Source: Candidatus Hydrogenedentota bacterium | GTDB lineage: Bacteria > Hydrogenedentota > Hydrogenedentia > Hydrogenedentales > JAEUWI01 | NCBI GenBank assembly: GCA_016182605.1 | Contig: JACPGE010000004.1 | Location: 1,402-65,401 of the forward strand | Length of the DNA: 64,000 nt | Reading direction: 5' to 3' | Shown: in pieces, positions 1-64,000 of the stretch | How the letters are laid out: the number at the start of each line of letters is the position of its first letter | Numbering within the stretch: position 1 is the stretch's first letter | The notes under the pieces: model-generated | The model's database searches: none | Seen by the model: the letters and a program-made list of their open reading frames with translations, nothing else | What the model was told of the DNA's origin: nothing | Program-made: the position numbers and the translations under genes

Positions 1-2282
1 AAGCGATCGACAATCAATCGATCCTGGAGCAAGCCCGTGCCGTCGCCTCCAGCATTCAGGAGTACCGCAAGTCCTTTGACAGTGTGGTGGAGGGGTGGGT
101 CAAGAAAGGTCTGGATCATGAATCCGGCCTTCAGGGAGAATTCCGCGCGGCGGTTCACGAGGTCAGTTCCACCCTGAATCTCTACGAAATGGACGACCTC
201 ATGCGCGCCGTGCTCGCCATCCGCGTGGAGGAAGGGCGTTACCTGAGCACGGGATCGGCCGACGCCCGCACAAAACTGAATGACAGCGTCTCCGCCTATG
301 CAGATGCTCTGGAGACCGGCGCCTACGCCCCCGATGTCGCCGATCGGCAAAAATCTCTGCTCAAGCAATACCAGTCCCTGCTCGCCTCTGCGGCGCCCGG
401 GGCCGTTGCGCCCGAAGGATCCGCAGCCGCGGAAGAAGAAACTGCCGCCGGGGAAGCAGAACCTGCGGCGGCGGAAGCGGAGCCCCGGAAAGCGACGGGC
501 GCTGGCACTCCCGATTCCTTGGGAGAAGCCGGCGACGCCCTGGAAAACCTGCTCAACGCCTCCAATGTCAGTGGCGCCATCGAAAAAGTGCTCCTGGTGC
601 GCAAGGACGAGAAAGACTACCTGCTTCGGAGCGACGAAAAATACGTTGCGGCAGTACAGAAGCACATTACAGGGCTCAAATCGGACGTGGATGCGACCGG
701 GCTTCCGGAGGAAACAAAGGCCCGCTTAAACACCCTGCTCGACACCTACATCGGCAGTTTTAACGCGCTGGTGGCGGAAAACACGAACATCGTGGCCACG
801 ACGGCGGTCATGCGGGCAGAGGTCCAGAAGATCGAGCCCCTGGTCGAAGAAATCAGCAAGGACAGCGAAGCCCTGGAACTCCAGACCCGGGAACTGCTGG
901 CATCCCAGACCACCCAGCGCATCACCTTGGCCCTGGGCCTGGGCGGGGCCGCGGTGCTCATTGGCCTCGTGGCGGCGTTTCTCATTTCCAATGCCATTGC
1001 CCGCCCCATTGCCCAGGCCGTCAACTATGCGGGCCAGGTGGCCGGCGGCGATCTGACGCAAACCCTTTCCATCAAGGCGGGCGGCAAGAATGAGATCGGC
1101 ATGCTGGCCACAGCGATGAACACGATGACCGGGCGCTTGCGGGAGATTTTCTCCGAGATCCGCAAGAGTTCCGAAACCCTCAATGCCAGTGCGGACAATC
1201 TACAGAACAACGCCTCCAGCATGGCCGCCAACGCGGAAGAGACGAGTGCCCAGGCCGTCAGCGCCGCTACTGCCTGTGAAGAATCTTCCCAGAACGTGTC
1301 GAACATGGCGCACCTCACGGAAGAACTCTCCAGCAGCAGCAACACCATCGCCGCAGCGACCGAGGAAATCACCGCCAATCTCAACACCGTGGGCGCCGCG
1401 GTGGAGGAGATGTCCTCCAACATGGATGCCATTGCCAACTCCTCCAAGCGCACCAACGGCAACATGACCAGCGTGGCCGCGGCCATCGAGGAAATGTCCG
1501 CCTCGCTGGGGGAAGTCGCCAAGAGTTCCGCGAGCGCCGCCCAGGTGGCGAGCAAGGCCGCGGAAACGGTCGACAAGACCTCCCAGCGCATCAATGAACT
1601 GGGGCATTCGGCGCAGGCCATCGGCAAGGTGATGGAACTCATCACCGGGATCGCCGATCAGACGAACCTGCTCGCCTTGAACGCCACCATCGAGGCCGCC
1701 TCCGCCGGCGAGGCGGGCAAGGGCTTCGCGGTGGTCGCCACCGAGGTCAAGGAGCTCGCCAAACAGACGGCCACCGCCACGGAGGAGATCCGCGAACGGG
1801 TGGACGGCATGCAACGCGACACCAAGGAAGCCATCAAGGCCATCGCAGAGATCGTGTCGGTCATCAATGAGATCAACGGCATCAGTTCCAGCATCGCTGC
1901 CGCGGTGGAGGAGCAGACCGCCACCACGAACGAGATTGCCAGGAACGTCGGGGAGACCGCCACGGCCACCAGCCAGATCACCAACAACGTGCAAGAGGCC
2001 GCCATCGGAGCCAATGAGGTTTCCCGGAATGTCCAGGAGGCCATCAAGGCGGTGATGGAGATCAGCGGCAATATTGCGGAGTTCTCCGTAAACGTGAATG
2101 AAATTGCCCAAAGCGCTGCCGAAGCCGCCAAGGGCCTCAACGAAGTGGCTGAGAACGTCTCCACGGTTTCGTCCGCCGCGGAGATCGCCGCGGACGGCTC
2201 CGCCAACACCAGCGCCGAGTCCGCGGAACAGTCCGCCATGGCGGGCAGCTTGCGTGAAATGGTGGCCTTCTTCCGTGTATAA
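1..2282 (+). CDS. Methyl-accepting chemotaxis protein, 5'-truncated at the window edge (the reading frame is open back to position 3)
   Basis: Has a TM segment, a HAMP domain, and the conserved MCP signalling domain ([34 protein letters not shown]). There is no stop codon upstream in frame, so the gene starts before the window. Confidence 0.85.
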
Positions 2283-2423
2283 TCGGCGAGTCGTAGCGGA
2301 CCGGGGGCACCACCCGGCCGGACGGCGAAACGAAACAGACGCGGAAGGAAGATCTTAGGCCAGCCGTTTGCCACTCAAGCGGAGTCCGGGCTTGGACAGT
2401 TCCTTTCCGGAAAGGATTCGTTT

Positions 2424-3044
2424 TTGGCTTTCAACACTGTAGTGCGAATGGCCGGTTTGCTCACCGGCACGGTGTTCATGATGCTAACGGCGGGAGGGTG
2501 CGCGCACTCTTCCTCCGGATTTCTGGGAAACACGTACCTCTTTTCGCCCTACCCCAAGGCCAACGCCAAGGTGACCGAACTCGCCAAGATCCGCCTGAAG
2601 GATACCGGCCCGGCCCGCGCCGCCAGCGCGGAAAGCGAGTTCTCCGAGCCTTCGCTCTGGCCCATCGACTTCGCTGCCAAGGAAGTCGTCTCGCATTTTG
2701 GCTGGCGCGGCACCCGCAGCGGCGGCCCCTCCCGCATGCACAAGGGCATCGATATCAAGGCCCCCATGAATACGCCCGTGCGTTCCGTGGCCTCCGGTAT
2801 CGTCACCGAGGTGGGCGAGAACTCCGGCTACGGCAAGTTCATCGTCATTCAGCATGACGGGGGCTATTCGACGTGTTATGCCCACCTGAACCAGGTTTCG
2901 ACGGACCTCGAACGCTACGTGGAGCGGGGCGAGCCCATCGGACTCCTGGGAGATACCGGCAACGCGACCACGCCCCATGTGCACTTTGAAGTGCGGATGG
3001 ACGGCAAACCCGTCGATCCCTGGCTCTTCTTGCCCGCGGAATAA
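2424..3044 (+). CDS. M23 family metallopeptidase (LytM domain) lipoprotein
   Basis: Lipobox LTAGGC after a signal peptide. M23 motifs HKGIDIKAP...HVHFEV are present. Confidence 0.8.
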   Translation: MAFNTVVRMAGLLTGTVFMMLTAGGCAHSSSGFLGNTYLFSPYPKANAKVTELAKIRLKDTGPARAASAESEFSEPSLWPIDFAAKEVVSHFGWRGTRSGGPSRMHKGIDIKAPMNTPVRSVASGIVTEVGENSGYGKFIVIQHDGGYSTCYAHLNQVSTDLERYVERGEPIGLLGDTGNATTPHVHFEVRMDGKPVDPWLFLPAE

Positions 3045-3045
3045 T

Positions 3046-4014
3046 TCAGCGCGGGGAAGGGGCAACAGCACTGCGCGGGCGGTCACCGGTAACCAGGGTG
3101 ATCGCCCCGGGGAGCACCTCCACCCGCGCGGGGAGGTAGCCCAGCATCTCGCCGTCCGCCTCGACCTTGATCGGAAAGGCGGATTCGGCCGTAATGCGGC
3201 GTCCACGCAGGTATTTCACCACGTCGGGACGCTTGTGCAGGCGCCCACGGTAGATCTTGGGCAGGTTGAGCAAGGCGTCCAACAGGCCCACGCTGCCGAT
3301 GTGGTAGATGTCGAAGAGGCCATTGTCCATCCGGGCGTGGGGCGCCACATGCATGCCGCCGCCATCGTAGCTGCCGTTGGCGATAATGAACTCCTTCAGG
3401 AGTCCGCCAATCTCCGCGTCATCGATCGCAAAACGCACTTCCTGATCCCGGTAGATGAGCAAGGAACTGAGCGTGCCCACGAGATATGATACAAAGCCGC
3501 CAAAGCGCTTCGTGGTGTGGTTTACCCGATCGACCACCTCGCCGCCGATGCCGATACGCGCAATGTTCTGAAAATACCAGGTCCGCTCGCTGCCGTCGGC
3601 CTGGGTACAGGTAATGCATCCCACATCGGTGCGCAAGACCCGGGCGGAACCGGCAAAGGCCGCCGCGTCAATCCCCTGCGGGATCCCCAGCGAGCGCGCC
3701 AGATCCGATCCGGTACCGAAAGGGATGACCGCCATTTCCGCATCGGGCTGAATGGGGAGTCCGCCTTCAAAGAAACCGTTCAGAACTTCGAAGTGCGTGC
3801 CATCGCCGCCCACACTGATTATACGGCCGCAACCCGCTCTCAGGGCCGTGCGCACGAGAATGCTGCCGTGCCCCGGCCCTTCCGTGCGCAAGAGTTGAAA
3901 GGCGCCGAGTTCTTTTTTCAGGCGCGCTTCCAAAACGGGCCAGTGCCGCCCGGCACGCCCCTCGGCCGCCTGTGGATTCACCACCACAGCCACTTCTTTG
4001 CCCGCTTGGATCAT
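3046..4014 (-). CDS. Diacylglycerol/lipid kinase catalytic-domain protein (YegS/BmrU-like)
   Basis: DAGK_cat motif GGDGTHFEVLNGF. Length is about 320 aa. Confidence 0.7.
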   Translation of the reverse strand: MIQAGKEVAVVVNPQAAEGRAGRHWPVLEARLKKELGAFQLLRTEGPGHGSILVRTALRAGCGRIISVGGDGTHFEVLNGFFEGGLPIQPDAEMAVIPFGTGSDLARSLGIPQGIDAAAFAGSARVLRTDVGCITCTQADGSERTWYFQNIARIGIGGEVVDRVNHTTKRFGGFVSYLVGTLSSLLIYRDQEVRFAIDDAEIGGLLKEFIIANGSYDGGGMHVAPHARMDNGLFDIYHIGSVGLLDALLNLPKIYRGRLHKRPDVVKYLRGRRITAESAFPIKVEADGEMLGYLPARVEVLPGAITLVTGDRPRSAVAPSPR

Positions 4015-4035
4015 GCGAGGATCCGGGGCATTGGC

Positions 4036-5466
4036 TTAAACGCGCACATCGGAGTGGGCCGAATCGTAGCCTGCATTCCGCGCGAGGATCGGGTCGATCT
4101 CCGCCGCGATGAACTCCACCACCTGCATCGGCGCGCGGCCCACGAACTGGCGCAGGTCCAGCTCCGCGTCGATCTCGGCGCGGCTCATGCCAATCGCCGG
4201 ATCCGCCGCAAGCCGATCCAGGAGATCGTTGTCGAGCCCGTGCTCTTTCACCTGCGCCGCCGCCGCGTGGGAGTGGGTGCGGATCACCTCGTGCAATTCC
4301 TGCCGGTCCCCGCCGCGCTTCACCCCGGCCATGATGATGTTTTCCGTGGCCATGAACGGCAGTTCCGCCCAGAGATGGCGCTCGATCACTTTCGGGTAGA
4401 CCGCCGGCGCCTCCATCACGTTCAGGTAGAGATTGAGTGCGCCGTCCGCGGCGAGAAAGGCCTCGGGAAGCGACAAACGCCGAATCGCGGAATCGTCCAG
4501 GGTCCGTTCGAACCATTGAATCGCCGAGGTGAACTGACTGTGCAGGGGAGAGACCATGAGAAAACGCGCGAGCGCACAGGCCCGTTCGCAGCGCATGGGA
4601 TTGCGCTTGTAGGCCATGGCGCTGCTGCCCACCTGGGTCGATTCGAAGGGTTCTTCAATCTCCTTTAGGTTTTGCAGGAGCCGCATGTCCGTCGCCCACT
4701 TGTGAATGGACTCGCCCAGCCCCGCGAGCGCACGGAGCACATATGTGTCCACCTTGCGCGGATAGGTCTGGCCGGTGACGCCATAAGAGGACTTGAAGCC
4801 CAGGCGCTCCGCCACCTTCTGATCCAGCAGGCGCACCTTGTCGGAGTCCCCGTCGAAAAGCGCCATGAACGACGCCTGGGTACCCGTCGTGCCTTTGACG
4901 CCGCGGCAGCGCAGGTTCGCAAGCACGCCTTCCAGATCGGCAATGTCCATCGCCAGATCCTGCGCCCACAGACACGCGCGCTTGCCCACTGTCACCACCT
5001 GGGCCGGCTGATAGTGCGTGAAACCGAGCGTGGGGAGGTCCTTGTATTCCAGCGCGAAGGCCTTCAGGCGCGCGAGCACCGCCACCGCCTTCCGAAGCAG
5101 CATCTCCAAGCCTTCCCGCATCACGATCAGGTCGGTATTGTCGCCCACGTAGCAGCTCGTTGCGCCGAGATGGATGATGGGTTTGGCCTTCGGCGCGATG
5201 TCGCCCAGCGCGTGGATGTGCGCCATCACGTCGTGACGCGTCTGCTTCTCGTAGCGGTTCGCCGCCTCAAAATCGATGTCTTCCAGATGCGCGCGCAACT
5301 CGGCGATCTGTTCGCCGGTGATGGGAAGCCCCAGCTCTTGCTCGGCCTCTGCCAGCGCCAGCCAGCACCGCCGCCACGTGGAAAACTTCTTTTGCGCGCT
5401 CCACAGCGCCGCCATCTCTTTCGTGGCAAAACGCTCCACCAGCGGGGACACGTATTCCGTCGTCAT
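4036..5466 (-). CDS. purB: Adenylosuccinate lyase
   Basis: Fumarate-lyase signature [11 protein letters not shown]. The N-terminus [13 protein letters not shown]...W matches the B. subtilis-type PurB. Start was moved to the internal ATG at 5466. Confidence 0.9.
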
Positions 5467-5485
5467 GATTGTCTCTCCACGTCCA

Positions 5486-6139
5486 TCAGCCGCCAACGGC
5501 TGCGGCATCCTTCGCCAACAGCGAAAACCCGGGCCCCGCCGCCACGGCGCACACCGCAGTCACCGGATTCGTGCGCTCCGCAAACACGCCTTCGCCCAGA
5601 ATAAAATTGCAGGCGCTCACGGCGTCGCTGAATTCACACGTATCGCCCTGTTCCAGGCTCACCGTGTTTTCTTCGTACGTCGCCACGTAGAAAAAATACC
5701 CCGGCTCCAGCGGCATCTCCCGCACTTCCAGTCCATTGTCGCGAATGGTCGCCAGCCAGCCGGTCTTCTTCACGCGATCCACCACCGCACTGATGCGCGG
5801 GGTGTTGTACTGGTCCTTCTCAAAATCCATGGCGAGGTGGGAGAGGGCCAGTGCATCCCGGATGGACATGCCCTGCTCAATCTTCTCCGCAATGGGATCG
5901 GTCTGGCTGCCGTTCGTCACTACCGCAATCGTGTTCTCCCGCACCACACGCACGCAGTTGTAGGCGATGTACGGGTTTTTTAATACGTCGCCTTCATGAC
6001 CCGCCTTCGGCACGATACGCACCTTCGCATCGTCCACCACCGCCGTGCGGTTGGGGAAGGAACGGCTGCTCACGCGGTAGAGTCCCGCCACCTCACCGGC
6101 TGGCGTCATGGCCACACTGACAATGCGTCCGATATACAT
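5486..6139 (-). CDS. purO: IMP cyclohydrolase, archaeal PurO-type
   Basis: N-terminus MYIGRIV...[15 protein letters not shown] is characteristic of the PurO family. Start was set at the ATG at 6139, which has an AGGAGA RBS. Confidence 0.7.
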
Positions 6140-6395
6140 GAAAAGAGGGTCTCCTGACGGGGTTGGAAGATGGAACCGACAAAAGTCTCGCAACGACAAC
6201 TTCGAGCGCGAAGGGGACTGTCCTCTTTCCGAGTTCTACGAGGAAAAGGGACTGTCCCCCGCACCGCCAACACCAACGACCCCGCAACGGACGGACTTTT
6301 GTCGGCCTCGTCTTGGAAAAGGGGCATGGGAAGGCATAAGTATAGCGAATGGAGGGTGGGGGGTGCGACTTCAGGCGGAATGCAGTCGACGCGTC

Positions 6396-7421
6396 TTATG
6401 ATCCGTAGAACCACGCCTTGGGCAGGATCTTCAGGTGCAGCGGCAGGCCGTCCGGATCGTACTTGAAGTACGTCAGCAAGGCCTCGTCCTTTACCCAGGT
6501 CACCGCGGGATAGGCCCAGGCCGGTTCCGGGGCCGCTTCGATATTTCGAAAATCCACCCAGGTCGCACCCTCATCTTTCGAGAGCGCCGCCGTCAGCGGA
6601 TTCCGGCGATCCGTGCCCGGATTATGGTTCCAGATGGCCAACAGATCGCCCGTGCCCGGCACGCGGCTGAGGGAAACGGGCGCGGCGGATCCTTTCAGCG
6701 CACTTTCCACCGGCGTCGTCCACGTGGCGCCGCCGTCGCTGGAAATGCTCTGGTACTGCCCCCCGAGGCCGGTGCGCATAAACATCAACACGCGTCCGTC
6801 CTTCAATTCGATGCAGGCGGGTTCCCAGCTTCCATCGCCCGGTTTCACCCGCTGCGATTCCCGCCACGTCGCGCCATCATCGTCCGAGAGATGGCAGTAG
6901 CTGTCGCCATTCTCCCACGCCTCCAACAGAATCCGCCCCGTAGCGAGGCGGATCGAGCGCCCGTTGGTCAGGCCGGTATATTTTCCTTCCGGGCTGATCT
7001 GCAACGGCGACACCCACGTGGCGCCCTCGTCGGAAGAGGTCCGCATCATCACACGGCAATCCACATTCTCCGAGTTCTTCTGACAGTAGAAAAGCGCGAT
7101 GTTCCCCGTCTTCGTGCGCAGGAAATTCACCTCCATCACGTTGCAGCCGCCGTCGTTCTCCACGAGGGTATATCGCTCTCCCCAGGTACGGCCATTGTCC
7201 TTCGAAATCTTGCCCGAGATGCGCGCCGGACCATGATCCGCGCCATCCCCGCCATAGAATTCGGTCCAGCCCAGGAGCAGCGTTCCATCCTTCAACGGAA
7301 CTATGGCGGCCTCGCTGTTGCGCACGTTCTGCGGACCGAGCGGCGCCGCCACCGTGTGAAAGGGCTCCGCCGCCAGCGCACCCGAGGAGACGATCAATAC
7401 CCACGCTATCATCCACCGCAT
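6396..7421 (-). CDS. Secreted BNR-repeat exo-alpha-sialidase-like glycosyl hydrolase
   Basis: Signal peptide plus four BNR motifs (SKDNGRTWG, SDEGATWVS, SDDDGATWRE, SSDGGATWT). Confidence 0.7.
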   Translation of the reverse strand: MRWMIAWVLIVSSGALAAEPFHTVAAPLGPQNVRNSEAAIVPLKDGTLLLGWTEFYGGDGADHGPARISGKISKDNGRTWGERYTLVENDGGCNVMEVNFLRTKTGNIALFYCQKNSENVDCRVMMRTSSDEGATWVSPLQISPEGKYTGLTNGRSIRLATGRILLEAWENGDSYCHLSDDDGATWRESQRVKPGDGSWEPACIELKDGRVLMFMRTGLGGQYQSISSDGGATWTTPVESALKGSAAPVSLSRVPGTGDLLAIWNHNPGTDRRNPLTAALSKDEGATWVDFRNIEAAPEPAWAYPAVTWVKDEALLTYFKYDPDGLPLHLKILPKAWFYGS

Positions 7422-7473
7422 AACACCGTACCTTTCTGTATTCAGAGAACCGTAGGGGACTGCCGCACAAGGT

Positions 7474-8247
7474 CTACTTCAGGACCTCGCCGAAGAACTC
7501 CATCATCGCGACCCAGGAACGGCGCGCGGTGGGCTCGTGATATTTCGCTGCGGGGATCACGCCGGTGGCCGCGGGATTCGTAAAACTGTGCACCGCGCCG
7601 CCATAGCTGATGAACTGCCAGTCCGCCTTCGAGGCGCGCATCTCCTCCTGAAACGCCGTAATCTCCGCCGCAGGCACCAGCGGATCGTCCGCGCCGTGAC
7701 ACACCAGCACCTTCGCCTTAATGTCTTTCGCGCCCGAACCCTGCGTCGTGCCCAGCCCGCCATGAAAACTCACCACGCCATCCAGGTCCAGGCCCAGGCG
7801 CGCCATCTCCAGCACAATCGTGCCACCAAAACAATAGCCCATCGCACCGATGCGCGACTTGTCCACGTTGATGCGGGACGCAAGTACTTCGTGCGCCGCC
7901 AGGAAACGCCCCTTCGCCAGAGGTGGGTTCGACTTGAACTCACCCGACCACTTTGCCGCGTCGGCCATGTTCTCCGTCAGTTTGCCCTTGCCATACATAT
8001 CCACAGCGAAGGCCACATAACCCGCCTCCGCCAGCTTCTTCGCGCTCTCCTTCGTGTGCTCACCCAGGCCCCACCACTCGTGCACAATCAGGATCCCCGG
8101 CCGCAGACTGCTCAAGGCCTCATCGTAAGCCAGAAAGCCCTCCAGCACCACGTCCCCATCCTTGTACTCAATGATTTCCGTCTTCACCGCTGCCTCGGCC
8201 AGGAAAGAAAGCCCCATCAACATCACTGCCGCTACACACACTCTCAT
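7474..8247 (-). CDS. Dienelactone hydrolase family protein (secreted)
   Basis: DLH-like sequence with a signal peptide at MRVCVAAVMLMGLSFLAEA. The upstream part of the long ORF lacks protein-like character, so the start was moved to 8247. Confidence 0.7.
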   Translation of the reverse strand: MRVCVAAVMLMGLSFLAEAAVKTEIIEYKDGDVVLEGFLAYDEALSSLRPGILIVHEWWGLGEHTKESAKKLAEAGYVAFAVDMYGKGKLTENMADAAKWSGEFKSNPPLAKGRFLAAHEVLASRINVDKSRIGAMGYCFGGTIVLEMARLGLDLDGVVSFHGGLGTTQGSGAKDIKAKVLVCHGADDPLVPAAEITAFQEEMRASKADWQFISYGGAVHSFTNPAATGVIPAAKYHEPTARRSWVAMMEFFGEVLK

Positions 8248-8440
8248 GACGCAAGACCTCCGTTGGTTTGAATAGGAGATAGTAGCACACCGGGGCCGGA
8301 AGGCAAGATCCCCAATTCCCAAAAAGTGTAAACGGCGCATTGCGCCGTCGGGATCGCCGGGTTGTGCTCGGCCTGGACCCAGGGGCTCAGACATTCTTGT
8401 CTGAGATTGGGTGTCACAAATAACGCCAACTCTTGCCAAA

Positions 8441-8899
8441 TCACACCCTGTGTGACGGATCCGCCAGTGCCAGCACAAGCAATTGCCGTCCCGGCTCCTC
8501 CACCATGCCCAGACGCCGGTACACTGCCTGTGCCGGACCGTTCTCGTAGCCCACCTCCACCGTGATCGCACGCACGCCGCCGGCCTTGCAGTAATCCCGG
8601 ACGCTTTCCAGCGCCACCCTGCTCAAGCCCCGGTTTCGGTACGCCGGCAGAACATACAAGTCGTCGATGGACGCCATCATCCCGCCGTACTCCATCCCGA
8701 ATCGCAAGGTCAGCACGACATAACCCACGTCCTGGCCATCCGCCTCAATCACCCACACCCGCCCCAGACGTTCATCGGCCAGGAGCGATGCAAAGCCCTC
8801 TTCAGCAAGCACGGGATCGAGTTCATAACCCGACTCGCCATAAAACGGCGTCATCAACGTGATCAGCAACGGAATGTCTTCAGAATGGGCTCTACGCAT
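8441..8899 (-). CDS. GNAT family N-acetyltransferase
   Basis: Acetyl-CoA binding motif region RNRGLSRVALESV...GYENGPAQAVYRRLG. Confidence 0.7.
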   Translation of the reverse strand: MRRAHSEDIPLLITLMTPFYGESGYELDPVLAEEGFASLLADERLGRVWVIEADGQDVGYVVLTLRFGMEYGGMMASIDDLYVLPAYRNRGLSRVALESVRDYCKAGGVRAITVEVGYENGPAQAVYRRLGMVEEPGRQLLVLALADPSHRV

Positions 8900-9003
8900 C
8901 TTCCAGCCTCCAAGAGAGCATTGGACGCACCTCTACCGTCATCAAAAAACCGCGTTTAGGTCGTTTACGTCCCTTGGGTCCTTGCGAGATCACAGCACGC
9001 AAT

Positions 9004-9993
9004 CTATCGACCCGCCAGCACGTCCGGGTTCACCGCGTTCAGCGGGGCTTCGCCCTTCAACACCGCCACAATATTCGAGGCGGCGATGGCTGCCATTTTC
9101 CCGCGCGTGTCCTGCGTGGCGCTTCCGATGTGGGGCGCAAGCACGGTGTTCGTACACGCCAGCAACTCGGGGTGGATCTGCGGTTCGTTCTCGTAGACGT
9201 CCAGCCCGGCCGCGAAAATCACGCCGTCACGCAGGGCCGCCGCCAACTCCGCCTCCTTCACCACAGGGCCGCGCGTGGTGTTCACGAAAACCGCCGTGGG
9301 CTTCATCTGCCGGAATTCCGCGAGACCGAAGGCGCCGCGCGTTTCCGGGGTGAGGGGACAATGCAACGACACGATATCCGACTCGCGCAGAAGCGTTGCC
9401 TTGTCGACATAGTTCACGCCGAGCGCCTGCTCCTCCGCCGCGTCGAGGCGCGTACGGTTGCAATAGAGGATGCGCATGCCAAAGCCCTTCGCGCGCCGCG
9501 CCACGGCCTGGCCAATGCGACCCATGCCAAAAAGCCCAAGCGTTTGGCCGTGGATGTCCACGCCCAGCAGCAGCGTGGGGGACCAGAATTTCCATGCCCC
9601 GCTGCGCAGATAGTGCTCCGACTCGCTCAGGCGCCGGCAGGCGGCAAGAATCAATGCAAAGGCAAGGTCCGCCGTCGTCTCCGTGAGCACGCCCGGCGTG
9701 TTGGTGATGATGACGCCGCGCGCCGTGGCCGCGGCCACGTCCACATTGTCGTAACCCACCGCCATGTTCGCCACCACTTTCAGTTGCGGCCCTGCGGCGT
9801 CGAGGAACGCGCCGTCGATGCGTTCCGTGAGTATGGCGAGCACGGCATCCACGCCCGCCACCGACGCCAGCAATTCATCGCGGGGTATCACCCGGTCTTC
9901 TTCGTAGATGCGCAGTTCGGAGACCACACCACTGCGTTGCAGCAGCTCGATGCCCCGCTCCGGAATACGCCGCGTAACGAAGACTTTGCCCAT
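9004..9993 (-). CDS. D-isomer-specific 2-hydroxyacid dehydrogenase (glyoxylate/hydroxypyruvate reductase-like)
   Basis: NAD-binding GLFGMGRIGQAVARRA, with the catalytic-domain layout typical of GhrB/GyaR. Confidence 0.8.
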   Translation of the reverse strand: MGKVFVTRRIPERGIELLQRSGVVSELRIYEEDRVIPRDELLASVAGVDAVLAILTERIDGAFLDAAGPQLKVVANMAVGYDNVDVAAATARGVIITNTPGVLTETTADLAFALILAACRRLSESEHYLRSGAWKFWSPTLLLGVDIHGQTLGLFGMGRIGQAVARRAKGFGMRILYCNRTRLDAAEEQALGVNYVDKATLLRESDIVSLHCPLTPETRGAFGLAEFRQMKPTAVFVNTTRGPVVKEAELAAALRDGVIFAAGLDVYENEPQIHPELLACTNTVLAPHIGSATQDTRGKMAAIAASNIVAVLKGEAPLNAVNPDVLAGR

Positions 9994-9996
9994 CGG

Positions 9997-10566
9997 TTAT
10001 CCTGCCTGTATCTGTGCGTGATGCGTCCGCGCATACTCAAAGAACGCGCGGGAATCTTCCGCAGTTGCGAAGCTCGATTTGGGCACGATGATGGCACTGA
10101 GCCCGGGAAACAACAGGAAAATGTGGTCCTGTGTTTGCGCCACATTGCGCAGCCTGGACCACGCAACCTCGCCGCGTCCGTCGTCCGTCTCAATCGTCAT
10201 GCCCGCATCGTGCAGTGTCATCCTCGTGGGCAGCAGCATGCGCCGCCGCTCCCCTTGCTGCACGAGCGTGCGCGCCAGCGTGGGGCGGATATACCAAAGA
10301 AACCCGGCATAGACGCCGCCCAGCATGACTGCTGAAACCGCGAGATAGAGCACGTACTTGCCGGGATCCACATTCCAGCCATACTGGGGATGGTCGTACT
10401 CTGCACCCGCGAAAGCCAGATACAGCGCCAAGCCCAGCAAATAGAGCCGCCGCTGACTGCGCCGGCCCAAGGGCGTCTTCGTGAAGTGGTACTTCGTGAA
10501 CGCAACGTAGTCTTCGGGCGTGATCTGAAATGCTACCTGCAAAGCCGCCTCGCTCAGGACGTCCAC
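9997..10566 (-). CDS. YcxB-like membrane protein (hypothetical)
   Basis: Two predicted TM helices. The motif pattern resembles the YcxB family. No catalytic motifs. Confidence 0.35.
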   Translation of the reverse strand: MDVLSEAALQVAFQITPEDYVAFTKYHFTKTPLGRRSQRRLYLLGLALYLAFAGAEYDHPQYGWNVDPGKYVLYLAVSAVMLGGVYAGFLWYIRPTLARTLVQQGERRRMLLPTRMTLHDAGMTIETDDGRGEVAWSRLRNVAQTQDHIFLLFPGLSAIIVPKSSFATAEDSRAFFEYARTHHAQIQAG

Positions 10567-11972
10567 TGCGTATGGAAGAATTCACCGCGCGGCTTGTCCA
10601 CACGCTCGTAGGTGTGCGCGCCAAAATAGTCGCGCTGCGCCTGCAAGAGGTTTGCCGGAAGCACCGCGGAACGGTACCCATCGTAATACGCGAGCGCGGA
10701 CGAAAAGCACGGCATGGGTATGCCATGTTCCACGGCCTTCATGTTCACCCAGCGCAAGGCGTCGTGCGAGCGGTTCACAATTTCGTTGAAATACGGCGCC
10801 AGCATCAGGTTCACGCTGTCCGGATCCGCATCGAATGCCTTCTTGATCCCTTCTAGGAACTGCGCGCGAATGATGCACCCTTCGCGCCATACCATGGCGA
10901 TGTTGCCGTAGTTCAGGTTCCACTCATATTCGTCGGACGCCGCGCGCATCAATTGGAAGCCCTGCGCATAGGAACAGATCTTGGCCATGAAAAGGGCCTG
11001 GCGCAGGTCTTCCAGGGCGGCGGCACGGTCATGCGTAAACACCGCAGCCGGTCCTTCGAGCTTGGTGGATGCGTTGACACGCTCGTCCTTGATCGCCGAT
11101 ATGCACCGCGCAAAGACCGCCTCGGCTATCGTCGGAATCGGAACTCCCAGGTCCAGGCCGCTCTCCGAGGTCCACTTGCCGGTGCCCTTCTGGCCAGCCG
11201 TGTCCAGAATCACATCGACCATGGGCTTACCGGTCTCAGGATCGGTCTTCGCCAGGATCTCAGCGGTGATCTCAATCAGGTAGCTCGCAAGTTCGCCTTG
11301 ATTCCATTCCGTAAATACTTCGGCCTGTTCCGCGGGTGTCATGCCCAGCAGATTGCGCATGAACCAGGAGGTCTCGCAGATCAACTGCATGTCGCCGTAT
11401 TCAATGCCGTTGTGCACCATCTTCACGTAGTGGCCGGCGCCGCCGCTGCCCATGAACTGACAGCAGGGCGCGCCGTCTTTCGCCTTTGCCGCGGTCGCCT
11501 GGAAAATATCGCGTATCTGCGGCCAGGCCTCTTCCGATCCGCCCGGCATCATGGAGGGACCACGGCGCGCGCCTTCTTCACCGCCACTCACGCCGATGCC
11601 AAAGAAGCACAGGCCCTTCTCTTCCAGGCAGGCCACGCGCCGCACGGTATCCTGAAAATAGCTGTTGCCGCCATCAATGATAATGTCGCCCGGCGCAAGG
11701 TGGGGGAGAAGCTGCTCGATCATGGCGTCCACCGGCTTCCCCGCCTTCACCATCAGCATGATCCGGCGCGGCACCGCAAGGGCGTCGCAGAACGCTTCCA
11801 CGCTCTCGCAGAATACGGCCTGCTTATCCTTGGCCTCGCCTTCGCGGAAGGCCTTGAGCGGTTCCGGGCTCCGGTTATAAACCGCTACGTTGAAGCCCTT
11901 GTCCATCATGTTCAGGGCCAGGTTCGATCCCATTACCGCCAACCCGGCCACACCGATATCACACTTTGCCAT
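10554..11972 (-). CDS. gnd: 6-phosphogluconate dehydrogenase, decarboxylating
   Basis: N-terminus MAKCDIGVAGLAVMGSNLALNMMDKGF and strong full-length conservation. Start was set at MAKCD. Confidence 0.9.
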   Translation of the reverse strand: MAKCDIGVAGLAVMGSNLALNMMDKGFNVAVYNRSPEPLKAFREGEAKDKQAVFCESVEAFCDALAVPRRIMLMVKAGKPVDAMIEQLLPHLAPGDIIIDGGNSYFQDTVRRVACLEEKGLCFFGIGVSGGEEGARRGPSMMPGGSEEAWPQIRDIFQATAAKAKDGAPCCQFMGSGGAGHYVKMVHNGIEYGDMQLICETSWFMRNLLGMTPAEQAEVFTEWNQGELASYLIEITAEILAKTDPETGKPMVDVILDTAGQKGTGKWTSESGLDLGVPIPTIAEAVFARCISAIKDERVNASTKLEGPAAVFTHDRAAALEDLRQALFMAKICSYAQGFQLMRAASDEYEWNLNYGNIAMVWREGCIIRAQFLEGIKKAFDADPDSVNLMLAPYFNEIVNRSHDALRWVNMKAVEHGIPMPCFSSALAYYDGYRSAVLPANLLQAQRDYFGAHTYERVDKPRGEFFHTQWTS

Positions 11973-12023
11973 ATGCTGCTGCTCCTGCAAAACCCCCGCC
12001 GGGGCCTGCCGTTGTTGCTTATT

Positions 12024-12215
12024 TCAGGATTCCCGCGAACGGCGGAAATGATGCATCAGGCAGGTGGTCTTCGCTTCGGCCACCAAGGGGGTCACCGAAA
12101 AAAGCTCCCAACCATCCGCACCGAGATCATTCAAGGTTTTCTCGTCTTCGTCACTGTGGTGGATGTGCCCGCCGACCACACCGATCGCGACCCACCGGTA
12201 CTCCCACTTCACCAT
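12024..12215 (-). CDS. DUF4177-like small protein
   Basis: 63 aa, with MVKWEYRWV...GWELFSV resembling the DUF4177 consensus. Confidence 0.35.
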   Translation of the reverse strand: MVKWEYRWVAIGVVGGHIHHSDEDEKTLNDLGADGWELFSVTPLVAEAKTTCLMHHFRRSRES

Positions 12216-12246
12216 GACCTCTTCTCCTCAGGTTTGCTGCGCTGGC

Positions 12247-13551
12247 TCAAGTGGCGGCCTGCCGCACAAGCCGCACCGCCTGCAATTCATAGTCACCAAG
12301 CCGTTTCTCTGCGAACACGGGCTTCAGCCTGGAAAAGCGCTGCCGGCCATTGACCACCGGAACACTGGCCCAGTCTTCGCCTATCAGCGGCTTCGCATAT
12401 TTTACAAATTCGTCGGACACGTCCGTGCCGTCCGCCGCGATCCATTCCGCGGGGAAGGTCCGCTCCGAATTCGCCACGTCCTTCAACGGCACTTTGTCAT
12501 AGCGCACGCTGTAGATCAACCCGGGATTCCGAAGCACGGTCGACATCCAGCCATTTTCTCCCGACGCCGCAATCTCCACCGCCTTCAAGCCCACATTAAA
12601 GGCTTCGTCCAGGTCGGGAATGGAGGCGTATACACACGTATCGCGCTGATCCGTGCCGTAGACCTGGCCGCGGGCGGCGCCGCGCGCGGCAAGCCCATGG
12701 TCGTTCAGGAGGTTCACCACCTTTTGCGCCACCGTCAATTTGGACGCGCCGAACTGCGCATGCCCGAAGGAATCCTTCAACGCGCCCAGTTCGCCCACAT
12801 CGAATCCTTCGCTCACCACCACGATGCAACGCCCGTCACGCCGCAACTGTTCGTTCACGTTGTCGCAGAGCTGCTCCGCCGTCACCTTCGACTCCGCCAT
12901 ATAGATCTGGAGCGGCATTTCGCGCTTTGGATCCGCCAGGCGCGCCGCCGCGGGAATGTAGCCGATCTTCCGGCCCATCGCCTGCAACACCAGTACCGGA
13001 TCCGAAGGACAGGATCCCGCGTTTTCTTCGTTCGCGTTCTGTACGGCGCCCATCCAATAGCGCGCCACGCTGCCGTATCCCGGCGTGTGATCGATCAGCT
13101 TGAACCCGGAATCGCCCACATCATTGTCGATGGTCTTCGGCACACCCACCGCCACTAGGTCCAGCCCGCGATCATGCGCCATCTGCGCCACCTTGTGGCA
13201 GGTGTCCATCGAGTCGTTGCCGCCGTTATAAAAGAAATACCCGGCGTTGTGCGCCCGGAACACGTCGATGATCCGGTCGAAGTCCTCGTTCTGATGCGAC
13301 TTCAGCTTGTAGCGGCAACTTCCGATCGACCCCGCCGCAGGCGTATAGCGCAAGAGGGCAATCTCCTCCTCGTCTTGCCCGGAGAGATTCAACAGCTCCT
13401 CTTTCAACACACCTTCTATGCCATGCCAGCCGGCATAGACCGTGCCAAAGGTCTCCGGAAAGGCGCGGCAACCCTCGATCACGCCCCGCAGGGAACTGTT
13501 GATGACCGGCGTCGGCCCGCCGGACTGCGCAACGATAACATTCTTCGCCAT
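12247..13551 (-). CDS. 6-phosphofructokinase, probably pyrophosphate-dependent
   Basis: PFK family motifs VAQSGGPTPVINSS and GGNDS. The 430-aa length fits PPi-PFK. Start was set at MAKNV. Confidence 0.75.
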   Translation of the reverse strand: MAKNVIVAQSGGPTPVINSSLRGVIEGCRAFPETFGTVYAGWHGIEGVLKEELLNLSGQDEEEIALLRYTPAAGSIGSCRYKLKSHQNEDFDRIIDVFRAHNAGYFFYNGGNDSMDTCHKVAQMAHDRGLDLVAVGVPKTIDNDVGDSGFKLIDHTPGYGSVARYWMGAVQNANEENAGSCPSDPVLVLQAMGRKIGYIPAAARLADPKREMPLQIYMAESKVTAEQLCDNVNEQLRRDGRCIVVVSEGFDVGELGALKDSFGHAQFGASKLTVAQKVVNLLNDHGLAARGAARGQVYGTDQRDTCVYASIPDLDEAFNVGLKAVEIAASGENGWMSTVLRNPGLIYSVRYDKVPLKDVANSERTFPAEWIAADGTDVSDEFVKYAKPLIGEDWASVPVVNGRQRFSRLKPVFAEKRLGDYELQAVRLVRQAAT

Positions 13552-13601
13552 ACTGCTCATCCTTAGATTCCGTTCCACGGCGCACCTATTCAAGCTCCGA
13601 A

Positions 13602-14234
13602 CTAGACGCCCGCAGCCCCGTCCGCGGGCGCCGCCACCGCCTTCAAAAACTTCGCCCGATCATCCTCCACGACCAGATCCCGCACCATCTGCGCCCAGGC
13701 GTGGTTGGGATACTGCTCCAAAACCTGATGAATGACCGGATTGGCCTCCAGCATTCCACCCGACAAATATAGCGCGATGACCCGGTTCACTGCACCCTCG
13801 GGATCCAAGGGCTTCACCGCCAGCATTTGCTCATACCGCTCCAGTGCGCGCCCGTAGGCCGCCTTGCCTTCTCCCGGCGCGCCTGACAATTCGAGGAAGA
13901 TCCCCAGGAATATGTGGCCCTCCGCCAATTCCGGCTCCAGCCGCACCACCTCCGACTCCGCTGCCGCAGCCTCGGCAAAGTTCCCCTGCCGCGCCAACAC
14001 CTTGGCCCGGGTATCGTGGGCCGCCGCGTAGTCCGGGTCAAAACTCAGCGCCTCATCGATGGCGGTCAATGCCTCCTCCACCCGCGATTCCCGCAGTGCC
14101 TTCAGGGCCTTCTCGTGCAATTCAAACGCATGCGTCGAAGGTACGTAGGCGTCCCGTTTGGCGCCCTGCTCATAGCATCCGGACAATAGCACCGCAATCA
14201 ACAGCACCAACCCCGCCTGTGTCCCCCGGCGCAC
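13602..14234 (-). CDS. TPR-repeat lipoprotein
   Basis: A GTG start gives MRRGTQAGLVLLIAVLLSGC (lipobox). TPR-like helical repeats follow. The start was chosen to remove the 79-nt same-strand overlap with the upstream gene. Confidence 0.5.
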   Translation of the reverse strand: MRRGTQAGLVLLIAVLLSGCYEQGAKRDAYVPSTHAFELHEKALKALRESRVEEALTAIDEALSFDPDYAAAHDTRAKVLARQGNFAEAAAAESEVVRLEPELAEGHIFLGIFLELSGAPGEGKAAYGRALERYEQMLAVKPLDPEGAVNRVIALYLSGGMLEANPVIHQVLEQYPNHAWAQMVRDLVVEDDRAKFLKAVAAPADGAAGV

Positions 14235-14236
14235 GA

Positions 14237-15520
14237 TTACATTCCCTCGACGTGATACAGGATCTCGCCCGCATTGTGCACCACGAGGATCCCTTCGTCC
14301 TCGCGGTTTTCCCATTCGCTGATATGGATGCTATCCGGATCGCGGTACCCCAGATTGATCTCCCGGCATTCCGCCTCGGGGATGGAGGTCGCCAGGGTCA
14401 CTTCCACCCGCGGCACTTCCACCCCGTTTTCATAGGTGCCCATCCCCTTTACATGCGTGGAATGCGCCAGAATGCCCCCAGGGATATCGGCAAAGCGCTC
14501 CATCTGCATCGTGAAATAGTCGCGCACGTGGTAGCCGATCTTCTTGATTAGGTGACCGTGGGTGACGCTCACTTCTTTTACGTGCTTGCCATAGATAATC
14601 AATTCGCCGCCATCGGCCACCGCCGGTTCCAGCTTGTACATGCACTTGCCCGCCACCCAAAGCTCATCATACTTCTCGGAGGCAATGGCCAGCACCTTCT
14701 TGAAGGGCCGCTTCACATAACGGATGTGCAGGCCCGCCGATCGATCGGCCGCGCGCGACCAGGCCGCCTCGGGCGTGCCATAACAGATCGCCTGCGCCTC
14801 GACCCCAACAATCGAAAGGCAGAAACACGACTTCCGGATCGGGATCATGCCCGCGGCGTAATCCACCACGGCACGCACCGGCGTCGTCTTCGTTCCGTTG
14901 ATGCTGTAGTTCGTAATCAGCGCGCCCAGCCAGTGGAACATGTCCAGGATCTGCTGGCCGCCGATGCCCGGAAAGAAGTATTTGTTGCCGCCACTGAAGC
15001 CCACCACCTCATGCGGGAATACCGGCCCCACCACGATGACATGATCGTAGTCAAGGACGCGCTTGTTGATGTGCACCGGCACATCCATCGACATGCGCCC
15101 CTCGGAGAGCACCTCCAGGGTGGCCGCATCGATAACGCCTATTTCCGCCAGGCTCGCCGGATCGTCCCACGCGTGGTTATAGATGCCCACCTTGCCATAA
15201 GTTACGAGACGTTCTTTCTCGCTCAGACCAAACCACCTGCGGATCGCGTCCTCGGGCATGGGGGGGTGGGTGCCCAGCGCAATCAACACGTCCACCTGCG
15301 CGGCTACTGGCAGGGCGGCATCGCAGAAGGCGCGGAACATGGCCGCCATCGGCATGCTCCGCGTGGTATCGGGCACCACAAAGAGCACCCGCTCGCCGCG
15401 GATGTCCGCACTTTCGAGCGCCTCCGCCACAAAGACCGCCAGCGACGCGCCGGAGAGGGTACCCGTCTCCGCAACCGCTTCAAGTAGTTCGGCAGGGGCC
15501 GCCGTCGTAAGGTGTGCCAT
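14237..15520 (-). CDS. LarA-like (DUF2088) nickel-pincer-cofactor-dependent racemase/epimerase family protein
   Basis: Resemblance to the lactate racemase N-terminal domain (VLIALGTHPPM, GFSGGNKYFFPGIGG). Confidence 0.5.
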   Translation of the reverse strand: MAHLTTAAPAELLEAVAETGTLSGASLAVFVAEALESADIRGERVLFVVPDTTRSMPMAAMFRAFCDAALPVAAQVDVLIALGTHPPMPEDAIRRWFGLSEKERLVTYGKVGIYNHAWDDPASLAEIGVIDAATLEVLSEGRMSMDVPVHINKRVLDYDHVIVVGPVFPHEVVGFSGGNKYFFPGIGGQQILDMFHWLGALITNYSINGTKTTPVRAVVDYAAGMIPIRKSCFCLSIVGVEAQAICYGTPEAAWSRAADRSAGLHIRYVKRPFKKVLAIASEKYDELWVAGKCMYKLEPAVADGGELIIYGKHVKEVSVTHGHLIKKIGYHVRDYFTMQMERFADIPGGILAHSTHVKGMGTYENGVEVPRVEVTLATSIPEAECREINLGYRDPDSIHISEWENREDEGILVVHNAGEILYHVEGM

Positions 15521-15537
15521 GTGCCACAGGCTCCAAT

Positions 15538-16689
15538 TCAGTTCAGGCCAAATCCGAGACCACGCAGGCGCGCAACGAGACCCGGGTCCGGCACACCTTC
15601 CAGGGTCAAACAGGGGAACTCCCGCCGCACGGGATACTGCTTCCGCAGGGCGTCAAAGCCCGCACCGCGCTCTGGCTCGGGCAATGCCAGAAGAGCCCGC
15701 ATCGCCCGGTCGTCCGCCAGCAAGTCGTAGCCCGCAGCCACCGCTTCATCCAGGCCGCCCGCCAAGTTCATCGCGCGCACGCCAGTATTGGGTACCCAGG
15801 CCGGATCCCAAGTGGCCGCCACACCAAAGTACTTCGCGGCGGCTTCAAACATCTGGCGGGTCCCGTTGACCTTGCCGTCGTAGGAATACCCGGCGATGTG
15901 GGGGGTGCCGATAGCCACCCGCTCCAGCAGGTCCCATGCAATATTCGGCTCCTTCTCCCACACATCCAGCACCGCCGCCCGCAGGTGGCCCGAATCCAGG
16001 GCCACACGAAGTGCGTCCGTCGCCACCACCGCACCCCGCGACGTGTTCATCAGTATCGCACCCGGCCGCATCCGGGCCAGGGTGTCGTCGTTCATCAGGT
16101 GCCGCGTGGGGTACGGGCCGCCACGCTCCAGAGGCACGTGCAAGGTTACAATATCACAGGCGAGCGTTTCTTCCAATGACCGGTACAACGGCTCCTTGGT
16201 CTCCGCCGCCAGGGGCTCGTCGTTCACCACACAGCGCATGCCGAGGGTGCGCGCTTTCGCCAGCACCCGCTTGCCCACGTTTCCACAACCAATCACCCCC
16301 AGCGACAGGCTGCCCAGGTCCAGCCGATACCGCCGCGCCAGTTCCAGCAGGGCCGCCGTAATGTACTCGGACACGCTGTTGGCGTTGCACCCGGGCGCAC
16401 TGGAAAACCCAATGCCCCGCGTTGCCAGAAAGGCCCTGTCGATATGGTCCTCGCCGATGGTGGCCGTACCCACAAACTGGATGCCCGTCCCCTCCAGCAG
16501 CGCCGCATTCACCTCCGTTATGGAGCGCACCATCAGCACATTGGCATCGCCCAGATCGGCGGCACGCAGGCCCCTTCCGGGACACAAGCGCACCTCGCCC
16601 AGCGCGCCGAAGGCTTCCCGCGCCAACGGAATATTTTCGTCGGCCACAATCCGCAATTTTTGGGGTGCAGCGCCGCTCACGATTTCCAC
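15538..16689 (-). CDS. pdxB: Erythronate-4-phosphate dehydrogenase
   Basis: Recalled from memory, it aligns along its whole length with E. coli PdxB: LRIVADENIP, LMVRSITEVN, FVGTATIGEDHID, GIGFSSAPGCNA. Confidence 0.8.
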   Translation of the reverse strand: MEIVSGAAPQKLRIVADENIPLAREAFGALGEVRLCPGRGLRAADLGDANVLMVRSITEVNAALLEGTGIQFVGTATIGEDHIDRAFLATRGIGFSSAPGCNANSVSEYITAALLELARRYRLDLGSLSLGVIGCGNVGKRVLAKARTLGMRCVVNDEPLAAETKEPLYRSLEETLACDIVTLHVPLERGGPYPTRHLMNDDTLARMRPGAILMNTSRGAVVATDALRVALDSGHLRAAVLDVWEKEPNIAWDLLERVAIGTPHIAGYSYDGKVNGTRQMFEAAAKYFGVAATWDPAWVPNTGVRAMNLAGGLDEAVAAGYDLLADDRAMRALLALPEPERGAGFDALRKQYPVRREFPCLTLEGVPDPGLVARLRGLGFGLN

Positions 16690-17567
16690 CGCGGCGTGGC
16701 CGGCAGGTAAGAATCGAACTCTTCGATCAGGGACTCCTGGTAGGCGCCTCCAAACTTGCCGTCGAAGAATCGGTCCAGCCCCTCATAGAAGAGGCGTTCC
16801 CAGGAGGCATCTTCCGCGCCGGGATTGATGGGGAAGAACCAGGCCTGATTGGCTTCGGCGGCCTTGAAGTCGCCCGGCGCGTCGCCGATCATCAGAATCT
16901 TCGTGTTCTCGTAACGGCCCTGGCTGGCAAAGGCAATGTGCTCGCCCTTCTTGCCCTGCTCCTGGCCCGCGATAGTGAACACCAAATGTGCCAGATCCTG
17001 TTCTTCCCATTCGCGCTGCAACGCCGCTTGGGGCGTCTGCGAGCACACCAGCAGGTCGGCGCGATCGAACGCCTTTTGCAGCGACTCCCGCACGAAGGGG
17101 AAGGGGGGGAGACCCCCCTGCACAATATCGTCCACCGATACGTTTACCGCTTTGCTCCAGGCCAGGGTCTGGTGCATGTCCGGGTGGTCGTGTTCTTTGC
17201 AGTAGGCTTCCAGCGCCGGGTTGCCCAACTTCGATTCCTCCTCGATCCATTGGCGCAGGTGGGGAATCGCGGGAATCTTCACCCCGCGCGCCATCGCCTG
17301 ATCCCATTCCAGCAGGAGATCGAAGGTCTTCACCAATGCCGGAAAGCGGTTTACCCCGCGCCACTTGGAATAAAGGTTCACAAACTCCGCAGCCTCGCGC
17401 GCATACTTCGAGATAGCTTGCAGCCCGAAAAATTTGATGGTATTGGGTATGAAGCACTCCTTGTGCTTCACCTCCATCGTGTCGAAGGCGCAGCCATCGG
17501 AGTCGATGGCGATCAGAAATTCGTATTTCGGCTGGTGACCCTGCAAAGCCGCAATTGCGTTGTCCAT
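16677..17567 (-). CDS. HAD-superfamily hydrolase
   Basis: Motif I DSDGC. Motif IV region LMIGDAPGD. Confidence 0.45.
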   Translation of the reverse strand: MDNAIAALQGHQPKYEFLIAIDSDGCAFDTMEVKHKECFIPNTIKFFGLQAISKYAREAAEFVNLYSKWRGVNRFPALVKTFDLLLEWDQAMARGVKIPAIPHLRQWIEEESKLGNPALEAYCKEHDHPDMHQTLAWSKAVNVSVDDIVQGGLPPFPFVRESLQKAFDRADLLVCSQTPQAALQREWEEQDLAHLVFTIAGQEQGKKGEHIAFASQGRYENTKILMIGDAPGDFKAAEANQAWFFPINPGAEDASWERLFYEGLDRFFDGKFGGAYQESLIEEFDSYLPATPRWKS

Positions 17568-17654
17568 GGCTAAACCTCATGCTCTCTGGAAAGGGTTAAG
17601 AACTCGGGATAGTCCCCCGATTTCCGATCGAGAAACCCGGTAGGCTCGATGCGC

Positions 17655-18488
17655 TCAAACCCCCGAATAGGCGGAAAAACCACCGTCGATCGGAACGATG
17701 ATCCCCGTGACGAAGCGCGCCGCATCGCTCGCGAGAAATACCGTTGCACCCGCGAGGTCTTCTGGAGCCCCATAGCGGCCCTGCGGGGTGTGCGAGAGAA
17801 TTTGCCCGCCCCGCGCTGTCGGCTGGCCCGTCTCGGCGTCCACCAGCAAATAGCGGTTCTGGTCCGTGAGAAAAAAGCCCGGGGCAATCGCGTTCACCCG
17901 CAGCTTTGGGCCATACTCCTGCGCCAGATGCACCGCCAGCCACTGCGTGAAGTTGTTCACCGCCGCCTTGGCCGCGCTGTAGCTCACAATCCGCGTCAGC
18001 GGCCGGAACGCGTTCATGGAGGAAATGTTGATGATGCTTGCGCCATCTTCGTTGCTCAGCATGTGCTTCGCGAAGACCTGTGTCGGTATCAGCACGCCGT
18101 GCACAAAGTTCAGGTCGCTCACCCACTTGATCGCGTCCGCCGGAATATCAAAGAAGGACTGCTCCGCGTTCGTCGTGGCTTTCGGGGAGTTCCCGCCCAC
18201 CCCGTTCACGAGGATGTCGATGCTGCCCAGGCTCTCCATGACATACTGCGCCGCCGCCTCGATGCTCTCCCGGTCAAACACATCCATCACCACGGCCAGC
18301 GCCTTGCCGCCCGCCTCACTGATCCGATCGGCCACCTCCGCCGCCTTCTCCAGTTGGATATCCGCAATCACGACCGTCGCCCCGGCTTCCCCGAGCCCGC
18401 ACGCGATGGCCCCGCCCAGAATCCCGCCACCCGCCGTCACCACCGCCACCTTGCCCTCAAGATTGAATTCGTTCAGGATGCTCATCAT
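17655..18488 (-). CDS. SDR family oxidoreductase
   Basis: Rossmann motif VTAGGGILG and overall SDR layout (gluconate-5-dehydrogenase-like). Confidence 0.8.
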   Translation of the reverse strand: MMSILNEFNLEGKVAVVTAGGGILGGAIACGLGEAGATVVIADIQLEKAAEVADRISEAGGKALAVVMDVFDRESIEAAAQYVMESLGSIDILVNGVGGNSPKATTNAEQSFFDIPADAIKWVSDLNFVHGVLIPTQVFAKHMLSNEDGASIINISSMNAFRPLTRIVSYSAAKAAVNNFTQWLAVHLAQEYGPKLRVNAIAPGFFLTDQNRYLLVDAETGQPTARGGQILSHTPQGRYGAPEDLAGATVFLASDAARFVTGIIVPIDGGFSAYSGV

Positions 18489-18761
18489 TCTTCCTTATGC
18501 CGCCGCAATTCTGAGCGGTCTCAGAAATTCGCGGAAATCTTCCATTATTGATGCAAACCGGGGGGTGCCTGGACGCGATTCGGGACACTCGTCCGCCCTT
18601 GGGGCACAATCTTGTGCTGGGACCGCGTAACGGCAAAAATCGTAGCATAGTGCGGCACTTCTTGTAAAAAAAGACTCGAAAAACCCTCTTCCGGACCTCA
18701 ATTGCCTCCCCATCGGGTTTCGGGTAAACTATAGACACGTTCCAGCTCTTGGGGTATATGG

Positions 18762-20570
18762 ATGTTCGACATGAATTTCGGCCGTGCACTACCCGTGCGC
18801 CTTGCCCAGTGCCTGTGCTTCCTCCTCACGCTTGCCGCCGCCGCACTGCATGCAGACCCGGGGACCGACGCCTTGGACGCGTATTTGCAGGACACCTCTG
18901 TTCAGCAACAATTGCGGGATCATGGCGTGGAAGCCATTCGTTTGGCCTGGATGGAAGCCTGTCCCCAGGCACCGGGCGGCTTTGTGTACGGATTGCAGGT
19001 GGACGCCGCGGGGGATCCATCACCCGTTACGATATATCTCACCCTCGATGGCGCGCTGGTGGCGCCGGACGCGTATGAAGCACTTGGCCTTTCATCCCAG
19101 GCCGCCCGTCCCGTAGCCCTCTCCACCGACACGGAGATCAATGTCCCCCTCCCGGACTCCAAAACCCAAGAGGCCCCACCCGCACTGCTTGATGTGCTGG
19201 CCACCGAATACCTGACGCCGGTCCTCGATCCAAAGGCCTTTATCGCGGCTCTCGCCGGCCCGGAGAAGGACCTCTTTGTCACGGGGGGCGTGCTTCCCTT
19301 GGAGGACCCCATCCGCGTCACCGGTGCGGATGCGACAGCGGGGGAGTGGGCGCCCGCCAGCGGGGGACGCTGGGTCTGGACCCTGAACCTGGTTGCCCTG
19401 GGCGCAAAAGGGCAACGCATCCACTTTAGTTCGGTGGCCTTACCGGAGGGCGCAACGCTCCTGACTGCAAACGAGGCCCGGCCCGAGGAAGTCTTTAGCA
19501 TCCCCTCCGGCGACGACTACTGGAGCCCCACCTGCTTTAGTGAGGGCGTCGTGCTTCAATGCATGGCGCCAGACGCCGCTGCAATACCACTCGTGTCTCT
19601 GCTCATCGACAAGATCACCTACCAGTTCATCGATCCCATCGAAGCGGCCCGCGAAAAACAGGCCGGTTCCTGCAACAATGACACGCCTTGTTTTCCCGAT
19701 TGGGAGTCCGAGGCCAAGGCCGTTGCCCTCTGGGGCACGGTAAACAACAGCGGGAACGTCTCCTTCCTGTGCACCGGCAGTCTCCTGGCCGACCTCGACC
19801 CCAGCACGAGCCTGCCCTTTTTTCTCACGGCAAACCACTGTGTCTCCTCCGCCGGCGCGGCGTCGGCCATGGAGTTCTTCTGGTTCTACGAGCGCGCACA
19901 GTGCGCCACGGGCGACTTGCCGGTCCGCAACCTGAGCCCGCGCACGGCAGGCGGCGCCGACCTGCTCTTCACCGCCAGCGACCGTTCCGGAACCGACGTT
20001 TCCCTCCTGCGCATCCGCAATACGCCGCCCGCCGGGGTGTCGTTTCTCGGCTTCAGCACCCAGCCCGCAGCCGTCAGCACGGGCGTCGTCTGCATTCACC
20101 ATCCCCAATCCGATTACAAGCGCATCTCCTTTGGCCATCTCATCAACACGGGCAGTCCGGCGCTGGGTGGCGAACCGCTGCAGCCGCGCGCCCGCTTCAA
20201 TGAAGTCCTCTGGGATGACGGCACCACGGAGGGAGGTTCTTCCGGGAGCCCCCTCTTGCGCACCGACACCGGGCAGGTCATTGGGCAGCTCTATGGGGGC
20301 CGTGCCTCCTGCTCGGCCAGGCCTGAACCGGACTATTACGGCCGCTTCGACGTCTCCTTCCCGTCCTTGTGCGCTTTCCTGAACCCCCTGCTCAGCCCCT
20401 TCGACCTCAACCGGACCTGCACCATCGACGCCGCCGATCTGCAACTGGTCATCAATGCCGCCCTTTCCCTCTCTGGTGCGGCCGGCACCGATTTGAATGA
20501 CTCGGGGAGTGTTAACGCCGTCGATGTGCAAATCATGATTCAAGCCATCCTTAACCCTGCGGACGCGTGA
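18762..20570 (+). CDS. Secreted trypsin-like (S1-fold) serine endopeptidase with a C-terminal dockerin-like domain
   Basis: Signal peptide. His motif LTANHC, Asp in GTDVSLLRI, Ser motif TEGGSSGSP (like Glu-specific V8-type proteases). C-terminal DLNDSGSVNAVDVQIMIQAIL resembles a dockerin repeat. Confidence 0.6.
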   Translation: MFDMNFGRALPVRLAQCLCFLLTLAAAALHADPGTDALDAYLQDTSVQQQLRDHGVEAIRLAWMEACPQAPGGFVYGLQVDAAGDPSPVTIYLTLDGALVAPDAYEALGLSSQAARPVALSTDTEINVPLPDSKTQEAPPALLDVLATEYLTPVLDPKAFIAALAGPEKDLFVTGGVLPLEDPIRVTGADATAGEWAPASGGRWVWTLNLVALGAKGQRIHFSSVALPEGATLLTANEARPEEVFSIPSGDDYWSPTCFSEGVVLQCMAPDAAAIPLVSLLIDKITYQFIDPIEAAREKQAGSCNNDTPCFPDWESEAKAVALWGTVNNSGNVSFLCTGSLLADLDPSTSLPFFLTANHCVSSAGAASAMEFFWFYERAQCATGDLPVRNLSPRTAGGADLLFTASDRSGTDVSLLRIRNTPPAGVSFLGFSTQPAAVSTGVVCIHHPQSDYKRISFGHLINTGSPALGGEPLQPRARFNEVLWDDGTTEGGSSGSPLLRTDTGQVIGQLYGGRASCSARPEPDYYGRFDVSFPSLCAFLNPLLSPFDLNRTCTIDAADLQLVINAALSLSGAAGTDLNDSGSVNAVDVQIMIQAILNPADA

Positions 20571-20579
20571 GGCAAGCGA

Positions 20580-22784
20580 ATGTTCCTTCCCCAAAAGACC
20601 CTCCTGTTGCGGCTCGCATTGCTGCCCCTGATGGCGTGCGCCGCGTCCGTGGCCGATCCGGCCTCGGGCGCGCTCCAGGCCCAGTACCCCGGCGCACAGA
20701 TCCTCACCCAATGGCGTATCGAAGCCCCCGCGCACACGGCGTCCCCGCTTACAGGCCTGCTTCTCGAAGCGGCGCCCGGCGCACCCCGCCACATCGTGTA
20801 CGTCCAAGAGAACCGGATACTGAGTGAGGAAGAGTCCCAGGCGCTCGGATTGGTGACGCTTCCCACCACTGCGGATACAGTCTCGCAAGCCACGGAATTT
20901 CGCTCGGGCATACCCGCCCGGAAGGAAGCTCCAAAACCACTGCTGCGAGCCCTCGCACCCTCACCGGAGGCGCTGGTCCTCGCATCGCTTGACCTGGCAG
21001 ACATTATGGAAGAAGACCAGCGACGCCAGAAATCCGACCCCAAAGACGTGCGCATCGGCGTCGAAAACCCCATGTCGGGTCCGATAACACTTCAGGGCGC
21101 CGCGGCTTCCATCGGAAACTGGGCCTCGCTGGATGACGGAAGCGCAGTGTGGGCCATCACCATCCAATCGCCCGAGGCGGAAGGGCTTCGCCTCAATATC
21201 GACCGCCTCAACCTGCCGCCAGGCGCCCACGTGGTCCTCTTCAATGCTGTGGATCCCGCAGAGTATTACGGACCCTTTATCGAAGTCGATGCGCGCGACG
21301 GCACCCTCTGGACGCCCTCCTGCTTCTCCGATACCGTGCGCGTGGAATGCTGGGTGCCCCGTGCAACGGACATTGCCCAGGTGGATCTCAGCATCAGCCA
21401 GGTGATGCACCTCTACTTCAATGCCGCCGAGATCGGGGAGAAGGCCGCAGGCGCCTGCAACAACGACATCACCTGTCCGGAGTTCAGCGATTGGCAGGCC
21501 ATCGGGAAGGGGATTTGCGGATTGGGCGGCATCAGTGGCAGCGACGCCTTCTTTTGCACGGCGACCCTCATCGTCGATGGCGATACCTGCACCGGCATTC
21601 CCTACGTGCTTGCGGCCAATCACTGCGTAAGCGGGCAATCGGGATCGCACGGCGCGGGCAATCTCGAATTCTATTGGGAGTATGAAACCCCCACCTGCAA
21701 CGGCACGCCCCCGGCGCAATCCTCCGTGCCACGCACCCTCGGGGGGGCCGACTACCTCGCCGGGTCCGGCGGCACGGGCGAAGACGGCGGTGGAAACGAT
21801 TTCACGTTGATGCGCCTGCGCAACGATCCACCCGCGAACATTCCCTTCATAGGCTGGACCACCCAAGTGCCCGCCGTCGGCGCTGCGATGGTAGACATCC
21901 ACCATCCCAGCCGCACCTTCAAACGCATCTCCTTTGGAGAACGCACCAACAGCGGCAACGTTCATTCCGGGCTTTACCATCAGGTGGTCTGGAACGACGG
22001 CACCACCGAAGGCGGATCCTCCGGCAGCCCGCTCTTCAACGCTGCAACGCAACAGATTATCGGACAACTCTGGGGCGGCACCGCCTCGTGTGCGTTGCAG
22101 GGAGACCCAGACTACTTTGGGCGCTTCGATGTGACCTACAACGCGATCCGGCCGCTCATCGCGCCATATATGGGCCTTTCTTCTGCGTCCTACGTGGCCA
22201 ATGAAGGGCAGGGCAGCGTCACCATCACGGTCAACCTGAGCAAGGCCAGCGAATCGGCCAGTGTGGCGATCAACTACGCGGTAAGCGGCGTCACTGCGCA
22301 GGATGGAATCGATTTCACCGCAGTGAGTGGCGTCCTCAATTTTACCAATGGACAAGTCAGCAAGACTTTCTCGATTCCGATCCTGGACAACTCGTCCCTC
22401 GACGCCTCCCGCACCGCCCTCATCAGCCTTTCCGGTCCCGTTTGCTTCGCCCTGAATGCCGCCGCCAGTTCGGCCACCCTCACGATCCAAAACGACGATG
22501 CGGACACCGATGGGGACGGCATATCTGATGATGATGAATTGTCGGGGGTCTTTGGGGCCGTCACGGATCCCAACCTGGCGGACACCGACAACGATGGGCT
22601 GAGCGATGGACAGGAACTCTTCGCCACCTTCGGCAGCCTGACCAACCCGCTCGATCCCGATTCCGATGACGATGGATTGAGCGACGGCACCGAGATAAAC
22701 TTTGGTCTCGATCCCCTGGATTCCGGCGATGGTGACGAGGTTTCCACCTTGCGCGTGCCGATCTTCGCCCGGGAGAAGGAATAG
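20580..22784 (+). CDS. Secreted trypsin-like serine endopeptidase paralog with Calx-beta and thrombospondin type-3-like Ca-binding repeats
   Basis: Same catalytic motifs (LAANHC, GNDFTLMRL, TEGGSSGSP) and a shared N-terminal region with the upstream gene. Has a Calx-beta-like segment, then repeats DTDGDGISDDDE / DTDNDGLSDGQE / DSDDDGLSDGTE. Confidence 0.6.
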   Translation: MFLPQKTLLLRLALLPLMACAASVADPASGALQAQYPGAQILTQWRIEAPAHTASPLTGLLLEAAPGAPRHIVYVQENRILSEEESQALGLVTLPTTADTVSQATEFRSGIPARKEAPKPLLRALAPSPEALVLASLDLADIMEEDQRRQKSDPKDVRIGVENPMSGPITLQGAAASIGNWASLDDGSAVWAITIQSPEAEGLRLNIDRLNLPPGAHVVLFNAVDPAEYYGPFIEVDARDGTLWTPSCFSDTVRVECWVPRATDIAQVDLSISQVMHLYFNAAEIGEKAAGACNNDITCPEFSDWQAIGKGICGLGGISGSDAFFCTATLIVDGDTCTGIPYVLAANHCVSGQSGSHGAGNLEFYWEYETPTCNGTPPAQSSVPRTLGGADYLAGSGGTGEDGGGNDFTLMRLRNDPPANIPFIGWTTQVPAVGAAMVDIHHPSRTFKRISFGERTNSGNVHSGLYHQVVWNDGTTEGGSSGSPLFNAATQQIIGQLWGGTASCALQGDPDYFGRFDVTYNAIRPLIAPYMGLSSASYVANEGQGSVTITVNLSKASESASVAINYAVSGVTAQDGIDFTAVSGVLNFTNGQVSKTFSIPILDNSSLDASRTALISLSGPVCFALNAAASSATLTIQNDDADTDGDGISDDDELSGVFGAVTDPNLADTDNDGLSDGQELFATFGSLTNPLDPDSDDDGLSDGTEINFGLDPLDSGDGDEVSTLRVPIFAREKE

Positions 22785-22794
22785 CCCCCGAAAC

Positions 22795-25700
22795 TCATGC
22801 CTCGGTTGAATTGGCGCTGGATCCGGCCGGCCAATCGTACGTGGCAAGCCCCGCAATGAGTTGCTCTACCTCATCCAGAACTTCCTCTTTGCAGCGGTCA
22901 ACCCCTCCCCAGTCTTCCCTGCGCAGCCCCTCCTCCAAGCGCCCCACGGCATTGCTCAATTTCAATGCGCCAATCATGCCCGTCACCGACTTGAGATTGT
23001 GCGCGAGCCGGAAGGCCTCCTTCGTATTGCCCGCCTCAAGTTCAGCATCGATCTGTGCCCGGATATCCGCATACTTGAGAACGAACGATTTCAGAAAATC
23101 CACGTACAGTTCCACGCTGCCGCCCGCGTAGCTCACGCCCGCCTCCAGGTCCAGGCCCGGAAAGGGCGGCAAGGCGGAAGCGGCCACACTGCGCAATCCG
23201 AAGCGGGGGGGCTCCACAACCGTTCTCGTTCCCCCTCCTTTCGAACCCAGACAAGCCACCAGGGTGCGAAACAACTCTGCCGGCTCGATGGGTTTGGTGA
23301 GGTGGGCATTCATTCCCGCGGCCAGGCTCCGGTCCCGATCCCGCTGCATCGCATGGGCCGTCATGGCCACGATGGGAAACTCATACCCCTCCGCGCGCAG
23401 CCGCCGCGCCGCCTGTATCCCGTCCATGTCAGGCATTTCTATATCCATCAACACCAGATCGAAGGTCTGGCTTAGCGCCTCCTCCAGCGCCTCCCGGCCG
23501 GTCGTCGCCACGCGCACACTGAAACCCGCCTTCTCCAGAATGGTCACCGCCAATTCCCGGTTCATCTCATTGTCTTCCACCAGCAAGATGCGCGCGCCCC
23601 GGATGGAATCCAGCGTGGCCGCCGGCTCCTGCCGCTGCACCCGCTCGTGCGGCAAGGGCACACGGGCCGGCCCCAGGCCAAAGGCGCGCGCCGTCGCTTC
23701 CCACAGCATCGTGTCGCGCACCGGCTTGATCAGGAAATCCGATACCCCGGCCCGGCGCGCATTCTCCATAACCTCCGCATTTCGGAATGCGCTGACCATG
23801 ATGATTTTCGGTGGCGAAGCGCGCTTCCCTTCGATCAAGTGCTGCGCAAGGGTCAATCCGTCCATGGCCGGCAACACGTAGTCGATCAAGATCAACTCCG
23901 GAGCTATCCCCGGTTCCATGCATGCCAGCGCGCTCTCCGCGCTGGCCGTCTTTATCACCTCAAACCCGAAATCCGTCAGAATGGCCGAGAATACGCCACG
24001 CGCATACTCGTTGTCTTCCACCACCAGCGCCCGGCGGCCCCGCAACGATTCCGGCGCGTCCTGACGCAGCATTCCATGCATGTTTGTCGTGCCAAAAATG
24101 CCCGTGAAATAAAACGTGGTCCCCACCCCGGACACACTCTCCACCCAGATCCGGCCGCCCATCATCTCCGCCAATCGCTTGCAGATGCTCAGGCCCAGGC
24201 CCGTGCCGCCGAAGCGCCGCGTGGTCGACTGATCCGCCTGATGAAATGGCTCGAAGAGTTGCGTCAACTGCTCCGGCGTCAGGCCGATGCCCGTATCGGC
24301 CACTTCGAACTGCAGCGTCAAGTTCGCGTCGCCGCCATGTATCCGCTTCACCGACAGGGTCACCAGGCCATGTTCGGTGAACTTGATCGCGTTCCCAAGC
24401 AGATTCAGGATCACCTGGTTCAGCCGCAGCGGATCGCCCGCAACATACCGGGGCGTGTCCTCGCCCGTTAGCACAATAAACTCCAGACCCTTGTCGAAGG
24501 CCTTCGGGAAAAGCATCCCGGAGGCCTTGTCCAGCATCTCCAGGAGGTCAAAAGGAACCACCTCGATATCCAGTTTGCCCGCCTCGATCTTGGAAAAATC
24601 GAGCACATCGTTGATGATGCCCAGCAGGGAATTCGCCGCCCCGTGCACGTTGGCAATATAATGGCGCGCATCGTCCGGCAACGGCGTGTCCAGGGCCAGC
24701 CTGCTCATGCCAATAATCGCATTCATCGGCGTCCGGATCTCATGGCTCATCCGGGCCAGGAATTCCCCCTTCGCATGATTCGCCTCGTCTGCCCGCTCCT
24801 TCGCCCGGTGCAACTGCTCCTGAAAATACTTCAACTCCGTGATGTCCATCAGGGCCCCATCCAGCGAAGCGATCGCCCCCGTCTCATCCCGCACGATCCG
24901 CCCCCGCAATCCCACCCAGATGCTGCCGCCGTCCGGCCGCACAATGCGAAACTCCACGGTGCATGGCGTGTTGTGGCGAATCGACAGGGCAACGGCTTCC
25001 ATCACTGCCCCGCGATCTTCCGGCTCCACGATACTGAAGAAACTGCGCGCCCGGTTCTCAATAAACTCTGCCGCGGGCCGGCCCAGCACTTCTTCCACCG
25101 AACCCGCCATATACATCATCGTGAATTCCCCGTCGGGCCGGCAGCGAAGGGTAACCCCCGGAACGTTCTCGATGACCGTACGGTACTTCTCTTCACTTTC
25201 CCGAAGCGTCGCCTCCACCTGTTTGCGATCTTCCACCTCGCGCTCCAGCAGTTCCTTTGCCCGCTGTTGGGCCGCCGCGTGGCTCTTCGAGCGCCGTCCA
25301 GCCCGTTGCTGCATGTCCATAATCGACGCCAGCAGCACGGCCAGGATCGATCCCGTAATCAGAATCGTCTGTGGAAGCCAGCTCAGCCGGCTTGCGATAA
25401 ACTCGACGCTGGGTACCAGGGTCACCTCCCATTCCCGGCCGCCGGCCGTGAATGGGATCTCCCGCACATAGTCAAAGCGCATCGACTGCGCAGACTGTAT
25501 CTGCCGAATGAGCGGGTGGTGCGTGGCAAGCGCAGGATTCGATTCGTAGAACAGCACCGGCGGCTTCACCGACCGATCCAGCACATAGGCGTCCACCGGC
25601 TCCATGGCCAGATCGCGCAAGGCAAACTGCATTACCGTCTGAAAGGAAATCGCCGCCACCGCAAAACCGAAAATCTTATCGGCCTCCCCGGCCCCGGTGG

Positions 25701-26286
25701 CATCCACACGCATCACCGGAAACACCAGCAAGATACCGGGGTGCTCCCCATGCAGCGGCGTGCGAACCTGGCCCGTTGCGGTCACCTCGCGCGTCTCCTG
25801 TGCGCGGAGGATCGCCGCGAGGGACTCTGGATCCGAATCCAGTTCATATCGCACGGACATATCGTCGCCTATGCCCAACTCCACGTGCGTCAGTTCGTAG
25901 CGTGGAGCGCCCGGCGGCATTTCCCCGGCGGGAGGGGGCGCGGGGATCCAGCCGAGGGCGGATAGTGCGTTTTCCCGCTCCACAAAAGGGCGGGTGAAAT
26001 CGCGGAACTCGTTCTCGTCCACTTCCATCGAGGCCCGGAACAAACCGCCCACGGAGCGCAACTCGTCCGTGAATCGGTCCATCGTGCGTCCCAAGGAGGC
26101 CTGCAAGCGCGGCGCCGCAATCTGGTCGAGATCCCGGGAGACCCCCGCATACTCCCCATGGCGCGCCAGAATAAAAGCGGCAATACTTATCGCGAGCCCC
26201 AGTCCAAAGACCAGAATGGGCAAGATCCGGCTATCGCGCGCGCCTGCCAGGATGGCCCCTTTCGCTTTCACGTGCTTGTTGCCCAC
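22795..26286 (-). CDS. Hybrid sensor histidine kinase/response regulator (CHASE sensor, PAS, HisKA, HATPase, 2x REC, Hpt)
   Basis: N-terminal TM segments flank a CHASE-like periplasmic domain (LGWIPAP). H-box HAKGEFLARMSHEIRTPMNAI. Two receiver domains with the conserved Asp. C-terminal Hpt (HNLKSVTGMIGALKL). Confidence 0.85.
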   Translation of the reverse strand: MGNKHVKAKGAILAGARDSRILPILVFGLGLAISIAAFILARHGEYAGVSRDLDQIAAPRLQASLGRTMDRFTDELRSVGGLFRASMEVDENEFRDFTRPFVERENALSALGWIPAPPPAGEMPPGAPRYELTHVELGIGDDMSVRYELDSDPESLAAILRAQETREVTATGQVRTPLHGEHPGILLVFPVMRVDATGAGEADKIFGFAVAAISFQTVMQFALRDLAMEPVDAYVLDRSVKPPVLFYESNPALATHHPLIRQIQSAQSMRFDYVREIPFTAGGREWEVTLVPSVEFIASRLSWLPQTILITGSILAVLLASIMDMQQRAGRRSKSHAAAQQRAKELLEREVEDRKQVEATLRESEEKYRTVIENVPGVTLRCRPDGEFTMMYMAGSVEEVLGRPAAEFIENRARSFFSIVEPEDRGAVMEAVALSIRHNTPCTVEFRIVRPDGGSIWVGLRGRIVRDETGAIASLDGALMDITELKYFQEQLHRAKERADEANHAKGEFLARMSHEIRTPMNAIIGMSRLALDTPLPDDARHYIANVHGAANSLLGIINDVLDFSKIEAGKLDIEVVPFDLLEMLDKASGMLFPKAFDKGLEFIVLTGEDTPRYVAGDPLRLNQVILNLLGNAIKFTEHGLVTLSVKRIHGGDANLTLQFEVADTGIGLTPEQLTQLFEPFHQADQSTTRRFGGTGLGLSICKRLAEMMGGRIWVESVSGVGTTFYFTGIFGTTNMHGMLRQDAPESLRGRRALVVEDNEYARGVFSAILTDFGFEVIKTASAESALACMEPGIAPELILIDYVLPAMDGLTLAQHLIEGKRASPPKIIMVSAFRNAEVMENARRAGVSDFLIKPVRDTMLWEATARAFGLGPARVPLPHERVQRQEPAATLDSIRGARILLVEDNEMNRELAVTILEKAGFSVRVATTGREALEEALSQTFDLVLMDIEMPDMDGIQAARRLRAEGYEFPIVAMTAHAMQRDRDRSLAAGMNAHLTKPIEPAELFRTLVACLGSKGGGTRTVVEPPRFGLRSVAASALPPFPGLDLEAGVSYAGGSVELYVDFLKSFVLKYADIRAQIDAELEAGNTKEAFRLAHNLKSVTGMIGALKLSNAVGRLEEGLRREDWGGVDRCKEEVLDEVEQLIAGLATYDWPAGSSANSTEA

Positions 26287-26426
26287 GCTTGTAGCCTTCT
26301 CCAGTCTCTGGAGTTGCCCAAAGTCTGTTGCGCGAACTACCCAAAAAAGTCAGACCTTCTCAATATCACCCCGCTGTGTTATAGCACGGAAGCCCTACTT
26401 TTGTCGCACGAATTCTCTCGCACCGC

Positions 26427-28952
26427 TCAAAGCCCCTTGAAAACCCGGGAAAACACGCTGTAGCTATGGCGCAGTGCTACCGATTCGCCCGGAGCCAGCG
26501 TCTGCTCCGCGGAAGCAATTTCCAGGTTGAAGCGCTTTCGGTCCGGAAGCCAATCCAACAGACATTCCTCCACCTGCGCCAGGTCAAAATCCTGGCCTAT
26601 CCCCAGCCCGCTCTTCCGGTTTACTCCCTGCCAATGCCCCGCGGGCCGTTCTTCCCCGCGCAGGAAGTGCTGCCCCCGCAACTTTCCTTCCGGCTTTATC
26701 AGGGTCACTTCGTGCGCAGCGCCGTTTCCATCGGTGTAGCTAACGGCCACGTCCTCCGTCGCTCCCAGCGAAAACATGGGATGTATCCGCAGACACGCCG
26801 CTTTGGGCTCGGTGGAGACATTCACCAGCCGCGAATCGACCGATAGTTCCGCGCGCGAGGCGTCCAGGGTCAGCGTGCGCTGCATCTTCAATCCGTTGGA
26901 CAACAGACATTCCAGCGTCACCTCCAGGCCGGGACGCGATACATGGTGGTCGAAGGCCTCCATGCAGCCATGGCTGCGCCAGCCGCGCTCGCTGTATTCC
27001 TCATACCCCGCCGATCGCGGATACTCGCGCCCGTCCGGCTGCGCCTCCAGAAGCAACTCCTGCCCCGAGTCTTTGTGGAAGATGCTCACGATGCGCCCGC
27101 CCAGGCCGGGAACCACATCCACCCGCAGTTCGGGGTTCTCGAGCCGCACCGCCGCAAACGGCACACTCCAAAGCGCCAGCCGCTCCGTGTGCCACGAAGA
27201 CGGCACACCCTCGCTGATCTGCGTGACGCCATTGCGCTCCGCGACGGCCACAAATTCCTGCGCAAGCGCCACTGCGGGCCCCACATCCCCGGGCTTATAT
27301 GCGTCGCCCACCACCCGGTAACGGGGCTTCATCCACTCCAGTTGAATGTGCTGCACGGGCAGGCGCGCAAGCCGCACACGTTCCCTGAGCGTCTCGTCTT
27401 CCGCGAGCCGCTCCGCCTCGTCAAACAGCGCGCTCGCCTGCGCCATCATTTCCGGCGCGAGATGGGGGAGCATCGGGCTCGCCGAAATGCCGCAGTGAAT
27501 CTGTTCCCGCTCCACCTTGTCATGGAGCAGGTCGATATAACGTTGTATCGGGTCCGCCGCCGTGCCGTAAACCGCCGCGAGGAACTCTTCCTGCGCATGG
27601 GCAAGGTCCACGTCTGGATTCCACATGAGCTTCGCCAGCAAGTAGCCGCGCAGATCCCCGAATTCGCTGCCCGGCCCCGGATTCCCCAGCGCAAAGATGC
27701 CTTTCACATGATTGCCGCGGTACAACTGAATATTGGGCTGCAAGACCCTCAGGTTCGGCTGGGGCATCACGTAGTGATCGAAGTTCCCGGTGTAGTCGAA
27801 GAGGTAGAACTTTTCCGTCAATCGCGCCCAGCCCGCAAGATCGTTCATGAAACTCGCATTGAGTTCGCACGTGGCCACGGGGTGGCTGTAGCAGCACTCG
27901 ATGGGACACACCATCACCAGCACGTTCTTCCGCGGCGCCACCGTTTTCGGAGGCTTCCGCGTGTCCTGATAGGCATATGTCGCCACCATGACATCAGGAT
28001 ATTCAGGTTCCACAATCTCGGCGACGCGGTTCACAAATTCCAGCATGGGACCGGTGGGGCCGCCTTCTCGATCCGAGACCGCGCGGCAATTCACGCACTC
28101 GCACCAGCCGCCCCAGTCCATCTGCGCGACCCAGGCCAGCTTCGCTTCGGGCTGTTTCCTGAGCCACTGCAAGACCCGCTCGGAAGCGATACGCACCACA
28201 TCGGGGTTCGTGAAACAGAGCTGGGCCTTCTGATTCGTTCGCCGCCCCGCTATCTCGGAGAAATACTCGGGGTGCGACGCGAAAAACTCCTCGGGCGGCA
28301 CCAGCGCCAGCATGCTGTGCCCGCCGCCCACGGCCAAGGTCGTCCCGCCACGCGCGGCGTCCAGCCCGCCCGCAACATTCACACGGTTGCGCACCGCCCA
28401 ATCCGCATCGGCCACCGGGGTCCACGACATGGAGCGGTACGCCATCGCGGGCAGCTCCTGCCTGGCCAGGGAGGGCACGGCAATGCGCGCCTGTTGAGGT
28501 ACCCGGCTCACCGTGGGGGTGAACCAACGGCAATTCAACTCGTCTTCGAGCAATCCATACACGGCATACAGCGTGCCCCGCGGCGCTCCACCGGCCAGTA
28601 TCAGGCGCGAGCCAAGCGTCTGCTTGACGTATCCATCACTCCCCAGAGCGGCCCAGTCCACGCCCAGCCCAAGGGAATCGAGCCGCTGACTCCGCCCCAC
28701 CAGGATCTCATGATCCTGCGGGGTCTCCCGGTCATCCTCGATCGCGAGTTCCACCCCGGAAATCTCTCGCAGAAACCGTTGCAGTTCTGCCGCCGCGTGC
28801 CGCTCCGCGGGGTCCGCCTCGGCGCCCACTACAATGCGGTAGTCCGACCTGCCGGCATCCACCAGCACCCGCTCCTCCGCGGCCCATCCCGTCGATGCCA
28901 CCATCAAGGCAAGCAGAAACACGGCCACACCAAATCTAAATGTTCCCATCAC
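26427..28952 (-). CDS. Secreted DUF4838-family protein (putative glycoside hydrolase)
   Basis: Signal peptide. The N-terminal RSDYRIVVG...AAELQRFL...GTLYAVYGLLE pattern and internal motifs are typical of DUF4838 proteins of Bacteroidetes and PVC bacteria. Confidence 0.45.
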   Translation of the reverse strand: MMGTFRFGVAVFLLALMVASTGWAAEERVLVDAGRSDYRIVVGAEADPAERHAAAELQRFLREISGVELAIEDDRETPQDHEILVGRSQRLDSLGLGVDWAALGSDGYVKQTLGSRLILAGGAPRGTLYAVYGLLEDELNCRWFTPTVSRVPQQARIAVPSLARQELPAMAYRSMSWTPVADADWAVRNRVNVAGGLDAARGGTTLAVGGGHSMLALVPPEEFFASHPEYFSEIAGRRTNQKAQLCFTNPDVVRIASERVLQWLRKQPEAKLAWVAQMDWGGWCECVNCRAVSDREGGPTGPMLEFVNRVAEIVEPEYPDVMVATYAYQDTRKPPKTVAPRKNVLVMVCPIECCYSHPVATCELNASFMNDLAGWARLTEKFYLFDYTGNFDHYVMPQPNLRVLQPNIQLYRGNHVKGIFALGNPGPGSEFGDLRGYLLAKLMWNPDVDLAHAQEEFLAAVYGTAADPIQRYIDLLHDKVEREQIHCGISASPMLPHLAPEMMAQASALFDEAERLAEDETLRERVRLARLPVQHIQLEWMKPRYRVVGDAYKPGDVGPAVALAQEFVAVAERNGVTQISEGVPSSWHTERLALWSVPFAAVRLENPELRVDVVPGLGGRIVSIFHKDSGQELLLEAQPDGREYPRSAGYEEYSERGWRSHGCMEAFDHHVSRPGLEVTLECLLSNGLKMQRTLTLDASRAELSVDSRLVNVSTEPKAACLRIHPMFSLGATEDVAVSYTDGNGAAHEVTLIKPEGKLRGQHFLRGEERPAGHWQGVNRKSGLGIGQDFDLAQVEECLLDWLPDRKRFNLEIASAEQTLAPGESVALRHSYSVFSRVFKGL

Positions 28953-28988
28953 CCAAACTCCCCATGTATAAGTTTCGATCCCCGATAG

Positions 28989-29669
28989 TCAAGCGTCCAA
29001 ATCTGTTCTTGTTGCGTCGCGCCCCGCCACCTCGAAAACCTCCTGAAAATGCCGCACAAAGGCGGCGCGCACTTCGGGCAGCGTGGGCGGGGAGGGCAAG
29101 AGCCGGCGCAGCGACGCAACGGGCTTGTCCGCGATGCCGCAGGGCACGATGAACCCAAAATGCTCCAGATTCGCGGAGACATTCAACGCAATGCCGTGAA
29201 AGCTCACCCATTGATGCACGCCCACGCCAATCGCAGCCACCTTCGCACCGTTCACCCATACCCCCGTCATGCCTTCCACCCGCTCTCCCTGCAAGCCATA
29301 GTCCCGCAAGAGCGCAATCAGGACCTGCTCCAGACTGCGCAAATACCACCCCACCGAGGGCTTCCACTGGTTCAGATTCAAGATCGGATAGGCCACCAGT
29401 TGCCCCGGCCCGTGATAGGTCACGTCGCCCCCGCGATCCGCCGTGTGCACCGCCACGCCCAGCGTAGCGAGACGTTCCCGGCTCAACAAAATATTATCCT
29501 CGTGCGCATTGCGCCCACAGCTAATCACCGCTTCGTGTTCCAGCAGGAACAACGTGTTGGGGCGCGCGCCGGACTGCACCGCCGCCCGCGTTCGGTGCTG
29601 CTCTTCCAGCATCCAGCCGTAGGGCACGGGAGCGTCGTAAACGACGATATCGAGCGCCCGCGCGTCCAT
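28989..29669 (-). CDS. lipB: Octanoyltransferase (lipoyl(octanoyl) transferase)
   Basis: LipB motifs HTADRGGDVTYHGPGQLVAYPILNL. Confidence 0.8.
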   Translation of the reverse strand: MDARALDIVVYDAPVPYGWMLEEQHRTRAAVQSGARPNTLFLLEHEAVISCGRNAHEDNILLSRERLATLGVAVHTADRGGDVTYHGPGQLVAYPILNLNQWKPSVGWYLRSLEQVLIALLRDYGLQGERVEGMTGVWVNGAKVAAIGVGVHQWVSFHGIALNVSANLEHFGFIVPCGIADKPVASLRRLLPSPPTLPEVRAAFVRHFQEVFEVAGRDATRTDLDA

Positions 29670-29674
29670 GAGGG

Positions 29675-30349
29675 TCAGTGCTTCCCGTGACCGTTCAACA
29701 GCGAATGCAACAGCGCAAGATTCACCGCCTCCAGCGAAGCCACCACATGATCCGCCTGCGCAAGCTGGGCCGCGCCAAACGAGGTGGTCACCCCAATCAC
29801 GCGCATGCCCGCGGCCTTTGCCGCTTCGACGCCGTTGATCGCATCTTCAATCACCACGCATCGGCCCGGATCCAGCCCCAGCTTTCCCGCCGTGGTCAGA
29901 TAAATCTCCGGATCGGGCTTCTTGTGCGTCACCATGTCGCCATTCACATAGACCGCAAACTTGCTCATGTCGATGCCCGCCGCGACAAGCGTCTGCTGCG
30001 ATTTGCATTTCGGGCTCGACGTGGCGATGGCAAGTTTCCAATCGGGTTCCGCATGCACCGCAGCGATCAGATCGTTCACCCCGGGAAAGGAAATGTCCCG
30101 GCCGGACGTGATGATCTCCTCGAAATACCCATGCACGCGATCGAGCACCGCTTCGGTATCGATGCGCAATCCGTAGGCGGCGGCCGGACCCTCCGCATAA
30201 CGCACAGAGCCCGTGCCAATAAAGGGCGCGAAATCCGCCTGCTTCATCTCCACCCCGTACATCTCCTGGAACGCGCGGATGCTCGCTTCGCAGACGGGTC
30301 CTTCGGTATCCCCCAGCACGCCATCACAATCAAAAATGAGACCGTACAT
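29675..30349 (-). CDS. HAD-IA family hydrolase (beta-phosphoglucomutase-like)
   Basis: MYGLIFDCDGVLGDTE (DxDG motif I). Start was moved to the ATG at 30349. Confidence 0.7.
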   Translation of the reverse strand: MYGLIFDCDGVLGDTEGPVCEASIRAFQEMYGVEMKQADFAPFIGTGSVRYAEGPAAAYGLRIDTEAVLDRVHGYFEEIITSGRDISFPGVNDLIAAVHAEPDWKLAIATSSPKCKSQQTLVAAGIDMSKFAVYVNGDMVTHKKPDPEIYLTTAGKLGLDPGRCVVIEDAINGVEAAKAAGMRVIGVTTSFGAAQLAQADHVVASLEAVNLALLHSLLNGHGKH

Positions 30350-30383
30350 GTCCGCTTTGCTCCAGTAAGAAATGGGGGAGAGG

Positions 30384-31481
30384 CTATACCGCGACTGTCT
30401 CGCACAGGCCGATGGCATCCAGAATCGCGCCCTCTTCCGCGTCCACCGTCATCGGGGCCTCGGCGGCCTTGATCGCGTTGTCCGGATCCTTCAATCCGTG
30501 TCCCGTCAGAATGCACACCACGCGCAGCTTGCTGCCCACGCGCGGCGTCTTGTCATTGAAGTAGCCGTTATCCGAAAGCTTCTGAAGGCCCGCCACACTG
30601 GCCGCGCTCGCAGGTTCGCAGAAAATGCCCTCAGTCGCTGCAAGCAGTTTGTACGCCTCCTTAATCTGGTGATCCGTCACCATGCCGATTACGCCGCCGG
30701 ATTCGTCGCGCGCCGCCTCGGCCTGCTTCCAGCTTGCGGGATTTCCGATGCGGATCGCGGTAGCAAAGGTCTGCGGATTGTCAATGGCGTGGCCCAGGAC
30801 GATCGGCGCGGATCCCGCCGCCTGAAAGCCCAGCATGATCGGCAGGCTCCGGGAACGGCCCGCGGCCAGGTATTCCTTGTAGCCCTTCCAATACGCGGTG
30901 ATGTTGCCCGCGTTGCCCACCGGCATTGACTGAAAATCCGGCGCTTCGCCCTCGAAGTCGTCGAGAATCTCGAAGGCGCCCGACTTCTGGCCCTCGATCC
31001 GGTAAGGGTTCACCGAGTTCACCAGTGCGATGGGGTGCCGTTCGCACACGTCGCGCACGAGCTTCAACGCATCATCGAAGTTCCCCCGGATCTGCACCAC
31101 CTTGGCGCCATGGATCATCGCCTGGGAAAGCTTGCCCATGGCGATCTTCCCCTCCGGGATCAGCACCGCGCACCGGATGCCCGCCCGCGCCGCATAGGCC
31201 GCCGCCGAAGCCGAGGTGTTGCCCGTGGAAGCGCACATGACTGCCTTGAAGCCGTCTTCCACGGCCTTCGTAATGGCCATTGTCATGCCGCGGTCCTTGA
31301 AGGAGCCCGTCGGATTCAACCCTTCGTACTTAAGCCAAATCTCGAGGCGCGGATGTATCGCGGCGCTCAGCTTATAAGCCGGCACCATGGGCGTCGAACC
31401 CTCACAAAGGGAAACAATGCAGGTTTTGTCCGATACCGGCATAAACTCGCGGTAGCGTTCAATCAATCCGGGGTTGCGCAT
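30384..31481 (-). CDS. thrC: Threonine synthase (short type)
   Basis: PLP-lysine motif TGSFKDRGM. Near-collinear with my recollection of B. subtilis ThrC (EFLPVTD, CASTGNTSAAAAAYAARA, VNSVNPYRIEGQK, GNAGNITAYWKG). Confidence 0.9.
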   Translation of the reverse strand: MRNPGLIERYREFMPVSDKTCIVSLCEGSTPMVPAYKLSAAIHPRLEIWLKYEGLNPTGSFKDRGMTMAITKAVEDGFKAVMCASTGNTSASAAAYAARAGIRCAVLIPEGKIAMGKLSQAMIHGAKVVQIRGNFDDALKLVRDVCERHPIALVNSVNPYRIEGQKSGAFEILDDFEGEAPDFQSMPVGNAGNITAYWKGYKEYLAAGRSRSLPIMLGFQAAGSAPIVLGHAIDNPQTFATAIRIGNPASWKQAEAARDESGGVIGMVTDHQIKEAYKLLAATEGIFCEPASAASVAGLQKLSDNGYFNDKTPRVGSKLRVVCILTGHGLKDPDNAIKAAEAPMTVDAEEGAILDAIGLCETVAV

Positions 31482-31553
31482 GTACTCGTTCCTGGTTTTC
31501 GTGGTCTCAGCGGTTTCAAAAATGGGAGGGGCCCGTTTGGCCGCGGCTCCGCG

Positions 31554-32828
31554 CTACAGCACCCGCAGCAAGTGCGTGGGCTCCAGCACAAACGCATTGG
31601 CGTCTATCTCGTCCAGGGCCGCAGCGATACTCGACTCCAGACACTTGTGCGTCATCAGCACAATGTGCGCGGGCACGTTTTCCTGCTCTTCCTTCTGGAT
31701 ACACGAAGCAATACTCACCCCATGCTTGCCCAGACTCGAGCAGACCTTTCCCAATACTCCGGGATGATCTTCCGTGGTCAGGCGCAGGTAATAGCGCCCC
31801 TGCAACAGGCCAATATCGCGCACGGCCAGCTTGTGGGTATAGCGGAAGGGGGGGACCGGCGCACCATTCGTGTTGCGCGCAATATCCACAATGTCGCTCA
31901 CCACCGCGCTCGCCGTGGGCAAACGCCCGGCGCCCCGGCCATAGTAAAGGGTGTTGTCGGCGATGTCGCTCTTCACGAACACCGCATTGAATTCATTGCG
32001 CACCGACGCGAGCAGATGCTCCTTCGGCACCAGCGTCGGGTGAACCCGCGCCTCCACCTCGCCATCGGACTTCTGCACAATCGCGAGCAACTTGATCAGG
32101 TAACCCATCTCGCGGGCGTAGGCCACGTCCAAATGCGTCACTTTGGTCACGCCCTCAACGTAAATATCGTTCAAGTCGATTGGCGTGCTGTAGGCCAGCG
32201 AAGCCAGAATCTGGCACTTGTGCGCAGTGTCGTGGCCCAAGACATCCAGGTCGGGCGGGGTCTCCGCGAACCCCTTCGCAATGGCCTGCTTCAAGACCGG
32301 CTCAAAGTCGAGTTCGTCTTCCGTCATCCGCGTGAGAATGTAATTGCACGTGCCGTTCACAATGCCATAGATGGCCCGGATATTGTTCGCCGCCAGGCCC
32401 TCGCGCAGGGCCTTGATGATCGGTATACCGCCCGCCACCGCCGCCTCATAGCGCAACTCCACGCCATGCTCCACCGCCTTCGCGCAGAGTTCCTCGCCGT
32501 GCTTCGCCAGCAGCATCTTGTTTGCCGTCACCACATGCTTGCCCGCGCCCAGCGCCTCCAGGATGAAGGTCTTGGCCACCCCTTCGCCGCCAATCAATTC
32601 GCAAACGATATTCACCGCCGGATCGGCGATCAGCGCCTTGGCATCCGCGCTCACCGTCACCCCCGTCAGATCGAATTCCTTCAGGTTCTCCGTGTTCAAT
32701 TCGGCCACGTGGCGCAATTCCACGGCCACGCCCGTCTTGTCCGCAATGACGCCGCCATTGGACAACAGCGTCTGTATCACGCCGCCGCCCACGGTGCCCG
32801 CGCCAATGACGCCTACTCCATAAGACAT
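31554..32828 (-). CDS. hom: Homoserine dehydrogenase
   Basis: NAD-binding VGVIGAGTVGGGV, a catalytic domain, and a C-terminal ACT domain. Confidence 0.9.
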   Translation of the reverse strand: MSYGVGVIGAGTVGGGVIQTLLSNGGVIADKTGVAVELRHVAELNTENLKEFDLTGVTVSADAKALIADPAVNIVCELIGGEGVAKTFILEALGAGKHVVTANKMLLAKHGEELCAKAVEHGVELRYEAAVAGGIPIIKALREGLAANNIRAIYGIVNGTCNYILTRMTEDELDFEPVLKQAIAKGFAETPPDLDVLGHDTAHKCQILASLAYSTPIDLNDIYVEGVTKVTHLDVAYAREMGYLIKLLAIVQKSDGEVEARVHPTLVPKEHLLASVRNEFNAVFVKSDIADNTLYYGRGAGRLPTASAVVSDIVDIARNTNGAPVPPFRYTHKLAVRDIGLLQGRYYLRLTTEDHPGVLGKVCSSLGKHGVSIASCIQKEEQENVPAHIVLMTHKCLESSIAAALDEIDANAFVLEPTHLLRVL

Positions 32829-33069
32829 AAACTTCCCTTTCTAACGCCAGGATCGGAACAGTTCAGGCCCGGACTCGCCGGGTTAACGCTGTTCATAGTG
32901 CGTCCGCACCGGTCATGGCTCATGCGCCATGTACCGGAGAATTACATCATCACCATGGGATCCCACAAACGCTTCGACTTGTCATTGGCTCCACATCCCC
33001 CTTAATCCCCCTTCGAAGGGGGACTAAGGGGGATGTGGGCCACCAATTGCATTTCTCGTCAACGGCCCC

Positions 33070-33318
33070 TCAGCCAACTTCCAACACGCAGAGCACATCG
33101 CCCACTGTCACCTCGTCCCCCTCCGAAACGCGGTATTCCATCAGCGTGCCGGACTCCGGACTTGGAACGACGAATGCCGCCTTGTCCGTCGTCAATTCCA
33201 GCAGGTCGTCTCCCGCTTTCAGGGCCGCTCCCGCTTTCTGCAGCCAGAAGGCCACCACGCCCTTCGTCACTGCGTCATCATCGTCCCCCAGGCTCGGCAA
33301 ATTCACCTCAATCCGCAT
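33070..33318 (-). CDS. Stand-alone lipoyl-attachment domain protein (about 82 aa)
   Basis: MRIEVNLPSLGDD...ELTTDKAAFVVPSPESG has the lipoyl-lysine TDKA motif in a classic E2-lipoyl-domain context. Its start overlaps the lipA stop by 11 nt. Confidence 0.5.
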   Translation of the reverse strand: MRIEVNLPSLGDDDDAVTKGVVAFWLQKAGAALKAGDDLLELTTDKAAFVVPSPESGTLMEYRVSEGDEVTVGDVLCVLEVG

Positions 33319-34216
33319 GCTGTTCCGCTCCTGACGTTTGCAGCCGTTCCCGGCCAAATTCCGACTGCAGCAGCGCCTCCGAACGGTAGGAACTGCGTAC
33401 AAAGGGCCCCGCCACCGCGAACGAAAAACCCATGTCCCGCGCCATGGATTCATACCGTGTGAAGATCTCCGGCGGAATGAACGCCTCCACGTCCTGATGC
33501 TTCGGCGTCGGCTGCAAATACTGCCCCATGCTCACCGCATCGCAACCCGCCACCAACAGGTCATGCAAGGTCTCCTGGATGTCCGCCTCCGTCTCGCCGC
33601 AGCCCAGCATGAAGGAAGACTTCACAAAGCCGCGCCCTATGCGCGCCCGGGCAATGCGCAACACCTCCAAAGAGAGGTCATAGCTGAATCGGCGATCCCG
33701 AAGCTTCGGGAATATGCGGCGCACGGTCTCTATGTTGTGGCTGAAAATCTCCGGCTTCGCCGCTACAATAAGTTCAATCGCCGGTACATCCCCCACGAAA
33801 TCCTGTACCAGTACTTCCTGCGTCGTGCCGGGAGAGAGCCGCTTGATCGCACGGATCGTCGCCGCAATGTGCCCTGCACCGCCGTCCGGAAGATCGTCCC
33901 GCGTCACAGAGGTCAGCACCGCGTGCCGCAGCCCCAGCCGGCGCACCGCCTCCGCCACCTTCTCCGGCTCGTCCGGGTCGGGCGCCATCGGCTTGCCGCT
34001 GTTCACCGCGCAGTAGGTGCAATGGCGCGTGCACGTGTTCCCCAGTACCATGAAGGTCGCCGTGCGGCGGCTCCAACACTCCGACTGGTTCGGACAATGC
34101 GCGCTCTGGCACACCGTGTGCAGATCCATCCCGTTCAGGAGATCCTTCACTTCGCGGAACGCCTTGCCCGACGGCCACGGACGCCGAATCCAGGTGGGGA
34201 ATTGATTTAAAGCCAT
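33308..34216 (-). CDS. lipA: Lipoyl synthase
   Basis: Radical-SAM and auxiliary cluster cysteines: CQSAHCPNQSEC...CTRHCTYCAV. Confidence 0.9.
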   Translation of the reverse strand: MALNQFPTWIRRPWPSGKAFREVKDLLNGMDLHTVCQSAHCPNQSECWSRRTATFMVLGNTCTRHCTYCAVNSGKPMAPDPDEPEKVAEAVRRLGLRHAVLTSVTRDDLPDGGAGHIAATIRAIKRLSPGTTQEVLVQDFVGDVPAIELIVAAKPEIFSHNIETVRRIFPKLRDRRFSYDLSLEVLRIARARIGRGFVKSSFMLGCGETEADIQETLHDLLVAGCDAVSMGQYLQPTPKHQDVEAFIPPEIFTRYESMARDMGFSFAVAGPFVRSSYRSEALLQSEFGRERLQTSGAEQHAD

Positions 34217-34469
34217 GGTGCTAAACTCGAATTGGTACTGGGGTTAGGGACACGACGCCGGAAATCGCGCCCATTATAGCACGCCCGTATGCGCCCTTAA
34301 ACCCGGAACAGACCGTGCCGTCAGTCTCACGGTTGCCTGTAAACTTCGCCTCGATCCCCAACCTTGACCACGATAATAAGCGTAATCTGTATTTCACACC
34401 GTGGTGAAGCATGCGTGTCTGACACCCATGCCGAGGGATCTCTCCGTGCGCAGGAGTCAGGAACAGCCG

Positions 34470-34793
34470 CTATTCAGCAAACAATGCCGCCAGGCCTTGA
34501 AGCACAAGCTTCTGCGTGGCGGGCGCAATCCGGCCCAGGCGCTTCACGATCCGGGTTTTGTCCACCGTACGCAACTGGTCGAGAACAATCTGCCCGTCTT
34601 TCCCTTCGAACCGGCATGACACCCGTGTCGGGTAGTCCCTGCCTTTGCTCGTCATGGGCGCGATGAGGGCCGTTCTGATGTTCAGGTTCATTTCATCGGG
34701 AGAAACAACTAGACAAGGCCTCGTCTTCTGAATTTCGGCGCCAACCGTGGGATCAAGACAGACGAGGTAAACGTCGAAGCGCTTGACTACCAT
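34470..34793 (-). CDS. Type II toxin, MazF/PemK-family endoribonuclease
   Basis: MVVKRFDVYLVCLDPTVGAEIQKTRPCLVVSPDEMN is a characteristic PemK/MazF N-terminus. Confidence 0.75.
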   Translation of the reverse strand: MVVKRFDVYLVCLDPTVGAEIQKTRPCLVVSPDEMNLNIRTALIAPMTSKGRDYPTRVSCRFEGKDGQIVLDQLRTVDKTRIVKRLGRIAPATQKLVLQGLAALFAE

Positions 34794-35056
34794 TCCCACT
34801 CCGACTTCTCCCACTCGGTCAACATGATTTCCGGATCCAGCAGGCCGTCGTCACCGCGCTCTGCCATCAACTGAAATTGCTCTGCCCATCCCGCCCGCGG
34901 CCGGGTGCCCGAACGGATCACCAGATGATCGTCTCGCACTTCAAGCTCAATATCTTGCGACAGCTTCAACTCCTCAAGTATCGTCTTCGGGATACGAATG
35001 CCTTGGGAATTGCCTATCTGTATCAATCGCGTCTTGATAAAAGGGGACATTCGCAA
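34787..35056 (-). CDS. Type II antitoxin, MazE/AbrB-SpoVT family
   Basis: Swapped-hairpin motif LIQIGNSQGIRIPKTILEEL. Sits upstream of the toxin and overlaps it by 7 nt. Confidence 0.65.
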   Translation of the reverse strand: MRMSPFIKTRLIQIGNSQGIRIPKTILEELKLSQDIELEVRDDHLVIRSGTRPRAGWAEQFQLMAERGDDGLLDPEIMLTEWEKSEWEW

Positions 35057-35271
35057 ACTCCATCACCCGGATCGGGGTGTGAATACATTGTAATCACTTA
35101 TCAAATCTTCGTCAAGCCTTCGATTTGCCGCGCCACTGCCATATCGAAGGGCTTCGCACACCCTCTTTAACTCCTTCTATTCGTTGACCTTGTCGCGATC
35201 CCTATGCTAGAGTCACCCTGTTATGCTGACTTTATACCCGGGCTGCGGTACGTGCGCCCTGTGGAGAGCCG

Positions 35272-36201
35272 TTGTTGCATCTCAGCGAGCAAAAGCACCT
35301 CTCTCGTCCCAACGCCGAAATTCTCGTCGTGGGCGGGGGTAAAGGCGGCGTTGGCAAAACCTGCTTCTCCGTCAACATGGCGGTGGAGATTGCCCGGCGC
35401 GGCTGGCGCGTCATCCTGCTGGATGCCGACCTGAGCTGCTCCAATATTGAAACGGTGCTCGGCGTCAAATCCAACACCCGTCTGGATGACTTCTTCCACC
35501 AGCGCGGCACCAAGACCCTGGAATCCATCGTCTCGGACACCCCCTACGAGAACCTGCGGCTCATCCCCGGCACGACCGGGCTGCTCGATGTGGCCAACCC
35601 GCGCTATCAGCAGAAAGTGGCCCTCATCAGGGAGTTACGCAATCTCGACGCGGACCTCATTATCGTGGACCTGGACGCCGGCGCCCACCTGAACACCCTG
35701 GACTTCTTCCTGATGACCGAAACCAATGGGGTCTTGGTCATCACCCCCGAGCGCACGAGCATCGACAACGCCTTTAAGTTCTTGCGGGCAGCGCTGTTCC
35801 GCCGGATCGAGCGTTTTTATCAGTCCCCGGAGGTGGGCTACCTCCTCAAGCGCAATGAAACCCTCCACGACTTTATAGAATCTATCCAGAAAGCCGATTG
35901 TTTCGAGAAGGAGACCGGGGACCAGGTCTGCCAGGAACTCCGGGCCCTGGCGCGCTCTTTCCGGCCGCGGATTGTGGTGAGCAAGGCCAACAACGCCTAT
36001 GAGGCCAAGATTGCCGCCAATATCCTCGCCAAGTACGCGCGCCAACTGCTCCACATAGAACCGGACAGCTTGGGCTATGTATACTTCGACAAATACGTTT
36101 CCGATGCGGTGAACGCGGGCGTGCCCTTTGTGGTTGGCCGGCCCCACCTCACCATTTCACACTGCATCAAGGATATGGCGAACCGTTTGGGCTACTTTTA
36201 G
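35272..36201 (+). CDS. MinD/ParA-family P-loop ATPase
   Basis: Deviant Walker A GGGKGGVGKT. MinD/FlhG-like layout. Confidence 0.65.
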   Translation: MLHLSEQKHLSRPNAEILVVGGGKGGVGKTCFSVNMAVEIARRGWRVILLDADLSCSNIETVLGVKSNTRLDDFFHQRGTKTLESIVSDTPYENLRLIPGTTGLLDVANPRYQQKVALIRELRNLDADLIIVDLDAGAHLNTLDFFLMTETNGVLVITPERTSIDNAFKFLRAALFRRIERFYQSPEVGYLLKRNETLHDFIESIQKADCFEKETGDQVCQELRALARSFRPRIVVSKANNAYEAKIAANILAKYARQLLHIEPDSLGYVYFDKYVSDAVNAGVPFVVGRPHLTISHCIKDMANRLGYF

Positions 36202-36218
36202 GGAAGCGAGGCAAACCG

Positions 36219-36893
36219 ATGCCGACAGATCAAACACCCGACCAGAACAACCTTCAAACCGAAGTCGAACAGGACTTTGCCGAGCTGGAAAAAGCGGGCA
36301 AACGGGGCCTGCTGGGGCGCTTTAACACCCGTTTCAATGACGCGCTCCAGAACAGCCGCGGCACCGAGAGGCAACGCGATGCCGTGAAGGAGATCGCGGA
36401 GAGCCCCAACGTCAGCGCCGACGACCTCGCCATCCGCCGCGCACGGAATGTCAGCCTCCAGAAAATGGTTATACCAGAGGGTGTCATCATTGAAGGTTCC
36501 CTGACCGGCGGATCGGACACCGAAATATCGGGAAAAATTGAAGGCAATATCACGGTTGAAGGCCGGCTCTTCCTGGGCGCCAGCGCGCTGGTTTCCGGAA
36601 ATGTCCGGGCGGGCTCGTGCCAGGTGGAAGGCTTGGTCGAGGGCCGTGTCGAATGCAGCGACACCCTCGAACTCAGCAAGTCGGGACGCCTCAACGCCGA
36701 TGTCATTGCCGGAAAGCGAATAAACATTGCCGGCCAGGTGTATGGAAATGTGACGACACCAGGCGTGCTGCGCCTGGCCGAAGGTGGCCGTATCGAAGGC
36801 GACGTTCGGACGCGCAGCCTGACAATGGAAGAAGGGGCGACCCTCAACGGCCTCTGCGCCATGCGGGCCCCCGCACAAAGGAGTGCAAAGTAA
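36219..36893 (+). CDS. Bactofilin (DUF583) cytoskeletal protein with an about 80-aa N-terminal extension
   Basis: Repetitive beta-helical bactofilin core (ISGKIEGNITVEGRLFLGASALVSGNVRAGSCQVEGLVEGRVEC...). Confidence 0.75.
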   Translation: MPTDQTPDQNNLQTEVEQDFAELEKAGKRGLLGRFNTRFNDALQNSRGTERQRDAVKEIAESPNVSADDLAIRRARNVSLQKMVIPEGVIIEGSLTGGSDTEISGKIEGNITVEGRLFLGASALVSGNVRAGSCQVEGLVEGRVECSDTLELSKSGRLNADVIAGKRINIAGQVYGNVTTPGVLRLAEGGRIEGDVRTRSLTMEEGATLNGLCAMRAPAQRSAK

Positions 36894-37602
36894 CATTATG
36901 GGTATGTTTGACCCCATTGGATTGCTGGTTGGCTTGATCGGCTTTGCCATGGCCATGTTCGCCCAAGCGAAAGTGAAGAGCGCCTATGCCAAATGGTCAC
37001 AAGTCGGCGCCCGCTCGGGCATCACCGGGGCCGAAATCGCCAAGCGCATGATGTACGACAACAACATCGACGATGTGTCCCTGGAGTGCATCCCCGGAGA
37101 AATGACCGACCACTACGACCCCACGGCCAAGGTCGTGCGCCTCTCGGAGGCGACCTACAACGGCCGCAGCATTGCCGCGCTGGGCATCGCGGCCCACGAA
37201 ATTGGCCACGTGATCCAGCATGCCCAGGGTTACACGCCGTTGCAACTGCGCAGCTTCGTATACCCCGTGGCGAGTATCGGCTCCAACGCCGCCGTGCCCC
37301 TCATCATGATCGGCCTCGTCCTGTCCTACATGGGCGCATCCATGCCGTGGCTCATCTGGGCGGGCGTTTACCTCTTCGCCGCCGCGGTCGCCTTCACCTT
37401 CATCACCCTGCCGGTGGAATTCAACGCCAGCAGCCGCGCCCTCAAGGCCCTGGCGCATGGCGGCATTCTCCGGGAAGAGGAGATGGTGGGCGCAAAGAGC
37501 GTGCTCAACGCCGCGGCCCTGACCTATGTCGCCGCAGCCGCCGCAGCCGCACTGCAACTCATGCATTTCGTCATGATTGCCATGAACCAAGACCGCCGCT
37601 AG
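36883..37602 (+). CDS. YugP-family membrane zinc metallopeptidase
   Basis: HEIGH zinc motif, C-terminal TM helices, and overall YugP (Zn_peptidase_2) layout. Confidence 0.6.
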   Translation: MQSNIMGMFDPIGLLVGLIGFAMAMFAQAKVKSAYAKWSQVGARSGITGAEIAKRMMYDNNIDDVSLECIPGEMTDHYDPTAKVVRLSEATYNGRSIAALGIAAHEIGHVIQHAQGYTPLQLRSFVYPVASIGSNAAVPLIMIGLVLSYMGASMPWLIWAGVYLFAAAVAFTFITLPVEFNASSRALKALAHGGILREEEMVGAKSVLNAAALTYVAAAAAAALQLMHFVMIAMNQDRR

Positions 37603-37615
37603 AGAAACGATCTCA

Positions 37616-38761
37616 ATGAAAGCACCGCGTGCAGGCCGGACCCGGACTTCCTGGTCCGGCCTCACCTTTTTACTGTTCTTCATTTCCACAGTATCCCCCC
37701 TTTGGGCACAAAACGAAGCTTTCCGCATCCGGGGGGTCGGCGCCGCCGAAGGCAGCAACTTCGATGTGCGCCGCAGCGCCCTCCAGGCCGCCTTTCAAAA
37801 CGCCATCCAACAGGTGCTCGACGTGAAGATCGCCGAGCCCGACCTCGCCACGAACCGCCGCATTCTGCGTTACGCCGAGCGCTACATCCCCAATTACACC
37901 GTGGTGGAACAAAGCCAGGGCGCCGAGGGCGTCACCATCTCCATCGATGCCGAGGTCGATCAAGAGACCCTGGAATACGACATCTCCGCCTTGATCCTGC
38001 CACGCCTCACCACACCCCCGTCGGTACAGTTCATCCTCGCCGAAGACCACGACGGCACGGCCCGTCTCGCCACGCGCAACTCGGGGACCGCACAGACGAT
38101 CTTCGACGCGGGGCTCGAAAACCTCAAGGTGGAGGGCCACAGCCCGGAAGAACTCCTCGATATGTTCTCTGAGGCGACACTGCTGGAGGCCATCTACGGC
38201 GACGTGGCCGCAGCGAGTCAGATCGCACGCGCAGCCCTCACCGACACCGTGGTCATGGGCCGCATCTCCGTGAGCGCGCTGGCTGCCTCTCCTGGCTCGC
38301 CCATGCTCGAGCACACCGCCCAGGCCGCCCTGCGCGTGTTCCGCACCTCAGACGGCAAAATGCTCGACGACATTACTTCCAGGGCGGTCGTTCTGAGCCG
38401 CCCGGAGATCTCGGGCAGTGACCAGGCCATCGAAGACGCCTGCAAGAAGCTCATCGGACCCACGGTGGTCGCCGCGGTGATGACCGTCGTGAGTGATCAG
38501 CCGAAAGACCGGGTGATCATCACCGTGGAGACCCCGCAGAGCCAGGAGAACTGGACCTCCATCAAAGACGCCCTGACCCAGGACGCCGCGGTATTCTCGG
38601 TCGAGGATCTCTTCTTCACGGAAAAACGCGCGCGCCTCCGCCTCGCCTACGACGGCCCCATGGGCCACCTCGCCGATCTGCTCTCCGGGCTGCCCGTCCA
38701 TGGCGGCACACTCACGGTCGACCGCGCCGTGGGCCGGAATATGACGGTAAGCCTGCACTGA
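37616..38761 (+). CDS. Hypothetical secreted protein
   Basis: Signal peptide (LTFLLFFISTVSPLWAQ). No recognisable motifs. Adjacent to the bactofilin/peptidase genes on the same strand. Confidence 0.4.
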   Translation: MKAPRAGRTRTSWSGLTFLLFFISTVSPLWAQNEAFRIRGVGAAEGSNFDVRRSALQAAFQNAIQQVLDVKIAEPDLATNRRILRYAERYIPNYTVVEQSQGAEGVTISIDAEVDQETLEYDISALILPRLTTPPSVQFILAEDHDGTARLATRNSGTAQTIFDAGLENLKVEGHSPEELLDMFSEATLLEAIYGDVAAASQIARAALTDTVVMGRISVSALAASPGSPMLEHTAQAALRVFRTSDGKMLDDITSRAVVLSRPEISGSDQAIEDACKKLIGPTVVAAVMTVVSDQPKDRVIITVETPQSQENWTSIKDALTQDAAVFSVEDLFFTEKRARLRLAYDGPMGHLADLLSGLPVHGGTLTVDRAVGRNMTVSLH

Positions 38762-38836
38762 GGGCGCCAAGATCCGGCAGAAAAAATGAGTTCAAATAGG
38801 TCCTATACGTCTTATATGACCTATATTCCCATGGCA

Positions 38837-38876
38837 ATGCGCAGGGCCCTTCCCACACTTTGGGAAAGACCCCGCA
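38837..38876. repeat. 40-bp direct repeat, left copy, flanking the hicBA cassette. Contains the palindrome TTCCCACACTTTGGGAA.
   Basis: atgcgcagggcccttcccacactttgggaaagaccccgca, which differs at 2 of 40 positions from the copy at 39404..39443. Confidence 0.8.
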
Positions 38877-38929
38877 CTTGTTAGTCGTTCCAGTCTGCCG
38901 TGTTATACTCCCTATCTGAGGATCAAGGC

Positions 38930-39169
38930 ATGCGCTTTTATACGTTCGAGATCGTGATTGAGAAGGAACCCGAAGACGAAGGCTATTTTGCCTATAGTCC
39001 CGGGTTGCCGGGCTGCTTCAGCAATGGATCGACGATCGAAGAAGCCAAGCGGAACATTCGTGAGGCCGTTCAGCAACACCTGCTGACCCTGACTTCCCGG
39101 GGCGAACCCATCCTCCACAGTGAAAACATGGTTCACGTGGAAGAACTTACCGTGGGACTTCCCGATTGA
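38930..39169 (+). CDS. hicB: HicB-family antitoxin
   Basis: MRFYTFEIVIEKEPEDEGYFAYSPGLPGCFSNGSTIEEAKRNIREA is a typical HicB/UPF0150 fold. A TATACT -10-like element lies about 25 nt upstream. Confidence 0.7.
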   Translation: MRFYTFEIVIEKEPEDEGYFAYSPGLPGCFSNGSTIEEAKRNIREAVQQHLLTLTSRGEPILHSENMVHVEELTVGLPD

Positions 39170-39393
39170 CCCGCATGCCCCAAGTTACGGCCCGGGAATT
39201 GATCGTGTTCCTATGCGCCCAGGGTTTCATAGAAGATCGTCAATCCGGGAGCCATCTCACCCTGTGGCACGAAACCAGGCGCATTTCCGTGACCGTGCCC
39301 GTTCATACGGGGTGTGACGTGGGACGCGGCTTGGCGATTCGAATCTTGAAAGACGCCGGATTCAGCGTCGAAGACTTTCTCCAACTGCGTTAA
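39166..39393 (+). CDS. hicA: HicA-family mRNA interferase toxin
   Basis: ARELIVFLCAQGFIEDRQSGSHLTLWH is a YcfA/HicA motif. 4-nt overlap with hicB. Confidence 0.75.
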   Translation: MTRMPQVTARELIVFLCAQGFIEDRQSGSHLTLWHETRRISVTVPVHTGCDVGRGLAIRILKDAGFSVEDFLQLR

Positions 39394-39403
39394 TTCGAAA
39401 AAA

Positions 39404-39443
39404 ATGCGCGGGGCCCTTCCCACACTTTGGGAAAGACCCCGCG
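39404..39443. repeat. 40-bp direct repeat, right copy, flanking the hicBA cassette
   Basis: atgcgcggggcccttcccacactttgggaaagaccccgcg. Confidence 0.8.
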
Positions 39444-39477
39444 ATTTTTGCTATCGGCTGGCAAACGCCCAATCCGC

Positions 39478-41574
<2,097 letters not shown>

Positions 41575-41977
41575 TTAGTGCAAAAAGGGAAGGGATTGAC
41601 GAGGAGGACTGCTCTAAGCTGCAACACCCGGCACCTGCGCACGTGTCATTCTGGAGCAGGTAAGGGTGGCAGGCCTGCGCCAGGTTGAACCACACCGGCC
41701 ACACGGAGGGGGCAGCCGATTAGGAAGGGAAAGCGAAGGTTCGTGCTAGTTCAGAGTATTGAGCAACTACGAAAAATTAATATACTCTCATTAATTGTAT
41801 ATTTGGTCAATCAAATACCCCTCGTTTCGCACGGCGCGCGCCCCCTCTGACCCCTGTCCTTGTGGAATCGTCTTCGCAGTTCAGGGTGCTTGATTGGGCT
41901 CAGGGTGCGGTGTATGTTTTGAAGCACCGTAAACGTCACGAGTCGCAGGTGTCGATCACATCACCAGAGGACAACCC

Positions 41978-43069
41978 ATGATTGTAGGCATACCCAAGGA
42001 AATCAAAGACGACGAGGCGCGCGTGGCCGTGGTGCCTTCAGGTGTCACGGCCTTTGTGGCCCACGGACACACGGTACTGGTGGAGCGGGGCTGCGGCGTG
42101 GGCAGCGGCATTCCCGACGAACACTATGTGGATGCCGGCGCCACCCTGCTCGACGACCCGAAGGATCTCTGGGCGCGCGCGGACCTGGTGATGAAGGTGA
42201 AGGAGCCGGTAGGCCCCGAACTGGCGCGCATGCGTCCCGGGCAGATTCTCTATACCTATTTGCACCTCGCCTCGTCGCGCAGCCTGACGCAGGCCCTGCT
42301 GGATCGGCGGGTGACCGGCGTGGCCTATGAAACGGTCCAGTTGGAAGACGGGTCGCTACCGCTGCTGCGGCCCATGAGCGAGGTGGCAGGGAGGCTCGCG
42401 GTGCAGGAGGGCGCGCGGCACCTCGAAGCGCCCGGTGGCGGCATGGGGATTCTATTGAGTGGCGTCGCCGGTGTGCGTCCAGCCTATGTGGCCGTGCTGG
42501 GCGGCGGCGTGGCGGGCGCAAACGCGTGCCAGGTCGCCCTGGGCATGGGCGCACAGGTGAGCGTCATCGATGTGAATGCGCGCCGGCTGGGCTATCTCCG
42601 CGATGTGATGGGGCCGCAGTTGACGACCCTCATGTCGAACAGCGCGAACATCACGGAGGAGCTGCGGCATGCCGACCTCGTGATTGGCACCGTGCTCGTG
42701 CCCGGAGCAAAAGCGCCGAAACTCATATCTCGCAGCCTGATCGGCCAGATGAAGCCCGGCTCCGTTCTGGTGGACGTGGCCATCGATCAGGGCGGCTGCG
42801 CCGACACTTCGCACCCCACTACACACCACGCGCCCACCTTCATCGTGGACGGCGTCGTGCATTACTGCGTGGCGAACATGCCCGGCGCCGTGCCGCGCAC
42901 CTCCACCTATGCATTGACGAATGTAACCCTCGGCCACGGGCTGGCCATGGCCGGCCTCGGGCTGGACGCCGCCATGGCACGGGACCCCGCCCTGGCCCGC
43001 GGCCTGAACACCCACGACGGCGAAATCCGGCACCCCGGCGTCGCCGCGGCATTCGAAGGCGCCGGATGA
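41978..43069 (+). CDS. ald: Alanine dehydrogenase
   Basis: MIVGIPKEIKDDEARVAVVP, plus an NAD-binding GxGxxG. Confidence 0.9.
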   Translation: MIVGIPKEIKDDEARVAVVPSGVTAFVAHGHTVLVERGCGVGSGIPDEHYVDAGATLLDDPKDLWARADLVMKVKEPVGPELARMRPGQILYTYLHLASSRSLTQALLDRRVTGVAYETVQLEDGSLPLLRPMSEVAGRLAVQEGARHLEAPGGGMGILLSGVAGVRPAYVAVLGGGVAGANACQVALGMGAQVSVIDVNARRLGYLRDVMGPQLTTLMSNSANITEELRHADLVIGTVLVPGAKAPKLISRSLIGQMKPGSVLVDVAIDQGGCADTSHPTTHHAPTFIVDGVVHYCVANMPGAVPRTSTYALTNVTLGHGLAMAGLGLDAAMARDPALARGLNTHDGEIRHPGVAAAFEGAG

Positions 43070-43312
43070 GCAAACGGGGAGGGAAACAGGCCCGGATGGA
43101 GGACTGACATTCCAATGGGCATGGGTATGCACGTCTTCCAGCCGCGAAGCGGCGCCAGTCAGTAGCCTGGTGGCGTAAGCCCCAGGCAAACGTCGGCTCC
43201 CGTGATGAATCCGCGAAGCGGATGGCAGATTCGGGCGGCGCGCTTGCGGCTGGTGAAACTTGTTACACTGGGTCGAGCCAGTCCGGCCCGGTCTGCAATG
43301 CTGGAGAGTACC

Positions 43313-43759
43313 ATGAAGAAATTCCTGTTGGGTGTGGTGGTGGGCGTCGTGGCCCTGTTGTCCGTCGACGCATTGGCGATCTACGCGAACCAGTTCGTGA
43401 AGGTGACGCCCTTGCTCAAGACCACCGCCTCGTGGGACGGCGCCGCGATCGCCTATCCCGCGGGCACGGCGGAACTGAGCGCTATGATCGTGGAACTTGC
43501 GCCCGGGGGCGAGACGGGCTGGCACCTGCATACGGTGCCGTCGGTGGCGATGATGCTGGAGGGCGAGATCGAGGTGCACCTGAAGGACGGGCGCATCAGG
43601 CCGTTCAAGCAGGGCGAGGCCCTGGCAGAGGTGATCCACACCCTGCACAACGGCAAGAATCGGGGCAAGTCGCCTGCGAAGATGGCCGTGTTCTATGCCG
43701 GTGTGGAGAAGGAGACGATGACGCTCACCGAGGCGGAGGCCCTCCTGAAGGGGCTGTGA
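43313..43759 (+). CDS. Secreted cupin-domain protein
   Basis: Signal peptide MKKFLLGVVVGVVALLSVDALA. Cupin motifs G..H.H.......G. Confidence 0.5.
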   Translation: MKKFLLGVVVGVVALLSVDALAIYANQFVKVTPLLKTTASWDGAAIAYPAGTAELSAMIVELAPGGETGWHLHTVPSVAMMLEGEIEVHLKDGRIRPFKQGEALAEVIHTLHNGKNRGKSPAKMAVFYAGVEKETMTLTEAEALLKGL

Positions 43760-43912
43760 TTGGGCGCACTGGAAGGGCACGTCCACATTCGATGAATCCA
43801 CCGGCCCCGTCAAGCAGATCGCGCGCAAGCCGCCCATGCATCGCGAGTAGATCGGCTCCGCGAAACCTGTTAGCCTAACGCGGGGCCAGATTATGCGCGT
43901 GGGGCCGCTTCT

Positions 43913-44551
43913 GTGCCGGTGCCCTGCGCGAAAGGGAGTGTCGATCCATTGAAAACCAATTATGTCCTCGTCGATTTTGAGAATGTGCAGCCCACGGATC
44001 TGGGCCTGCTCAAGAACGGTCCCTTCCGGGTCAAGCTTTTCCTCGGGCCCAACCAGGCCAAGGTCCCCGTGGCAATTGCCGCCGCCTTGCAGGCCTTGGG
44101 CGGCAACGCAGAATACATTATCCTCGAAAAGTCGGGCGCCAACGCCCTCGACTTTCACATCGCGTACTATATCGGCGCGCTCTCGGCGGAAGAGCCCACA
44201 GCCGTCTACAACATCATTTCCCGGGACACCGGATTCGACCCGTTGATCAAGCATCTCAAACACAAGGCGATCGCCGTGCACCGCTCGGCCCGCATCGCGG
44301 ACATGCCCTGTTTCAAGCGTGACGCGCCCGAAGCGAACGGGAGCCAACTGGACAAGACGATAGAGTTCCTGGTGGGCCGCAAAGGGGCCGTGCCCAAGAC
44401 CCAGAAGTCGCTCTTGCGCTCCCTGCACGCCCACTTCAAGAAGGAAATGAACGAGGAGCAACTGACGTTTCTGTTCGATACCTTGTGCGAGCGCGGCATC
44501 GTGACCGTCGACGGCGCCAAAGTCTCCTATGCCTTGCCCCAGGAAGACTGA
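43913..44551 (+). CDS. Hypothetical protein with a PIN/NYN-like N-terminal region and a wHTH-like C-terminal region
   Basis: YVLVDFENVQP resembles the first strand of NYN/LabA-type domains. No further support. Confidence 0.3.
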   Translation: MPVPCAKGSVDPLKTNYVLVDFENVQPTDLGLLKNGPFRVKLFLGPNQAKVPVAIAAALQALGGNAEYIILEKSGANALDFHIAYYIGALSAEEPTAVYNIISRDTGFDPLIKHLKHKAIAVHRSARIADMPCFKRDAPEANGSQLDKTIEFLVGRKGAVPKTQKSLLRSLHAHFKKEMNEEQLTFLFDTLCERGIVTVDGAKVSYALPQED

Positions 44552-44626
44552 GGAGCGGCAAAGGTCTGGAACACGGTTCAGGGTGTTCAGCTTTCTAAGC
44601 GACGCGCGAAGGGCGCTCGGCCAGGA

Positions 44627-47600
44627 TCACTTCTGACCCGGGACACGCACGGGGATGCCGCCGAGTTCGAGCACGTCACTGGTGCGTTCTCCTTCCATTT
44701 CAGGGACATCGAACTCGAACTCGGCATGGGCGATGACCGGGAGTTCCCAGGCCTGCGTGCCTTCCACCCGTTCAAACAGTTCGACATAGAGGGTGTAGTG
44801 TCCGGCCACGACATCGTCAATGCGGAATCCCGCGGCTTCATCCAGATAGAAGCCATATAGATAGCGTTCGAGTTCACGCTTCTTGCCTGCGTCGCTCTTC
44901 GGCCAGTCCTTGATCCATTTTTCCCTGGCCGCTTGAATCCAGGAGTCGAAATCCTTGGGCCAGGGCATCTCCGCGCCCTTGCTGAGGTTCCCGCGGGAGC
45001 ACTGTTTCAGCACAACCCTCGCTTTCAGATCCGGGGGCAGGAGCATCGTTCCCGTGACGGGCCGCCCCGAACCGCCGAGTTGCGCTGTGAGCGTCTCGCC
45101 CGCCACGGGTAGTACCCCGATGGAAATGGCCCGAATACGGGAGTCGCCGGGACTGTCTGGGTGGATGCGCTCCAGACGCGACACTTCCGGCAACACGCGA
45201 TCGAAGGTGAAACGCCCCTCGGCATTGGAGACGGTCTCGCTGGAGAAGTTGTATTGCGGCTCGCCTCTCACGCCGGAGCGCATGGGGAAAAGCGTAATGA
45301 TGGCATTCGAAGCCGGCGCTTCGGCGATGCGGACCACACCCTCGACGCGGGCCCAGGGAGTCAGGACAACGTCGGCATGCTCTTCAAAGTACTTGGCATC
45401 CGCCAGGGCGAATCCGGAATCATGGGTAGCGATGAAGAGGTAGGGGGACTCGCGTCCATCGAAAGCGTAGGCGCCGTCCGCATTCGTCACCTTGATTCTG
45501 TCCTTGTCCCGGACATCGAGCGCGCCATTGCGGATGGCGATATGGTATTCGGGAAGGGCGAGGGCATAGGCGGCGCCTGCTGCCTGGGCGCCATCGGGCG
45601 TGAGCAGCACGCCCTGGATACGCGGCGCGCGCTTGAGCCGGAAGTCACAAATCGTGCTGGCCTCCCGCGGATGCAACTCGGCCGAACGGGCAGTGAGATA
45701 GCCTTCCGCCTCGATGGTAATGCTAAACCCCGTATCGAATTCGCGCATGTTCATCACGTACACGCCCCTGTTGAGCGTGGCCACACCATCAATCTGCATG
45801 TTGCCGCTGTCATCCGCGGCTCGCACACGGAACGATTCCACGGGCTCGCCTGTGATGCCATCGATCACGGTGCCCGTAACGATAACGTTGTCGTTCAAGA
45901 CGATGATGTGTTCTTCATCGGTTGCCTCCAGCGATTTGGTCAGGCCGCGGCGGCCCTCCTTCTGGAAGCTGAGTTCGACGGGGCCTTTCGGCGCCTCATC
46001 CCAGGTGAAGCGCCCTTGCGCGTCTGTAGAAGTCCGCAACTTTATGGCCGTGGCGTCGGGCGTAATGAGCGGCTCCCGATCGATGGTTGCCACGGTGACG
46101 CCGGCCAGGGGCTGATTGCGCTGATCGATGACCCGGCCACGGAGGAGTCGGCCCACGGGCAGCACGATGGTGACTGGAGCCATATCCTGTGCCGCCTGCA
46201 CCTTGGTAATCACAGCGACATATCCCGGCGCATCGGCCTTGAGATCGTAGGGCTGCGCAACACAATGATCGAAGCGGAAGAGGCCATCCTTGCCGGTGGT
46301 CGCTTTGCGATTGGTGGCCGTCAGCACATTCTCCCGCTGCCGCGCCTCCAACTGAGAAACGACCGCACCGGGAACCGGCTGGCCGGCCTCGTCGGCCACC
46401 AGGCCGGTCAATTCAATGCCCTTGTCGATGACGAGCGTCTGCGTTCCATTGATCAGGCGCGCGGTGGAAAGCGATCCCGCGGCATAGGGCGTGTCCGCGT
46501 AGCCGGGATGGCGGAGCACGAGCGACAACTGCGCGAGATCGCTTGGACCATGCACGCACTCCCAGACGCCGCTCTCGCCTGTCACTTCCGTGTGTTCGAG
46601 CAGCCCGCCCTTCTTGAAACTGCGCTTGCCCGGAATGGGCAGCGCGACCTGCACCCCGGCCACGGCCGCGCCTTGGGCATTGGTGACGCTCCCGCCGATC
46701 TTGAGGGATTTCTCCAGTTCTATGACCAGCTTGTCCGAGGGATTGAGGATCCAATCCACTGTTTTGGAAAGGTAACCATCGGCATGGACCGTGAGGGCCG
46801 CCTTGTCGCCGGTGCGTTTGCTGTAGAAGGTCACCGCGCCGCGGGCGTCGGTCCAATAGTAGCGGGTCTGCACGTTCAATTCGGGGGCGTACTGAAAATC
46901 GACGAAAGCGCCCGGCACGGGGCTCCGATCGCGGGCGCTCAACACCTCAAAGGAATGGGCGGCGCCAGCCGCGGGATAGTTGATTTGAAGGCCATTGCCG
47001 GATTGCAGGGCCGTCACGGACTCCGGATCGATCGTTTCCGGAAGCCGGATCGTGTTCAAGCCCGACAGGGCGCGCAGCACATCCAGGCCTTCCGCGCTTA
47101 CCTGGGTGTTAAAGAGATACAATTCACGCAGGCCCTCCAGGCCGCGCAGGTAGGCCAGGCCCGCATCGCCCACCGAGGTGACCTCCAGATTCAGCCCTTG
47201 CAGTTGATGCAGGTTTTGCAGCGCCTGCAAGCCCGCGTCCGTGATGAAGGTGCCTTCCAGCCCCAGAATGCGCATATTGGGCATGTTGGCCACATACTGC
47301 AGGCCCTCATCCCCGAAGTGGCCCATCCAGAGATCGAGATACTCCAGTTCCGTCATGTTCTGCAAGTATTGCATGCTCTCGTCCGACACGCCGGTCAGAT
47401 TCAGATCCAGATAGCGCAGGTTGTTGAGCCCGGCCAAATACTGCATGCCGCCGTCGGTCACCTGCGTGCGCCCCACGGAAAGGTACTCCAGACTGCTCAT
47501 GTCCGCGACGTACTCCAGCGCGGAATCGGAGATTTCGGTGTTTTCAAAGGTCAGTTCGCGCAAGGCCATGCCCTGCAAATGCTGTAGATCGCCGTCCCGT

Positions 47601-49003
47601 ATCTCCGTCTGCCGGAAGTCTATCGATTGAATGTCGTCCGGGCCCAGATAATCCAGGGGGGAGAGATCGGTCACTGCGTTGTTGTCCAGCACCAGCCGCA
47701 CCTGCTGGCCTTCCGGAATGACCACGTTGCCCTGGGCCGGCGCGAGCGGCGTCCAGCCTTCATTCAGGCCCTCGCCCCAGGGAATTTGATAGCCGGTATC
47801 GCCCCAGGGGCGGATAAGGATTTGCCCCATGGACCAGGTCTCGGGCAGGACGATGGTCCGTTCCGGTGGCGGAGATTGCTGGTTTTGCGCGTAGGCCCGC
47901 CCCAGTTCCGTCCAGCCGAGCCCGAGCGTGAACAAGAAGACGAGCACGAGGCCAATGAAGCCGCTGAGGGGGCGGGCTTCGCCTGGCGCCTTCACCCCCG
48001 CAAGCCGGCGAATCCGCATGAGCAGATCGCCCCCCGTGGCGGCCAGAGCAAATCGGGAAGACCGCTGACGCAACTCTTCGATACGGGTCAAGGCGCGGGC
48101 GTAGCCCAGCCGGTCGCCGCACACCATCACCGCGAGATCGTCGCAACAGAGTTCGCGCTCCATGCGGATGCGCCGTGAAACCCACCAGACCACGGGATGA
48201 TAGAAGAGGAGGGTCTCGATCAGTACCTGGACCAGATTGAACATGTAGTCGTGGCGGCGGATATGGGCGAACTCGTGGGCGAGTATCGCGGTCAATTCTT
48301 CGCGGGAGAGTCCGGTCAGCATGGATGCCGGGACAAGAATCACCGGTTTCATCCACCCGATGGTCGCGGGCGCCTGTGCTATCCCGGATTTCAGCAGGGC
48401 AACCGATCGCGCAACGCCCAGTCTTGCCTGGAGTTCCGCCAGAAGGGGCGCCCAATCTTGAGAAATGGGTTCGACCAAGGTACGGCGAAGACGCTGCACC
48501 AGCAGCCAACCCGCCACGTTGTGCAGCGAAATCAGAAATACGCCGCAGAACCAGAACAGCAGCAACCACGGCACGACGGGCGCCGACTTCCGCTTGCAGA
48601 GGTTTAGAAGCCCCTGAAACGTCATGGGAGCTTCGGGACGAACTGCCGGAGCAGTAGCAGGGGAGAAGTGCGCGACGGGCGCCTCAATATGGTTTAGCGG
48701 CGAAATGGGGGGCGTGCTAGCGTACTTCGGCTGTGATTGGAACTGCGTGGCCACAGGTATCGCGCTATCGGACGCGACGGACTCCAGAGTCAGGCAACAT
48801 GCCGTGATCACCGGCGCCAATGCCATGGCAAGCAAAGCGCCGTAGCACACGAGGTAGCGCGATTGCGGAGAACGGTTTCGCAACGCCGTGAGCGCCAGCA
48901 TCAGGAGAAGGGATAAACCCGCGCCTTGCCAGACGAAGTGCATCAGACTCCAGCCTATGCGCTGGGCGAGGGGAAACTCAGCAAGCATCTCAAGCGTAAT
49001 CAT
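44627..49003 (-). CDS. Giant BlaR1/MecR1-family (M56 peptidase) membrane sensor fused to leucine-rich repeats and multiple CarbopepD_reg-like beta-sandwich domains
   Basis: N-terminal TM region with HExxH (ILAHEFAHIRRHDY). LRR array (LxxLxLxxTxVxDxGLxxL, about 8 units). Repeated carboxypeptidase-regulatory-like domains toward the C-terminus. Confidence 0.75.
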   Translation of the reverse strand: MITLEMLAEFPLAQRIGWSLMHFVWQGAGLSLLLMLALTALRNRSPQSRYLVCYGALLAMALAPVITACCLTLESVASDSAIPVATQFQSQPKYASTPPISPLNHIEAPVAHFSPATAPAVRPEAPMTFQGLLNLCKRKSAPVVPWLLLFWFCGVFLISLHNVAGWLLVQRLRRTLVEPISQDWAPLLAELQARLGVARSVALLKSGIAQAPATIGWMKPVILVPASMLTGLSREELTAILAHEFAHIRRHDYMFNLVQVLIETLLFYHPVVWWVSRRIRMERELCCDDLAVMVCGDRLGYARALTRIEELRQRSSRFALAATGGDLLMRIRRLAGVKAPGEARPLSGFIGLVLVFLFTLGLGWTELGRAYAQNQQSPPPERTIVLPETWSMGQILIRPWGDTGYQIPWGEGLNEGWTPLAPAQGNVVIPEGQQVRLVLDNNAVTDLSPLDYLGPDDIQSIDFRQTEIRDGDLQHLQGMALRELTFENTEISDSALEYVADMSSLEYLSVGRTQVTDGGMQYLAGLNNLRYLDLNLTGVSDESMQYLQNMTELEYLDLWMGHFGDEGLQYVANMPNMRILGLEGTFITDAGLQALQNLHQLQGLNLEVTSVGDAGLAYLRGLEGLRELYLFNTQVSAEGLDVLRALSGLNTIRLPETIDPESVTALQSGNGLQINYPAAGAAHSFEVLSARDRSPVPGAFVDFQYAPELNVQTRYYWTDARGAVTFYSKRTGDKAALTVHADGYLSKTVDWILNPSDKLVIELEKSLKIGGSVTNAQGAAVAGVQVALPIPGKRSFKKGGLLEHTEVTGESGVWECVHGPSDLAQLSLVLRHPGYADTPYAAGSLSTARLINGTQTLVIDKGIELTGLVADEAGQPVPGAVVSQLEARQRENVLTATNRKATTGKDGLFRFDHCVAQPYDLKADAPGYVAVITKVQAAQDMAPVTIVLPVGRLLRGRVIDQRNQPLAGVTVATIDREPLITPDATAIKLRTSTDAQGRFTWDEAPKGPVELSFQKEGRRGLTKSLEATDEEHIIVLNDNVIVTGTVIDGITGEPVESFRVRAADDSGNMQIDGVATLNRGVYVMNMREFDTGFSITIEAEGYLTARSAELHPREASTICDFRLKRAPRIQGVLLTPDGAQAAGAAYALALPEYHIAIRNGALDVRDKDRIKVTNADGAYAFDGRESPYLFIATHDSGFALADAKYFEEHADVVLTPWARVEGVVRIAEAPASNAIITLFPMRSGVRGEPQYNFSSETVSNAEGRFTFDRVLPEVSRLERIHPDSPGDSRIRAISIGVLPVAGETLTAQLGGSGRPVTGTMLLPPDLKARVVLKQCSRGNLSKGAEMPWPKDFDSWIQAAREKWIKDWPKSDAGKKRELERYLYGFYLDEAAGFRIDDVVAGHYTLYVELFERVEGTQAWELPVIAHAEFEFDVPEMEGERTSDVLELGGIPVRVPGQK

Positions 49004-49007
49004 GAGA

Positions 49008-49391
49008 TTACTCCTTCATCTCTTTGAGGAGTTGATTGATTTCTTCCAGTTCTTCCGGCGTGGCCGATTTTGTGGAGAGCGCCTGCATGATCAGCTTGCT
49101 TGCGGACCCTCCGAAGGCACGCTGGATCAAATCCCCCACGAGTTGCCGCTGCATCTTTTCCTCTTCCAGGGCAACCCGGTAGGTGTGCGGCCGCCGTGCA
49201 TCGTCCCGCAGCAACAGCCCCTTCTCATGCATGATCTGCATCAGCTTAAGCGCCGTCGTATAGCCTGTGGGGCGCTCCGCGCTCAACGCCTCCTGCACGT
49301 CCCGCACGGTCGATGGGCCCCGCTCCCAGAGCACATTGAGTATGGCCAGTTCGCCGACGGTAGGGCGGGGCGGGGTCTTCGGGGGCATGAT
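49008..49391 (-). CDS. BlaI/MecI/CopY-family transcriptional repressor
   Basis: Winged helix LAILNVLWERGPSTVRDVQEAL...TALKLMQIMHEKGLL. Lies 4 nt upstream of the BlaR1-like gene. Start was set at MPPKT. Confidence 0.8.
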   Translation of the reverse strand: MMPPKTPPRPTVGELAILNVLWERGPSTVRDVQEALSAERPTGYTTALKLMQIMHEKGLLLRDDARRPHTYRVALEEEKMQRQLVGDLIQRAFGGSASKLIMQALSTKSATPEELEEINQLLKEMKE

Positions 49392-49556
49392 CGGGCTCCT
49401 TTGGTGGTCGTCTTGGACGCTGAAGCCGAGTATATACGAAGACCTTCGTTTTGTCAACGAAGAATTTCGTACTCGCCCACACCCGGAGGAATGCGGGGAT
49501 AGCCCGCACATTTCACCACTTGGAGCCTCAACGCGCGAGCGGACATTGGGAGCACG

Positions 49557-49865
49557 ATGAAATGTGCTCAGCGCGAAGCCGGTGCTGGAGCAGCCCAGGG
49601 GGGCGGCCAGGTTCCCGAGGGCCTCGCCGGCATGCCCCTGATTGCGATCCGGCTTGAGGGGGACCGTGTGCTTGCGCAGTCAACGGACGGCAAGTACACG
49701 CGTATGGATGCCGACGGCACGTTGAGCGAGATGACCGAGGCGCCCATGATCAAGCAAGACCCCGCCGTCGCCGCGTTTGGCGATGCAGCGCGGGCCGTGG
49801 CGAGCGACAAACTCCTCATGACCGCGACAATAAAAGGCCGTTTGCTCCACTTTCTGTCCCATTGA
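49557..49865 (+). pseudogene. Gene fragment paralogous to residues about 65-135 of the downstream gene at 54397..56478
   Basis: About 205 nt (49600..49803) are roughly 88% identical in DNA to 54592..54798. Homology is lost on both sides. Confidence 0.55.
49600..49803. repeat. About 205-bp direct repeat, left copy (its partner is 54592..54798)
   Basis: Direct nucleotide comparison: ccaggttcccgagggcctcgccggcatgcccctg... in both copies. Confidence 0.8.
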
Positions 49866-49983
49866 ATACTAGCTCGTGTCGCTATACTATAGTATCTGCA
49901 TTATCGCGATGGAGCATGAGGCGCAATAAGCGCGGCCTCATGCAAGGCCCGCCGTGGGCGTATCGGGTGTGCGCATTCTATAG

Positions 49984-52900
49984 GTGGCAATGACTCAACA
50001 GCCGGACACACTACATGCATTAATCGGGCAATGGCGCGCGAAACACAACAAGCGCGCGATGGGAGGCATATGGGCGCTCTCCGGTTTTTCCTTTCAAATC
50101 GCGATCTTCTTGGTTCATTTTTTTGATACCGTGGGGCGGGAAAACGAAGACCCCCAACAACTCCCCGAATTCGAGCAACTTTCCGATCTCCTCTGCCCAC
50201 AGGACAGACGTTATCTCCTGGTGCAAGTCAAGCGCACGCTGAACAGGACCAGACTCAAAGAGGCGTTGAAAGAGTTCTACACCATCCTGGCGCTCTCCCG
50301 GGAAGAAACCCCCACCCTTACGAGCCAGCTACGTTTCCAAGTGGCCTGTAAGTACCGCCCGAGCCCGAGTTTGACCCCTTCCGACATCACGATGGAGGAA
50401 GTCGTGGACAATGGTGACCCTGAAACTTGGCAATTGCTTATCAGGGCCTTTGATGAAGAAAATCCCATCATTGAAGAGCCGGATCCCCTGGACAAGCTGT
50501 ACGCCGTTCTGTGGACTCATGGGATTAAGAACAGGGCCGGACTCATTGAGCATTGTGCCGGCCGGTTGCTGGAAAGCTTTGGCAACCCAGGCCCCAACGT
50601 TAGGCATAGCCTGCTGCGCGATCTTGAAAGCCTGTTTCATGACGCTCCCAGACGGGAAGGATGGACCAGCGAATTCAAACTTCTCTTGGGGAACGACGTA
50701 GCCCTCGATCCCAGTCATGAGGGCTCCCTGGAGGTCCTGACGGGGCAGTTACCCCGGCTCGAACACCTCCGGAAGGGCATGTTTCGCGAGCGCAAGGCGC
50801 TATTCAGCAATCTCTGGGAGCAGTTTAACTCATGGCAGACGCAACTCGAAGAGCAAGACCTCGGAGACGAGACCCCCATCTTTTGGATCAGCGGCCGCTC
50901 CGGCGAAGGCAAGTCTGTCCTGCTACTCCAACTTGTCGCGGAATGTATCCGCAAGCATGGCGATATCCCCCTCCTTCACCTGAAATCAGGGGAAGACCTG
51001 CCTCTCTTCCTGGACCACGCACCTAAACGCACCAGTATGAACGACCAAGTATTCGGGCGCTACTTCGCCGTAATTGACGATATCTACGACCTGCGCAATC
51101 GCGATGACTGGGCGGATCGTATTCGCCGGGCGCGTGCTTTAGAGATTCCCCCGGTCGCCATCATCACCTGCGGGCCTACGGAACAGCGGGAACAGTTCGA
51201 AAACAGTCTGAAAGATGAATTCAGGGTCGTTCATTTTGAGGTCCCCCTCCTGGACCAATCTGAAATGGAGGATTTTATTGAATGGTACGAGAATCGGACC
51301 GGCAAGGTGTGTGAGCGGTCGGTATTCTCGGAGCAAAACCCGCTCCTGGTCTTGTTTATGTTCGAATTGGCCCGCGGCGAAAAGATTTCGGCCTTTGCCA
51401 AGCGCATTAAGAGGCGCCTGGAAGCCATGCAAATATTTGAGGCGGCCCGTGCCATTGCGGCCACGTGGGCCCTTTACATCGACGCCCCCATTGCATTGCT
51501 GGAAGACCAGGAAAAACGCGACGCCCTGGACCGCCTCTGCAAGGACGACCAGCTTCATTTCCGCATATCCTATTCAGAGGATGGAAGCACGGAGGAAGGC
51601 GTCCGTTTCGCCCATGCCCACATAGCCTGGTTGCTCTACACAGAATGGGCAGAACTACCTCCAACGCCCTTCGCAAAATCGTGGGCTCGCGACCTGGACC
51701 GGAGCTTGGGCCTTTGGGAATCCCAAGGAAACTACGCTGGCGCCAGCATCTTGTTGCACCGGGCTTTCCGCGAAACACGGCTCGCAAACGGTCTTTACGT
51801 GGAGCTGAATACCGATCATTGCCAGTTGCTCCAGGAATTGTACCGGCTGCATTGTCAGAGGAATGCTAATCAGCCCTTGCAAACCCTGATGCCGCGTTGG
51901 CTGGAAATGTTGTGCAAGTCCCGTGGACTGGTACTCAAACCCGACCCAGTGCTCGCCACGCTCAAAGCGATGGAAGACGAATCCGCAGTCAGTTCCGTAC
52001 AGGGCTACACCGTTGGCTGGCTTTGGCGTCTAACTGCTCTGCGCCCCCCAACCGAACAGGGCCGCATAAGAAATATGGTCCAAAGATTTCTGGACCAATT
52101 CCCGGAAGCTCCAGGCTCAGGGACCGTAGTAGGCCAGATCTCTAAATCGAACCAATCCGATCAGCAAATTCACCAATGGGTATTGAGCTGGATCCAAGAA
52201 AACCCATTGAACCCACAGACCGTTCTTACGCTCTCGCCCATGCTCGCATCTCATTCAGGAAATCATGAATTAATAGATGTAGCCAAGACTTGGCTATCCA
52301 AATACCCTGAACTACCTCAAGCACATTGGCTGATAGCAAGGCTGGTGGCGTGCAATCCAGGGGACGAGATCGTCAAGAATATTGCCACAGATTGGTTGAA
52401 GGGATTCCCCGAACATCCGCAGGCATATCAAGTAATTACTGCCCTTGTACGCGCGCGGCCTGGTGAAAAAAATGTGGTTGATATCGCGAAAAAGTGGCTG
52501 AACGACTTCCCCAAACATCTTCATGCATACAACTTGATCGCGGCACTCGTGGCGGCGAACCAAGTAAACGAGGACATCATTGGAATCGCCACGGAATGGC
52601 TACAGAACTTCCCCGATCATCCACAGGCATACATCTTGATCGCGACACTCGTGGCGGCGAACCAAGTAAACGAGGACATCATTGGAATTGCCACGCAATG
52701 GCTACAAGACTTCCCCGATCATCCACAGGGATACCAAGTGGTGGCGGCGCTCGTGGCGGCAAATCAGGGGGACGAGGACATCATTGGAATTGCCACACAA
52801 TGGCTAAAGGACTTCCCCGATCATCCACAGGCATACATCTTGATCGCGACACTCGTGGCGGCGAACCAAGTAAACGAGGACATCATTGGAATCGCCACGG

Positions 52901-53853
52901 AATGGCTACAGAACTTCCCCGATCATCCACAGGGATACCAAGTGGTGGCGGCGCTCGTGGCGGCAAATCAGGGGGACGAGGGCATCAATAGAATTGCCAC
53001 ACAATGGCTAAAGGACTTCCCTGAACAGCCACAGGCATACCACGTAGTAGCGGCGCTCGTGGCGGCGAACCAGGGAGACGAAAGCACCAAAATATTCGCC
53101 ACCGAGTGGCTGGACGAAAACTCCAATCATCCGCAGATCCATAAAGTGATCGTGACCTTGATCTCAGCGTGGCCCGATGATCCAATGGTCGAAAAGACCG
53201 CCACCGAATGGTTGTCCAACAACGAAAACCATGCGGGATATGTCGAAATGCTCTCCACAATCATCGCTCGAAGCGTTGGCGCCGAGAAGTGGCTGCGCTG
53301 CGGTGAAGCCTATCTCGCTCGGCCCAATTGCCGAAACCCAGAGGGAATCATTTCCGTCCTGGTAACGGCCGGAAAAGCCAATGCAGACGCCGTTGACCGC
53401 GCCCTTGACTACTTCGACGCTCCTTCAACACCGAAAAAATCCGCCAGCTTCGTCAGAATCCAGCTATCGAAGGCGTTGGCCAATAATCTAGAGAACACGG
53501 TAGCCTACCTCTACGGCGTACTGAATGAAGAACGCAATCGCTTCATATGCGATACTCTGGCATATGGATTGGCCCAGAATCCAGAGGGATTCGCAGATTT
53601 CATCGAGGTCCATGCGCCCGACCTCATGTCCGAGTATGAGCAACGCATACTCTGCAAACTGATTCTCCTTAAGCAAAGTACAGACGCATTCGATGAATGG
53701 GTTGCCACCTGGCTCGTACGAAACTACCGTCGCCCAGGCTATGGTGGCGTCCTGCAAGCCATCCGCAATCGTCCGGCCCTGTGGGGGCGGCTGATCGAAC
53801 TCAACGCCCTCAATTCCGAAATCATTTGGGACTACGAACACCCGCCGATCTGA
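49984..53853 (+). CDS. Large P-loop NTPase with an unassigned about 290-aa N-terminal domain and a C-terminal array of 34-aa helical repeats (STAND-like architecture; candidate defence or signalling protein)
   Basis: Walker A WISGRSGEGKSVLLLQL (about aa 303). Walker B FAVIDDIYD (about aa 361). The C-terminus has about 10 tandem 34-aa units (IIGIATEWLQNFPDHPQAYILIATLVAANQVNED). The N-terminal domain (MGGIWALSGFSFQIAIF...DLLCPQDRRYLLVQVKRT) matches no family I can name. Confidence 0.6.
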   Translation: MAMTQQPDTLHALIGQWRAKHNKRAMGGIWALSGFSFQIAIFLVHFFDTVGRENEDPQQLPEFEQLSDLLCPQDRRYLLVQVKRTLNRTRLKEALKEFYTILALSREETPTLTSQLRFQVACKYRPSPSLTPSDITMEEVVDNGDPETWQLLIRAFDEENPIIEEPDPLDKLYAVLWTHGIKNRAGLIEHCAGRLLESFGNPGPNVRHSLLRDLESLFHDAPRREGWTSEFKLLLGNDVALDPSHEGSLEVLTGQLPRLEHLRKGMFRERKALFSNLWEQFNSWQTQLEEQDLGDETPIFWISGRSGEGKSVLLLQLVAECIRKHGDIPLLHLKSGEDLPLFLDHAPKRTSMNDQVFGRYFAVIDDIYDLRNRDDWADRIRRARALEIPPVAIITCGPTEQREQFENSLKDEFRVVHFEVPLLDQSEMEDFIEWYENRTGKVCERSVFSEQNPLLVLFMFELARGEKISAFAKRIKRRLEAMQIFEAARAIAATWALYIDAPIALLEDQEKRDALDRLCKDDQLHFRISYSEDGSTEEGVRFAHAHIAWLLYTEWAELPPTPFAKSWARDLDRSLGLWESQGNYAGASILLHRAFRETRLANGLYVELNTDHCQLLQELYRLHCQRNANQPLQTLMPRWLEMLCKSRGLVLKPDPVLATLKAMEDESAVSSVQGYTVGWLWRLTALRPPTEQGRIRNMVQRFLDQFPEAPGSGTVVGQISKSNQSDQQIHQWVLSWIQENPLNPQTVLTLSPMLASHSGNHELIDVAKTWLSKYPELPQAHWLIARLVACNPGDEIVKNIATDWLKGFPEHPQAYQVITALVRARPGEKNVVDIAKKWLNDFPKHLHAYNLIAALVAANQVNEDIIGIATEWLQNFPDHPQAYILIATLVAANQVNEDIIGIATQWLQDFPDHPQGYQVVAALVAANQGDEDIIGIATQWLKDFPDHPQAYILIATLVAANQVNEDIIGIATEWLQNFPDHPQGYQVVAALVAANQGDEGINRIATQWLKDFPEQPQAYHVVAALVAANQGDESTKIFATEWLDENSNHPQIHKVIVTLISAWPDDPMVEKTATEWLSNNENHAGYVEMLSTIIARSVGAEKWLRCGEAYLARPNCRNPEGIISVLVTAGKANADAVDRALDYFDAPSTPKKSASFVRIQLSKALANNLENTVAYLYGVLNEERNRFICDTLAYGLAQNPEGFADFIEVHAPDLMSEYEQRILCKLILLKQSTDAFDEWVATWLVRNYRRPGYGGVLQAIRNRPALWGRLIELNALNSEIIWDYEHPPI
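52265..53280. repeat. Tandem 102-bp (34-aa) intragenic repeats. Central copies are near-identical in DNA.
   Basis: For example, the unit starting at 52570 recurs exactly at 52876 (306 bp = 3 units away). The repetition creates artefactual ORFs in alternate frames. Confidence 0.85.
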
Positions 53854-54396
53854 CGGATTCTCTTTTAAGCCAACCCGCGCAATTCACCGTTGCCTGCCGC
53901 CACGGCAAAAAGAAGTAGGCCCAAATCATTGGACACCGAAATCGGATTGTTAGATGAATCCGCTCTGAAATGGCGCTAACTTTTCGTGCGGTATTGAGTT
54001 CGGATGCAGCTTTCAAGATTTTCTACTTGTTTGATAGGGCGCAGGCGGGTACTTCGACGCGGAATGCCTACGCTCATCGAGCGAAGGCCTACTTTAACGG
54101 CGTGCCTGATAGTAGCACACCGAGCGGCGTGATTGGGTGAGGCGGCAATAGTTGGCGCCATTCAATCCGCTCTGGGTTTCGACTGCGGCTTTGCCGCGCC
54201 TTCACCGTTCGCGGATCTTATTCTCAATTCGAATCGACAGGTCACCAGCCCATCGACCCCATGCGACCATCGTCTGAGCGCGCGGGAAGATCCCGGAAAT
54301 GGAGACAAAATCATGATAGACATGCGGGCGGCGCTTGTATTGTTTTTCGAGTTTTTGCTACGGTGTTCACTCCCGGAATCCAAAAGGAACAAGCCC

Positions 54397-56478
54397 ATGC
54401 TGCCATTCGCCTGTCGGCTTCTCACCATCACACTGCTCATCACTGCCACCGCCGCTGCGGAAGATCTCGGCGAACTTCCGTTTCCGTTGTGGAACGTTGT
54501 GCCGCTTCTGAATGACGTGGACGATCCCCGCGCGGCCTTCCGCCGCCCCGAAGGGTCGCTGCCCATCGTCGTGCCGCCGTTTGTGGAGCATGTGCGCGTC
54601 CAGGTTCCCGAGGGCCTCGCCGGCATGCCCCTGGTTGCGATCCGGCTGGAGGGAGATAGCGTGGTGGCGCAATCGAAGGAGCGCAACTATACGCGCATGG
54701 ATGCCGACAGCACGCTAAGCGAGATGACCGAGGCGCCCATGATCAAGCAGGACCCCGCCGTCGCCGCGTTTGGCGATGCGGCGCGGGCCGTGGCGAACGT
54801 GGGGGGGAGCATGTGGCTTGCGACGGCCACCGGGCTCTACGTGCGGGCGGCCGGCGCAAGGGACTTTGCGCGCTTCGAGACCTACGGGGTGGGCGGGCCG
54901 CTCTCGACGGACATCCGCGATCTCGCGGTCGATTCGAAAGGCACGCTCTGGATCGCGACGTCTCTTGGACTCAATGCGCTGGACAGCAGCGGCGCCTGGC
55001 GCGCCATTCGCGGTCGCGACGGCCTGCCCCAGGAAGACCTGACTGCGATCGCGATCGACGGCGAGGATCGGCTCTGGATCGGCTCCACCGCGGGACTCAT
55101 TCTCTATGTTCCGAACGCCACGGACCGCCAGTGGTACTACCGCGCCGGCGAACGCTACGTGCCCAACGACCTGATTCACGATGTGGCGGTGAGCGCGGAC
55201 GGCCACAGGGTCTACACCGCCACGGAGGGTGGGCTTGGCCGGCTCGACCTGATTGGCACGACCCTGTTGGAACGCGCGGAGAGGATCGAGAAGCGGGTGA
55301 ACGAACGGCACCGCCGCTTCGGGCTGGTGGCGGCGTGCACGCTTGACGATCCCTGGAACTCCACCGCGCACACGATAGGCGACAACGACAACGACGGTCT
55401 GTGGACTTCGTACCATGTGGCGGCCATGGCACTGGCCTATGCGGTAACCCGGGACGCAGCCGCGAAGGCTTCGGCCAAGGAGAGCATGGACGCCCTGTAT
55501 ATGCTGCAAGACGCCTCGGGGATTCCCGGCCTGGTGGCGCGCAGTGTGGTCACCCTGGAAGAGGGCAAGAGCAAAGACAAGCAATGGCGCCTCACCCCGG
55601 ACGGGACCAAGTATTGGAAGAGCGACACCTCCTCGGATGAGATCGACGGCCACTACATGGCGTTTTATACGTACTGGGAACACATTGCGAAGCAGGACCC
55701 GGAAGAAGCGGCGATCTGCGTTGAACACGTGCGCAATCTGACCGACTACATCATCAAGAACGATTACCAGCTCATCGACTGGGACGGCAAGCGCACCCGG
55801 TGGGGCTTCTGGTCGCCCGAATTGCTCAACGATCAGCCGCAACATTTCACCGAAACGGGGCTGAACAGCCTGCAAATGCTGTCCTTCCTCAAGACAGCGC
55901 ACTACATCACCGGGGATGCCAAGTACCAGAAGCACTACATGAAATTGATCAAGGAACACCACTACCTCGCCAACGTACTGCTGGAGAAGAAGGTTTACCC
56001 CGATATGGACAACCACTCCGACAACCAGCTTGCCTACGTTGCGTGGTACCCCATACTCCAGGCGGAGCAGGACCCGGAGATCCGCGAGGCGCTCCACGCG
56101 GCGGTGCGGCGGCACTACAAGTGCCTTTCTCTCGATCGGACGGCCTTCTTCTACTACGTGACGGCCACCATCGATCCCGACTACGTGGACCTCGAGGCTG
56201 CCACCCATGAGCTGACCCTATTCCCGACGGATCGCCGTCAATGGGCCTACAAGAACAGTCATCGCGCCGACGTGGTGTTCAATCCGCGCGTCGACCGATT
56301 CGGCAAGCGCCAACTCATGACGGTGTTGCCCCTGGATGAGCGGGGCATCGACAAGTGGAACAGCAACGTCTATCTTCCCGACGAAGGGGGCAGTGGCAAC
56401 CACGAGGACGACGGCGCCGCGTATCTGTTGCCCTACTGGATGGGGCGCTACCACGGCTTCATCAAAGAAGCGGAATAG
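54397..56478 (+). CDS. Secreted protein with an N-terminal beta-propeller-like (two-component-regulator-propeller-like) region and a C-terminal (alpha/alpha)6-glycosidase-like region
   Basis: Signal peptide MLPFACRLLTITLLITATAAA. Reg_prop-like repeats (GTLWIATSLGLNALD, DRLWIGSTAGLILY). The C-terminal glycosidase assignment is weak. Confidence 0.4.
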   Translation: MLPFACRLLTITLLITATAAAEDLGELPFPLWNVVPLLNDVDDPRAAFRRPEGSLPIVVPPFVEHVRVQVPEGLAGMPLVAIRLEGDSVVAQSKERNYTRMDADSTLSEMTEAPMIKQDPAVAAFGDAARAVANVGGSMWLATATGLYVRAAGARDFARFETYGVGGPLSTDIRDLAVDSKGTLWIATSLGLNALDSSGAWRAIRGRDGLPQEDLTAIAIDGEDRLWIGSTAGLILYVPNATDRQWYYRAGERYVPNDLIHDVAVSADGHRVYTATEGGLGRLDLIGTTLLERAERIEKRVNERHRRFGLVAACTLDDPWNSTAHTIGDNDNDGLWTSYHVAAMALAYAVTRDAAAKASAKESMDALYMLQDASGIPGLVARSVVTLEEGKSKDKQWRLTPDGTKYWKSDTSSDEIDGHYMAFYTYWEHIAKQDPEEAAICVEHVRNLTDYIIKNDYQLIDWDGKRTRWGFWSPELLNDQPQHFTETGLNSLQMLSFLKTAHYITGDAKYQKHYMKLIKEHHYLANVLLEKKVYPDMDNHSDNQLAYVAWYPILQAEQDPEIREALHAAVRRHYKCLSLDRTAFFYYVTATIDPDYVDLEAATHELTLFPTDRRQWAYKNSHRADVVFNPRVDRFGKRQLMTVLPLDERGIDKWNSNVYLPDEGGSGNHEDDGAAYLLPYWMGRYHGFIKEAE
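54592..54798. repeat. About 205-bp direct repeat, right copy, inside the 5' coding region of 54397..56478
   Basis: See the left copy at 49600..49803. Confidence 0.8.
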
Positions 56479-56673
56479 CGGGCGGCGCGACGGCGGCAGA
56501 CTGAACGCAAATTCACACACCCGTGCCTGAAATGCCCCCCAATTGACGGCGGTTGCCTTTCCGGCCCCGTGCTGCTATCGTGCAGCCTCGGCAGTGCGGA
56601 CACAATATTTGGGCTAGTGCGGATGGCGCCCGATACAGGCGCCGTCCGCGACTTCAGGCAGGAGCATCGCAGC

Positions 56674-58089
56674 ATGGCGCATTCCAATGGGCAGGAATCG
56701 GACACTACGCCGCCACAGCGCCCGAGTCCCGAACGGGAAAGCTGGATGGACTGGCTCGCGCGCATCTCGGAGCGCCTGGTGCCGGATGCGTTCACCACCG
56801 CCATCGTACTCATGGTCATCCTCGCCGCGCTGGCCCTGTTCCTGGGCAATACGGTCACCGAGACGGTCGACGCCTACTACCGCGGCCTGTGGATGCTCCT
56901 CGCCTTCACCATGCAAATGACCCTCATGCTCACCCTGAGTCTGGTCCTCGCGGAGACGCGCCCCTTTAAGTTCAGCGTCGTCTATCTGTCCCGCATTCCC
57001 AAGAGCGCCACGCAGGTGGTCATCGGTGTGGTGCTGTGCACCGCCGTTCTCGCTTACAGCAACTGGGCCCTTTCCATTGCCCTCGGGCCGATGGTCGCCA
57101 TCCACTTTTGCAAGCAGGCCGAACGCAAAGGCATCCCGGTCGACTTCAACTGGATCATGGCCGTCATCGCGGGCGCGGGTTCCATCTGGCAGTTCGGCAT
57201 GTCCTCCACGGCGCCCCTGCAAATGACCGCCCCAGACAACTTCCTCGCGAAAACCACCGGCGCCATGCCGCTCTCCACGACCATCTGGAGCCCCGCCGCC
57301 CTGACCATGGTGATTTCATTCATCATCGTGACGGCCGTGGTTGGCGTGCTCTTCATGCCGAAGAAGGTGAAGCCCATCTCCCATTTCCAGGAAGCCGACA
57401 AGCTCGCCGAGGCCGCGATAACGGCCGATTACGTGCCACCCGCGACGATCGATCACGACATTTCCTTTGCGCAAAAGATGGAGCGCACCTCCATCACCCT
57501 CATCCCCATGTGGATTGCCCTGGGCGCCTGGATCTTCTACCACTTCGTGACGATGAAGGCCAGCCTCGACATCAACTCCATGATCACGATCCTGCTTCTG
57601 GCGTGCCTGCTGCTTCACCGCACCGTGGGGCGCTTCACCGAAGCCCTGCAACGCGTCATCGTCTCCACCTGGCCCGTCGTCGTCCTCTATCACCTCTACG
57701 CGGGCGTTGCGGGGCTCATCCAGTTCACCGACGTGGGCAATTACCTCGCCACCATGGTCGAACCCATTGCCACCCCCATGACCCTGCCACTGCTCACCGC
57801 GATCATCAGCACGGTCGTGGCGATCTTCATCCCCACCAGTGGCGGTCAGTGGCAGATTCAGGGCTTCGTGACCGTGAGCGCGGCCGAGGCCGCCGGTATT
57901 ACGGCCCAACGCGGCCTCCTCGCCCTCAGCGTGGGGGATCACATGGGGAATTTGATCTCGCCCTTTTGGACGGTCGTCGGCGCCGGCATCGCCCGTGTCG
58001 ATTTCCGCAAGCTCTTCGGCTACCGGCTGATCTTCGCGGCGATTTGGTTCGTCATGGGGGTGATCATCTTTACCTTCCTGCCCTGCTGA
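56674..58089 (+). CDS. atoE: Short-chain fatty acid transporter, AtoE family
   Basis: Recalled from memory, it aligns along its whole length with E. coli AtoE (LLAFTMQMTLML, IPTSGGQWQIQGFV, about 10 TM helices). Confidence 0.8.
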   Translation: MAHSNGQESDTTPPQRPSPERESWMDWLARISERLVPDAFTTAIVLMVILAALALFLGNTVTETVDAYYRGLWMLLAFTMQMTLMLTLSLVLAETRPFKFSVVYLSRIPKSATQVVIGVVLCTAVLAYSNWALSIALGPMVAIHFCKQAERKGIPVDFNWIMAVIAGAGSIWQFGMSSTAPLQMTAPDNFLAKTTGAMPLSTTIWSPAALTMVISFIIVTAVVGVLFMPKKVKPISHFQEADKLAEAAITADYVPPATIDHDISFAQKMERTSITLIPMWIALGAWIFYHFVTMKASLDINSMITILLLACLLLHRTVGRFTEALQRVIVSTWPVVVLYHLYAGVAGLIQFTDVGNYLATMVEPIATPMTLPLLTAIISTVVAIFIPTSGGQWQIQGFVTVSAAEAAGITAQRGLLALSVGDHMGNLISPFWTVVGAGIARVDFRKLFGYRLIFAAIWFVMGVIIFTFLPC

Positions 58090-58425
58090 GCAAATCGGCA
58101 CACGACACCCGCCAACGCACCGTCTGAACACGAAGGTGTGCCCCCGGCCTCAATTAAAAAGCCCCGGAGATCGACCAGAACTGGTCTGTCCATCTCCAAG
58201 CGCCGAGGGGGGGGGGATTAAACACGGCCTTGTCGCGGCGGTCCAATCCACATCCGAAGCTGAATCCAATCGAAGCATACCCGATGGCCCATATTTTGTC
58301 TATTTTATGGTGGGTCCAACAAAGCGCAAGCCACTTCGGATTTTTCCGCTTTTCATGCTACGCTATGGGTTTACGCTCTATGGCGTTCCCGCTGTACCCC
58401 AGATCCCCTGGAAGGAGAATTCGCT

Positions 58426-59226
58426 ATGACCGCGCGCACCCGTTCCCTTCGACTTGCCACCGCACTCTTGCCCGCAATCCTGCTTCTGTTTCTGCCGATT
58501 ACGGCAGGCGCCGCGGAAGGGGAGCAATGGATCAGCCTCTTTAATGGCAAGGACCTGGAGGGCTGGCACGTCAAGATCCGCTACCACGATTTCGACGACA
58601 ATTTTGGCAACACCTTCCGGGTGGAAGATGGGGTGATGAAGGTGGGCTACGAGGCCTACGGCAAGTTCAACGAGACCTTTGGGCACATCTACTACAAAGA
58701 GCCCTTTTCCAACTACCGCTTCCGGGTAGAGTACCGCTTCACGGGCGAGCAGGCGCCGGGTGGCCCGGGCTGGGCAACGCGCAACAGCGGCATCATGCTG
58801 CATTGCCAGGATCCCAAGACCATCGAAAAGGACCAGGACTTTCCGGTGTCGATTGAAGTGCAGTTCCTCGGCGGGGATGGCAAGAAAGAGCGCACGACGG
58901 GCAACCTCTGCACACCGGGCACCAACGTGGTGATGAAGGACAAGCTCATCACCCAGCACTGCACGAACTCCACGTCCAAGACCTTTCACGGCGACCAGTG
59001 GGTAACGGCGGAAGTGGAGGTGCACAACAGCAAGAGCATCAAGCACTTCATCAACGGCGAACTGGTGCTGGAGTATGAACTTCCCCAGCTCGACGAAAAG
59101 GACGCCTACGGCAAGAAGCTGATCAAGGACGGCGAACTGCTCCTCGGCGGCGGCTATATTTCGCTTCAGTCCGAGAGCCACCCGGTAGAGTTCCGCAGGA
59201 TCGAGATACTGCCGCTGGACGAATAG
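58426..59226 (+). CDS. Secreted DUF1080 (3-keto-disaccharide hydrolase-like) protein
   Basis: Signal peptide. WISLFNGKDLEGWHV...GIMLHCQ...ISLQSESHPVEFRRIEI is the canonical DUF1080 pattern. Confidence 0.8.
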   Translation: MTARTRSLRLATALLPAILLLFLPITAGAAEGEQWISLFNGKDLEGWHVKIRYHDFDDNFGNTFRVEDGVMKVGYEAYGKFNETFGHIYYKEPFSNYRFRVEYRFTGEQAPGGPGWATRNSGIMLHCQDPKTIEKDQDFPVSIEVQFLGGDGKKERTTGNLCTPGTNVVMKDKLITQHCTNSTSKTFHGDQWVTAEVEVHNSKSIKHFINGELVLEYELPQLDEKDAYGKKLIKDGELLLGGGYISLQSESHPVEFRRIEILPLDE

Positions 59227-59661
59227 CCAGGGGCATTGCCGGCATCCGTGCAATACCATGATTCCCGGGAGATGTGCCCAATGGGTTATCTCCCGGTTCT
59301 TATTTTTGAAAATACTGCCGTCAAGGCCCCCCATGGCCGGCGGCATGATTCCAGCCGGGGAAGCCCAGCCTGGTGAGTTGCCAGGGGGGCGTTTCGAAAT
59401 AGGCCCGCATCGGGAGACGTCGAAGCCACTGGAGCTTCTTCCCCGTAAGAGCCCATACGAAGGGCTCCAGCAGCGGCCCGGCGCAATAGAAGAAGCCGGC
59501 AATCGGAAAACACCCTGCAATTGCGAAAAACAGGCGCCCGTTTTGCAGAGGGGAACACCGCTCGTGACCTGCACGTGCCGCCCAGGCTCTCCCCACTCAA
59601 TCCAGATCCGTTCTGAAACAGCATGCTCGTAGACTAACTTAAGCCCTGTCAAAAAAATATC

Positions 59662-59691
59662 TTGACAGCGCAGAAATGTTCTTGATATAAA
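59662..59691 (+). promoter_or_regulatory. Near-consensus sigma70 promoter (TTGACA-N18-TATAAA) about 280 nt upstream of the C11 peptidase gene
   Basis: cTTGACAgcgcagaaatgttcttgaTATAAAag sits in an AT-rich intergenic region. An AAGGAG RBS at 59956 precedes the ATG at 59971. Confidence 0.4.
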
Positions 59692-59970
59692 AGTGGAAGA
59701 CTAGATGGGGCTCCAAGCCGATCCATCGAACTGCAAGAAGAGGTATGCGCGAGGTTCCGGCAGTGTCTCTCCGCGGCGCGCGCGGAGCTTATTCAACTAT
59801 GGAGGGGCAACTTTGGCTTCGAGCACACCCACGCACACGTAGCGGCATTTTTCCCGCTGGCGCCGGGATCCGAATCTGTCCAAGTTCATGACGGAAGAGT
59901 TGTGTCTGTTGGTGTCTTCCAAAACGTTTCCATTATTGACAAAACACCCGAAAAGTAAGGAGAAAAGGCC

Positions 59971-61218
59971 ATGAGTAACGAGACCCTTAGCGGCACGGCC
60001 CCATTTGAAATTCAACCCGGCTCCTACACCCATGCCATCCTCGAGGTCTTTGGTGGCGACAACAACTTGAACGATTTTGTCGAAGAAGATCTCCAGGAAA
60101 TGGCAGCGGGCATCGGCCCTTCGGTCATCGTGATCGCGCTGGCGGACTTCTATGGTCACGAGGCCGCGGTCGTGGAAGTCACGGCTGCCCGGGGCTGCCG
60201 CGTAGTGGAGTCCTGGGGCGAAATTGACACGGGCGATCCCGAGATTCTCGCCCACTTCCTGGCACGCGCACTCTCCACCTGCGCCGGCATCGGACATCTC
60301 GCGATCGGATTCTGGGATCATGGATCGGGCGTCTTCGATGAGCACGATCCGAACGAGGTCATCCTGGAGCGCCGGCTCCGATCGGTCACGCGGCATCGCC
60401 GCGCCCCATCGCGCGCGGCACGGCGGCTCTTCATCTCGCGGGGCGCGCTGGCCTCGAAACCCCGTCTCCGGGCCATGCTGCACGACGACACCAATGGCGG
60501 CGTCCTCACAAATGTCGAAGCCAAAAGCGTGATCGCCGCGGCCTTTTCCCGGGCCGGCCGCACCGCGCCGGTCGATATCATCTTTTCCGACACCTGCCTC
60601 AACGGCATGGTGGAAGTACTCGATCAGTTCAAAGACTTTGCGCTTGCAATCGTTGCCTCCGAAGATCTCGAACCGGGCGACGGCTGGGACTACACGGGCT
60701 GGTTTCAACGCATGGCGGCGGCTCCTGCCGCGAACGCCGACGCCTGGGCGCAGCAGGCCGTGGAGGCGTTTCATGCAGGGTATGACGGCCAATTCGGCGC
60801 CTATCCGTGCACTCTGGGCGCGTTCCGGTCGCGCCACGCGATGTCCGAGGCGTTTGCCGCGCTCCTGCGCGTCTGCGACAGCGCCGGCCCTTCGGCCTTC
60901 GACGCGCTCCGCGCGGCACGGGATCAATCCCAGGCCTTCGCGAACCGCGACACCTACGACATCCGGGATTTTGGAATTCAATTGCAGGCCGTCACAAGTG
61001 ACGCCGCCATCCGGAGCGCGGCCCAGAGTCTTATTGATGCGTTTGACGCCGCCTACATCAAGCATGCGGCGCTGGGTTCCCAGGTCGAGCAATCCAACGG
61101 CCTGGCCTTCTGGTTTCCGAACAACCGCTATGCCTTCAACCTGGTGAAGGAAACCTACCGCGAACTGGAATTCAGCAAGGCCACGGGCTGGACCGACTAC
61201 CTTCAATTGCAGTTCTGA
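59971..61218 (+). CDS. Clostripain-like cysteine peptidase, family C11 (caspase fold)
   Basis: Catalytic His in FWDHGSGV and Cys in FSDTCLNG, with spacing typical of C11. Confidence 0.55.
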   Translation: MSNETLSGTAPFEIQPGSYTHAILEVFGGDNNLNDFVEEDLQEMAAGIGPSVIVIALADFYGHEAAVVEVTAARGCRVVESWGEIDTGDPEILAHFLARALSTCAGIGHLAIGFWDHGSGVFDEHDPNEVILERRLRSVTRHRRAPSRAARRLFISRGALASKPRLRAMLHDDTNGGVLTNVEAKSVIAAAFSRAGRTAPVDIIFSDTCLNGMVEVLDQFKDFALAIVASEDLEPGDGWDYTGWFQRMAAAPAANADAWAQQAVEAFHAGYDGQFGAYPCTLGAFRSRHAMSEAFAALLRVCDSAGPSAFDALRAARDQSQAFANRDTYDIRDFGIQLQAVTSDAAIRSAAQSLIDAFDAAYIKHAALGSQVEQSNGLAFWFPNNRYAFNLVKETYRELEFSKATGWTDYLQLQF

Positions 61219-61286
61219 TTGGGAAGCGCTTCGATTGAAGCGCGGATGGGCTGTGTGCCGAAATCACATTCAAGGAGTGGGCTGCG

Positions 61287-63074
61287 ATGCGCAAGAAACT
61301 CAAACTGCTCGGGGTGCACGGACTGGGCGACCACCGGACTTCTCCGTGGAAAGCAAAGTGGGAGGAGGCCATTCGCGGGTGCTTTCCCGCGGCGCCGGAA
61401 GAGGTGGAACTGGAATTCCACTTCATGACGTACGACGACATTTTTGAGAACGTGAACATCTCCATGGCCGATTCCCTGCTCGCCGTTGGCAAGCTTCTGC
61501 GCAGCGGCCTTTTCCGGCGGGAGTTGAGCGGAGCACGCGGTGTCAAAAAGGGCGGCCTGGATCACTGGCTGCGCTGGTATGCGGGCTATGTCGTTGCCTG
61601 GGTCCAAGACAAGGAGTTTCAGGGGCAAACCCGTGCAAAGCTGCTGGCCACATTGGAAGCGGTGAAGCCGGATATCCTGTTGGGGCATAGTCTTGGCTCC
61701 CTGGTCTCGTACAACACCCTGACCCATCCCGATGCGGGCAAAGCGCCCTTCCAGGCCATTCTCAAGAAACTGACCTATGTTAGCCTCGGTTCTCAACTGG
61801 GCAACGCCTTCGTCACACGCAACCTCAGCCCCGGCCGGCTGGAAATGCCGGCAGTACAGCGCTGGTTTCACCTCTACAACGGCGAAGACGACGTCTTCAC
61901 GGCCCCGATACGCCTGTGGGATCCGCGCTTCGAGCAGGTTGAGACCCCCTTCGATATCGAAGGCTTTGCCGATCACGATGCGGTGAAATATCTTAGCAAC
62001 CGGGCCACGGTCGTCCGGGTGTGGTCATCGGCGGCCGCGCGCTCCATGGCGCCTGACCTGAGCGCCGGTGCAGTGCGCAACGTGGAACCGCCCCTGGCGC
62101 GCGCAGCCCGTCCGGGAAAACGCGCGCCCCGCCGGCGGGCGCTCCTCGTGGGCATCAACGAGTATCCGGCGCAGGAAGACCGGCTCGAAGGCTGCGTGAA
62201 TGACACCTACCTGATGAGTTCCGTCTTGCAGGAATGCCATTTCGAGCCGGAAGACATACGCCTCTGCCTGAACGGCCGGGCCACGGCGGCGGGCATCCTG
62301 GAACGGCTGGAATGGCTGCTCGACGATCCCCGGCCCGATGACGAGCTGGTCTTTTACTACAGCGGTCACGGCGCGCAGTTGCCCACCTACGGACTGGGCG
62401 ATCAGGTGGACCGCAAGGACGAGACCCTGGTGCCCCACGACTTTGACTGGACAGTGGGCACGGCCATCAGCGACGATCGGATCTACAGCCTTTACGCTCA
62501 GCTCCCGTATGAGACCAGACTGGTGATGATCTTCGATTGCTGCCATTCGGGAGACATCCACCGTGCGGGCGGTGCGCGGGCGCGGGGCATCACGCCGCCA
62601 GATGACATTCGCCACAGGGCGATCCGCTGGAACGCGGAAATCGGCATGTGGGAGGACCGGGAAATGCGGAAGATCGCCGGGGACTTCTCTTCTGAAGGGG
62701 CGGTTAACACGCAGTATTTTGGCGCAGACCGGAGCACGCTTCGGCTGGGCCGGGCCGCTGCGCTTCGCGGGATCTCCCAGGAAAGCTATGCGGCACAGAA
62801 GGAATCGCAAAAAGGCCGGCCAGTGGGCCCTTATCTTCCGGTCATACTCGAAGCCTGTCAGGAAGCCGAGTTTGCCTATGAGTACCGCCACGGCGTGGAG
62901 AGTTTCGGCGCGTTCACCTTTGCGCTCGCCGCGACCCTTAGGAGAAAGAAATCCATCAGCTTCCGTACGCTGGTCGAGCAGGCTGCGCAGATCCTCTCGG
63001 ACCTGAATTATGCCCAGAAGCCTCAGATCCTCGGTCCGAACAAGATCCTGGATGCCAAGGTACCCTGGCGCTGA
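61287..63074 (+). CDS. Fusion protein: N-terminal alpha/beta-hydrolase (lipase-like GHSLGS nucleophile) and C-terminal caspase/metacaspase (C14) domain
   Basis: N-terminus has LLGVHGLGDH (oxyanion HG) and GHSLGS (GxSxG). C-terminus has the caspase motifs ALLVGINEY, YYSGHGAQ (His) and FDCCHSGD (Cys). Confidence 0.7.
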   Translation: MRKKLKLLGVHGLGDHRTSPWKAKWEEAIRGCFPAAPEEVELEFHFMTYDDIFENVNISMADSLLAVGKLLRSGLFRRELSGARGVKKGGLDHWLRWYAGYVVAWVQDKEFQGQTRAKLLATLEAVKPDILLGHSLGSLVSYNTLTHPDAGKAPFQAILKKLTYVSLGSQLGNAFVTRNLSPGRLEMPAVQRWFHLYNGEDDVFTAPIRLWDPRFEQVETPFDIEGFADHDAVKYLSNRATVVRVWSSAAARSMAPDLSAGAVRNVEPPLARAARPGKRAPRRRALLVGINEYPAQEDRLEGCVNDTYLMSSVLQECHFEPEDIRLCLNGRATAAGILERLEWLLDDPRPDDELVFYYSGHGAQLPTYGLGDQVDRKDETLVPHDFDWTVGTAISDDRIYSLYAQLPYETRLVMIFDCCHSGDIHRAGGARARGITPPDDIRHRAIRWNAEIGMWEDREMRKIAGDFSSEGAVNTQYFGADRSTLRLGRAAALRGISQESYAAQKESQKGRPVGPYLPVILEACQEAEFAYEYRHGVESFGAFTFALAATLRRKKSISFRTLVEQAAQILSDLNYAQKPQILGPNKILDAKVPWR

Positions 63075-63117
63075 CGGCCACGCCAAGGTGTGAACGATCA
63101 ACCGGCTTCACGAAAAA

Positions 63118-63151
63118 AGGCGCATAGCGGCATGGGCTGCCGCTATGCGCC
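63118..63151. terminator. Bidirectional intrinsic-terminator-like hairpin between convergent genes
   Basis: ggcgcatagcggc-atgggct-gccgctatgcgcc is a perfect 13-bp stem. Confidence 0.5.
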
Positions 63152-63173
63152 TCTGTGCAACACTTCGGGCGGT

Positions 63174-64000
63174 TTACCGGTACTGCTTGGGCTCGATGCC
63201 GTGCTTGCGCACGCGCAGGCCCATGAGCCGCTCGGTGAGCCCCAGCTCGCGGGCGGCCTTGGCCTTGTTGCCCTTGCCGGTTTTGAGGGCCTCGACCAGC
63301 ATCTCGCGCTCGACGCGCATCAGGGTGTCTTCGAGCGTGCCCTTCATCACCGTGTTCGAGGCTTCCGCAGTCTGAAGCGTGGGGGGGAGGTGGTGCCCGT
63401 GCACCACGTCGTCGTTGGTCAGCAGCACGGCGCGCTCCAGGCAGTTCTCCAGTTCCCGCACGTTGCCGGGCCAGTGGTAGCTCATGAGCATGTCGATGGC
63501 CGGCGTGGAAATGCGCCGCACGTACTTGTGGTTCTGCTTGCTGTATTTCTCCACGAAGAAGTTCGCCAGTTCCAGAATATCCGTGCGCCGTTCGCGCAGG
63601 GGCGGGATATGGATGGGGAAGACGTTGAGCCGGTAGTACAAATCCTGACGGAAACGCTCGTCCTTGATCATCTCTTCGAGATTGCGGTTCGTCGCCGTGA
63701 TAATGCGCACGTCCACTTTTACCGTGGCCGTGCCGCCGACGCGCTCGAACTCGCGTTCCTGAAGAACACGCAGCAGCCGCACCTGGGTTTGCGGCGCGAG
63801 ATCGCCGATTTCATCGAGGAAGATGGTGCCGCCGTGGGCCAGTTCGAAGCGGCCCTGGCGCTGTTGCACGGCGCCGGTGAAGGCGCCCTTTTCATGGCCG
63901 AACAGCTCGCTCTCGATCACCGATTCCGGCAGCGCCGCGCAGTTCACGCGAATGAAGGGCTTTGCCGCTCGGGGGCTGTTGTAGTGAATCGCGTGGGCAA
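63174..64000 (-). CDS. Sigma-54-dependent transcriptional activator (NtrC family), N-terminally truncated by the window end
   Basis: AAA+ sigma-54 interaction domain ([38 protein letters not shown]) and a C-terminal Fis-type HTH. The ORF runs off the window. Confidence 0.85.

Follow-up and report, generated by a model that had tools for sequence, protein, structure and literature searches.

Chromosomal toxin-antitoxin pairs are found in distant phyla without a linked transposase or integrase, a spread that is still poorly explained, and the locus described here raises the question of how one such pair came to lie between two near-identical repeats beside dnaK. The locus belongs to a metagenome-assembled genome of a Candidatus Hydrogenedentota bacterium, of which a stretch of 64,000 nt (contig JACPGE010000004.1), termed the window below, was analysed as a whole. 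A preliminary description had proposed a hicBA cassette bracketed by 40-bp direct repeats, which was thought to be mobile, delivered by recombination, or inserted between REP-like elements. The module itself is an ordinary toxin-antitoxin module, and its insertion footprint is moderately interesting. The features of the locus are listed below with their coordinates in the window.

37616 to 38761, plus strand: upstream gene, an open reading frame for a 381-aa orphan named 'hypothetical protein HYV27_00755, Candidatus Hydrogenedentes bacterium' (GC3 0.82)
38762 to 38835, no strand assigned: 74-nt stretch left of the left repeat (GC 0.45)
38836 to 38882, no strand assigned: left direct repeat, 40 nt (38/40) or 47 nt (43/47), with a hairpin at 38840-38876
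38883 to 38929, plus strand: cassette leader; TGTTATACT at 38901-38909 could be an extended -10 element, and GAGGA at 38918-38922 is the ribosome-binding site
38930 to 39169, plus strand: hicB, 79 aa, short antitoxin (PF15919 at 5.5e-11; PF21748 at 1.5e-7)
39166 to 39393, plus strand: hicA, 75 aa, mRNA-interferase toxin family (PF07927 at 1e-15)
39394 to 39402, no strand assigned: right end of the presumed insert, TTCGAAAAA, with five As
39403 to 39449, no strand assigned: right direct repeat, with a hairpin at 39407-39443 (16-bp stem, A7 before it and T5 after it)
39478 to 41427, minus strand: dnaK, 649 aa (PF00012 at 6e-259; GC3 0.81)

The hicB-hicA gene pair

The identification of the unit between the repeats as hicB-hicA was confirmed by Pfam, and the unit belongs to the type II toxin-antitoxin cassettes. 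The match of HicB to PF15919 reaches 43 bits against a cut-off of 27 and covers profile positions 1-61 of 123, and the match to PF21748 reaches 31.7 bits against a cut-off of 27.3. Relatives in the PDB (2DSY, 6G1C, 6G1N and 4P78) are matched in their N-terminal part only; HicB ends at residue 79, and its matches span only the N-terminal halves of HicB proteins of 142-143 aa. Judged from its sequence, HicB is a short HicB/UPF0150-type antitoxin that consists of the N-terminal HicA-binding domain alone; a C-terminal RHH/HTH DNA-binding domain was not found in it, so that classical autorepression by HicB is not expected. Its closest counterpart is Thermus TTHA0281 (2DSY), a UPF0150-type protein.

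HicA matches PF07927 with 58 bits (cut-off 27) over profile positions 1-57 of 58 and has 1WHZ as a PDB relative (1.9e-5). Its start codon, TTG, lies in a 4-nt overlap with the hicB stop (TTGA), and the same 75-aa, TTG-start form is called by NCBI (P0122); exact-protein look-ups of HicB, of a 72-aa form of HicA and of DnaK returned no match. Across 38 homologues the N-terminus MxRMPQVT is conserved, and in the GSH motif (GSHLTLWH) H30 is invariant and G28 and S29 are at least 90% conserved. Published work on HicA assigns RNase activity to the histidine of this motif, so that H30 is the putative catalytic residue here. From these sequence features we infer toxin and antitoxin activity for the pair: HicA would be a putative ribosome-independent mRNA-cleaving toxin, HicB would neutralise it by direct binding, and the two genes would be translationally coupled. 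The ribosome-binding site GAGGA is located 7 nt upstream of the hicB ATG, and a hicBA promoter is possible at TGTTATACT, where the leader offers an extended -10 element; a consensus promoter scan of the leader found no promoter.

The pair resembles the canonical HicAB systems of E. coli K-12, Yersinia pestis (HicA3-HicB3, 4P78) and Burkholderia pseudomallei (6G26) in the double-stranded-RNA-binding-like fold family and GSH histidine of HicA, as well as in the N-terminal partial RNase-H-like domain by which HicB binds HicA, but it differs from them in that the antitoxin gene comes first and that HicB stops at 79 aa, short of any RHH/HTH domain. Among the eight hicBA contexts compared, seven share the architecture of 79 aa plus 75 aa and the 4-nt hicB/hicA overlap, and the eighth encodes 78 aa plus 75 aa with no overlap.

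Host neighbours and foreign composition

The cassette adjoins the 3' end of dnaK, as had been described: on its right side, the right repeat is followed after 28 nt by the stop of dnaK, a minus-strand gene. The AT-richness of cassette and flanks relative to their surroundings was likewise confirmed (GC 0.485-0.585 versus 0.61-0.68), and the GC3 values of hicB (0.63) and hicA (0.66) fall well below those of the neighbouring genes (0.81-0.83). HicA shares 76-86% identity with its counterparts in Planctomycetes, Phycisphaerae, Acidobacteria and Hydrogenedentes. DnaK matches exactly the DnaK of the NCBI metagenome-assembled genome, and its next relatives are about 73% identical (about 70% over the full length). 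Since the cassette combines a low GC3 with a HicA that is more conserved across phyla than DnaK, it is regarded as foreign; delivery by horizontal transfer is very probable, in line with the earlier proposal of a mobile or recombination-delivered unit, and the repeats most likely mark an insertion event.

The orphan upstream has no Pfam family and no database homologue except itself. The 74 nt that separate it from the left repeat are the most AT-rich intergenic piece in the window, the other intergenic pieces having a GC content of 0.50-0.67, and on the minus strand they carry an AT-rich hairpin with a U-rich run behind it. A search for a mobile vector found no relatives in IMG/VR, by single-protein or alignment queries, or in the PLSDB plasmids; no tRNA or tmRNA is present at the locus, and no integrase occurs among the open reading frames examined near the cassette.

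The direct-repeat pair

The two 40-mers reported earlier, at 38837-38876 and 39404-39443, were both recovered and agree at 38 of 40 positions, the differences being A at 38843 versus G at 39410 and A at 38876 versus G at 39443. A 32-nt core, GGGCCCTTCCCACACTTTGGGAAAGACCCCGC, is the same in both repeats, and the window contains these two occurrences and no other even when up to 3 mismatches are allowed; 100 shuffled controls gave no match to it. The similarity extends to 47 nt (38836-38882 and 39403-39449) with 91% identity (43/47) and a spacing of 567, and no third copy was detected by low-stringency blastn in the 64 kb. When 89 one- or two-gene units of the window were scanned for flanking repeats, the hicBA units scored 37 and all others at most 13, and direct repeats flank the hicBA units only; a mazEF cassette nearby has no flanking direct repeats. 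Moreover, positions 33009-38873 of the window are reproduced without a difference in L001, an independent Logan assembly that breaks inside the shared core and thereby confirms the left junction. When a degenerate hairpin pattern was run against 596 Gb of GTDB representative genomes and against the JGI metagenomes, collections that do not include the source genome, no matching sequence emerged; the 13 hits in GTDB and JGI contigs were all unrelated palindromes.

The hairpin as a probable terminator of dnaK

The hairpin TTCCCA-CACTT-TGGGAA that had been noticed in each repeat is present, but it was drawn too small, being merely the tip of a stem of 16-17 bp (38840-38876 and 39407-39443). The minus-strand folds of the two hairpins reach -34.8 and -33.7 kcal/mol and the plus-strand folds -26.8 and -21.1 kcal/mol, the right hairpin accounting for -34.8 on the minus strand (z-score -6.6) and -26.8 on the plus strand (z-score -4.8). 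The stem is perfect on the minus strand only, because the G-U pairs of that strand turn into A-C mismatches on the plus strand, and both differences between the copies preserve minus-strand pairing as G-U. A stem that is perfect only on the sense strand of dnaK points to the dnaK transcript as the place where the hairpin evolved.

In the terminator scan, the right copy shows 16 pairs, 11 of them G-C, and a minus-strand tail CATTTTTTTC (U7); on the strand of hicA it has a U5 tail. The A7 run that supplies the U7 tail of dnaK is composed of five As of TTCGAAAAA and the AA that opens the right repeat. With A7 before the stem, T5 after it and the dnaK stop 28 nt away, the right copy is most likely a two-way intrinsic terminator of dnaK (minus) and hicA (plus), rather than a REP, attC or dif element. 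It is similar to bidirectional Rho-independent terminators in its GC-rich 16-bp stem, 5-nt loop, upstream A-tract, downstream T-tract and position between hicA and dnaK, but unlike them it exists in two copies 567 bp apart, and the left one has no U-tract on the dnaK strand. This left copy keeps the stem together with a weak plus-strand tract (ACUUGUU); presumably it is the duplicated form of the terminator, and it probably protects hicBA against read-through. In addition, a canonical hairpin with a U6 tail at 63.1 kb of the window shows that the host genome employs such signals. Rfam yielded a sole, weak and sub-threshold match of the repeat to a plastid 3'-UTR hairpin (E 0.15). For annotation it is relevant that the palindrome would be a dnaK terminator rather than a new repeat family.

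A related cassette between repeats of host coding sequence

Flanking repeats were found in two of the eight hicBA contexts. The second case comes from a different, unrelated organism and is represented by six assemblies (L028-L033), in which a related hicBA cassette is located between perfect 51-nt repeats (51/51); this population is sampled in ENA ERZ27247591 and in JGI 3300032163, 3300032069, 3300032118 and 3300031862. In L028 the right copy constitutes the last 17 codons of a convergent TIG/PPC gene, and the left copy stays in the same frame, retains the original TGA stop and is followed by hairpins. The 51-nt repeat is non-palindromic host coding sequence, so the hairpin of the window is incidental to the insertion and any host sequence at the target would be duplicated. 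The homology between cassettes ends at the borders of the open reading frames, from which it follows that the repeats are not carried by the element; no conserved cassette ends or terminal inverted repeats were detected across the contexts.

A shared synteny of the window and L028, suggested by a bactofilin gene upstream in both, was rejected, as the ParA and bactofilin proteins are only 26-27% identical and the loci are independent. Another context, L034, was dismissed as a further duplication because the two 129-aa open reading frames that flank its hicBA are unrelated; the 127-nt repeat at the end of its contig is probably an assembly k-mer overlap.

A proposed insertion with duplication of the dnaK terminator

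To explain the footprint, we lean, with moderate confidence, towards an insertion of horizontally acquired hicBA that was accompanied by a long target duplication of the dnaK terminator. The cassette would have landed in the 3'-3' gap between the orphan gene, which in the reconstructed ancestral state converges on dnaK, and dnaK itself, and would have duplicated about 40-47 bp of host DNA that by chance included the whole terminator hairpin. Each of the convergent host genes would keep one hairpin copy, and the cassette would be bracketed by direct repeats. The process would require neither a transposase or integrase nor terminal inverted repeats or a recombination core site; the host break-repair or replication machinery is a probable source, through the fill-in of nicks staggered by about 40-50 nt or through template switching. 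The right copy would afterwards terminate both dnaK (minus, U7) and hicBA (plus, U5), the left copy would shield hicBA from read-through of the upstream gene, and through the repeat pair the 567-bp unit may be excised, by a RecA-type process or by slippage, or amplified. We infer that the hairpin pre-existed as a host terminator, that it was duplicated at insertion, and by which molecular route this happened.

When the empty site is reconstructed by joining 38762-38835 to 39403-39480, a plausible convergent spacer of 152 nt results, in which the 74 nt left of the left copy would be ancestral intergenic DNA. The ancestral left flank of the hairpin would be CCCATGGC under the duplication, or TTCGAAAAA if the right copy and its A-tract are ancestral. 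No actual empty site was retrieved, the orphan being without a homologue and the nearest DnaK about 70% identical. A protein considered as a close relative of DnaK (P0003, 1213 bits) was discarded, since it is a 939-aa protein that matches HSP70 twice and lies in the dnaK-dnaJ operon of another organism.

Several observations count against the favoured insertion. Five of the seven As behind the U-tract come from the insert end, a derivation that itself follows from the duplication; the ancestral dnaK tail would then have been poor (CAUUGCC), and the completion of the tail by As of the insert is an awkward coincidence. The stretch left of the left copy is AT-rich, so the import may extend past the repeat, in which case these 74 nt would be imported DNA and the repeats internal to it. 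Furthermore, six of the eight hicBA contexts have no repeats. Retro-insertion, which the poly-A at the insert end had suggested, was dropped, as L028 has no A-run there.

Alternative explanations

Import of the whole block as one, comprising the AT-rich leader, hairpin, hicBA, A-tract, hairpin and T-tract, with the repeats being the cassette's own insulator and terminator that arose by internal duplication in the donor and dnaK borrowing the right one, is considered unlikely. It would account for a right copy that, directly next to the hicA stop, has the symmetric form of a textbook terminator (A7-stem-T5), and for the AT-richness of 38762-38835, and the coincidence of the five As would disappear. 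However, the GC-rich hairpin folds best antisense to hicBA, on the sense strand of dnaK, and is absent from all seven other hicBA contexts; nothing similar was found in GTDB or JGI, though JGI contains many close HicA homologues, and the repeats of L028 are host sequence. This last point also weighs on the REP-like reading of the preliminary description, since the L028 repeat is unique coding sequence. According to that reading, the 40-mer would belong to a multicopy REP-like or terminator-like palindrome family, and the cassette would sit between resident copies or have been delivered by homologous recombination between them. Copies of a REP family usually lie a few kb to tens of kb apart. 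The imperfect, GC-rich palindrome with its intergenic 3' position does look like a REP, and the copy count covers 64 kb of the genome only; nevertheless just two copies, both bracketing the cassette, occur in these 64 kb even at low stringency, where REP/BIME elements are defined by many dispersed copies, and none was recovered from the GTDB genomes or JGI metagenomes searched. Chance neighbours, moreover, would not share 95% over 40 nt with abrupt borders. The REP-like reading is accordingly not supported and is judged improbable.

Toxin-antitoxin cassettes are common in chromosomal integrons and pdif modules, and the repeats here are palindromic, so that site-specific recombination by an enzyme acting in trans had to be weighed, with the repeats as attL and attR of an attC cassette (CALIN), an Xer/dif module or a tyrosine-integrase att core. 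In its favour, the right junction of L028 restores the last codon and a stop codon, much as an att site within the 3' end of a gene does. By the yardstick for attC, R'' and R' cores frame an imperfect palindrome of about 55-140 nt; repeats of 40-47 nt fall below this range, no R'' (RYYYAAC) or R' (GTTRRRY) core lies within about 60 nt of either repeat on either strand, and neither an R''...R' pair nor a dif-like site (28 bp, ATAA...TTAT core) was found in 38501-39800. The ORFs examined nearby include no integrase, tRNA and tmRNA genes are absent, each of the two loci has a repeat sequence of its own, unrelated to the other and local to its host, and nothing outside the ORFs is common to the cassettes. 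The locus thus shares with REP/BIME elements, CALINs and pdif modules the palindromic intergenic repeats around a small toxin-antitoxin cassette, but differs from them in having two copies only, no attC or dif core, a length too short for attC, and no RAYT transposase or integrase that could be found; the attL/attR explanation is largely refuted and very improbable. Less credible still is an assembly artefact, either a de Bruijn graph loop or a chimera of two populations. The DNA does come from a metagenome-assembled genome and the Logan contig breaks inside the repeat, yet two positions distinguish the copies, each copy has flanks of its own, the left junction was reproduced by the independent assembly, and a graph path enters and leaves the cassette only if the shared k-mer truly flanks both sides. 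The analogous 51-nt repeat was likewise reproduced in six assemblies, two of which were built with k=141, above the repeat length.

Comparison with restriction-modification insertions

Insertion with long target duplication is known for restriction-modification gene complexes (Nobusato et al. 2000, Gene 259:99; Furuta, Abe and Kobayashi 2010, NAR 38:2428, PMC2853133). In these cases, direct repeats that exceed 30 bp and consist of unique host sequence enclose units without a mobility gene; H. influenzae provides an example of 46 bp (44/46) and T. thermophilus one of 47/47, and the repeats often span the stop codon of the neighbour; double-strand breakage by the restriction enzyme was suggested by the authors as the driver (PMC2853133). 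By the measures of Furuta and colleagues, the present insert of 520-527 bp contains the whole system, hicB and hicA only, is far below 20 kb and has no mobility gene; the duplication exceeds 30 bp, with 40 or 47 nt in the window and 51 nt in L028-L033, and the repeat is unique within the 64-kb window, where their measure is uniqueness in the genome.

The hicBA loci resemble the restriction-modification insertions in that a small post-segregational-killing pair of foreign composition, with neither a mobility gene nor terminal inverted repeats, is placed between repeats of 40-47 and 51 nt at the 3' end of a neighbour that is left intact. They are unlike them in their cargo, which is an RNase toxin with its antitoxin: breakage by a restriction enzyme does not apply, and the insertion route cannot depend on such DNA breakage. 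They also differ in how they were recognized, since the restriction-modification cases are defined by an empty site and the insertion of hicBA is proposed here from its footprint. A literature search found no type II toxin-antitoxin pair reported with a long target duplication. With host duplications of 40-51 bp at two independent loci, the HicBA insertions would tie such pairs to a footprint documented so far only for restriction-modification units, and they speak against this footprint needing a DNA-cutting cargo.

More tentatively, and with doubt prevailing, the widespread subfamily of short HicB and HicA, which comprises more than 1,300 HicA homologues, might represent a minimal selfish cassette whose entry into chromosomes, time and again at the 3' ends of convergent genes, proceeds via long target duplication. 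The pathway would be general and host-driven, based on filling in nicks set far apart or on template switching, and would let addiction modules move that have neither a transposase nor an integrase; the repeats of 40-50 bp would permit excision of a circle of about 0.6 kb and its re-insertion. If the insertion with terminator duplication is confirmed by empty sites, a small foreign gene pair that lacks a mobility gene and lies between direct repeats longer than 30 bp, made of unique host 3'-end sequence, would constitute a searchable signature, which could be used to follow the mobility of addiction modules in metagenomes.

The hicBA Cassette and Its Flanking Repeats

The cassette is carried by a metagenome-assembled genome (NCBI, Candidatus Hydrogenedentes) and lies among the following features of the window.

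Left of the cassette, plus strand: orphan gene, 381 aa
38837-38876: left repeat, ATGCGCAGGGCCCTTCCCACACTTTGGGAAAGACCCCGCA (sequence reading)
38930-39169, plus strand: hicB, 79 aa (PF15919, 5.5e-11, first half of the profile only)
39404-39443: right repeat, ATGCGCGGGGCCCTTCCCACACTTTGGGAAAGACCCCGCG (sequence reading)
39478-39480, minus strand: stop of dnaK, which lies right of the cassette

The preliminary description had reported two near-identical 40-mers with two mismatches around an AT-richer hicBA pair beside dnaK, and each of these observations was confirmed: the sequence reads exactly as described, hicB and hicA match PF15919 and PF07927, the window GC drops to 0.49-0.58 over the cassette, and the dnaK stop is found just right of the right repeat. 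The hairpin TTCCCA/TGGGAA that it placed in each copy is present as well, within a far longer stem of 16-17 bp. At both mismatches the left copy has A and the right copy G. An identical core of 32 nt occurs twice in the window with up to three mismatches tolerated and is absent from 100 of 100 shuffles. A repeat search lengthened the pair to 47 nt (38836-38882 and 39403-39449, 91% identity, spacing 567), and among the 89 one- or two-gene units of the window, flanking direct repeats are confined to hicBA (score 37 versus at most 13). Moreover, L001, a contig of a Logan assembly (run SRR12113422), is identical to window 33009-38873 and ends within the shared core, which independently confirms the left junction; a break in a 32-nt repeat is the behavior expected of a k=31 assembler, and it is scarcely credible that the repeat is an assembly artefact.

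The product of hicB is further matched by the N-terminal domains of HicBs with crystal structures and of Thermus TTHA0281, and it has no DNA-binding domain. The hicA gene matches PF07927 (1e-15) and PDB 1WHZ. An alignment of 38 close homologues revealed a conserved N-terminus, MxRMPQVT, and the start of hicA was therefore assigned to position 39166 (TTG), which gives a 4-nt overlap with the hicB stop and agrees with the NCBI annotation; H30 of the GSH motif is invariant in the same alignment. By analogy, the module should behave like other HicAB systems, in which mRNA is cleaved by HicA, and HicA is blocked by the binding of HicB. Autorepression of the operon is probably not to be expected, because HicB lacks the DNA-binding domain.

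Foreign Origin of the Cassette

Judged from its sequence, the cassette is foreign DNA. The GC3 values of hicB and hicA are 0.63 and 0.66, while dnaK, the peptidase gene, and the orphan gene have values of 0.81-0.83, and the cassette GC lies 3-9 points under that of the flanks in all eight genomic contexts examined. More than 1,300 HicA homologues were found, the best of which (76-86% identical) derive from Phycisphaerae, Planctomycetes, Acidobacteria, Terriglobia, and other Hydrogenedentes. DnaK, which ranks among the most conserved bacterial proteins, is here only ~70% identical to its nearest relatives. Neither the viral contigs of IMG/VR nor the plasmids of PLSDB contained relatives. In the homologue search, many close HicA homologues lay on contigs of ~500-600 nt, about cassette size, which would be expected if repeats or multiple contexts break assemblies at the cassette borders, minimum-length cut-offs being equally possible.

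The Palindrome as a Predicted Terminator

The palindrome is a predicted terminator. Its right copy (39407-39443) folds with -34.8 kcal/mol on the minus strand and -26.8 kcal/mol on the plus strand, and its left copy (38840-38876) with -33.7 and -21.1 kcal/mol, respectively. The plus-strand fold is weaker because two minus-strand G-U pairs turn into A-C mismatches, and the stem therefore appears to be shaped for the dnaK transcript; at both differences between the copies, minus-strand pairing is retained as G-U. The right copy is followed on the minus strand by CATTTTTTTC, scored as an intrinsic terminator, and on the plus strand by ATTTTT, so that it would represent a two-way terminator common to dnaK and hicA. 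The left copy has no minus-strand U-tract and only ACUUGUU on the plus strand. A second convergent gene pair, at 63.1 kb, contains a canonical hairpin and U6 terminator, which indicates that the organism uses such signals. A search against Rfam gave a sub-threshold match to a 3'-UTR hairpin and nothing else.

Related hicBA Loci

Exact HicA look-ups disclosed seven further hicBA contexts, eight with the window. In seven of the eight, hicB (79 aa) overlaps hicA (75 aa) by 4 nt; the L034 contig group differs in a 78-aa hicB and the absence of the overlap. The cassette is situated between convergent genes in four of seven distinct contexts (window counted, contigs L016-L023 taken as one). DNA homology between contexts extends from ~15 nt 5' of the hicB ATG to the hicA end and not beyond, and comparison of different contexts revealed neither conserved cassette ends nor inverted repeats.

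The most informative context is the L028-L033 group, six assemblies (ENA and JGI) of a different organism, since its ParA and bactofilin share only 26-27% identity with their counterparts in the window. Here the cassette lies between perfect 51-nt direct repeats (3597-3647 and 4243-4293), the right of which constitutes the last 17 codons of a convergent TIG/PPC-domain gene. The left copy keeps the frame, with the same terminal Asn codon and TGA stop followed by GC-rich hairpins, and looks like a fossil of the original 3' end of that gene. The 51-nt repeat contains no strong palindrome. This pattern implies that the repeats would have arisen by duplication of host sequence at the target, the window hairpin being incidental to insertion. 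No flanking repeat was found within 3.5 kb in the other six contexts.

In L016-L023 (Phycisphaerae/Planctomycetes SM23_25-like), the spacer from hicA to a convergent 505-aa gene measures 181 nt (L016 4094-4274), 226 nt (L018 3080-3305), or 59 nt (L020 4229-4287), and the extra DNA of L016 and L018, made up of inverted repeats nested in one another (GAAACTGTTTCAAAACC/GGTTTTGAAACGGTTTC and GGTGGCCTTCCCAGGCCACC/GGCGACCTGGGAAGGTCGCC), looks like a small palindromic insertion beside the cassette. A perfect 127-nt repeat in L034 (3308-3434 and 5091-5217) has one copy 80 nt 3' of hicA and the other at the contig end, probably a k=127 assembly-graph overlap indicating a variant path or a cycle; L034 also encodes a TacA1 antitoxin in this region (4664-4972). 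An 872-nt segment starting 73 nt past hicA is present in L038 and L034 and missing from L040, so the region right of the cassette is also polymorphic. In L042, from an Acidobacteria MAG, a degenerate repeat array (AAAACGAACCGGAG..., 3527-3775, 20-65 nt spacing) lies ~300 nt downstream of hicBA.

A Proposed Insertion with Long Target Duplication

The mode known as insertion with long target duplication was described for restriction-modification units (Nobusato et al. 2000; Furuta et al. 2010, PMC2853133), as exemplified by 46-bp repeats (44/46) overlapping a gene's 3' end in H. influenzae and 47/47 repeats in T. thermophilus; repeats across a stop site leave the neighbor gene intact (PMC2853133). 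The window displays a comparable footprint: the unit is a small addiction module of foreign composition that lacks a mobility gene, and the direct repeats at its borders, >30 bp of presumed host DNA otherwise unique in the 64 kb, lie at the neighbor's 3' end. Because of this match, we propose that hicBA entered the spacer between the orphan gene and dnaK with a target duplication of 40-47 bp that would have copied the terminator hairpin. The right copy would terminate both dnaK and hicBA, the left copy would protect hicBA from upstream read-through, and the repeats would make the 567-bp unit excisable. The reconstructed empty site, a 152-nt convergent spacer, is plausible. No actual empty site was found: the genome does not occur in the collections scanned, the DnaK relatives are too distant to supply a comparison, and the orphan gene product has no homologue found other than itself.

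Alternatively, the hairpins and hicBA might have been imported together as one block, which we consider unlikely. Under the duplication model, five of the seven As behind the dnaK U-tract fall in the insert end, and the ancestral dnaK hairpin would thus have had a poor tail; an imported block fits insert-end As supplying that U-tract, as well as the composition of the 74 nt to the left of the left copy, which are richer in AT than any other intergenic stretch of the window (GC 0.45). Nevertheless, the hairpin is GC-rich, its design favors the minus strand, no other hicBA context contains it, it was not found in the public collections scanned, and the precedent of L028 also speaks against joint import. 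The remaining readings, like that of an artefact, are less likely. The preliminary description, whose interpretation is supported in part, had also considered REP-like elements; membership in such a family is quite improbable, as blastn (word size 7) found no third copy in 64 kb. Site-specific att/attC/dif recombination is more doubtful still, a motif search having found neither attC core sites nor a dif-like core at the repeats or cassette.

The object itself is thus an ordinary HicBA toxin-antitoxin cassette together with the terminator of dnaK, and what merits some attention is the recurrence of a long-target-duplication footprint on cargo that, unlike restriction-modification units, does not cut DNA. 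Reviews give this insertion mode for restriction-modification systems only, and no report for type II toxin-antitoxin pairs was found in the literature searched. The little-studied mode would thereby be extended past restriction-modification systems, and its footprint provides a signature by which toxin-antitoxin mobility can be searched for.

Other Elements in the Window

Another toxin-antitoxin pair is located on the minus strand 4 kb from hicBA, between lipA and a ParA/MinD-like gene, and comprises mazF (34470-34814) and mazE (34787-35056); its GC3 is low too (0.67), and no flanking direct repeat was found (best score 8 versus a shuffle maximum of 11). The product of 43913-44551 (212 aa; plus strand, 2.5 kb beyond dnaK) contains a PIN7 domain (PF18475, 4e-27) and may be a further toxin-like nuclease. 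A 1289-aa ORF (49984-53853, plus strand), whose GC3 falls below the host-like filter (GC3 >0.70, exceeding GC2 by 0.15 or more), harbors 102-nt (34-aa) tandem repeats at 52274-53185, counted as ~5.6 copies of 82% identity by Tandem Repeats Finder and as up to 7-9 degenerate copies by direct-repeat search. This ORF is bracketed by a 211-nt direct repeat (88% identity) at 49596-49806 and 54589-54799.

Follow-up and report, generated by a model that had tools for sequence, protein, structure and literature searches.

Direct repeats of a beta-propeller gene enclose a foreign STAND NTPase gene in a Candidatus Hydrogenedentota genome and are seemingly found in two-copy and single-copy states

We analysed a 64-kb stretch of Candidatus Hydrogenedentota DNA, hereafter the window. 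Two direct repeats, an isolated gene fragment on the left and the matching internal segment of an intact gene (gene X) on the right, enclose a STAND-type NTPase gene. A Logan contig from a sister metagenome, L165 (SRR12113418), is the exact predicted product of recombination between the two repeat copies. We favour, with modest confidence, the reading that the left copy originated as part of another allele or paralog of gene X and was displaced, that general recombination can remove a 4993-bp unit at this site, and that L165 represents the single-copy state. The locus looks like an ordinary kind of genome scar, seemingly caught in both states. Its features are listed in Table 1.

Table 1. Features of the repeat locus and its surroundings (window coordinates)
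Feature	Position	Strand	Description
BlaR1-like M56 peptidase/sensor	44627..49003	-	LRR and CarboxypepD_reg domains
BlaI-type repressor	49008..49388	-	126 aa; first gene of the blaI-blaR1-like operon, which adjoins the left copy
blaI sigma-70 promoter, near-consensus	49429..49471	-	TTGACA-17-TATACT at 49457-49429
Contig stop site	49503..49533	.	Logan contigs of two runs (L161/L163, L164) end at the same base, 49532
ORF with left copy	49557..49865	+	102 aa; NCBI HYV27_00800, MBI2421335.1, 'hypothetical'
Left copy	49596..49806	+	In-frame isolated fragment, homologous to gene X codons ~65-134; GC3 0.83, host-like
Exact run, 34 nt	49607..49640	+	Equals 54600-54633; L165 crossover falls within
Diverged middle	49653..49724	+	18/72 bases differ; pS 0.65 (synonymous sites near saturation); dN/dS 0.09
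Exact run, 32 nt	49725..49756	+	Equals 54718-54749; source of the k=31 graph branch where L162 begins (54720)
Segment separating copies	49807..54588	+	4782 nt; with one repeat copy forms the 4993-bp unit missing from L165
STAND-type P-loop NTPase	49990..53853	+	HYV27_00805; C-terminal TPR-like tandem repeats of 34 aa (102 nt)
Non-coding stretch 5' of gene X	53854..54396	+	Presumed promoter location; part of removable unit
Gene X	54397..56478	+	693 aa, HYV27_00810; GC3 0.82
Exact 10-mer pair GGAGCATGTG	54585..54594 and 54806-54815	+	Brackets right copy
Right copy	54589..54799	+	Within intact gene X; first propeller blade and linker; hypervariable, length-variable part of the family

MAFFT alignment and a repeat search defined the two copies as a single ungapped direct repeat of 211 nt at an offset of 4993, with 26 mismatches (87.7% identity). 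The pair of ~88% identical repeats reported in a preliminary description of this DNA was recovered, also by BLASTN and TBLASTN, and each copy encodes, in frame, the peptide quoted there. When gene X was queried against the whole window, only one extra copy was found (BLASTN E 4e-60, TBLASTN E 1e-28), a similarity far above chance, and neither program detected a third copy of the 211-nt segment within the 64 kb. All four flank combinations scored no higher than shuffled controls in Smith-Waterman alignments, so the left copy stands alone and has sharp ends, as had been proposed. Weak homology reaching into the flanks was ruled out by the same comparison and by short-word BLAST of 49533-49606 and 49807-49989. 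The left copy had also been called a 5' fragment of gene X. It is instead internal (codons ~65/70-134) and lacks the start codon, the signal peptide and the conserved N-terminal motif. After the two longest exact runs between the copies, the third spans 29 nt (49758-49786). The two GGAGCATGTG 10-mers around the right copy lie in different reading frames, and ~0.005 such pairs are expected by chance.

Gene X encodes a signal peptide, a conserved N-terminal motif, a BT4663-like beta-propeller and a helical C-terminal domain. Its assignment to the Reg_prop beta-propellers of the BT4663-like periplasmic sensor type follows from a PF07494 match and a phmmer match to 4a2l (E 3e-15). The AlphaFold model (pLDDT 82, pTM 0.85) gave 4a2l and 4a2m as its best Foldseek matches. 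The 5' end is complete, with the signal peptide and N-terminal motif typical of the family, and its base composition is host-like. Identity to homologs is 14% in the copied module compared to 50-70% in the other parts of the protein, and the first ~20 codons of the copied segment align to the family consensus VPx9AVx4G. Homologs were found at 80 loci in GTDB representative genomes (best 62-67% protein identity), and the nearest relative of gene X in a search of 5.8 billion proteins was 66% identical. At these 80 loci we found no synteny and no adjacent BlaI, NTPase or SCFA transporter. Self-BLAST revealed an upstream duplicate of the N-terminal region at none of them, and a second paralog lies within 10 kb at just 3. 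The JGI metagenomes yielded no match to the fragment peptide and a best match of 45% to BlaR1. Across the GTDB representatives, the 5.8-billion-protein set and the JGI metagenomes, no close relative was found in which to look for an empty site.

The differences between the copies are not evenly distributed. They form a mosaic, with 1/45 and 3/81 mismatches in the arms (together 4/126) compared to 18/72 in the middle (Fisher p = 5e-6). The earlier figure of ~88% holds as an average but not as an even identity, the arms being 97-98% and the core 75% identical. The copies differ by 13 synonymous and 9 non-synonymous changes (dN/dS 0.19); neutrality was rejected (p = 6e-4) and dN/dS of at least 0.5 was rejected at p ~0.05. 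These differences look like the divergence of two functional coding sequences, a pattern consistent with the gene-fragment relic that had been considered as one alternative. A new duplication, one copy of which then decayed neutrally, is at odds with the same dN/dS and neutrality test. Judged by the mosaic differences, the coding-type divergence and the lack of a nearby integrase, transposase or reverse transcriptase, the repeat pair is not a fresh target-site duplication.

Between the copies lie the NTPase/TPR gene and the presumed promoter and signal-peptide end of gene X itself. The NTPase gene has a GC3 of 0.63, compared to 0.73-0.86 in the 40 other coding ORFs that passed the composition filter, and is the sole compositional outlier in the 64 kb. 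Its closest homologs are 38-42% identical and scattered over phyla. By its base composition the gene is foreign, and it was probably acquired horizontally. The suggestion that the left copy marks a rearrangement breakpoint is supported, with this foreign gene adjoining it. The NTPase matches nSTAND5 (PF25199) at 23.6-24.1 bits, below the gathering cut-off of 34, and a precomputed PF25199 hit exists for many of its homologs at 30-42% identity. Its comparison with the PADLOC defence models gave no convincing match, and no effector domain was recognised in its N-terminal 280 residues. A weak PADLOC match to RT_UG20 covers profile positions 367-462 of 511 and NTPase residues 940-1038; it sits on the TPR-like part of the NTPase and is read as matching a non-polymerase part of the profile. 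Pfam scans of the main ORFs of 33-64 kb, and of the NTPase in three parts, detected no integrase, transposase or reverse transcriptase. A search for a mobile or RNA element found no tRNA, inverted ends, Rfam family or significant fold.

On its left side, the fragment adjoins the blaI operon. The paired palindromes TACGAAGACCTTCGT / ACGAAGAATTTCGTA (49435-49471) overlap the blaI promoter and are likely the BlaI operator. The ORF that contains the left copy has GGGAG 5 nt upstream of its ATG. In the search of 5.8 billion proteins its own ORF was the sole match to the fragment peptide, in a search that did not list gene X itself and whose sensitivity for short queries is doubtful. HYV27_00800 is better treated as a gene fragment than as a hypothetical protein.

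The presumed second state of the locus is represented by L165, which equals window 48755-49606 joined to 54600-55047 with 0 differences over 1300 nt. At the diagnostic sites it reads LLLL and then 22 R, so that its core is purely R-type. Excision by the repeats, proposed in the preliminary description, agrees with this exact match to the recombination product. Inversion, proposed alongside it, does not fit, because the repeats are direct and recombination between them deletes or integrates DNA. In L165 the ATG at 49557 is in frame with the gene X body. The refuting outcome named in the preliminary description, that this ORF belongs to an intact full-length paralog, is partly borne out in L165, where the ORF runs on into the full gene X body. 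A contig from a further run, L162 (SRR12113422), is identical to window 54720-63645. Its start lies exactly 30 nt (k-1) ahead of the point where the shared 32-mer ends, which indicates that both copies are present in the SRR12113422 reads.

L165 probably represents a real genotype, although it comes from a low-coverage k=31 assembly, where popped bubbles and clipped tips can lead a path through a repeat. In the main alternative, the fragment would be no more than a dead relic of a rearrangement, in a population consisting entirely of two-copy genomes, and L165 would be a chimeric path through the k=31 graph in which the middle bubble was popped and the two side branches were clipped. Logan assembles at k=31, discards k-mers seen once and applies SPAdes-like simplification, and L164 and L165 are merely 1.3-1.5 kb long, which indicates low coverage. 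A lone propeller blade would, moreover, be unable to fold. We simulated a two-copy-only population at matching coverage and obtained an L165-like unbranched path in 0.05-15% of cases. The upper value required lenient tip clipping, whereas strict clipping gave 0.05-0.8%. An artefact is thus possible, at most ~15% by simulation, and is not the default. Against the dead-relic alternative, the higher-coverage run broke at the repeat under the same pipeline, and two runs, SRR12113421 and SRR12113422, share an additional branch at 49532. This stop lies 64 nt left of the repeat, and the window has no repeated 31-mer there; its reproducibility suggests real structural heterogeneity. We consider the dead-relic alternative unlikely, though it is a serious competitor.

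A second alternative is that the MAG contig was mis-threaded. The chromosome would then be single-copy like L165, and the 4993-bp unit would be a separate circle, or belong to another locus, spliced in through the shared arms. The unit starts and ends in these arms and forms a cycle in the de Bruijn graph, so that the k=31 graph is the same whether the unit is integrated or excised as a circle. However, the MAG contig links the L-type flank (49598-49606) to the L-type middle (49641 onward) over just 34 nt, a link that would be resolved by any assembler k or read longer than ~37 nt, and the window sequence contains no Ns. A circle would also carry only a truncated gene X. We give this explanation little credence.

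According to the displaced-fragment reading, the left copy would be a piece of a second version of gene X, probably a separate allele or paralog in origin, stranded next to the blaI promoter when rearrangements imported or reshuffled the STAND-NTPase gene. The cell's general homologous recombination would then use the identical 34-nt and 32-nt runs, without a dedicated recombinase. A crossover would loop out the 4993-bp unit with the NTPase gene, the gene X promoter and the first 69 codons of gene X; the reverse reaction would be integration in Campbell fashion. RecA-type recombination would be the maker of L165. In the single-copy product, the ATG at 49557 would be retained, and 18 unrelated codons would lead in frame into codon 70 and the rest of gene X. 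This fused product would have no signal peptide and would adjoin the BlaI-controlled divergent promoter. The single-copy gene is missing the signal peptide and the N-terminal motif that all homologs share, and may therefore be a dead product and not a state that is maintained.

All origin scenarios that we built require at least two events, which was counted against the displaced-fragment reading. Also counted against it were the coincidence of the retained piece with the hypervariable module, the GGAGCATGTG pair that brackets the right copy and the stop of two runs at 49532. The suggestion in the preliminary description of an insertion at the 5' end of the gene, accompanied by a long duplication, disagrees with the intact gene X on the right and the missing 5' end of the left copy.

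The two states might also form a maintained, recombinase-free switch, with the population toggling between them through repeat recombination. In one form, gene X would be secreted and under its own promoter, and the STAND NTPase would be present. In the other, the NTPase would be missing and a leaderless gene X would be expressed from the divergent promoter controlled by BlaI/BlaR1. As crossover sites, the near-identical arms would be conserved. We regard such a switch as highly improbable. A related proposal, that the left copy is retained as a silent donor cassette from which segmental gene conversion would bring new sequence into the hypervariable first blade of the expressed gene X, is very hard to credit. 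The fragment does have an arm, variable core and arm layout without promoter-proximal or distal gene parts; it comprises exactly the hypervariable module of the family, and its core differences resemble those of functional coding sequence. There is, however, a single cassette in the 64 kb, an upstream duplicate is absent from all 80 homolog loci, and no mosaic gene X variants were seen, the L165 core being plain R-type.

Classical insertion of an NTPase element into gene X, with the repeats as a long target duplication or att sites, would account for direct repeats around a region of lower G+C, but is refuted for practical purposes: inverted ends, a tRNA and, among the scanned ORFs of 33-64 kb, a recombinase gene are all absent, the 211-nt repeats are 88% identical and differ like functional coding sequences, gene X is uninterrupted, and its 5' end is missing from the left copy.

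Other element types were also considered and rejected. A MITE/RPE-like in-frame element with a 10-bp target duplication is at odds with the absence of inverted ends and of a significant fold, and with the family-typical first ~20 codons. An RNA element or tRNA target was rejected in view of the lack of an Rfam match and of a tRNA. A diversity-generating retroelement was rejected since the mismatches are not confined to adenines (every substitution class is present, with A in the left copy at 4/26 and in the right copy at 7/26), no RT domain was detected in the scanned ORFs of 33-64 kb, and the repeat is near the 5' rather than the 3' end of gene X.

The locus provides an example, from a groundwater MAG of an uncultured phylum, of a lone foreign conflict-type gene without a mobility gene. 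A stray gene fragment would supply the homology by which the foreign gene is gained or lost as a unit. If L165 is true, a STAND NTPase turns over by presence and absence inside one natural population, and the side effect on the neighbouring secreted protein is loss of its signal peptide.

Campbell-type integration and excision rely on general homologous recombination at direct repeats. In E. coli, the minimal efficient processing segment for such recombination is reportedly ~23-27 bp, a value ascribed to Shen & Huang (1986). We took direct repeats with exact runs of at least ~25-30 bp as the mark of this type, and the present copies share exact runs of 34, 32 and 29 nt in direct orientation. 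As in the Campbell type, a single hybrid repeat remains in the predicted product and exactly one period (4993 bp) is lost, as in L165. Unlike in Campbell systems, no circular form was observed, and low recombination rates are expected because the repeats are short and just 88% identical overall.

Some elements bring a substitute gene end, such as e14 and phage 21 in icd and SXT in prfC. In these elements, as here, the inserted DNA is flanked by a duplicated stretch of the gene whose copies differ mostly at synonymous positions, and the inserted side provides a working gene end. There, the duplications reach the gene terminus and adjoin an integrase and a short att core. Here, in contrast, the left copy stops short of the start codon, there is no integrase, the gene X 5' end is host-like, and homology begins at codon 65-70 rather than at the start or stop codon. 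The conserved arms (97-98%) around a variable core (75%) in a hypervariable region recall the pilS/pilE, vls and msp2 cassettes. Those systems have several promoterless partial cassettes and mosaic variants of the expression site in the population; one cassette was seen within the 64 kb, and the sole variant contig, L165, has a pure R-type core.

The nSTAND families of Kaur, Burroughs, Iyer and Aravind are bacterial STAND NTPases with TPR sensor arms (PMC7159879, PMC8195603). Like nSTAND/Avs-type proteins, the cargo has a P-loop STAND-like core, a weak nSTAND5 match and long TPR-like repeats, and its patchy phyletic spread and atypical composition are common in conflict-system genes. Unlike nSTAND5 proper, it has a Pfam score of 24 against a 34-bit cut-off and no recognisable N-terminal effector.

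At Rhs, CdiA and T6SS effector loci, displaced or orphan pieces of genes are attributed to homologous recombination and homology-facilitated illegitimate recombination (PMC5361080, with reference to Koskiniemi 2014, Poole 2011 and de Vries & Wackernagel 2002). Those orphans lie downstream and are alternative toxic C-terminal tips with immunity genes, whereas the present fragment lies upstream, comprises an internal N-terminal blade without an alternative module, and accompanies an unrelated NTPase cargo. In both cases, a partial copy in direct orientation was left beside an intact gene by acquisition of foreign DNA, and the shared stretch permits RecA-type deletion or swapping of the intervening DNA without a dedicated recombinase.

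In a contig of a Candidatus Hydrogenedentes MAG, alignment and repeat finding revealed a single ungapped direct repeat linking gene X, which encodes a secreted beta-propeller protein, to a short upstream ORF (49596-49806 versus 54589-54799; 211 nt, offset 4993). The two copies differ by 26 mismatches and are 87.7% identical, in agreement with the preliminary description, which had placed a repeat of ~88% at 49600..49803 and 54592..54798. Each copy is in frame and encodes the peptide quoted there. When gene X was compared with the whole window, which contains no Ns, only one extra copy was found (BLASTN E 4e-60, TBLASTN E 1e-28). Local alignments of every flank pairing scored no higher than shuffled sequence, so the homology breaks off sharply at both ends and the left copy is indeed isolated, as had been proposed. 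An exact 10-mer, GGAGCATGTG, flanks the right copy on both sides (54585-54594 and 54806-54815) and falls in a different frame at each site; this pair was spotted post hoc, and chance would yield ~0.005 of its kind. A G7 run (54801-54807) lies just ahead of the second GGAGCATGTG. A perfect 10-nt inverted repeat, GCACATTTCA / TGAAATGTGC, occupies 49506-49515 and 49558-49567, the latter arm sharing bases with the ATG of the upstream ORF.

Features of the repeat locus
Feature	Position	Strand	Remarks
BlaR1-like protein	44627-49003	-	M56 peptidase with LRR and CarboxypepD_reg domains; blaI-blaR1-like operon, left of the repeat
BlaI	49008-49388	-	blaI-blaR1-like operon
blaI promoter	49457-49429	-	near-consensus sigma-70, TTGACA-17-TATACT
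Paired palindromes TACGAAGACCTTCGT and ACGAAGAATTTCGTA	49435-49471		overlap the blaI promoter
ORF with left copy	49557-49865		NCBI: hypothetical protein HYV27_00800
NTPase, 1287 aa	49990-53853	+	weak STAND P-loop match; C-terminal 34-residue TPR-like repeats
Non-coding DNA, 543 nt			between NTPase and gene X
Gene X	54397-56478	+	HYV27_00810

Gene X is a member of a large Reg_prop propeller family. Its N-terminus carries a signal peptide and the LPFPLxNVVPPLxDxDDP...LPIVVPPFEEHVR motif common to homologs, indicating that the gene is intact. The repeat spans residues ~70-134, and the copied piece coincides with a hypervariable module of the family: in a 36-sequence alignment this region ranges from 16 to 87 residues and has a mean identity to gene X of 14%, compared to 50-70% elsewhere. 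The first ~20 residues of the copied piece still follow the family consensus, which marks the piece as native rather than inserted. The AlphaFold model of gene X (pLDDT 82, pTM 0.85) has four strands at 79-110, which we read as one propeller blade, and the periplasmic sensor domain of Bacteroides BT4663 has a similar propeller. Since a single blade is unlikely to fold alone, the upstream ORF (102 aa) probably encodes no functional protein. Many gene X homologs (P0027, P0029, P0036, P0042 and others) are ~1000 aa long with BNR/sialidase domains (PF13088, PF13859), and some bear the name 'predicted neuraminidase' in one source. These features suggest a family role in glycan binding or degradation. 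At one distant homolog locus, L070, 80 nt inside the gene (3427-3506) are repeated with 100% identity just past the gene end (4672-4751); this may reflect assembly or a comparable fragment. Only the fragment's own ORF came back from a protein search with the 66-aa peptide, gene X (86% identical) being missed, so negatives from such short queries need caution.

The differences between the copies are unevenly distributed, with one in the arm 49608-49652, three in the arm 49725-49805 and 18 within the 72 nt of the middle (49653-49724; Fisher p = 5e-6). Nei-Gojobori counting gave 13 synonymous and 9 non-synonymous differences (dN/dS 0.19), and for the middle alone a pS of 0.65, near saturation, and a dN/dS of 0.09. 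Neutral evolution of the pair was rejected (p = 6e-4), and a dN/dS of at least 0.5, the expectation for one copy drifting freely since an in-place duplication, was marginally rejected (p ~0.05). This pattern suggests that most divergence accrued while both sequences belonged to working genes. The two sequences may be either alleles of different lineages or paralogs, and the arms are near-identical either because they are recent or because recombination has kept them so. A DGR template/variable repeat pair was ruled out, as every substitution class is present.

The NTPase gene between the copies has a third-position G+C of 0.63 compared to 0.73-0.86 in the 40 other coding ORFs passing the composition filter, and is the sole large coding region outside that range. 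Values typical of the host were obtained for gene X (0.82), its 5' end and the two copies of the repeat (0.83-0.84). The nSTAND5 score of the NTPase is 24 bits (cut-off 34); its best homologs are just 38-42% identical, and those with a named source come from unrelated phyla. Its TPR-like repeats are encoded by ~7-9 tandem units of 102 nt (52274-53235), which are mutually 82-90% identical and have many exact 31-mers in common. Units so similar inside a single gene suggest that their turnover has been recent, as happens in sensor arms of the NLR type. The ORFs scanned in 33-64 kb included no integrase, transposase or reverse transcriptase, and no tRNA or Rfam family was found. Palindromes TACGAAGACCTTCGT and ACGAAGAATTTCGTA plausibly form a BlaI operator pair facing the fragment ORF. 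A PIN7-domain gene (43913-44551) lies upstream of blaR1, and downstream of the locus clostripain-family (Peptidase_C11) and caspase-domain (Peptidase_C14) genes sit side by side (59971-63074); all three domains are frequent in conflict systems and here occur close to the STAND NTPase. Elsewhere, a 47-nt direct repeat (38836-38882 and 39403-39449; 91% identical, 567 nt apart) with an internal TTCCCA...TGGGAA hairpin sits between ORF 37616-38761 and the dnaK ORF (39478-41532, - strand), possibly as a small extragenic repeat element. The longest homopolymer in the window, G10 (58207-58216), lies between SCFA transporter and 3-keto-disaccharide hydrolase genes.

Logan contigs of three runs carrying this population were found via exact-protein look-ups. 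Logan uses k=31, drops singleton k-mers, simplifies the graph with Minia3 and represents each 31-mer once per accession (PMC12424806). Contig L162 (SRR12113422) is 100% identical to window 54720-63645 and starts exactly 30 nt before the end of a 32-nt run common to both copies. This is the signature of a repeat-caused graph branch, so both copies are present among the SRR12113422 reads. Contig L165 (SRR12113418, 1300 nt) corresponds base-for-base to 48755-49606 joined to 54600-55047. Of the diagnostic sites flanking the 34-nt identical run, all 4 on the left carry left-type bases and all 22 on the right carry right-type bases, exactly as expected if the repeats had crossed over inside 49607-49640. 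L165 is without the 4993-bp unit, and its ATG at 49557 opens a reading frame that continues into gene X at codon 70. Since k=31 is shorter than the repeat arms, this path could also be an assembly artefact if its two side branches had been clipped. In simulations of a population with only the two-copy form, at coverages yielding contigs about as short as these, the two side branches both came to a dead end after a short distance in 0.05-0.8% of cases under a strict tip limit and in 3-15% under a lenient one. Given these rates, we consider a real island-free genotype the somewhat likelier source of L165. The earlier proposal that the repeats could mediate excision or inversion thus gains support for excision, an artefact being possible, whereas inversion is excluded by their direct orientation. 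In two runs the contigs (L161/L163 and L164) terminate at an identical position, base 49532, which precedes the left end of the repeat by 64 nt; no 31-mer at 49503-49533 recurs within the window, and L165, from a third run, continues straight through. The shared stop suggests either another variant or a sequence repeated somewhere else in the community.

The repeats would act as substrates of general homologous recombination. With lengths of 34, 32 and 29 nt, the exact identical runs are above the minimal processing segment of E. coli, roughly 25 nt, and so should be usable. A crossover would remove the NTPase gene together with the promoter and signal-peptide end of gene X, and the reverse crossover would integrate the same unit; an element-encoded enzyme would not be needed, and none is present among the ORFs scanned. 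That gene X of the single-copy form is without the family's conserved N-terminus argues that this form may be derived. Every origin scenario that we built for the fragment takes at least two events: a tandem duplication and then a deletion; homology-facilitated illegitimate recombination, after which the displaced 5' end was lost; or a 5'-truncated gene receiving, by Campbell integration, a circle that stems from a diverged lineage. Judged by the substitution pattern, scenarios in which the copies come from different lineages or paralogs are favoured.

A role of the fragment as a silent cassette has little support, as the window holds one cassette only and 0 of 80 homolog loci have one. Transposon or integrase insertion, a substitute-gene-end element of the e14/icd type and a MITE were each rejected because a defining feature, when tested for, was absent. 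The repeat finding is real and is another example of a known phenomenon, of modest significance unless read data reveal a maintained two-state locus. Its closest known counterparts are the displaced gene fragments, and their recombination, at Rhs, CdiA and T6SS effector loci (PMC5361080), and textbook Campbell-type recombination between direct repeats.

Follow-up and report, generated by a model that had tools for sequence, protein, structure and literature searches.

Cap4-STAND-TPR is the architecture of the bacterial defence proteins Avs3 and Avs7, and the sensors of defence STAND proteins are mostly TPR-like (PMC13581612). In the solved SeAvs7 sensor, a bilobed TPR domain envelops the capsid protein (PMC13581612). 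Fungal NLRs have highly internally conserved repeats that are polymorphic in number and are under positive selection on their concave face (PMC4986451), and highly internally conserved repeats have also been noted for bacterial NLRs (bioRxiv 10.1101/2020.01.06.895854).

Here, we have analyzed a bacterial gene whose 3′ part carries a tandem array, located in a 64-kb stretch of DNA (64,000 nucleotides, hereafter the window):

49984 to 53853, plus strand: whole gene, encoding nuclease, STAND NTPase and repeat sensor in 1289 aa (list of open reading frames)

The NCBI annotation (MBI2421336.1) places the start at the ATG at 49990, which gives 1287 aa, and a protein from a Candidatus Hydrogenedentes MAG (P0001) is 100% identical to the window protein. 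Based on its sequence and structure models, the product is predicted to function as an immune-type (NLR-like) nuclease-ATPase, formed by a single polypeptide with an Avs-like STAND layout. The explanation that we favor, and regard as fairly probable, is that the array forms the central hairpins of a 13-hairpin sensor solenoid in a Cap4/LmuA-like nuclease-STAND protein, that its units recombine, and that the protein is activated in an Avs-like manner.

The initial annotation had described near-identical 102-bp tandem repeats inside this NTPase gene, and both Tandem Repeats Finder and unit identity matrices confirmed that they are real. Tandem Repeats Finder gave a period of 102 at 52504-53072 (5.6 copies, 82% matches, score 732) and additionally reported super-periods of 204 and 306 bp. 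Units were cut in a 102-bp register starting at 52504 (unit 0), as follows:

52096 to 52503, plus strand: degenerate units upstream of the core (k = -4 to -1), 33-65% identical to it in DNA
52504 to 53115, plus strand: homogenized core of six 102-bp units, 0 to 5 (identity matrices, exact repeats, Tandem Repeats Finder)
53116 to 53319, plus strand: degenerate units downstream of the core (k = 6 and 7), 34-50% identical to it in DNA

Pairwise DNA identity is 70-96% among core units, whereas flanking units are overall 30-65% identical to the core. Two subtypes alternate within the core, A (units 0, 1 and 3) and B (units 2 and 4, with unit 5 being a diverged B), arranged as A', A, B, A, B, B'. 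The closest pairs are units 1 and 3 and units 2 and 4, each with 96% identity (4 mismatches). The central units had been called identical or nearly identical in DNA; near-identity holds up to this value, but no pair among units 0-5 is identical over the whole 102 bp. Exact matches within the array reach 84 bp (52544 and 52850, offset 306), followed by 82 bp (52607 and 52811) and 69 bp (52709 and 52913), and the pair originally given as an example (52570 and 52876) falls within the 84-bp match.

The value of pS is 0.00 between units 2 and 4 and 0.09 between units 1 and 3, compared to approximately 0.35 between subtypes. Since synonymous sites are nearly unchanged in the youngest pairs, the identity of the units reflects recent common DNA descent and not protein-level constraint, and it is beyond what chance can produce. 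Unit 3 is a clean mosaic, equal to unit 1 over nt 1-82 and to unit 0 over nt 40-101, and homogeneity among units peaks in the middle of the array and falls off toward both edges. Together with the likeness of units within proteins throughout the family, these features support the earlier proposal of recent expansion or gene conversion. Considering only the window, pN/pS is approximately 0.4 between subtypes, and the changes in the youngest pairs (12 non-synonymous and 3 synonymous) are roughly neutral.

Concerted evolution of the units could be demonstrated across the family, for which 11 genome loci were retrieved that represent bacterial groups under at least seven different names. Complete family proteins have 2-14 detected units, and 19 of the 48 proteins contain at least one pair of units with 80% or higher amino acid identity. 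Homolog loci possess 102-bp arrays of 6.2, 9.9 and 10.4 copies with 89-93% matches. Within one protein, units reach 100% identity, whereas the units of the window protein share at most 59% with a unit of any other protein. The copy-number variation to which such arrays were thought to be prone was found outside the window strain, in two related lineages: P0032, P0109 and P0110 have 7, 10 and 6 units, respectively, and there are 9 units in P0024 and 10 in P0093, differences that come from short-read assemblies and could partly be assembly errors. P0032 and P0109 show no amino acid difference in 981 flanking residues, and over the approximately 20 kb in which the two loci are syntenic, their DNA identity is 99.7-99.8%, with the arrays differing by an indel of 306 bp. 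Between the loci of P0024 and P0093, DNA identity is approximately 99% and an indel of 102 bp is present, and the 10-unit allele of P0093 was assembled identically in three samples. The search for strain variants of the window gene itself found none.

It is rather unlikely, although conceivable, that the window array is partly a product of assembly, i.e., that short-read metagenome assembly collapsed, expanded or shuffled the units, changing their number or order in an otherwise real gene with real repeats. Short-read assemblies are known to drop or invent units in such repeats (PMC12222747), and the contigs of two homologs (L005 and L009) end within their arrays, which substantiates the assembly hazard noted by the initial annotation. 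In addition, the source is a MAG contig, another homolog contig (L011) ends approximately 120 codons past the NTPase-helical region, and 3 of 51 family proteins stop within the array. However, the longest exact repeat is shorter than the usual 150-bp reads, so the units are distinguishable in principle; the reading frame is open through the array into a conserved C-terminal domain, and the solenoid model is regular (pLDDT 93). Independent assemblies of relatives also contain similar arrays, including the allele recovered from three samples.

In the AF2 model, the 102-bp array is the centre of an alpha-solenoid, which is presumed to be the C-terminal ligand sensor:

52117 to 53418, plus strand: TPR-like alpha-solenoid (aa 712-1145) in which 13 helix-turn-helix hairpins recur every 34 residues (AF2 model, DSSP)
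53419 to 53850, plus strand: C-terminal helical domain, aa 1146-1289, conserved in the family and outside the 34-aa array (model, family consensus)

The solenoid was modeled with a pLDDT of 93.3 and a regular DSSP pattern, and the helices of its hairpins have 11 and 13 residues. Foldseek returned generic TPR, HAT and HEAT matches for it (Prp6/Syf1, IFT-A, OGT, Naa15 and Ski3), and the NCBIfam profile PEP_TPR_lipo gave a partial match (E 1e-13, under its cut-off). A unit HMM detects 9-10 units by sequence, whereas the structure model gives 13 hairpins; about 10 units at 52265-53280 was thus a fair description.

Amino acid variation among near-identical units is concentrated in one part of the hairpin. 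Variability within arrays peaks at unit position 10 (24 proteins), and in five independent arrays codon 10 shows 11 extra residue types and 0 synonymous variants; a count this high at any of the 34 codons has a chance probability of approximately 0.001. Codons 10-14 have 30 non-synonymous and 6 synonymous changes, compared to 53 and 39 elsewhere (Fisher p = 0.007). These codons map to helix A, the first helix of the hairpin, a position from which we infer that the hot spot may lie on the concave, ligand-binding face. The concentration of replacements at codon 10 and codons 10-14 of this helix lends indirect support to the idea that the array could tune the specificity of the sensor.

Near-identical units that vary mainly at a few fixed positions and are equal in length to TALE repeats (34 aa, 102 bp) might also suggest a modular nucleic acid reader similar to TALE or PPR repeats, in which positions 10 and 13 of each unit would act as the code. 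This is very improbable, considering that the paired helices of 11 and 13 residues are TPR-like, that the hot spot lies within helix A and not in the inter-helix loop, and that the fold matches are protein-binding solenoids. Moreover, the core is strongly acidic, with a net charge of -21 over 204 aa (5 K+R and 26 D+E), and Pfam and NCBIfam profile searches revealed no TALE-family sequence match.

Upstream of the solenoid, the putative sensor is joined to an NTPase module:

50839 to 52116, plus strand: STAND NTPase module, aa 286-711, P-loop core with helical and winged-helix-like domains (Pfam, AF2, Foldseek)
50893 to 50916, plus strand: Walker A, G304-S311 (invariant residues)
51076 to 51081, plus strand: Walker B, D365-D366 (invariant residues)

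The Walker A motif (GRSGEGKS) is thus encoded in the same open reading frame as the array, and both Walker A and Walker B residues are invariant among homologs. The top Pfam family for the window protein is nSTAND_NTPase5 (E 5e-5), as it is in all seven relatives scanned, with scores of 23.6 bits for the window protein and up to 33.3 bits for relatives, all under the gathering threshold of 34 bits. The AF2 model of aa 1-720 has a pLDDT of 86.6, and its best folds in a Foldseek search against the PDB are SAMD9, EfAvs5, Avs4, CED-4 and Apaf-1.

Non-immune regulators do exist among STAND NTPases with TPR sensors, and a MalT-type maltose regulator entry (8bob) is found at rank 26 of the same PDB list. 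The solenoid might therefore be an ordinary TPR scaffold, belonging to a STAND protein with a housekeeping or regulatory role (as in MalT or AfsR-type regulators), in which the near-identity of the repeats stems from a neutral, recent one-off duplication without a role in specificity; that pN/pS between the window subtypes is below 1 would agree with this. We consider such a scaffold improbable. The window protein has no HTH or other DNA-binding output domain and instead has an N-terminus matching nuclease profiles, homogenized arrays arise independently in many lineages, near-identical alleles differ in unit number, and the same codon is variable in five independent arrays.

The putative effector of the protein is its N-terminal domain:

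49984 to 50838, plus strand: N-terminal domain, aa 1-285, predicted Cap4/LmuA-type PD-(D/E)xK nuclease (profiles, motif)
50173 to 50232, plus strand: nuclease motif E64, D68, Q81-V-K83 (homolog conservation)

Its identity as a nuclease is predicted from profile matches and the motif alone. E64, D68, Q81 and K83 are invariant or nearly so in two sets of homologs (n=41 and n=14), with Q occupying the position of the canonical E in ExK. The PADLOC profiles LmuA and PD_DExK match 7 (best E 4e-6) and 3 (best E 1e-4) of 14 family N-termini, respectively, the PD_DExK match of the window protein itself being weak (E 0.017). Weak matches were also obtained for Pfam DUF6602 and Cap4_nuclease and for NucC (PDB) at the E..D..QxK motif. 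In the structure model, the motif residues lie within or beside strands 69-73 and 76-85, which are flanked by helices 35-51 and 88-108 and followed by strand 116-124; these modeled surroundings are compatible with a restriction-endonuclease-like core.

The genomic context of the gene differs from its surroundings in composition:

49596 to 49806, plus strand: 211-nt imperfect direct repeat, left copy, consisting of an in-frame piece of the neighboring 781-aa gene that lacks a start
49807 to 54400, no strand: low-GC stretch, GC 0.47-0.59 against 0.61-0.69 in the flanks (composition profiles)
54589 to 54799, plus strand: right copy of the 211-nt direct repeat, within the intact 781-aa gene (open reading frame 54133-56478)

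The STAND gene is the sole long open reading frame in the low-GC stretch, which, judged by composition, was probably acquired horizontally. Repeat search and alignment showed that the two direct-repeat copies are 88% identical with a spacing of 4993, and the 64-kb window contains no tRNA genes. No recognized defence gene is present beside the STAND gene in the window, where the neighbors are BlaI, a BlaR1-like protein and a secreted propeller-type protein, a context that would suit a housekeeping scaffold. However, such a role is difficult to reconcile with the unrelated genomic contexts and patchy taxonomic distribution of family genes. The STAND gene is solitary in every context examined; in one locus (L002) the family gene adjoins toxin-antitoxin genes, and in another (L017) a DDE transposase gene is nearby.

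A protein that senses conflict may not necessarily be directed against phages. The closest evolutionary analogue of the repeat behavior is found in fungal allorecognition NLRs (heterokaryon incompatibility), and the acidic core suggests no particular phage protein, so that discrimination between kin and non-self, or the sensing of another mobile element or a toxin, could be considered. We assign this only a low probability because the protein is cytoplasmic, has no secretion signal and belongs to a unicellular bacterium, which makes phage or plasmid products the likeliest foreign ligands, and because the Cap4-nuclease STAND proteins characterized so far all sense phage proteins (PMC13581612).

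According to the Avs-like explanation that we favor, intragenic homologous recombination between units, by unequal crossing-over or gene conversion, would keep the units alike, and it would also reshuffle the few variable residues and alter the number of units. Both types of change would alter the ligand-binding surface in shape and chemistry. If the protein works like the Cap4-nuclease proteins Avs3 and Avs7, its solenoid would bind a foreign (probably phage) protein and autoinhibition would thereby be relieved, NTP-dependent oligomerization would bring the nuclease domains together, and the assembled domains would cut DNA and cause abortive infection.

Similar to Avs3 and Avs7, the window protein combines a predicted PD-(D/E)xK nuclease, a STAND NTPase and an alpha-helical repeat sensor in one polypeptide encoded by a solitary gene, and its fold matches Avs4 and Avs5. 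It differs in that its NTPase is nearest to nSTAND_NTPase5 and its sensor consists of regular, near-identical 34-aa units; no sequence-level match to solved Avs structures was found, and PADLOC AVAST/Avs models did not match the full-length protein. Considering that Pfam PF25199 (nSTAND_NTPase5) is the top family yet sub-threshold, the window family is a divergent sister group and not a curated member. With LmuA, Cap4 and NucC effectors, it shares profile matches on the catalytic strand-strand-helix region and the invariant D..QxK motif, whereas its nuclease is fused to a STAND NTPase and does not belong to a Lamassu or CBASS operon. Accelerated diversification of the sensor domain of a conflict protein is also known from DGR-diversified STAND proteins, which rely on error-prone reverse transcription into a C-type lectin domain (PMC10907252); in contrast, the window system has no reverse transcriptase or template repeat, and its diversification would come via recombination of tandem units. 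The bacterial NLR-like proteins of Dyrka et al. (2020) represent the same phenomenon in general terms, in that their TPR or WD repeats are internally 80-90% identical (bioRxiv 10.1101/2020.01.06.895854), but that study covers NB-ARC/TPR and NACHT/WD proteins in filamentous bacteria and amyloid signaling motifs, without the nuclease and nSTAND5-like family and without codon- or strain-level analysis. Fungal HIC WD40, ANK and TPR NLRs (HET-E, HET-D, the NWD family and Pa_2_10340) likewise carry, C-terminal to a STAND NTPase, repeats with near-identical DNA, and share concerted evolution, repeat-number polymorphism, replacement hot spots at fixed helix positions and unreliable short-read assembly, whereas the window protein is bacterial, has a predicted nuclease effector, belongs to another NTPase clade and has an array that is borderline for the 85% HIC criterion. 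Relatives of the gene gain and lose repeats and vary at a hot spot in ways already described for fungal immune receptors, and the gene illustrates this known type of receptor repeat well.

The repeats lie within a single gene, the product of which combines a putative nuclease, a STAND NTPase, and a repeat sensor:

49984–53853, + strand, array-bearing ORF of 1289 aa

The deposited protein is MBI2421336.1, annotated as "hypothetical protein" in a Candidatus Hydrogenedentes MAG; the start of translation was placed at a GTG codon at 49984 by the ORF tool (1289 aa) and at an ATG codon at 49990, two codons on, by NCBI (1287 aa). A period-102 array was reported by Tandem Repeats Finder at 52504–53072 (5.6 copies, 82% matches), together with super-periods of 204 and 306 bp. 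When the region was divided every 102 bp starting at 52504, six core units (units 0–5, 52504–53115) were obtained that share 70–96% DNA identity among themselves; the outer units (52096–52503 and 53116–53319) have only 30–65% identity to the core. A unit HMM detected 9–10 units. The presence of a tandem 102-bp array inside the NTPase gene is confirmed.

The core units may be assigned to subtype A (units 0, 1, and 3) or subtype B (units 2 and 4), with unit 5 being a diverged B. The initial annotation described the central units as identical or nearly identical at the DNA level. Near identity holds for the best pairs, unit 1 versus 3 and unit 2 versus 4, each with 4 mismatches in 102 positions, whereas whole-unit identity does not, as it was found in no pair among the six core units. 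The longest three exact repeats in the array measure 84, 82, and 69 bp, and the example originally offered, 52570 versus 52876, is located inside the 84-bp match. In the youngest unit pairs, pS was 0.00 and 0.09, compared to approximately 0.35 between subtypes; such near-unchanged synonymous sites indicate that the identity results from recent common descent of the DNA and not from protein constraint. In addition, unit 3 equals unit 1 over nt 1–82 and unit 0 over nt 40–101 and is therefore a one-breakpoint mosaic. Whole-unit dN/dS within the window alone (approximately 0.4 between subtypes and nearly neutral in the youngest pairs) was uninformative, and a signal of this type shows only by codon and across several pooled arrays. 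No copy of the unit that might represent a silent donor cassette was found elsewhere in the window, at either the DNA or the protein level. A two-unit super-period (204 bp, 68 aa) is recurrent: subtypes A and B alternate in window 52606–53013, AARPDDD alternates with AAQPDND in the array of the homologous protein P0032, and unit position 24 alternates between Q and K in the array of the homolog locus L012. Duplications may often have involved two hairpins at a time.

With regard to the NTPase module, 41 sequences show no variation in Walker A (G304-R-S-G-E-G-K-S311) or Walker B (D365-D366). nSTAND_NTPase5 (PF25199) is the top-scoring Pfam NTPase family in the window protein and in each of the seven relatives scanned, with scores (23.6 bits for the window protein and 25.6–33.3 bits for the seven relatives) under the 34-bit gathering threshold. 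An AF2 model of aa 1–720 (pLDDT 86.6) gave SAMD9, EfAvs5, Avs4, CED-4, and Apaf-1 as the top Foldseek matches (E 7e-10 to 4e-5), with the MalT-type entry 8bob lower in the list; matches to this 720-residue query are dominated by the NTPase part. Given the Walker motifs, the NLR-like fold, and the tripartite layout of effector, NTPase, and repeat sensor, aa 286–711 is a STAND NTPase with helical and winged-helix domains after the P-loop core.

At the N-terminus, E64, D68, Q81, and K83 are fully or almost fully conserved in family alignments, and in the model (DSSP order) these motif residues fall in or beside strands 69–73 and 76–85 with flanking helices, an order of predicted strands and helices compatible with a restriction-endonuclease-like core. 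The PADLOC models LmuA and PD_DExK match 7 of 14 (best E 4e-6) and 3 of 14 (best 1e-4) family N-termini, respectively, and the window protein's own nuclease matches are weak (E 0.017–0.23). Weak matches were also obtained to Pfam DUF6602 and Cap4_nuclease and, at the same motif, to NucC in the PDB, where NucC was the sole match to the N-terminal profile (E 0.56). From these profiles and the motif, aa 1–285 is read, with moderate support, as a putative Cap4/LmuA-type nuclease.

The C-terminal part (model of aa 688–1289, pLDDT 93.3) comprises 13 helix-turn-helix hairpins with a 34-residue period (aa 712–1145, nt 52117–53418), after which follows a helical C-terminal domain. In the unit register DFPDHPQAYxLIAxLVAANQxxEDIIGIATxWLx, helix A occupies positions 8–18 and helix B positions 23–35, and the homogenised units form hairpins 5–10, in the middle of the solenoid. 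Fold matches were to generic TPR, HAT, and HEAT solenoids; no Pfam TPR match at E ≤1 was obtained for the window protein, and NCBIfam PEP_TPR_lipo gave only a partial match far under its cut-off. Since TPR geometry is present without a match to curated TPR sequences, we refer to the units as TPR-like. An extra C-terminal tail of approximately 70 aa (LPKAG.RV.AEL.EERTKK.GW.ARH...AFAW) occurs in the close homologs P0013, P0021, P0024, P0025, and P0028 and is missing from the window protein, and more distant relatives have Pfam S1 (PF00575), TIR, or CHAT matches.

A word-indexed search identified 91 relatives, the nearest of which are 35–42% identical over the full length. In an exhaustive search with aa 1–720, 539, 437, and 193 clusters (at 50% identity) of 1.84 billion were detected at E ≤1e-3, ≤1e-10, and ≤1e-30, respectively; the window protein's own cluster has a single member. 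Scanning of metagenome contigs with window-protein peptide patterns recovered no relatives, and a family profile searched against the PDB matched designed or generic repeat proteins only, plus mS29/DAP3 at E ~0.7. This nuclease-STAND family is small and unnamed. The 11 retrieved loci are taxonomically scattered, belonging to Hydrogenedentes, Paraburkholderia, Thermoanaerobaculia, Sorangium, Stellaceae, Thalassospira, Zixibacteria, Acetobacter, and Rhizorhabdus. Homologs from cultivable bacteria include WP_284220641.1 of Brevundimonas denitrificans and WP_410831487.1 of Paraburkholderia.

Repeat homogenisation recurs among these relatives. A unit pair at ≥80% amino-acid identity is present in 19 of 48 proteins, several at 100%, and the window core units are 85–94% identical to their best partner inside the protein, whereas their identity to units of other proteins does not exceed 59%. 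Arrays of 102 bp at homolog loci contain 6.2, 10.4, and 9.9 copies (93%, 89%, and 91% matches, respectively). Such family-wide concerted evolution, combined with the pS values of the youngest pairs and the mosaic unit 3, bears out the initial proposal of recent expansion or gene conversion. The period-204 arrays of contig L005 (74–78% matches) were set aside, as they belong to an unrelated 1501-aa protein (457–4962) encoded upstream of the Hydrogenedentes homolog, which has PASTA-like repeats of approximately 68 aa and FGE-sulfatase-like C-terminal domains.

Copy-number variation, which had been predicted for the array, was observed in two related lineages; a search for a second allele of the window gene gave none. 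The differences in unit number, which rest on short-read assemblies, are 7, 10, and 6 units in P0032, P0109, and P0110 and 9 versus 10 units in P0024 and P0093. P0032 and P0109 show no difference in 981 flanking residues, and their loci (L001 and L021) are 99.7–99.8% identical with approximately 20 kb of shared synteny and a 306-bp array indel; the loci of P0024 and P0093 are ~99% identical with a 102-bp indel, and three samples gave the same assembly of the 10-unit allele. Some units in these variant alleles are new combinations of variants found in other alleles, as would be produced by unequal exchange.

The array had also been regarded as an assembly hazard, and this concern proved well founded: contigs L005 and L009 terminate inside arrays, in 3 of 51 family proteins the sequence ends inside the array, and short reads are known to leave out or create such repeats (PMC12222747). 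Contig L011 terminates shortly past the NTPase-helical region. For the window array, a mis-assembly of unit number or order is nevertheless improbable, considering that the exact repeats are shorter than common read lengths and that the reading frame is intact. Short-read MAGs probably under-count and mis-assemble genes of this kind, whose length or unit number in databases should be considered unreliable without long reads.

Variation within the arrays is concentrated at particular positions. Across 24 proteins, within-array variability peaks at unit position 10 (0.49), followed by positions 13, 14, and 31. When codons were pooled from five independent arrays, all with units sharing ≥80% DNA identity, 11 extra residue types were counted at codon 10, where synonymous variants were absent, and 7 at codon 13; the chance of any of the 34 codons reaching 11 is approximately 0.001. 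Replacement versus silent changes numbered 30 versus 6 at codons 10–14 and 53 versus 39 elsewhere (Fisher p = 0.007). At L012, ten units are near-invariant apart from positions 10–14 and the alternating position 24. Positions 10, 13, 14, and 17 share one face of helix A; as in TPR proteins and in the TPRs of fungal NLRs (PMC4986451), this face would line the concave groove.

The homogenised core units (aa 841–1044 of the window protein) contain 5 K+R versus 26 D+E, i.e., a net charge of −21 over 204 aa, the rest of the protein being much less acidic. Such strong acidity argues against nucleic-acid binding, and a basic protein ligand would fit the acidic core. A TALE/PPR-like nucleic-acid reader was considered and rejected: TALE repeats, likewise of 34 aa, possess a hypervariable di-residue in the inter-helix loop and form a basic, DNA-binding superhelix, whereas the window array has helices of 11 and 13 residues, its hot spot inside helix A, and a strongly negative charge. 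A diversity-generating retroelement (DGR) was rejected as well. The PADLOC RT_UG20 match (nt ~52801–53097, E 1e-7, model positions 367–462 of 511) falls on the repeats (aa 940–1038) and represents repeat-to-repeat similarity; no reverse transcriptase is present. The match points to helical repeats of a similar kind in the C-terminal part of UG20 proteins.

As for gene neighbourhood, no conserved neighbour or operon partner was detected in eight unrelated contexts, in each of which the gene is solitary. In one homolog context it adjoins BrnTA and ParDE toxin-antitoxin genes, and another has a DDE transposase gene nearby, along with a DUF4365 gene and several genes for HTH proteins. The window copy occupies a 4.6-kb low-GC stretch (49807–54400; 0.47–0.59 versus 0.61–0.69 in the flanks) and is the sole long ORF between the copies of a direct repeat:

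49596–49806 and 54589–54799, 211-nt imperfect direct repeat, 88% identity, no indels, spacing 4993

The left copy (in ORF 49557–49865) is a start-less in-frame fragment corresponding to approximately aa 152–225 of the neighbouring 781-aa gene. The low GC content and the bracketing repeat suggest horizontal acquisition, and the stretch resembles an acquired island whose target has been partly duplicated; neither an integrase nor a tRNA gene is present there. Promoter and terminator searches around the gene gave nothing above shuffle expectation. The 781-aa ORF (54133–56478, + strand) has a Reg_prop (propeller) match, and its probable true start is a Met near 54397 that opens the signal-peptide-like MLPFACRLLTITLLITATAAA; the TTG start at 54133 would add approximately 88 residues of low-GC sequence. 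On the other side of the island lies a very large gene (44627–49003, − strand) for a 1458-aa BlaR1-type M56 peptidase fused to leucine-rich repeats and several CarboxypepD_reg domains, an unusual sensor-protease architecture, with a BlaI-type repressor gene (49008–49511, − strand) directly upstream.

It is conceivable that the protein is a housekeeping STAND regulator; this is unlikely in view of the nuclease-like N-terminus and of a repeat behaviour that is seen again in independent lineages. A role in conflicts other than anti-phage defence is a less likely alternative. 

In the favoured reading, recombination between units sharing exact stretches of 69–84 bp would both homogenise and reshuffle the units and would thereby alter the length and surface of the sensor. 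A ligand bound on the solenoid would promote NTP-dependent oligomerisation and activation of the nuclease, as in the Cap4-nuclease proteins Avs3 and Avs7 (PMC13581612).

The array might further be a contingency locus of an innate immune receptor, in which frequent RecA-type recombination between the 102-bp units would keep a clonal population always mixed in unit number and order, so that one gene would provide a standing repertoire of sensor specificities among which phage pressure selects. The differences of 1–4 units between 99–99.8% identical loci and the presence of hybrid units are compatible with this possibility, but the same alleles were found unchanged in 2–6 independent samples, which argues against a very high switching rate, and we regard it as doubtful. 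If true, it would represent a prokaryotic, recombination-based counterpart of DGR-driven sensor diversification and fungal repeat shuffling.

Bacterial STAND/Avs proteins are now viewed as pattern-recognition receptors for phage proteins. To our knowledge, little work has addressed how new specificities arise in the very large sensor arms of these proteins. The present family is useful for this question in that its sensor is built from near-identical 34-aa modules, the number of units varies between otherwise near-identical alleles, and variation is confined mainly to one short stretch of one helix, which provides a simple and testable system for whether unit shuffling retunes ligand recognition. 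The contribution of this analysis is to document, across a bacterial nuclease-STAND family, the codon-10 hot spot and the differences in unit number between near-identical alleles.

Compared to known systems, the window protein matches the architecture of Avs3 and Avs7 and resembles Avs proteins in fold only, not in sequence: the full-length protein had no AVAST match in PADLOC, and no Avs was found by sequence in PDB profile searches. By sequence, membership in a named Avs family, in PF25199, or in curated TPR families is not supported. "High internal conservation" (HIC) of NLR repeats is well described in fungi (PMC4986451; PMC12222747), and internally conserved TPR and WD repeats of bacterial NLRs have been noted in general terms (bioRxiv 10.1101/2020.01.06.895854). 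HIC was defined by Dyrka et al. (2014) as repeats ≥85% identical over ≥100 aa. Within the window array, units 1 and 3 are 94% and units 2 and 4 are 88% identical in amino acids, the block of units 1–2 is ~91% identical to units 3–4 over 68 aa compared to the ≥100 aa of the definition, and mean pairwise identity among units 0–4 is ~75% for protein and ~85% for DNA; the relatives P0012, P0032, and L012 clearly fall within the definition. Similar to fungal HIC NLRs, repeat-number polymorphism is present in relatives of the window gene, and replacement hot spots, by counts, occur at fixed unit positions in the family. The phenomenon is thus already known, and the window gene is a further example of it in a bacterial nuclease-STAND family.

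Follow-up and report, generated by a model that had tools for sequence, protein, structure and literature searches.

The window, a stretch of 64,000 nucleotides from a Candidatus Hydrogenedentota bacterium, carries on its forward strand two adjacent genes that probably form one functional unit, a module of C11 protease, serine hydrolase and metacaspase split over two polypeptides, with a proteolytic activation relay as its most likely mechanism. Gene 1 (59971..61218, 415 residues) encodes the C11 protease and gene 2 (61287..63074, 595 residues) the fusion of serine hydrolase and metacaspase. Both start with ATG preceded at 8-9 nt by the Shine-Dalgarno sequence AAGGAG, which lies at 59957..59962 for gene 1 (8 nt 5' of the ATG) and at 61272-61277 for gene 2, inside the 68-nt intergenic spacer (61219..61286). 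The initial annotation had given this range and the 68-nt spacer and proposed an operon, and the arrangement is indeed operon-like, the genes being co-directional and the spacer short, with neither a promoter nor a terminator predicted in it. The RNA fold of the spacer was no better than that of shuffled sequences (z -0.43), and an Rfam scan of the window gave no match in or near the two-gene locus. A candidate sigma-70-type promoter was read directly from the forward strand at 59662..59691 (TTGACA at 59662-59667, an 18-nt spacer and TATAAA at 59686-59691), about 280 nt 5' of gene 1 within a gene-free stretch of 744 nt (59227-59970). The promoter scan accepts only T as the sixth base of the -10 hexamer and therefore overlooked this TATAAA. 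Both proteins are identical to public Candidatus Hydrogenedentes MAG proteins (P0121 and P0001).

Judged from its sequence, the product of gene 1 is a cytoplasmic C11 (clostripain-family, clan CD) cysteine protease. It matches Pfam Peptidase_C11 (PF03415) with an E-value of 7.7e-24 and 85.3 bits against a cutoff of 25.8, and its profile matches in the PDB are clostripain (9cip, 6n9j and 6mzo) and PmC11 (3uws/4yec). The catalytic dyad of His117 (WDHGSG, codon 60319-60321) and Cys209 (SDTCLNG, codon 60595-60597) is invariant in 27 family sequences, confirming the earlier C11 assignment with intact His and Cys. The dyad residues are separated by a linker of 91 residues, which is Arg-rich and conserved (R134, R141, R144, R146, R151 and R167). 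We rejected gene 1 as a clostripain ortholog, as the NCBIfam equivalog TIGR02806 scored 16.9 bits against a cutoff of 550; its subfamily, of about 413 residues and without signal peptide or propeptide, is distinct from clostripain. As the initial annotation had noted, neither protein of the pair has a signal peptide, each N terminus entering the first β-strand of its catalytic domain directly.

Motifs, alignment and a structural model identify the N-terminal part of gene 2 (residues 1-255, 61287..62051) as a divergent serine hydrolase of the α/β-hydrolase type. It has the HG oxyanion motif (His11-Gly12 within HGLGDHR), the nucleophile elbow and the order Ser-acid-His that characterize α/β-hydrolases, with Ser135 (61689-61691, in GHSLGS), Asp201 (61887-61889) and His230 (61974-61976) assigned by alignment. 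HGLGDHR, HSLGS with Ser135 (family pattern [GA]-H-S135-L-G), Asp201 and Asp229-His230 are invariant in 26 members of the gene 2 family, and in the predicted structure (pLDDT 85, pTM 0.86) Ser135 sits at the elbow between strand 130-134 and helix 136-146. The domain stayed below every Pfam threshold (Ser_hydrolase E 0.05), the sub-threshold α/β-hydrolase matches being consistent in 15 of 17 family members, and its Foldseek matches were weak (best E 1.6e-4, TM ≤0.5). Together with the motifs, these matches suggest a lipase-like domain; of the lipid hydrolase proposed previously, the serine hydrolase part stands and the lipid substrate is plausible only. Homologous domains are fused to subtilase in three loci (L129, L120 and L084), with hhalign probabilities of 85.8% for the L120 domain and 94.9% for the L129 hydrolase-S8 protein. 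Homology to DUF7379 was considered and rejected, since the hhalign probability was 17%, over the nucleophile elbow only, and Pfam gave no DUF7379 match. The two domains are analogous members of one superfamily.

A variable basic inter-domain linker (residues 256-282, 62052..62132, delimited by alignment and low pLDDT) joins the hydrolase to the metacaspase. It ends in ...GKRAPRRR, followed by ALLVGIN, with a nearly invariant Arg284, and is a candidate cleavage region for an Arg/Lys-specific protease. The metacaspase consists of a p20 region (residues 283-425, 62133..62561; Pfam, alignment and structure comparison), a p20-p10 linker of about 90 residues (426-514, 62562..62828; alignment and predicted disorder) and a p10 region (residues 515-595 and stop codon, 62829..63074; Pfam and alignment). 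It matches Pfam Peptidase_C14 (PF00656) with an E-value of 6.4e-27 over profile positions 1-223 of 233. The p10 region, which separates metacaspases from orthocaspases and metacaspase-like proteases, is present, residues 515-583 aligning to the p10 of TbMCA2 and AtMC9. The dyad of His361 (62367-62369, in SGHG) and Cys419 (62541-62543, in DCCHSG, D417-C418-C419-H420) is invariant in the 26 family members and follows the DxCH motif used as a metacaspase criterion (PMC5756287). The fusion of a serine hydrolase to a C14 domain with intact catalytic residues, as originally described, is thus confirmed.

The predicted arrangement of p20, linker and p10 is that of plant type II metacaspases, a layout reported as absent from bacteria in the literature; reviews describe the p10 region and the long linker as missing from bacterial, especially alphaproteobacterial, homologs. 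The p20-p10 linker is predicted to be disordered yet is highly conserved (PPDDIRHR, MWxxR458 and RLGRA). Its counterpart in Arabidopsis type II metacaspase 9 aligns to it in one stretch, and the alignment to the type I TbMCA2 breaks around the linker. The top Foldseek matches of the metacaspase are plant type II metacaspases, with about 350 columns aligned to AtMC9. The profile alignment to AtMC9 forms a single stretch of 311 positions (E 7.7e-30), that to TbMCA2 is equally good (2.6e-31), and the bit scores are nearly equal for TbMCA2 (112), AtMC9 (107) and AtMC4 (101). The linker of about 90 residues compares with a mean of 161 +/- 33 residues for type II linkers (PMC3734836), and the 255-residue serine hydrolase precedes p20 where a type II metacaspase is expected to have no extra N-terminal domain.

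The initial annotation had treated the two genes as a linked pair and named their independent occurrence in most genomes, or degraded catalytic residues, as observations against it. Each family retains its catalytic residues intact and without variation. Independent occurrence is formally what we found: tblastn and profile screens gave no C11 gene near gene 2 relatives (0/80 loci) and no gene 2 relative near members of the gene 1 family (0/55 loci), and conserved synteny was discarded as a ground for linking the genes. All-against-all clustering of flanking ORFs revealed no conserved neighbour of the gene 2 family. The hydrolase-metacaspase is solitary in every other locus, comprising 80 genome loci and two P0002 contigs, and cultured strains of Caulobacter, Rhizobium, Roseibium and Hoeflea have the solitary core; the family clearly works without a C11 protease. 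These screens favour functional independence, in which the genes, in this lineage, would be neighbours by coincidence or have no more than their regulation in common, gene 2 being autonomous and gene 1 a stand-alone cytoplasmic protease. The nearest relatives of each gene also have different neighbours, each gene has its own ribosome-binding site, and about 18 of the approximately 46 C11 loci with readable downstream sequence, for example in Myxococcus and Pseudomonas fluorescens, lack a co-directional partner. We nevertheless consider independence unlikely, because chance would have to recreate a domain combination that is found as one polypeptide, P0424, and to match a recurrent pattern of C11, hydrolase and protease. 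In addition, C11, CHAT and S8 genes were absent from 1.32 Mb of control sequence, where the gene 2 homolog itself was the sole C14 gene.

The functional link is supported despite the absent synteny by P0424, by a family of C11-hydrolase-subtilase fusions and by the enrichment of partners in C11 loci. P0424 is a protein of 990 residues in which C11, gene 2-type hydrolase and metacaspase are collinear with all three active sites intact, and it is recorded in NCBI and Logan on 6 contigs of up to 158 kb. Gene 1 residues 27-411 align to its positions 12-376 (E 9e-29; 27% identity) and gene 2 residues 2-586 to its positions 406-983 (E 5e-120; 39% identity), and the junction is Arg-rich (RPSGRRRRSAVSNR). 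The gene 1 family profile spans P0388, a truncated cluster mate of P0424, nearly end to end at 12-378 (E 4.9e-52). Exactly this composition was found in only one fusion cluster among the best 149 representatives. The second fusion family, of about 1200 residues, combines C11 and a gene 2-type hydrolase with a subtilase (S8) in seven clusters (L120:7525-11112 and six further clusters, P0242-P0247, at 63-71% identity), and a cultured Sphingomonas, Sphingomonas quercus, encodes such a fusion. Window gene 1 is closest to C11 proteases partnered with CHAT or CARDB (60%) and gene 2 to solitary forms (62%). As the nearest relatives differ and the identities to P0424 are only 27% and 39%, sequence comparison suggests that C11, hydrolase and metacaspase seem to have been assembled independently more than once.

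Among the C11 loci, the gene order C11, CHAT/transglutaminase-like, DUF7379 hydrolase recurs in each of the five CHAT loci whose downstream sequence is long enough, which amount to four distinct sequences, and in L140 C11 is followed by a DUF7379-S8 fusion. A split composition of C11, serine hydrolase and second protease occurs in L138, L092, L093, L090 and L140, and L122, L100 and L103 contain arrays in which C11 and C14 genes run in the same direction. A second protease is present in 21/55 C11 loci versus 0/80 control loci (Fisher p 4e-10), and a serine hydrolase of either type in 9/55 versus 0/80 (p 2e-4). Phospholipase-type partners recur as well (patatin and GDSL; PLC-like and PLD-like by motif), and some partners have CARDB or chitinase/PG-binding/cadherin-like domains. 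The unlabelled partners of L108, L130, L111, L096 and L099 and the 1408-residue protein of L122 were searched with Pfam and local HMMs for protease or hydrolase domains that had escaped notice, and none was found. The window has the composition that defines the proposed module: a C11 protease of the gene 1 subfamily, a serine hydrolase and a second protease, co-directional or fused.

Characterized C11 enzymes and metacaspases cut after Arg or Lys and are activated by cleavage. Clostripain is Arg-specific and reaches full activity upon removal of an internal peptide, the p20-p10 linker is where type II metacaspases cleave themselves, and the clan CD CPD domain of MARTX toxins releases the adjoining effector domains (PMC4357240, PMC5756287). 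In the proposed relay, the C11 protease would process itself in the Arg-rich linker between His and Cys, and the processed enzyme would next cleave the product of gene 2 within a conserved basic linker, either at residues 270-284, the hydrolase/p20 boundary, or at residues 426-494, the p20/p10 boundary. This cut would switch on the metacaspase, free the hydrolase or both, and the hydrolase, as the effector, would attack an ester or lipid. The direction and sites of cleavage, the substrate of the hydrolase, the trigger and the biological role of the module are what we infer from these parallels, with regulated cell death or a stress response as the leading guess for the role; no sensor domain or trigger is evident. 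In most bacteria that possess it, the hydrolase-metacaspase core acts on its own, so the C11 protease would be an accessory, activating or regulating it from upstream without being an obligate partner.

The initial annotation named abortive infection among the kinds of module that the pair recalls, and an anti-phage system that kills the infected cell through a caspase-type cascade would fit established bacterial immunity, in which caspase-fold cascades and protease-activated effectors include SAVED-CHAT to PCaspase (10.1101/2023.06.23.546230), TIR plus caspase-like immunity (10.1101/2024.10.24.620036), gasdermin-protease immunity (10.1101/2021.06.07.447441) and nuclease-protease pairs (PMC12799240). 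Gene 2 and partner proteins are matched by the PADLOC models 'caspase', 'subtilase' and 'chat', which presumably derive from the gasdermin system, and the recurring phospholipase-type partners point in the same direction. However, gene 1 has no PADLOC match, and gene 2 matches the 'caspase' model alone, over its p20 part (profile 5-157 of 453). The context argues against defence, making this reading quite improbable. A defence-island setting was dismissed after PADLOC and Pfam scans of 128 neighbours of gene 2 relatives, in which each PADLOC model was matched by a single protein only, the models being mostly generic UvrD-helicase ones, and the rest were housekeeping enzymes. In the window, the neighbours are a SCFA_trans transporter, a DUF1080 hydrolase (3keto-disac_hyd) and a sigma-54 activator; the locus has no sensor (STAND, TPR, SAVED or TIR), gasdermin or CRISPR gene. 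Neither family was found in scans of viral contigs, and plasmid searches gave no more than two distant C11 genes (24-28% identity) for gene 1 and no match covering 80% of gene 2. The high cross-phylum conservation (45-62%) is also unlike that of fast-evolving defence genes. Secreted degradative enzymes for nutrient acquisition, a clostripain-like protease co-expressed with an esterase, would be in line with the secretion of archetypal C11 enzymes (PMC4357240), with the CARDB and chitinase/PG-binding/cadherin-like domains of some partners, typical of extracellular proteins, and with the window genes 5' of the pair, which serve carbohydrate and short-chain fatty-acid use. This explanation is very improbable in view of the missing signal peptides and of the conserved family N termini, which lead directly into strand one of the catalytic fold. 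Moreover, characterized metacaspases are intracellular.

The preferred relay module resembles several known systems in part. As in type III-B CRISPR SAVED-CHAT and PCaspase (10.1101/2023.06.23.546230), two clan CD proteases are encoded together and one is proposed to activate the other. Unlike there, the window lacks CRISPR-Cas, a SAVED sensor and cyclic-oligoadenylate signalling, the upstream protease is C11 instead of CHAT, the downstream protein adds a serine hydrolase and the context is housekeeping; SAVED, TIR or cas genes, the partners in type III CRISPR and type IV Thoeris, were absent from the locus. Gasdermin systems (10.1101/2021.06.07.447441; PMC8851545) use C14, CHAT and subtilase partner proteases and a cleavage-activated, membrane-directed effector, whereas the putative effector here is an enzyme, not a pore former, no gasdermin gene occurs in the window or the C11 loci, and their proteases lack repeat or NACHT sensor domains. 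The interval from the DUF1080 gene to the sigma-54 activator contains no unassigned gene that could encode an adjoining gasdermin. The CPD of MARTX and TcdA-TcdB (C80, clan CD; PMC4357240) shares one polypeptide with the effector domains that it releases, a likeness that holds for P0424 and for the C11-hydrolase-S8 fusions, in which the linkers between domains are basic. In contrast to these toxins, the protease is C11, not C80, and is expected to cut after Arg/Lys instead of Leu, while RTX repeats, secretion signals and an InsP6 pocket are all absent; the window proteins appear cytoplasmic and bacterial-acting. Plant type II metacaspases (AtMC9 and AtMC4; PDB 8a53, 9n3d and 6w8s) share with gene 2 the p20-long linker-p10 order and the DxCH motif, but gene 2 is bacterial, adds an N-terminal serine hydrolase and scores equally with the type I TbMCA2. 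Nuclease-protease pairs of antiviral systems (PMC12799240) are likewise modular combinations of protease and proenzyme effector, repeatedly recombined, yet they comprise a trypsin-like protease and a nuclease in known defence systems, instead of clan CD or S8 proteases and a serine hydrolase without defence context.

The initial annotation knew of no described system of this composition, and our literature searches on clostripain or C11 with CHAT, metacaspase, hydrolase or fusion likewise found no relevant paper. Surveys of caspase homologs in prokaryotes from 2012 and 2016 do not include the architecture, and the module of C11, lipase-like hydrolase and second protease is undescribed in the literature searched. 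Protease cascades and protease-activated effectors have recently come to be seen as central to how bacterial immunity and cell death operate. To our knowledge, all known examples, namely gasdermins, CRISPR-linked caspases, TIR-caspase systems and nuclease-protease pairs, are tied to a dedicated sensor. A different trio of C11, lipase-like hydrolase and metacaspase, CHAT or subtilase recurs across many phyla fused, split and part-swapped, outside defence islands and with no recognizable sensor. A more far-reaching and doubtful explanation is that these loci represent a widespread, unrecognized class of sensor-less 'protease-armed hydrolase' modules. In such modules, a cytoplasmic C11 protease would be the initiator for interchangeable second proteases (metacaspase, CHAT or subtilase) and lipid-directed hydrolases (two α/β families, GDSL and patatin, possibly PLC- or PLD-like). 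In response to a signal inside the cell, for instance an influx of Ca2+ or damage to the envelope, the module would destroy the membrane or kill the cell in a regulated way. In addition, plant type II metacaspases would have the hydrolase-metacaspase core as their sister group in bacteria. The metacaspase of gene 2 bears on the long-standing question of the bacterial origin of the eukaryotic metacaspase types, and, if the sister-group relationship were true, the view that type II metacaspases arose only in the green lineage would be overturned.

The C11 protease gene (gene 1, 59971-61218, 415 aa) and the gene for the Ser-hydrolase-metacaspase protein (gene 2, 61287-63074, 595 aa) were found exactly where the initial annotation had placed them, as a co-directional, adjacent pair on the forward strand with a 68-nt spacer. 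Each gene carries AAGGAG 8-9 nt 5' of its ATG. Two public protein records, P0121 and P0001, match the translations of gene 1 and gene 2, respectively; their names assign them to a Candidatus Hydrogenedentes MAG, and the gene order is repeated in an independent assembly. Terminator prediction was negative for the spacer (61219-61286), whose fold did not differ distinguishably from those of shuffled sequences. The 744 nt 5' of gene 1 (59227-59970) hold no called gene and match no Rfam family. A near-consensus promoter, TTGACA-N18-TATAAA, can be read there at 59662-59691 and would give gene 1 a leader of about 270 nt. The G+C content is lowered to 0.57 for 58001-60000, around this gene-free stretch. 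The neighbors of the pair are a transporter, a DUF1080 hydrolase, and, converging on gene 2, what appears by motif reading (GAFTGA loop and C-terminal HTH) to be the C-terminal part of a sigma-54-dependent AAA+ activator (63174-63947, reverse strand). The sole Rfam match in the whole window is an Acido-Lenti-1 sRNA at 43140-43186 on the reverse strand (43.7 bits, E 1.4e-6, above the gathering score).

Pfam Peptidase_C11 and Peptidase_C14 matched gene 1 and gene 2, respectively, well above threshold. Aligning 26-27 full-length family members from many phyla bore out the catalytic residues that had been quoted for both proteins: His117 and Cys209 of the C11 dyad are invariant in gene 1, as are H11-G12, Ser135 in [GA]HSLGS, His361, and Cys419 in DCCH in gene 2, together with Asp201 and Asp229-His230. 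Neither protein has a signal peptide, in agreement with the earlier reading. Gene 1 falls in a subfamily of compact C11 proteases of about 413 aa, whose members in Pseudomonas, Myxococcus, Acidobacteriota, Planctomycetota, and other groups show 50-61% identity. Clostripain and PmC11 are relatives, but gene 1 is distinct from clostripain itself. The catalytic His and Cys of gene 1 are separated by a 91-residue linker with six conserved arginines, which corresponds to the region from which an internal peptide is removed during clostripain activation (PMC4357240).

Judged by its profile matches, the C-terminal 320 residues of gene 2 are a true metacaspase. This half (62133-63074, residues 283-595) consists of a p20 part, a conserved linker of about 90 aa, and a p10 part, and it aligns with plant type II metacaspase 9 in a single stretch. 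Trypanosoma MCA2, Arabidopsis MC9 and MC4, and yeast Mca1 were matched at 1e-31 to 1e-24, whereas bacterial GSU0716 reached only 7e-10; AtMC9 and AtMC4 also took the top Foldseek ranks. Type II metacaspases have been stated in reviews to be absent from bacteria, and alphaproteobacterial homologs to lack p10 (PMC3734836, PMC5756287). The gene-2 family, of the p20-linker-p10 type, is widespread in Caulobacter, Rhizobium, Hoeflea, Roseibium, and others (loci L001-L080). The N-terminal third of gene 2 gave only a marginal Pfam Ser_hydrolase match, and 15 of 17 family members gave sub-threshold ones. The predicted model of residues 1-255 (N-domain) is a three-layer alpha/beta domain (pLDDT 85, pTM 0.86) with Ser135 at a strand-helix elbow, and its best structural match, although weak, is a lipase. 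We tentatively name it a divergent alpha/beta-hydrolase-type Ser-hydrolase, for which "lipase" would be an inferred label.

The initial annotation had proposed an operon, to be refuted should the two genes occur independently in most genomes. A scan of 185,579 species genomes showed at least 367 to encode a gene-2 relative, and 80 loci with full-length relatives (43-57% identity, at least a dozen phyla; cultured carriers in Caulobacter, Rhizobium, Hoeflea, Roseibium, Brevundimonas, and Maricaulis) were fetched. Neither tblastn, even at E 10, nor the family profile detected a C11 gene within 10 kb in any of them, with at least 1.5 kb of upstream sequence available in 69 of the 80. Clustering of all flanking ORFs revealed no conserved neighbor of the family, and the nearest relative of gene 2 (62% identity) is preceded by a peptidase M24 gene. 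Conversely, no gene-2 relative was found in 47 metagenome loci and 8 further distinct contexts of gene-1 relatives. By the criterion of the initial annotation, the pair is not a conserved operon.

Protein fusions nevertheless tie the C11 protease to gene-2-type domains. An exhaustive search with the N-domain profile against 1.84 billion representative proteins gave 737 matches, including P0388, a truncated protein whose 90%-identity cluster also contains P0424, a complete protein of 990 aa with records on 6 contigs, which reach up to 158 kb. Residues 12-376 of P0424 align with residues 27-411 of gene 1 (E 9e-29) and residues 406-983 with residues 2-586 of gene 2 (39% identity, E 5e-120); the gene-1-family profile covers the C11 part nearly end to end (E 4.9e-52). 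P0424 keeps all three active sites intact, and its junction reads RPSGRRRRSAVSNR. On these alignments it corresponds collinearly to gene 1 and then gene 2, a Rosetta-stone fusion of the pair in the window. Among the best 149 representatives, this cluster is the only fusion with the exact C11-hydrolase-metacaspase composition. Because the window genes are much closer to unfused relatives (60-62% identity) than to P0424 (27% and 39%), the combination seems to have arisen on at least two independent occasions, which we argue reflects function rather than shared descent.

Part-swapped versions also exist, in which a gene-2-type hydrolase is fused to a subtilase in C11 neighborhoods (loci L129, L084, and L120). 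The hydrolase of L129, a locus whose C11 protein is among the closest relatives of gene 1, matched the gene 2 N-domain with an hhalign probability of 94.9% (E 5e-8), and that of L120 with 85.8%. L120 encodes C11, hydrolase, and subtilase in one protein of 1195 aa, a triple fusion that is a real family of seven clusters (63-100% identity), including Sphingomonas quercus. In both contexts read, a Pfam-called patatin-like phospholipase gene ends 3 nt before the triple fusion of about 1200 aa (L120 6079-11112; S. quercus L141 7702-12597); in the cultured S. quercus, this locus sits among pentose-phosphate genes. L129 (1-13260) gathers the C11 gene, a CARDB protein, and the convergent hydrolase-subtilase fusion; a gene for an ECF-type sigma factor and a large patatin-like protein are also present. 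Elsewhere, C11 is fused to a GDSL lipase as called by Pfam (about 760 aa; P0257, P0258, P0260) or forms the end of proteins that measure about 1600 aa and carry GH19 chitinase, PG-binding, and cadherin-like domains (P0262, P0264-P0266). By motif reading, the hydrolase-metacaspase core also occurs fused to an N-terminal phosphoesterase/PLC-like domain (ENRSFDH), to an FAD-oxidase-like domain (GTHGSG) on either side, or to an HKD/PLD-like domain at the C-terminus (P0359, P0383, P0402, P0412, P0419; P0349, P0399, P0305, P0329; P0331).

The gene-1 C11 subfamily is a hub for other hydrolytic enzymes. Directly 3' of C11 and co-directional with it are a caspase-fold CHAT plus transglutaminase-like protein at 11 loci, a short CHAT protein at 2 (among them the locus of the nearest gene-1 relative), a subtilase at one (L104), and CARDB or large unlabelled proteins at others; at L140, counted separately, a DUF7379 domain fused to a subtilase directly follows C11. 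At L122, L100, and L103, C11 stands in co-directional arrays with true Peptidase_C14 proteins. A third co-directional gene encodes DUF7379 in each of the five CHAT loci whose downstream sequence extends far enough (four distinct sequences). The full set of Ser-hydrolase motifs (FVHGTF, AHSRGG, ND..V, H) is present in it, with weak matches to PGAP1 and thioesterase, and it reads as an alpha/beta Ser-hydrolase. The conserved operon of C11, CHAT plus transglutaminase-like protein (about 800 aa), and DUF7379 is seen at L138 (8001-12958), L092, L093, L095, and L090; an Arg-rich N-terminal extension precedes DUF7379, of about 220 aa in L092, L093, and L090 and about 140 aa in L138. Equating the gene 2 N-domain with DUF7379 was rejected (hhalign probability 17%). 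In the 80 gene-2 loci used as a control (1.32 Mb), CHAT, a second protease, and the listed Ser-hydrolases are all absent, compared with 13 of 55 C11 loci for CHAT (Fisher p 3e-6), 21 of 55 for any second protease (p 4e-10), and 9 of 55 for a Ser-hydrolase of either type (p 2e-4).

A role in abortive infection or defense, as first suggested, found no support. Gene 2 and the C11 partners do give matches to the PADLOC "caspase", "chat", and "subtilase" models; we presume that these models derive from the gasdermin system. Bacterial gasdermins are accompanied by the same range of proteases (10.1101/2021.06.07.447441). No gasdermin, SAVED, TIR, STAND, or CRISPR partner was found for the pair, and neither family was found on viral contigs or plasmids. 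The neighbors of 32 gene-2 relatives are housekeeping genes (AcrB, formate-THF ligase, catalase, methionine synthase, urocanase, tRNA synthetase, and similar). A defence-island location was rejected, as each PADLOC model was matched by only one of 128 neighbor proteins, mostly through generic UvrD-helicase models.

What we observe are three hydrolytic domains with intact active sites, an operon-like layout, their same-order fusion elsewhere, and the recurrence of C11 with both a Ser-hydrolase and a second protease, whether fused, split, or with parts swapped. We consider it likely that the two genes are functionally coupled; a proteolytic relay specifically is favored by a narrow margin. Clostripain is an Arg-specific protease that becomes fully active only once cleaved internally; metacaspases cleave after Arg/Lys, with type II self-cleaving in the p20-p10 linker; and the clan-CD CPD domain of MARTX toxins frees adjacent effector domains (PMC4357240; PMC5756287). 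In such a relay, the C11 protease would self-activate first and then cut the gene 2 protein, either in the basic hydrolase-p20 linker (...KRAPRRR/ALLVGIN, the slash marking the candidate cut) or in the conserved p20-p10 linker, thereby arming the metacaspase and/or freeing the hydrolase effector. In the latter linker, invariant Arg458 of gene 2 lies within two alignment columns of Arg183, which we take to be the self-cleavage site of AtMC9. Most carriers have the hydrolase-metacaspase core on its own, so it must be capable of activating itself, and C11 is best regarded as an initiator or regulator added to it.

The component families and protease relays as a kind of system are known already. 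The initial annotation knew of no described system of this composition, and the literature searched likewise contains no account of the triad, its modular variants, or its sensor-less distribution in housekeeping contexts. The repeated joining of the core or C11 to further lipid-type hydrolases points to membranes as the probable target, and our leading guess for the biological role is regulated cell death or a response to damage or stress.
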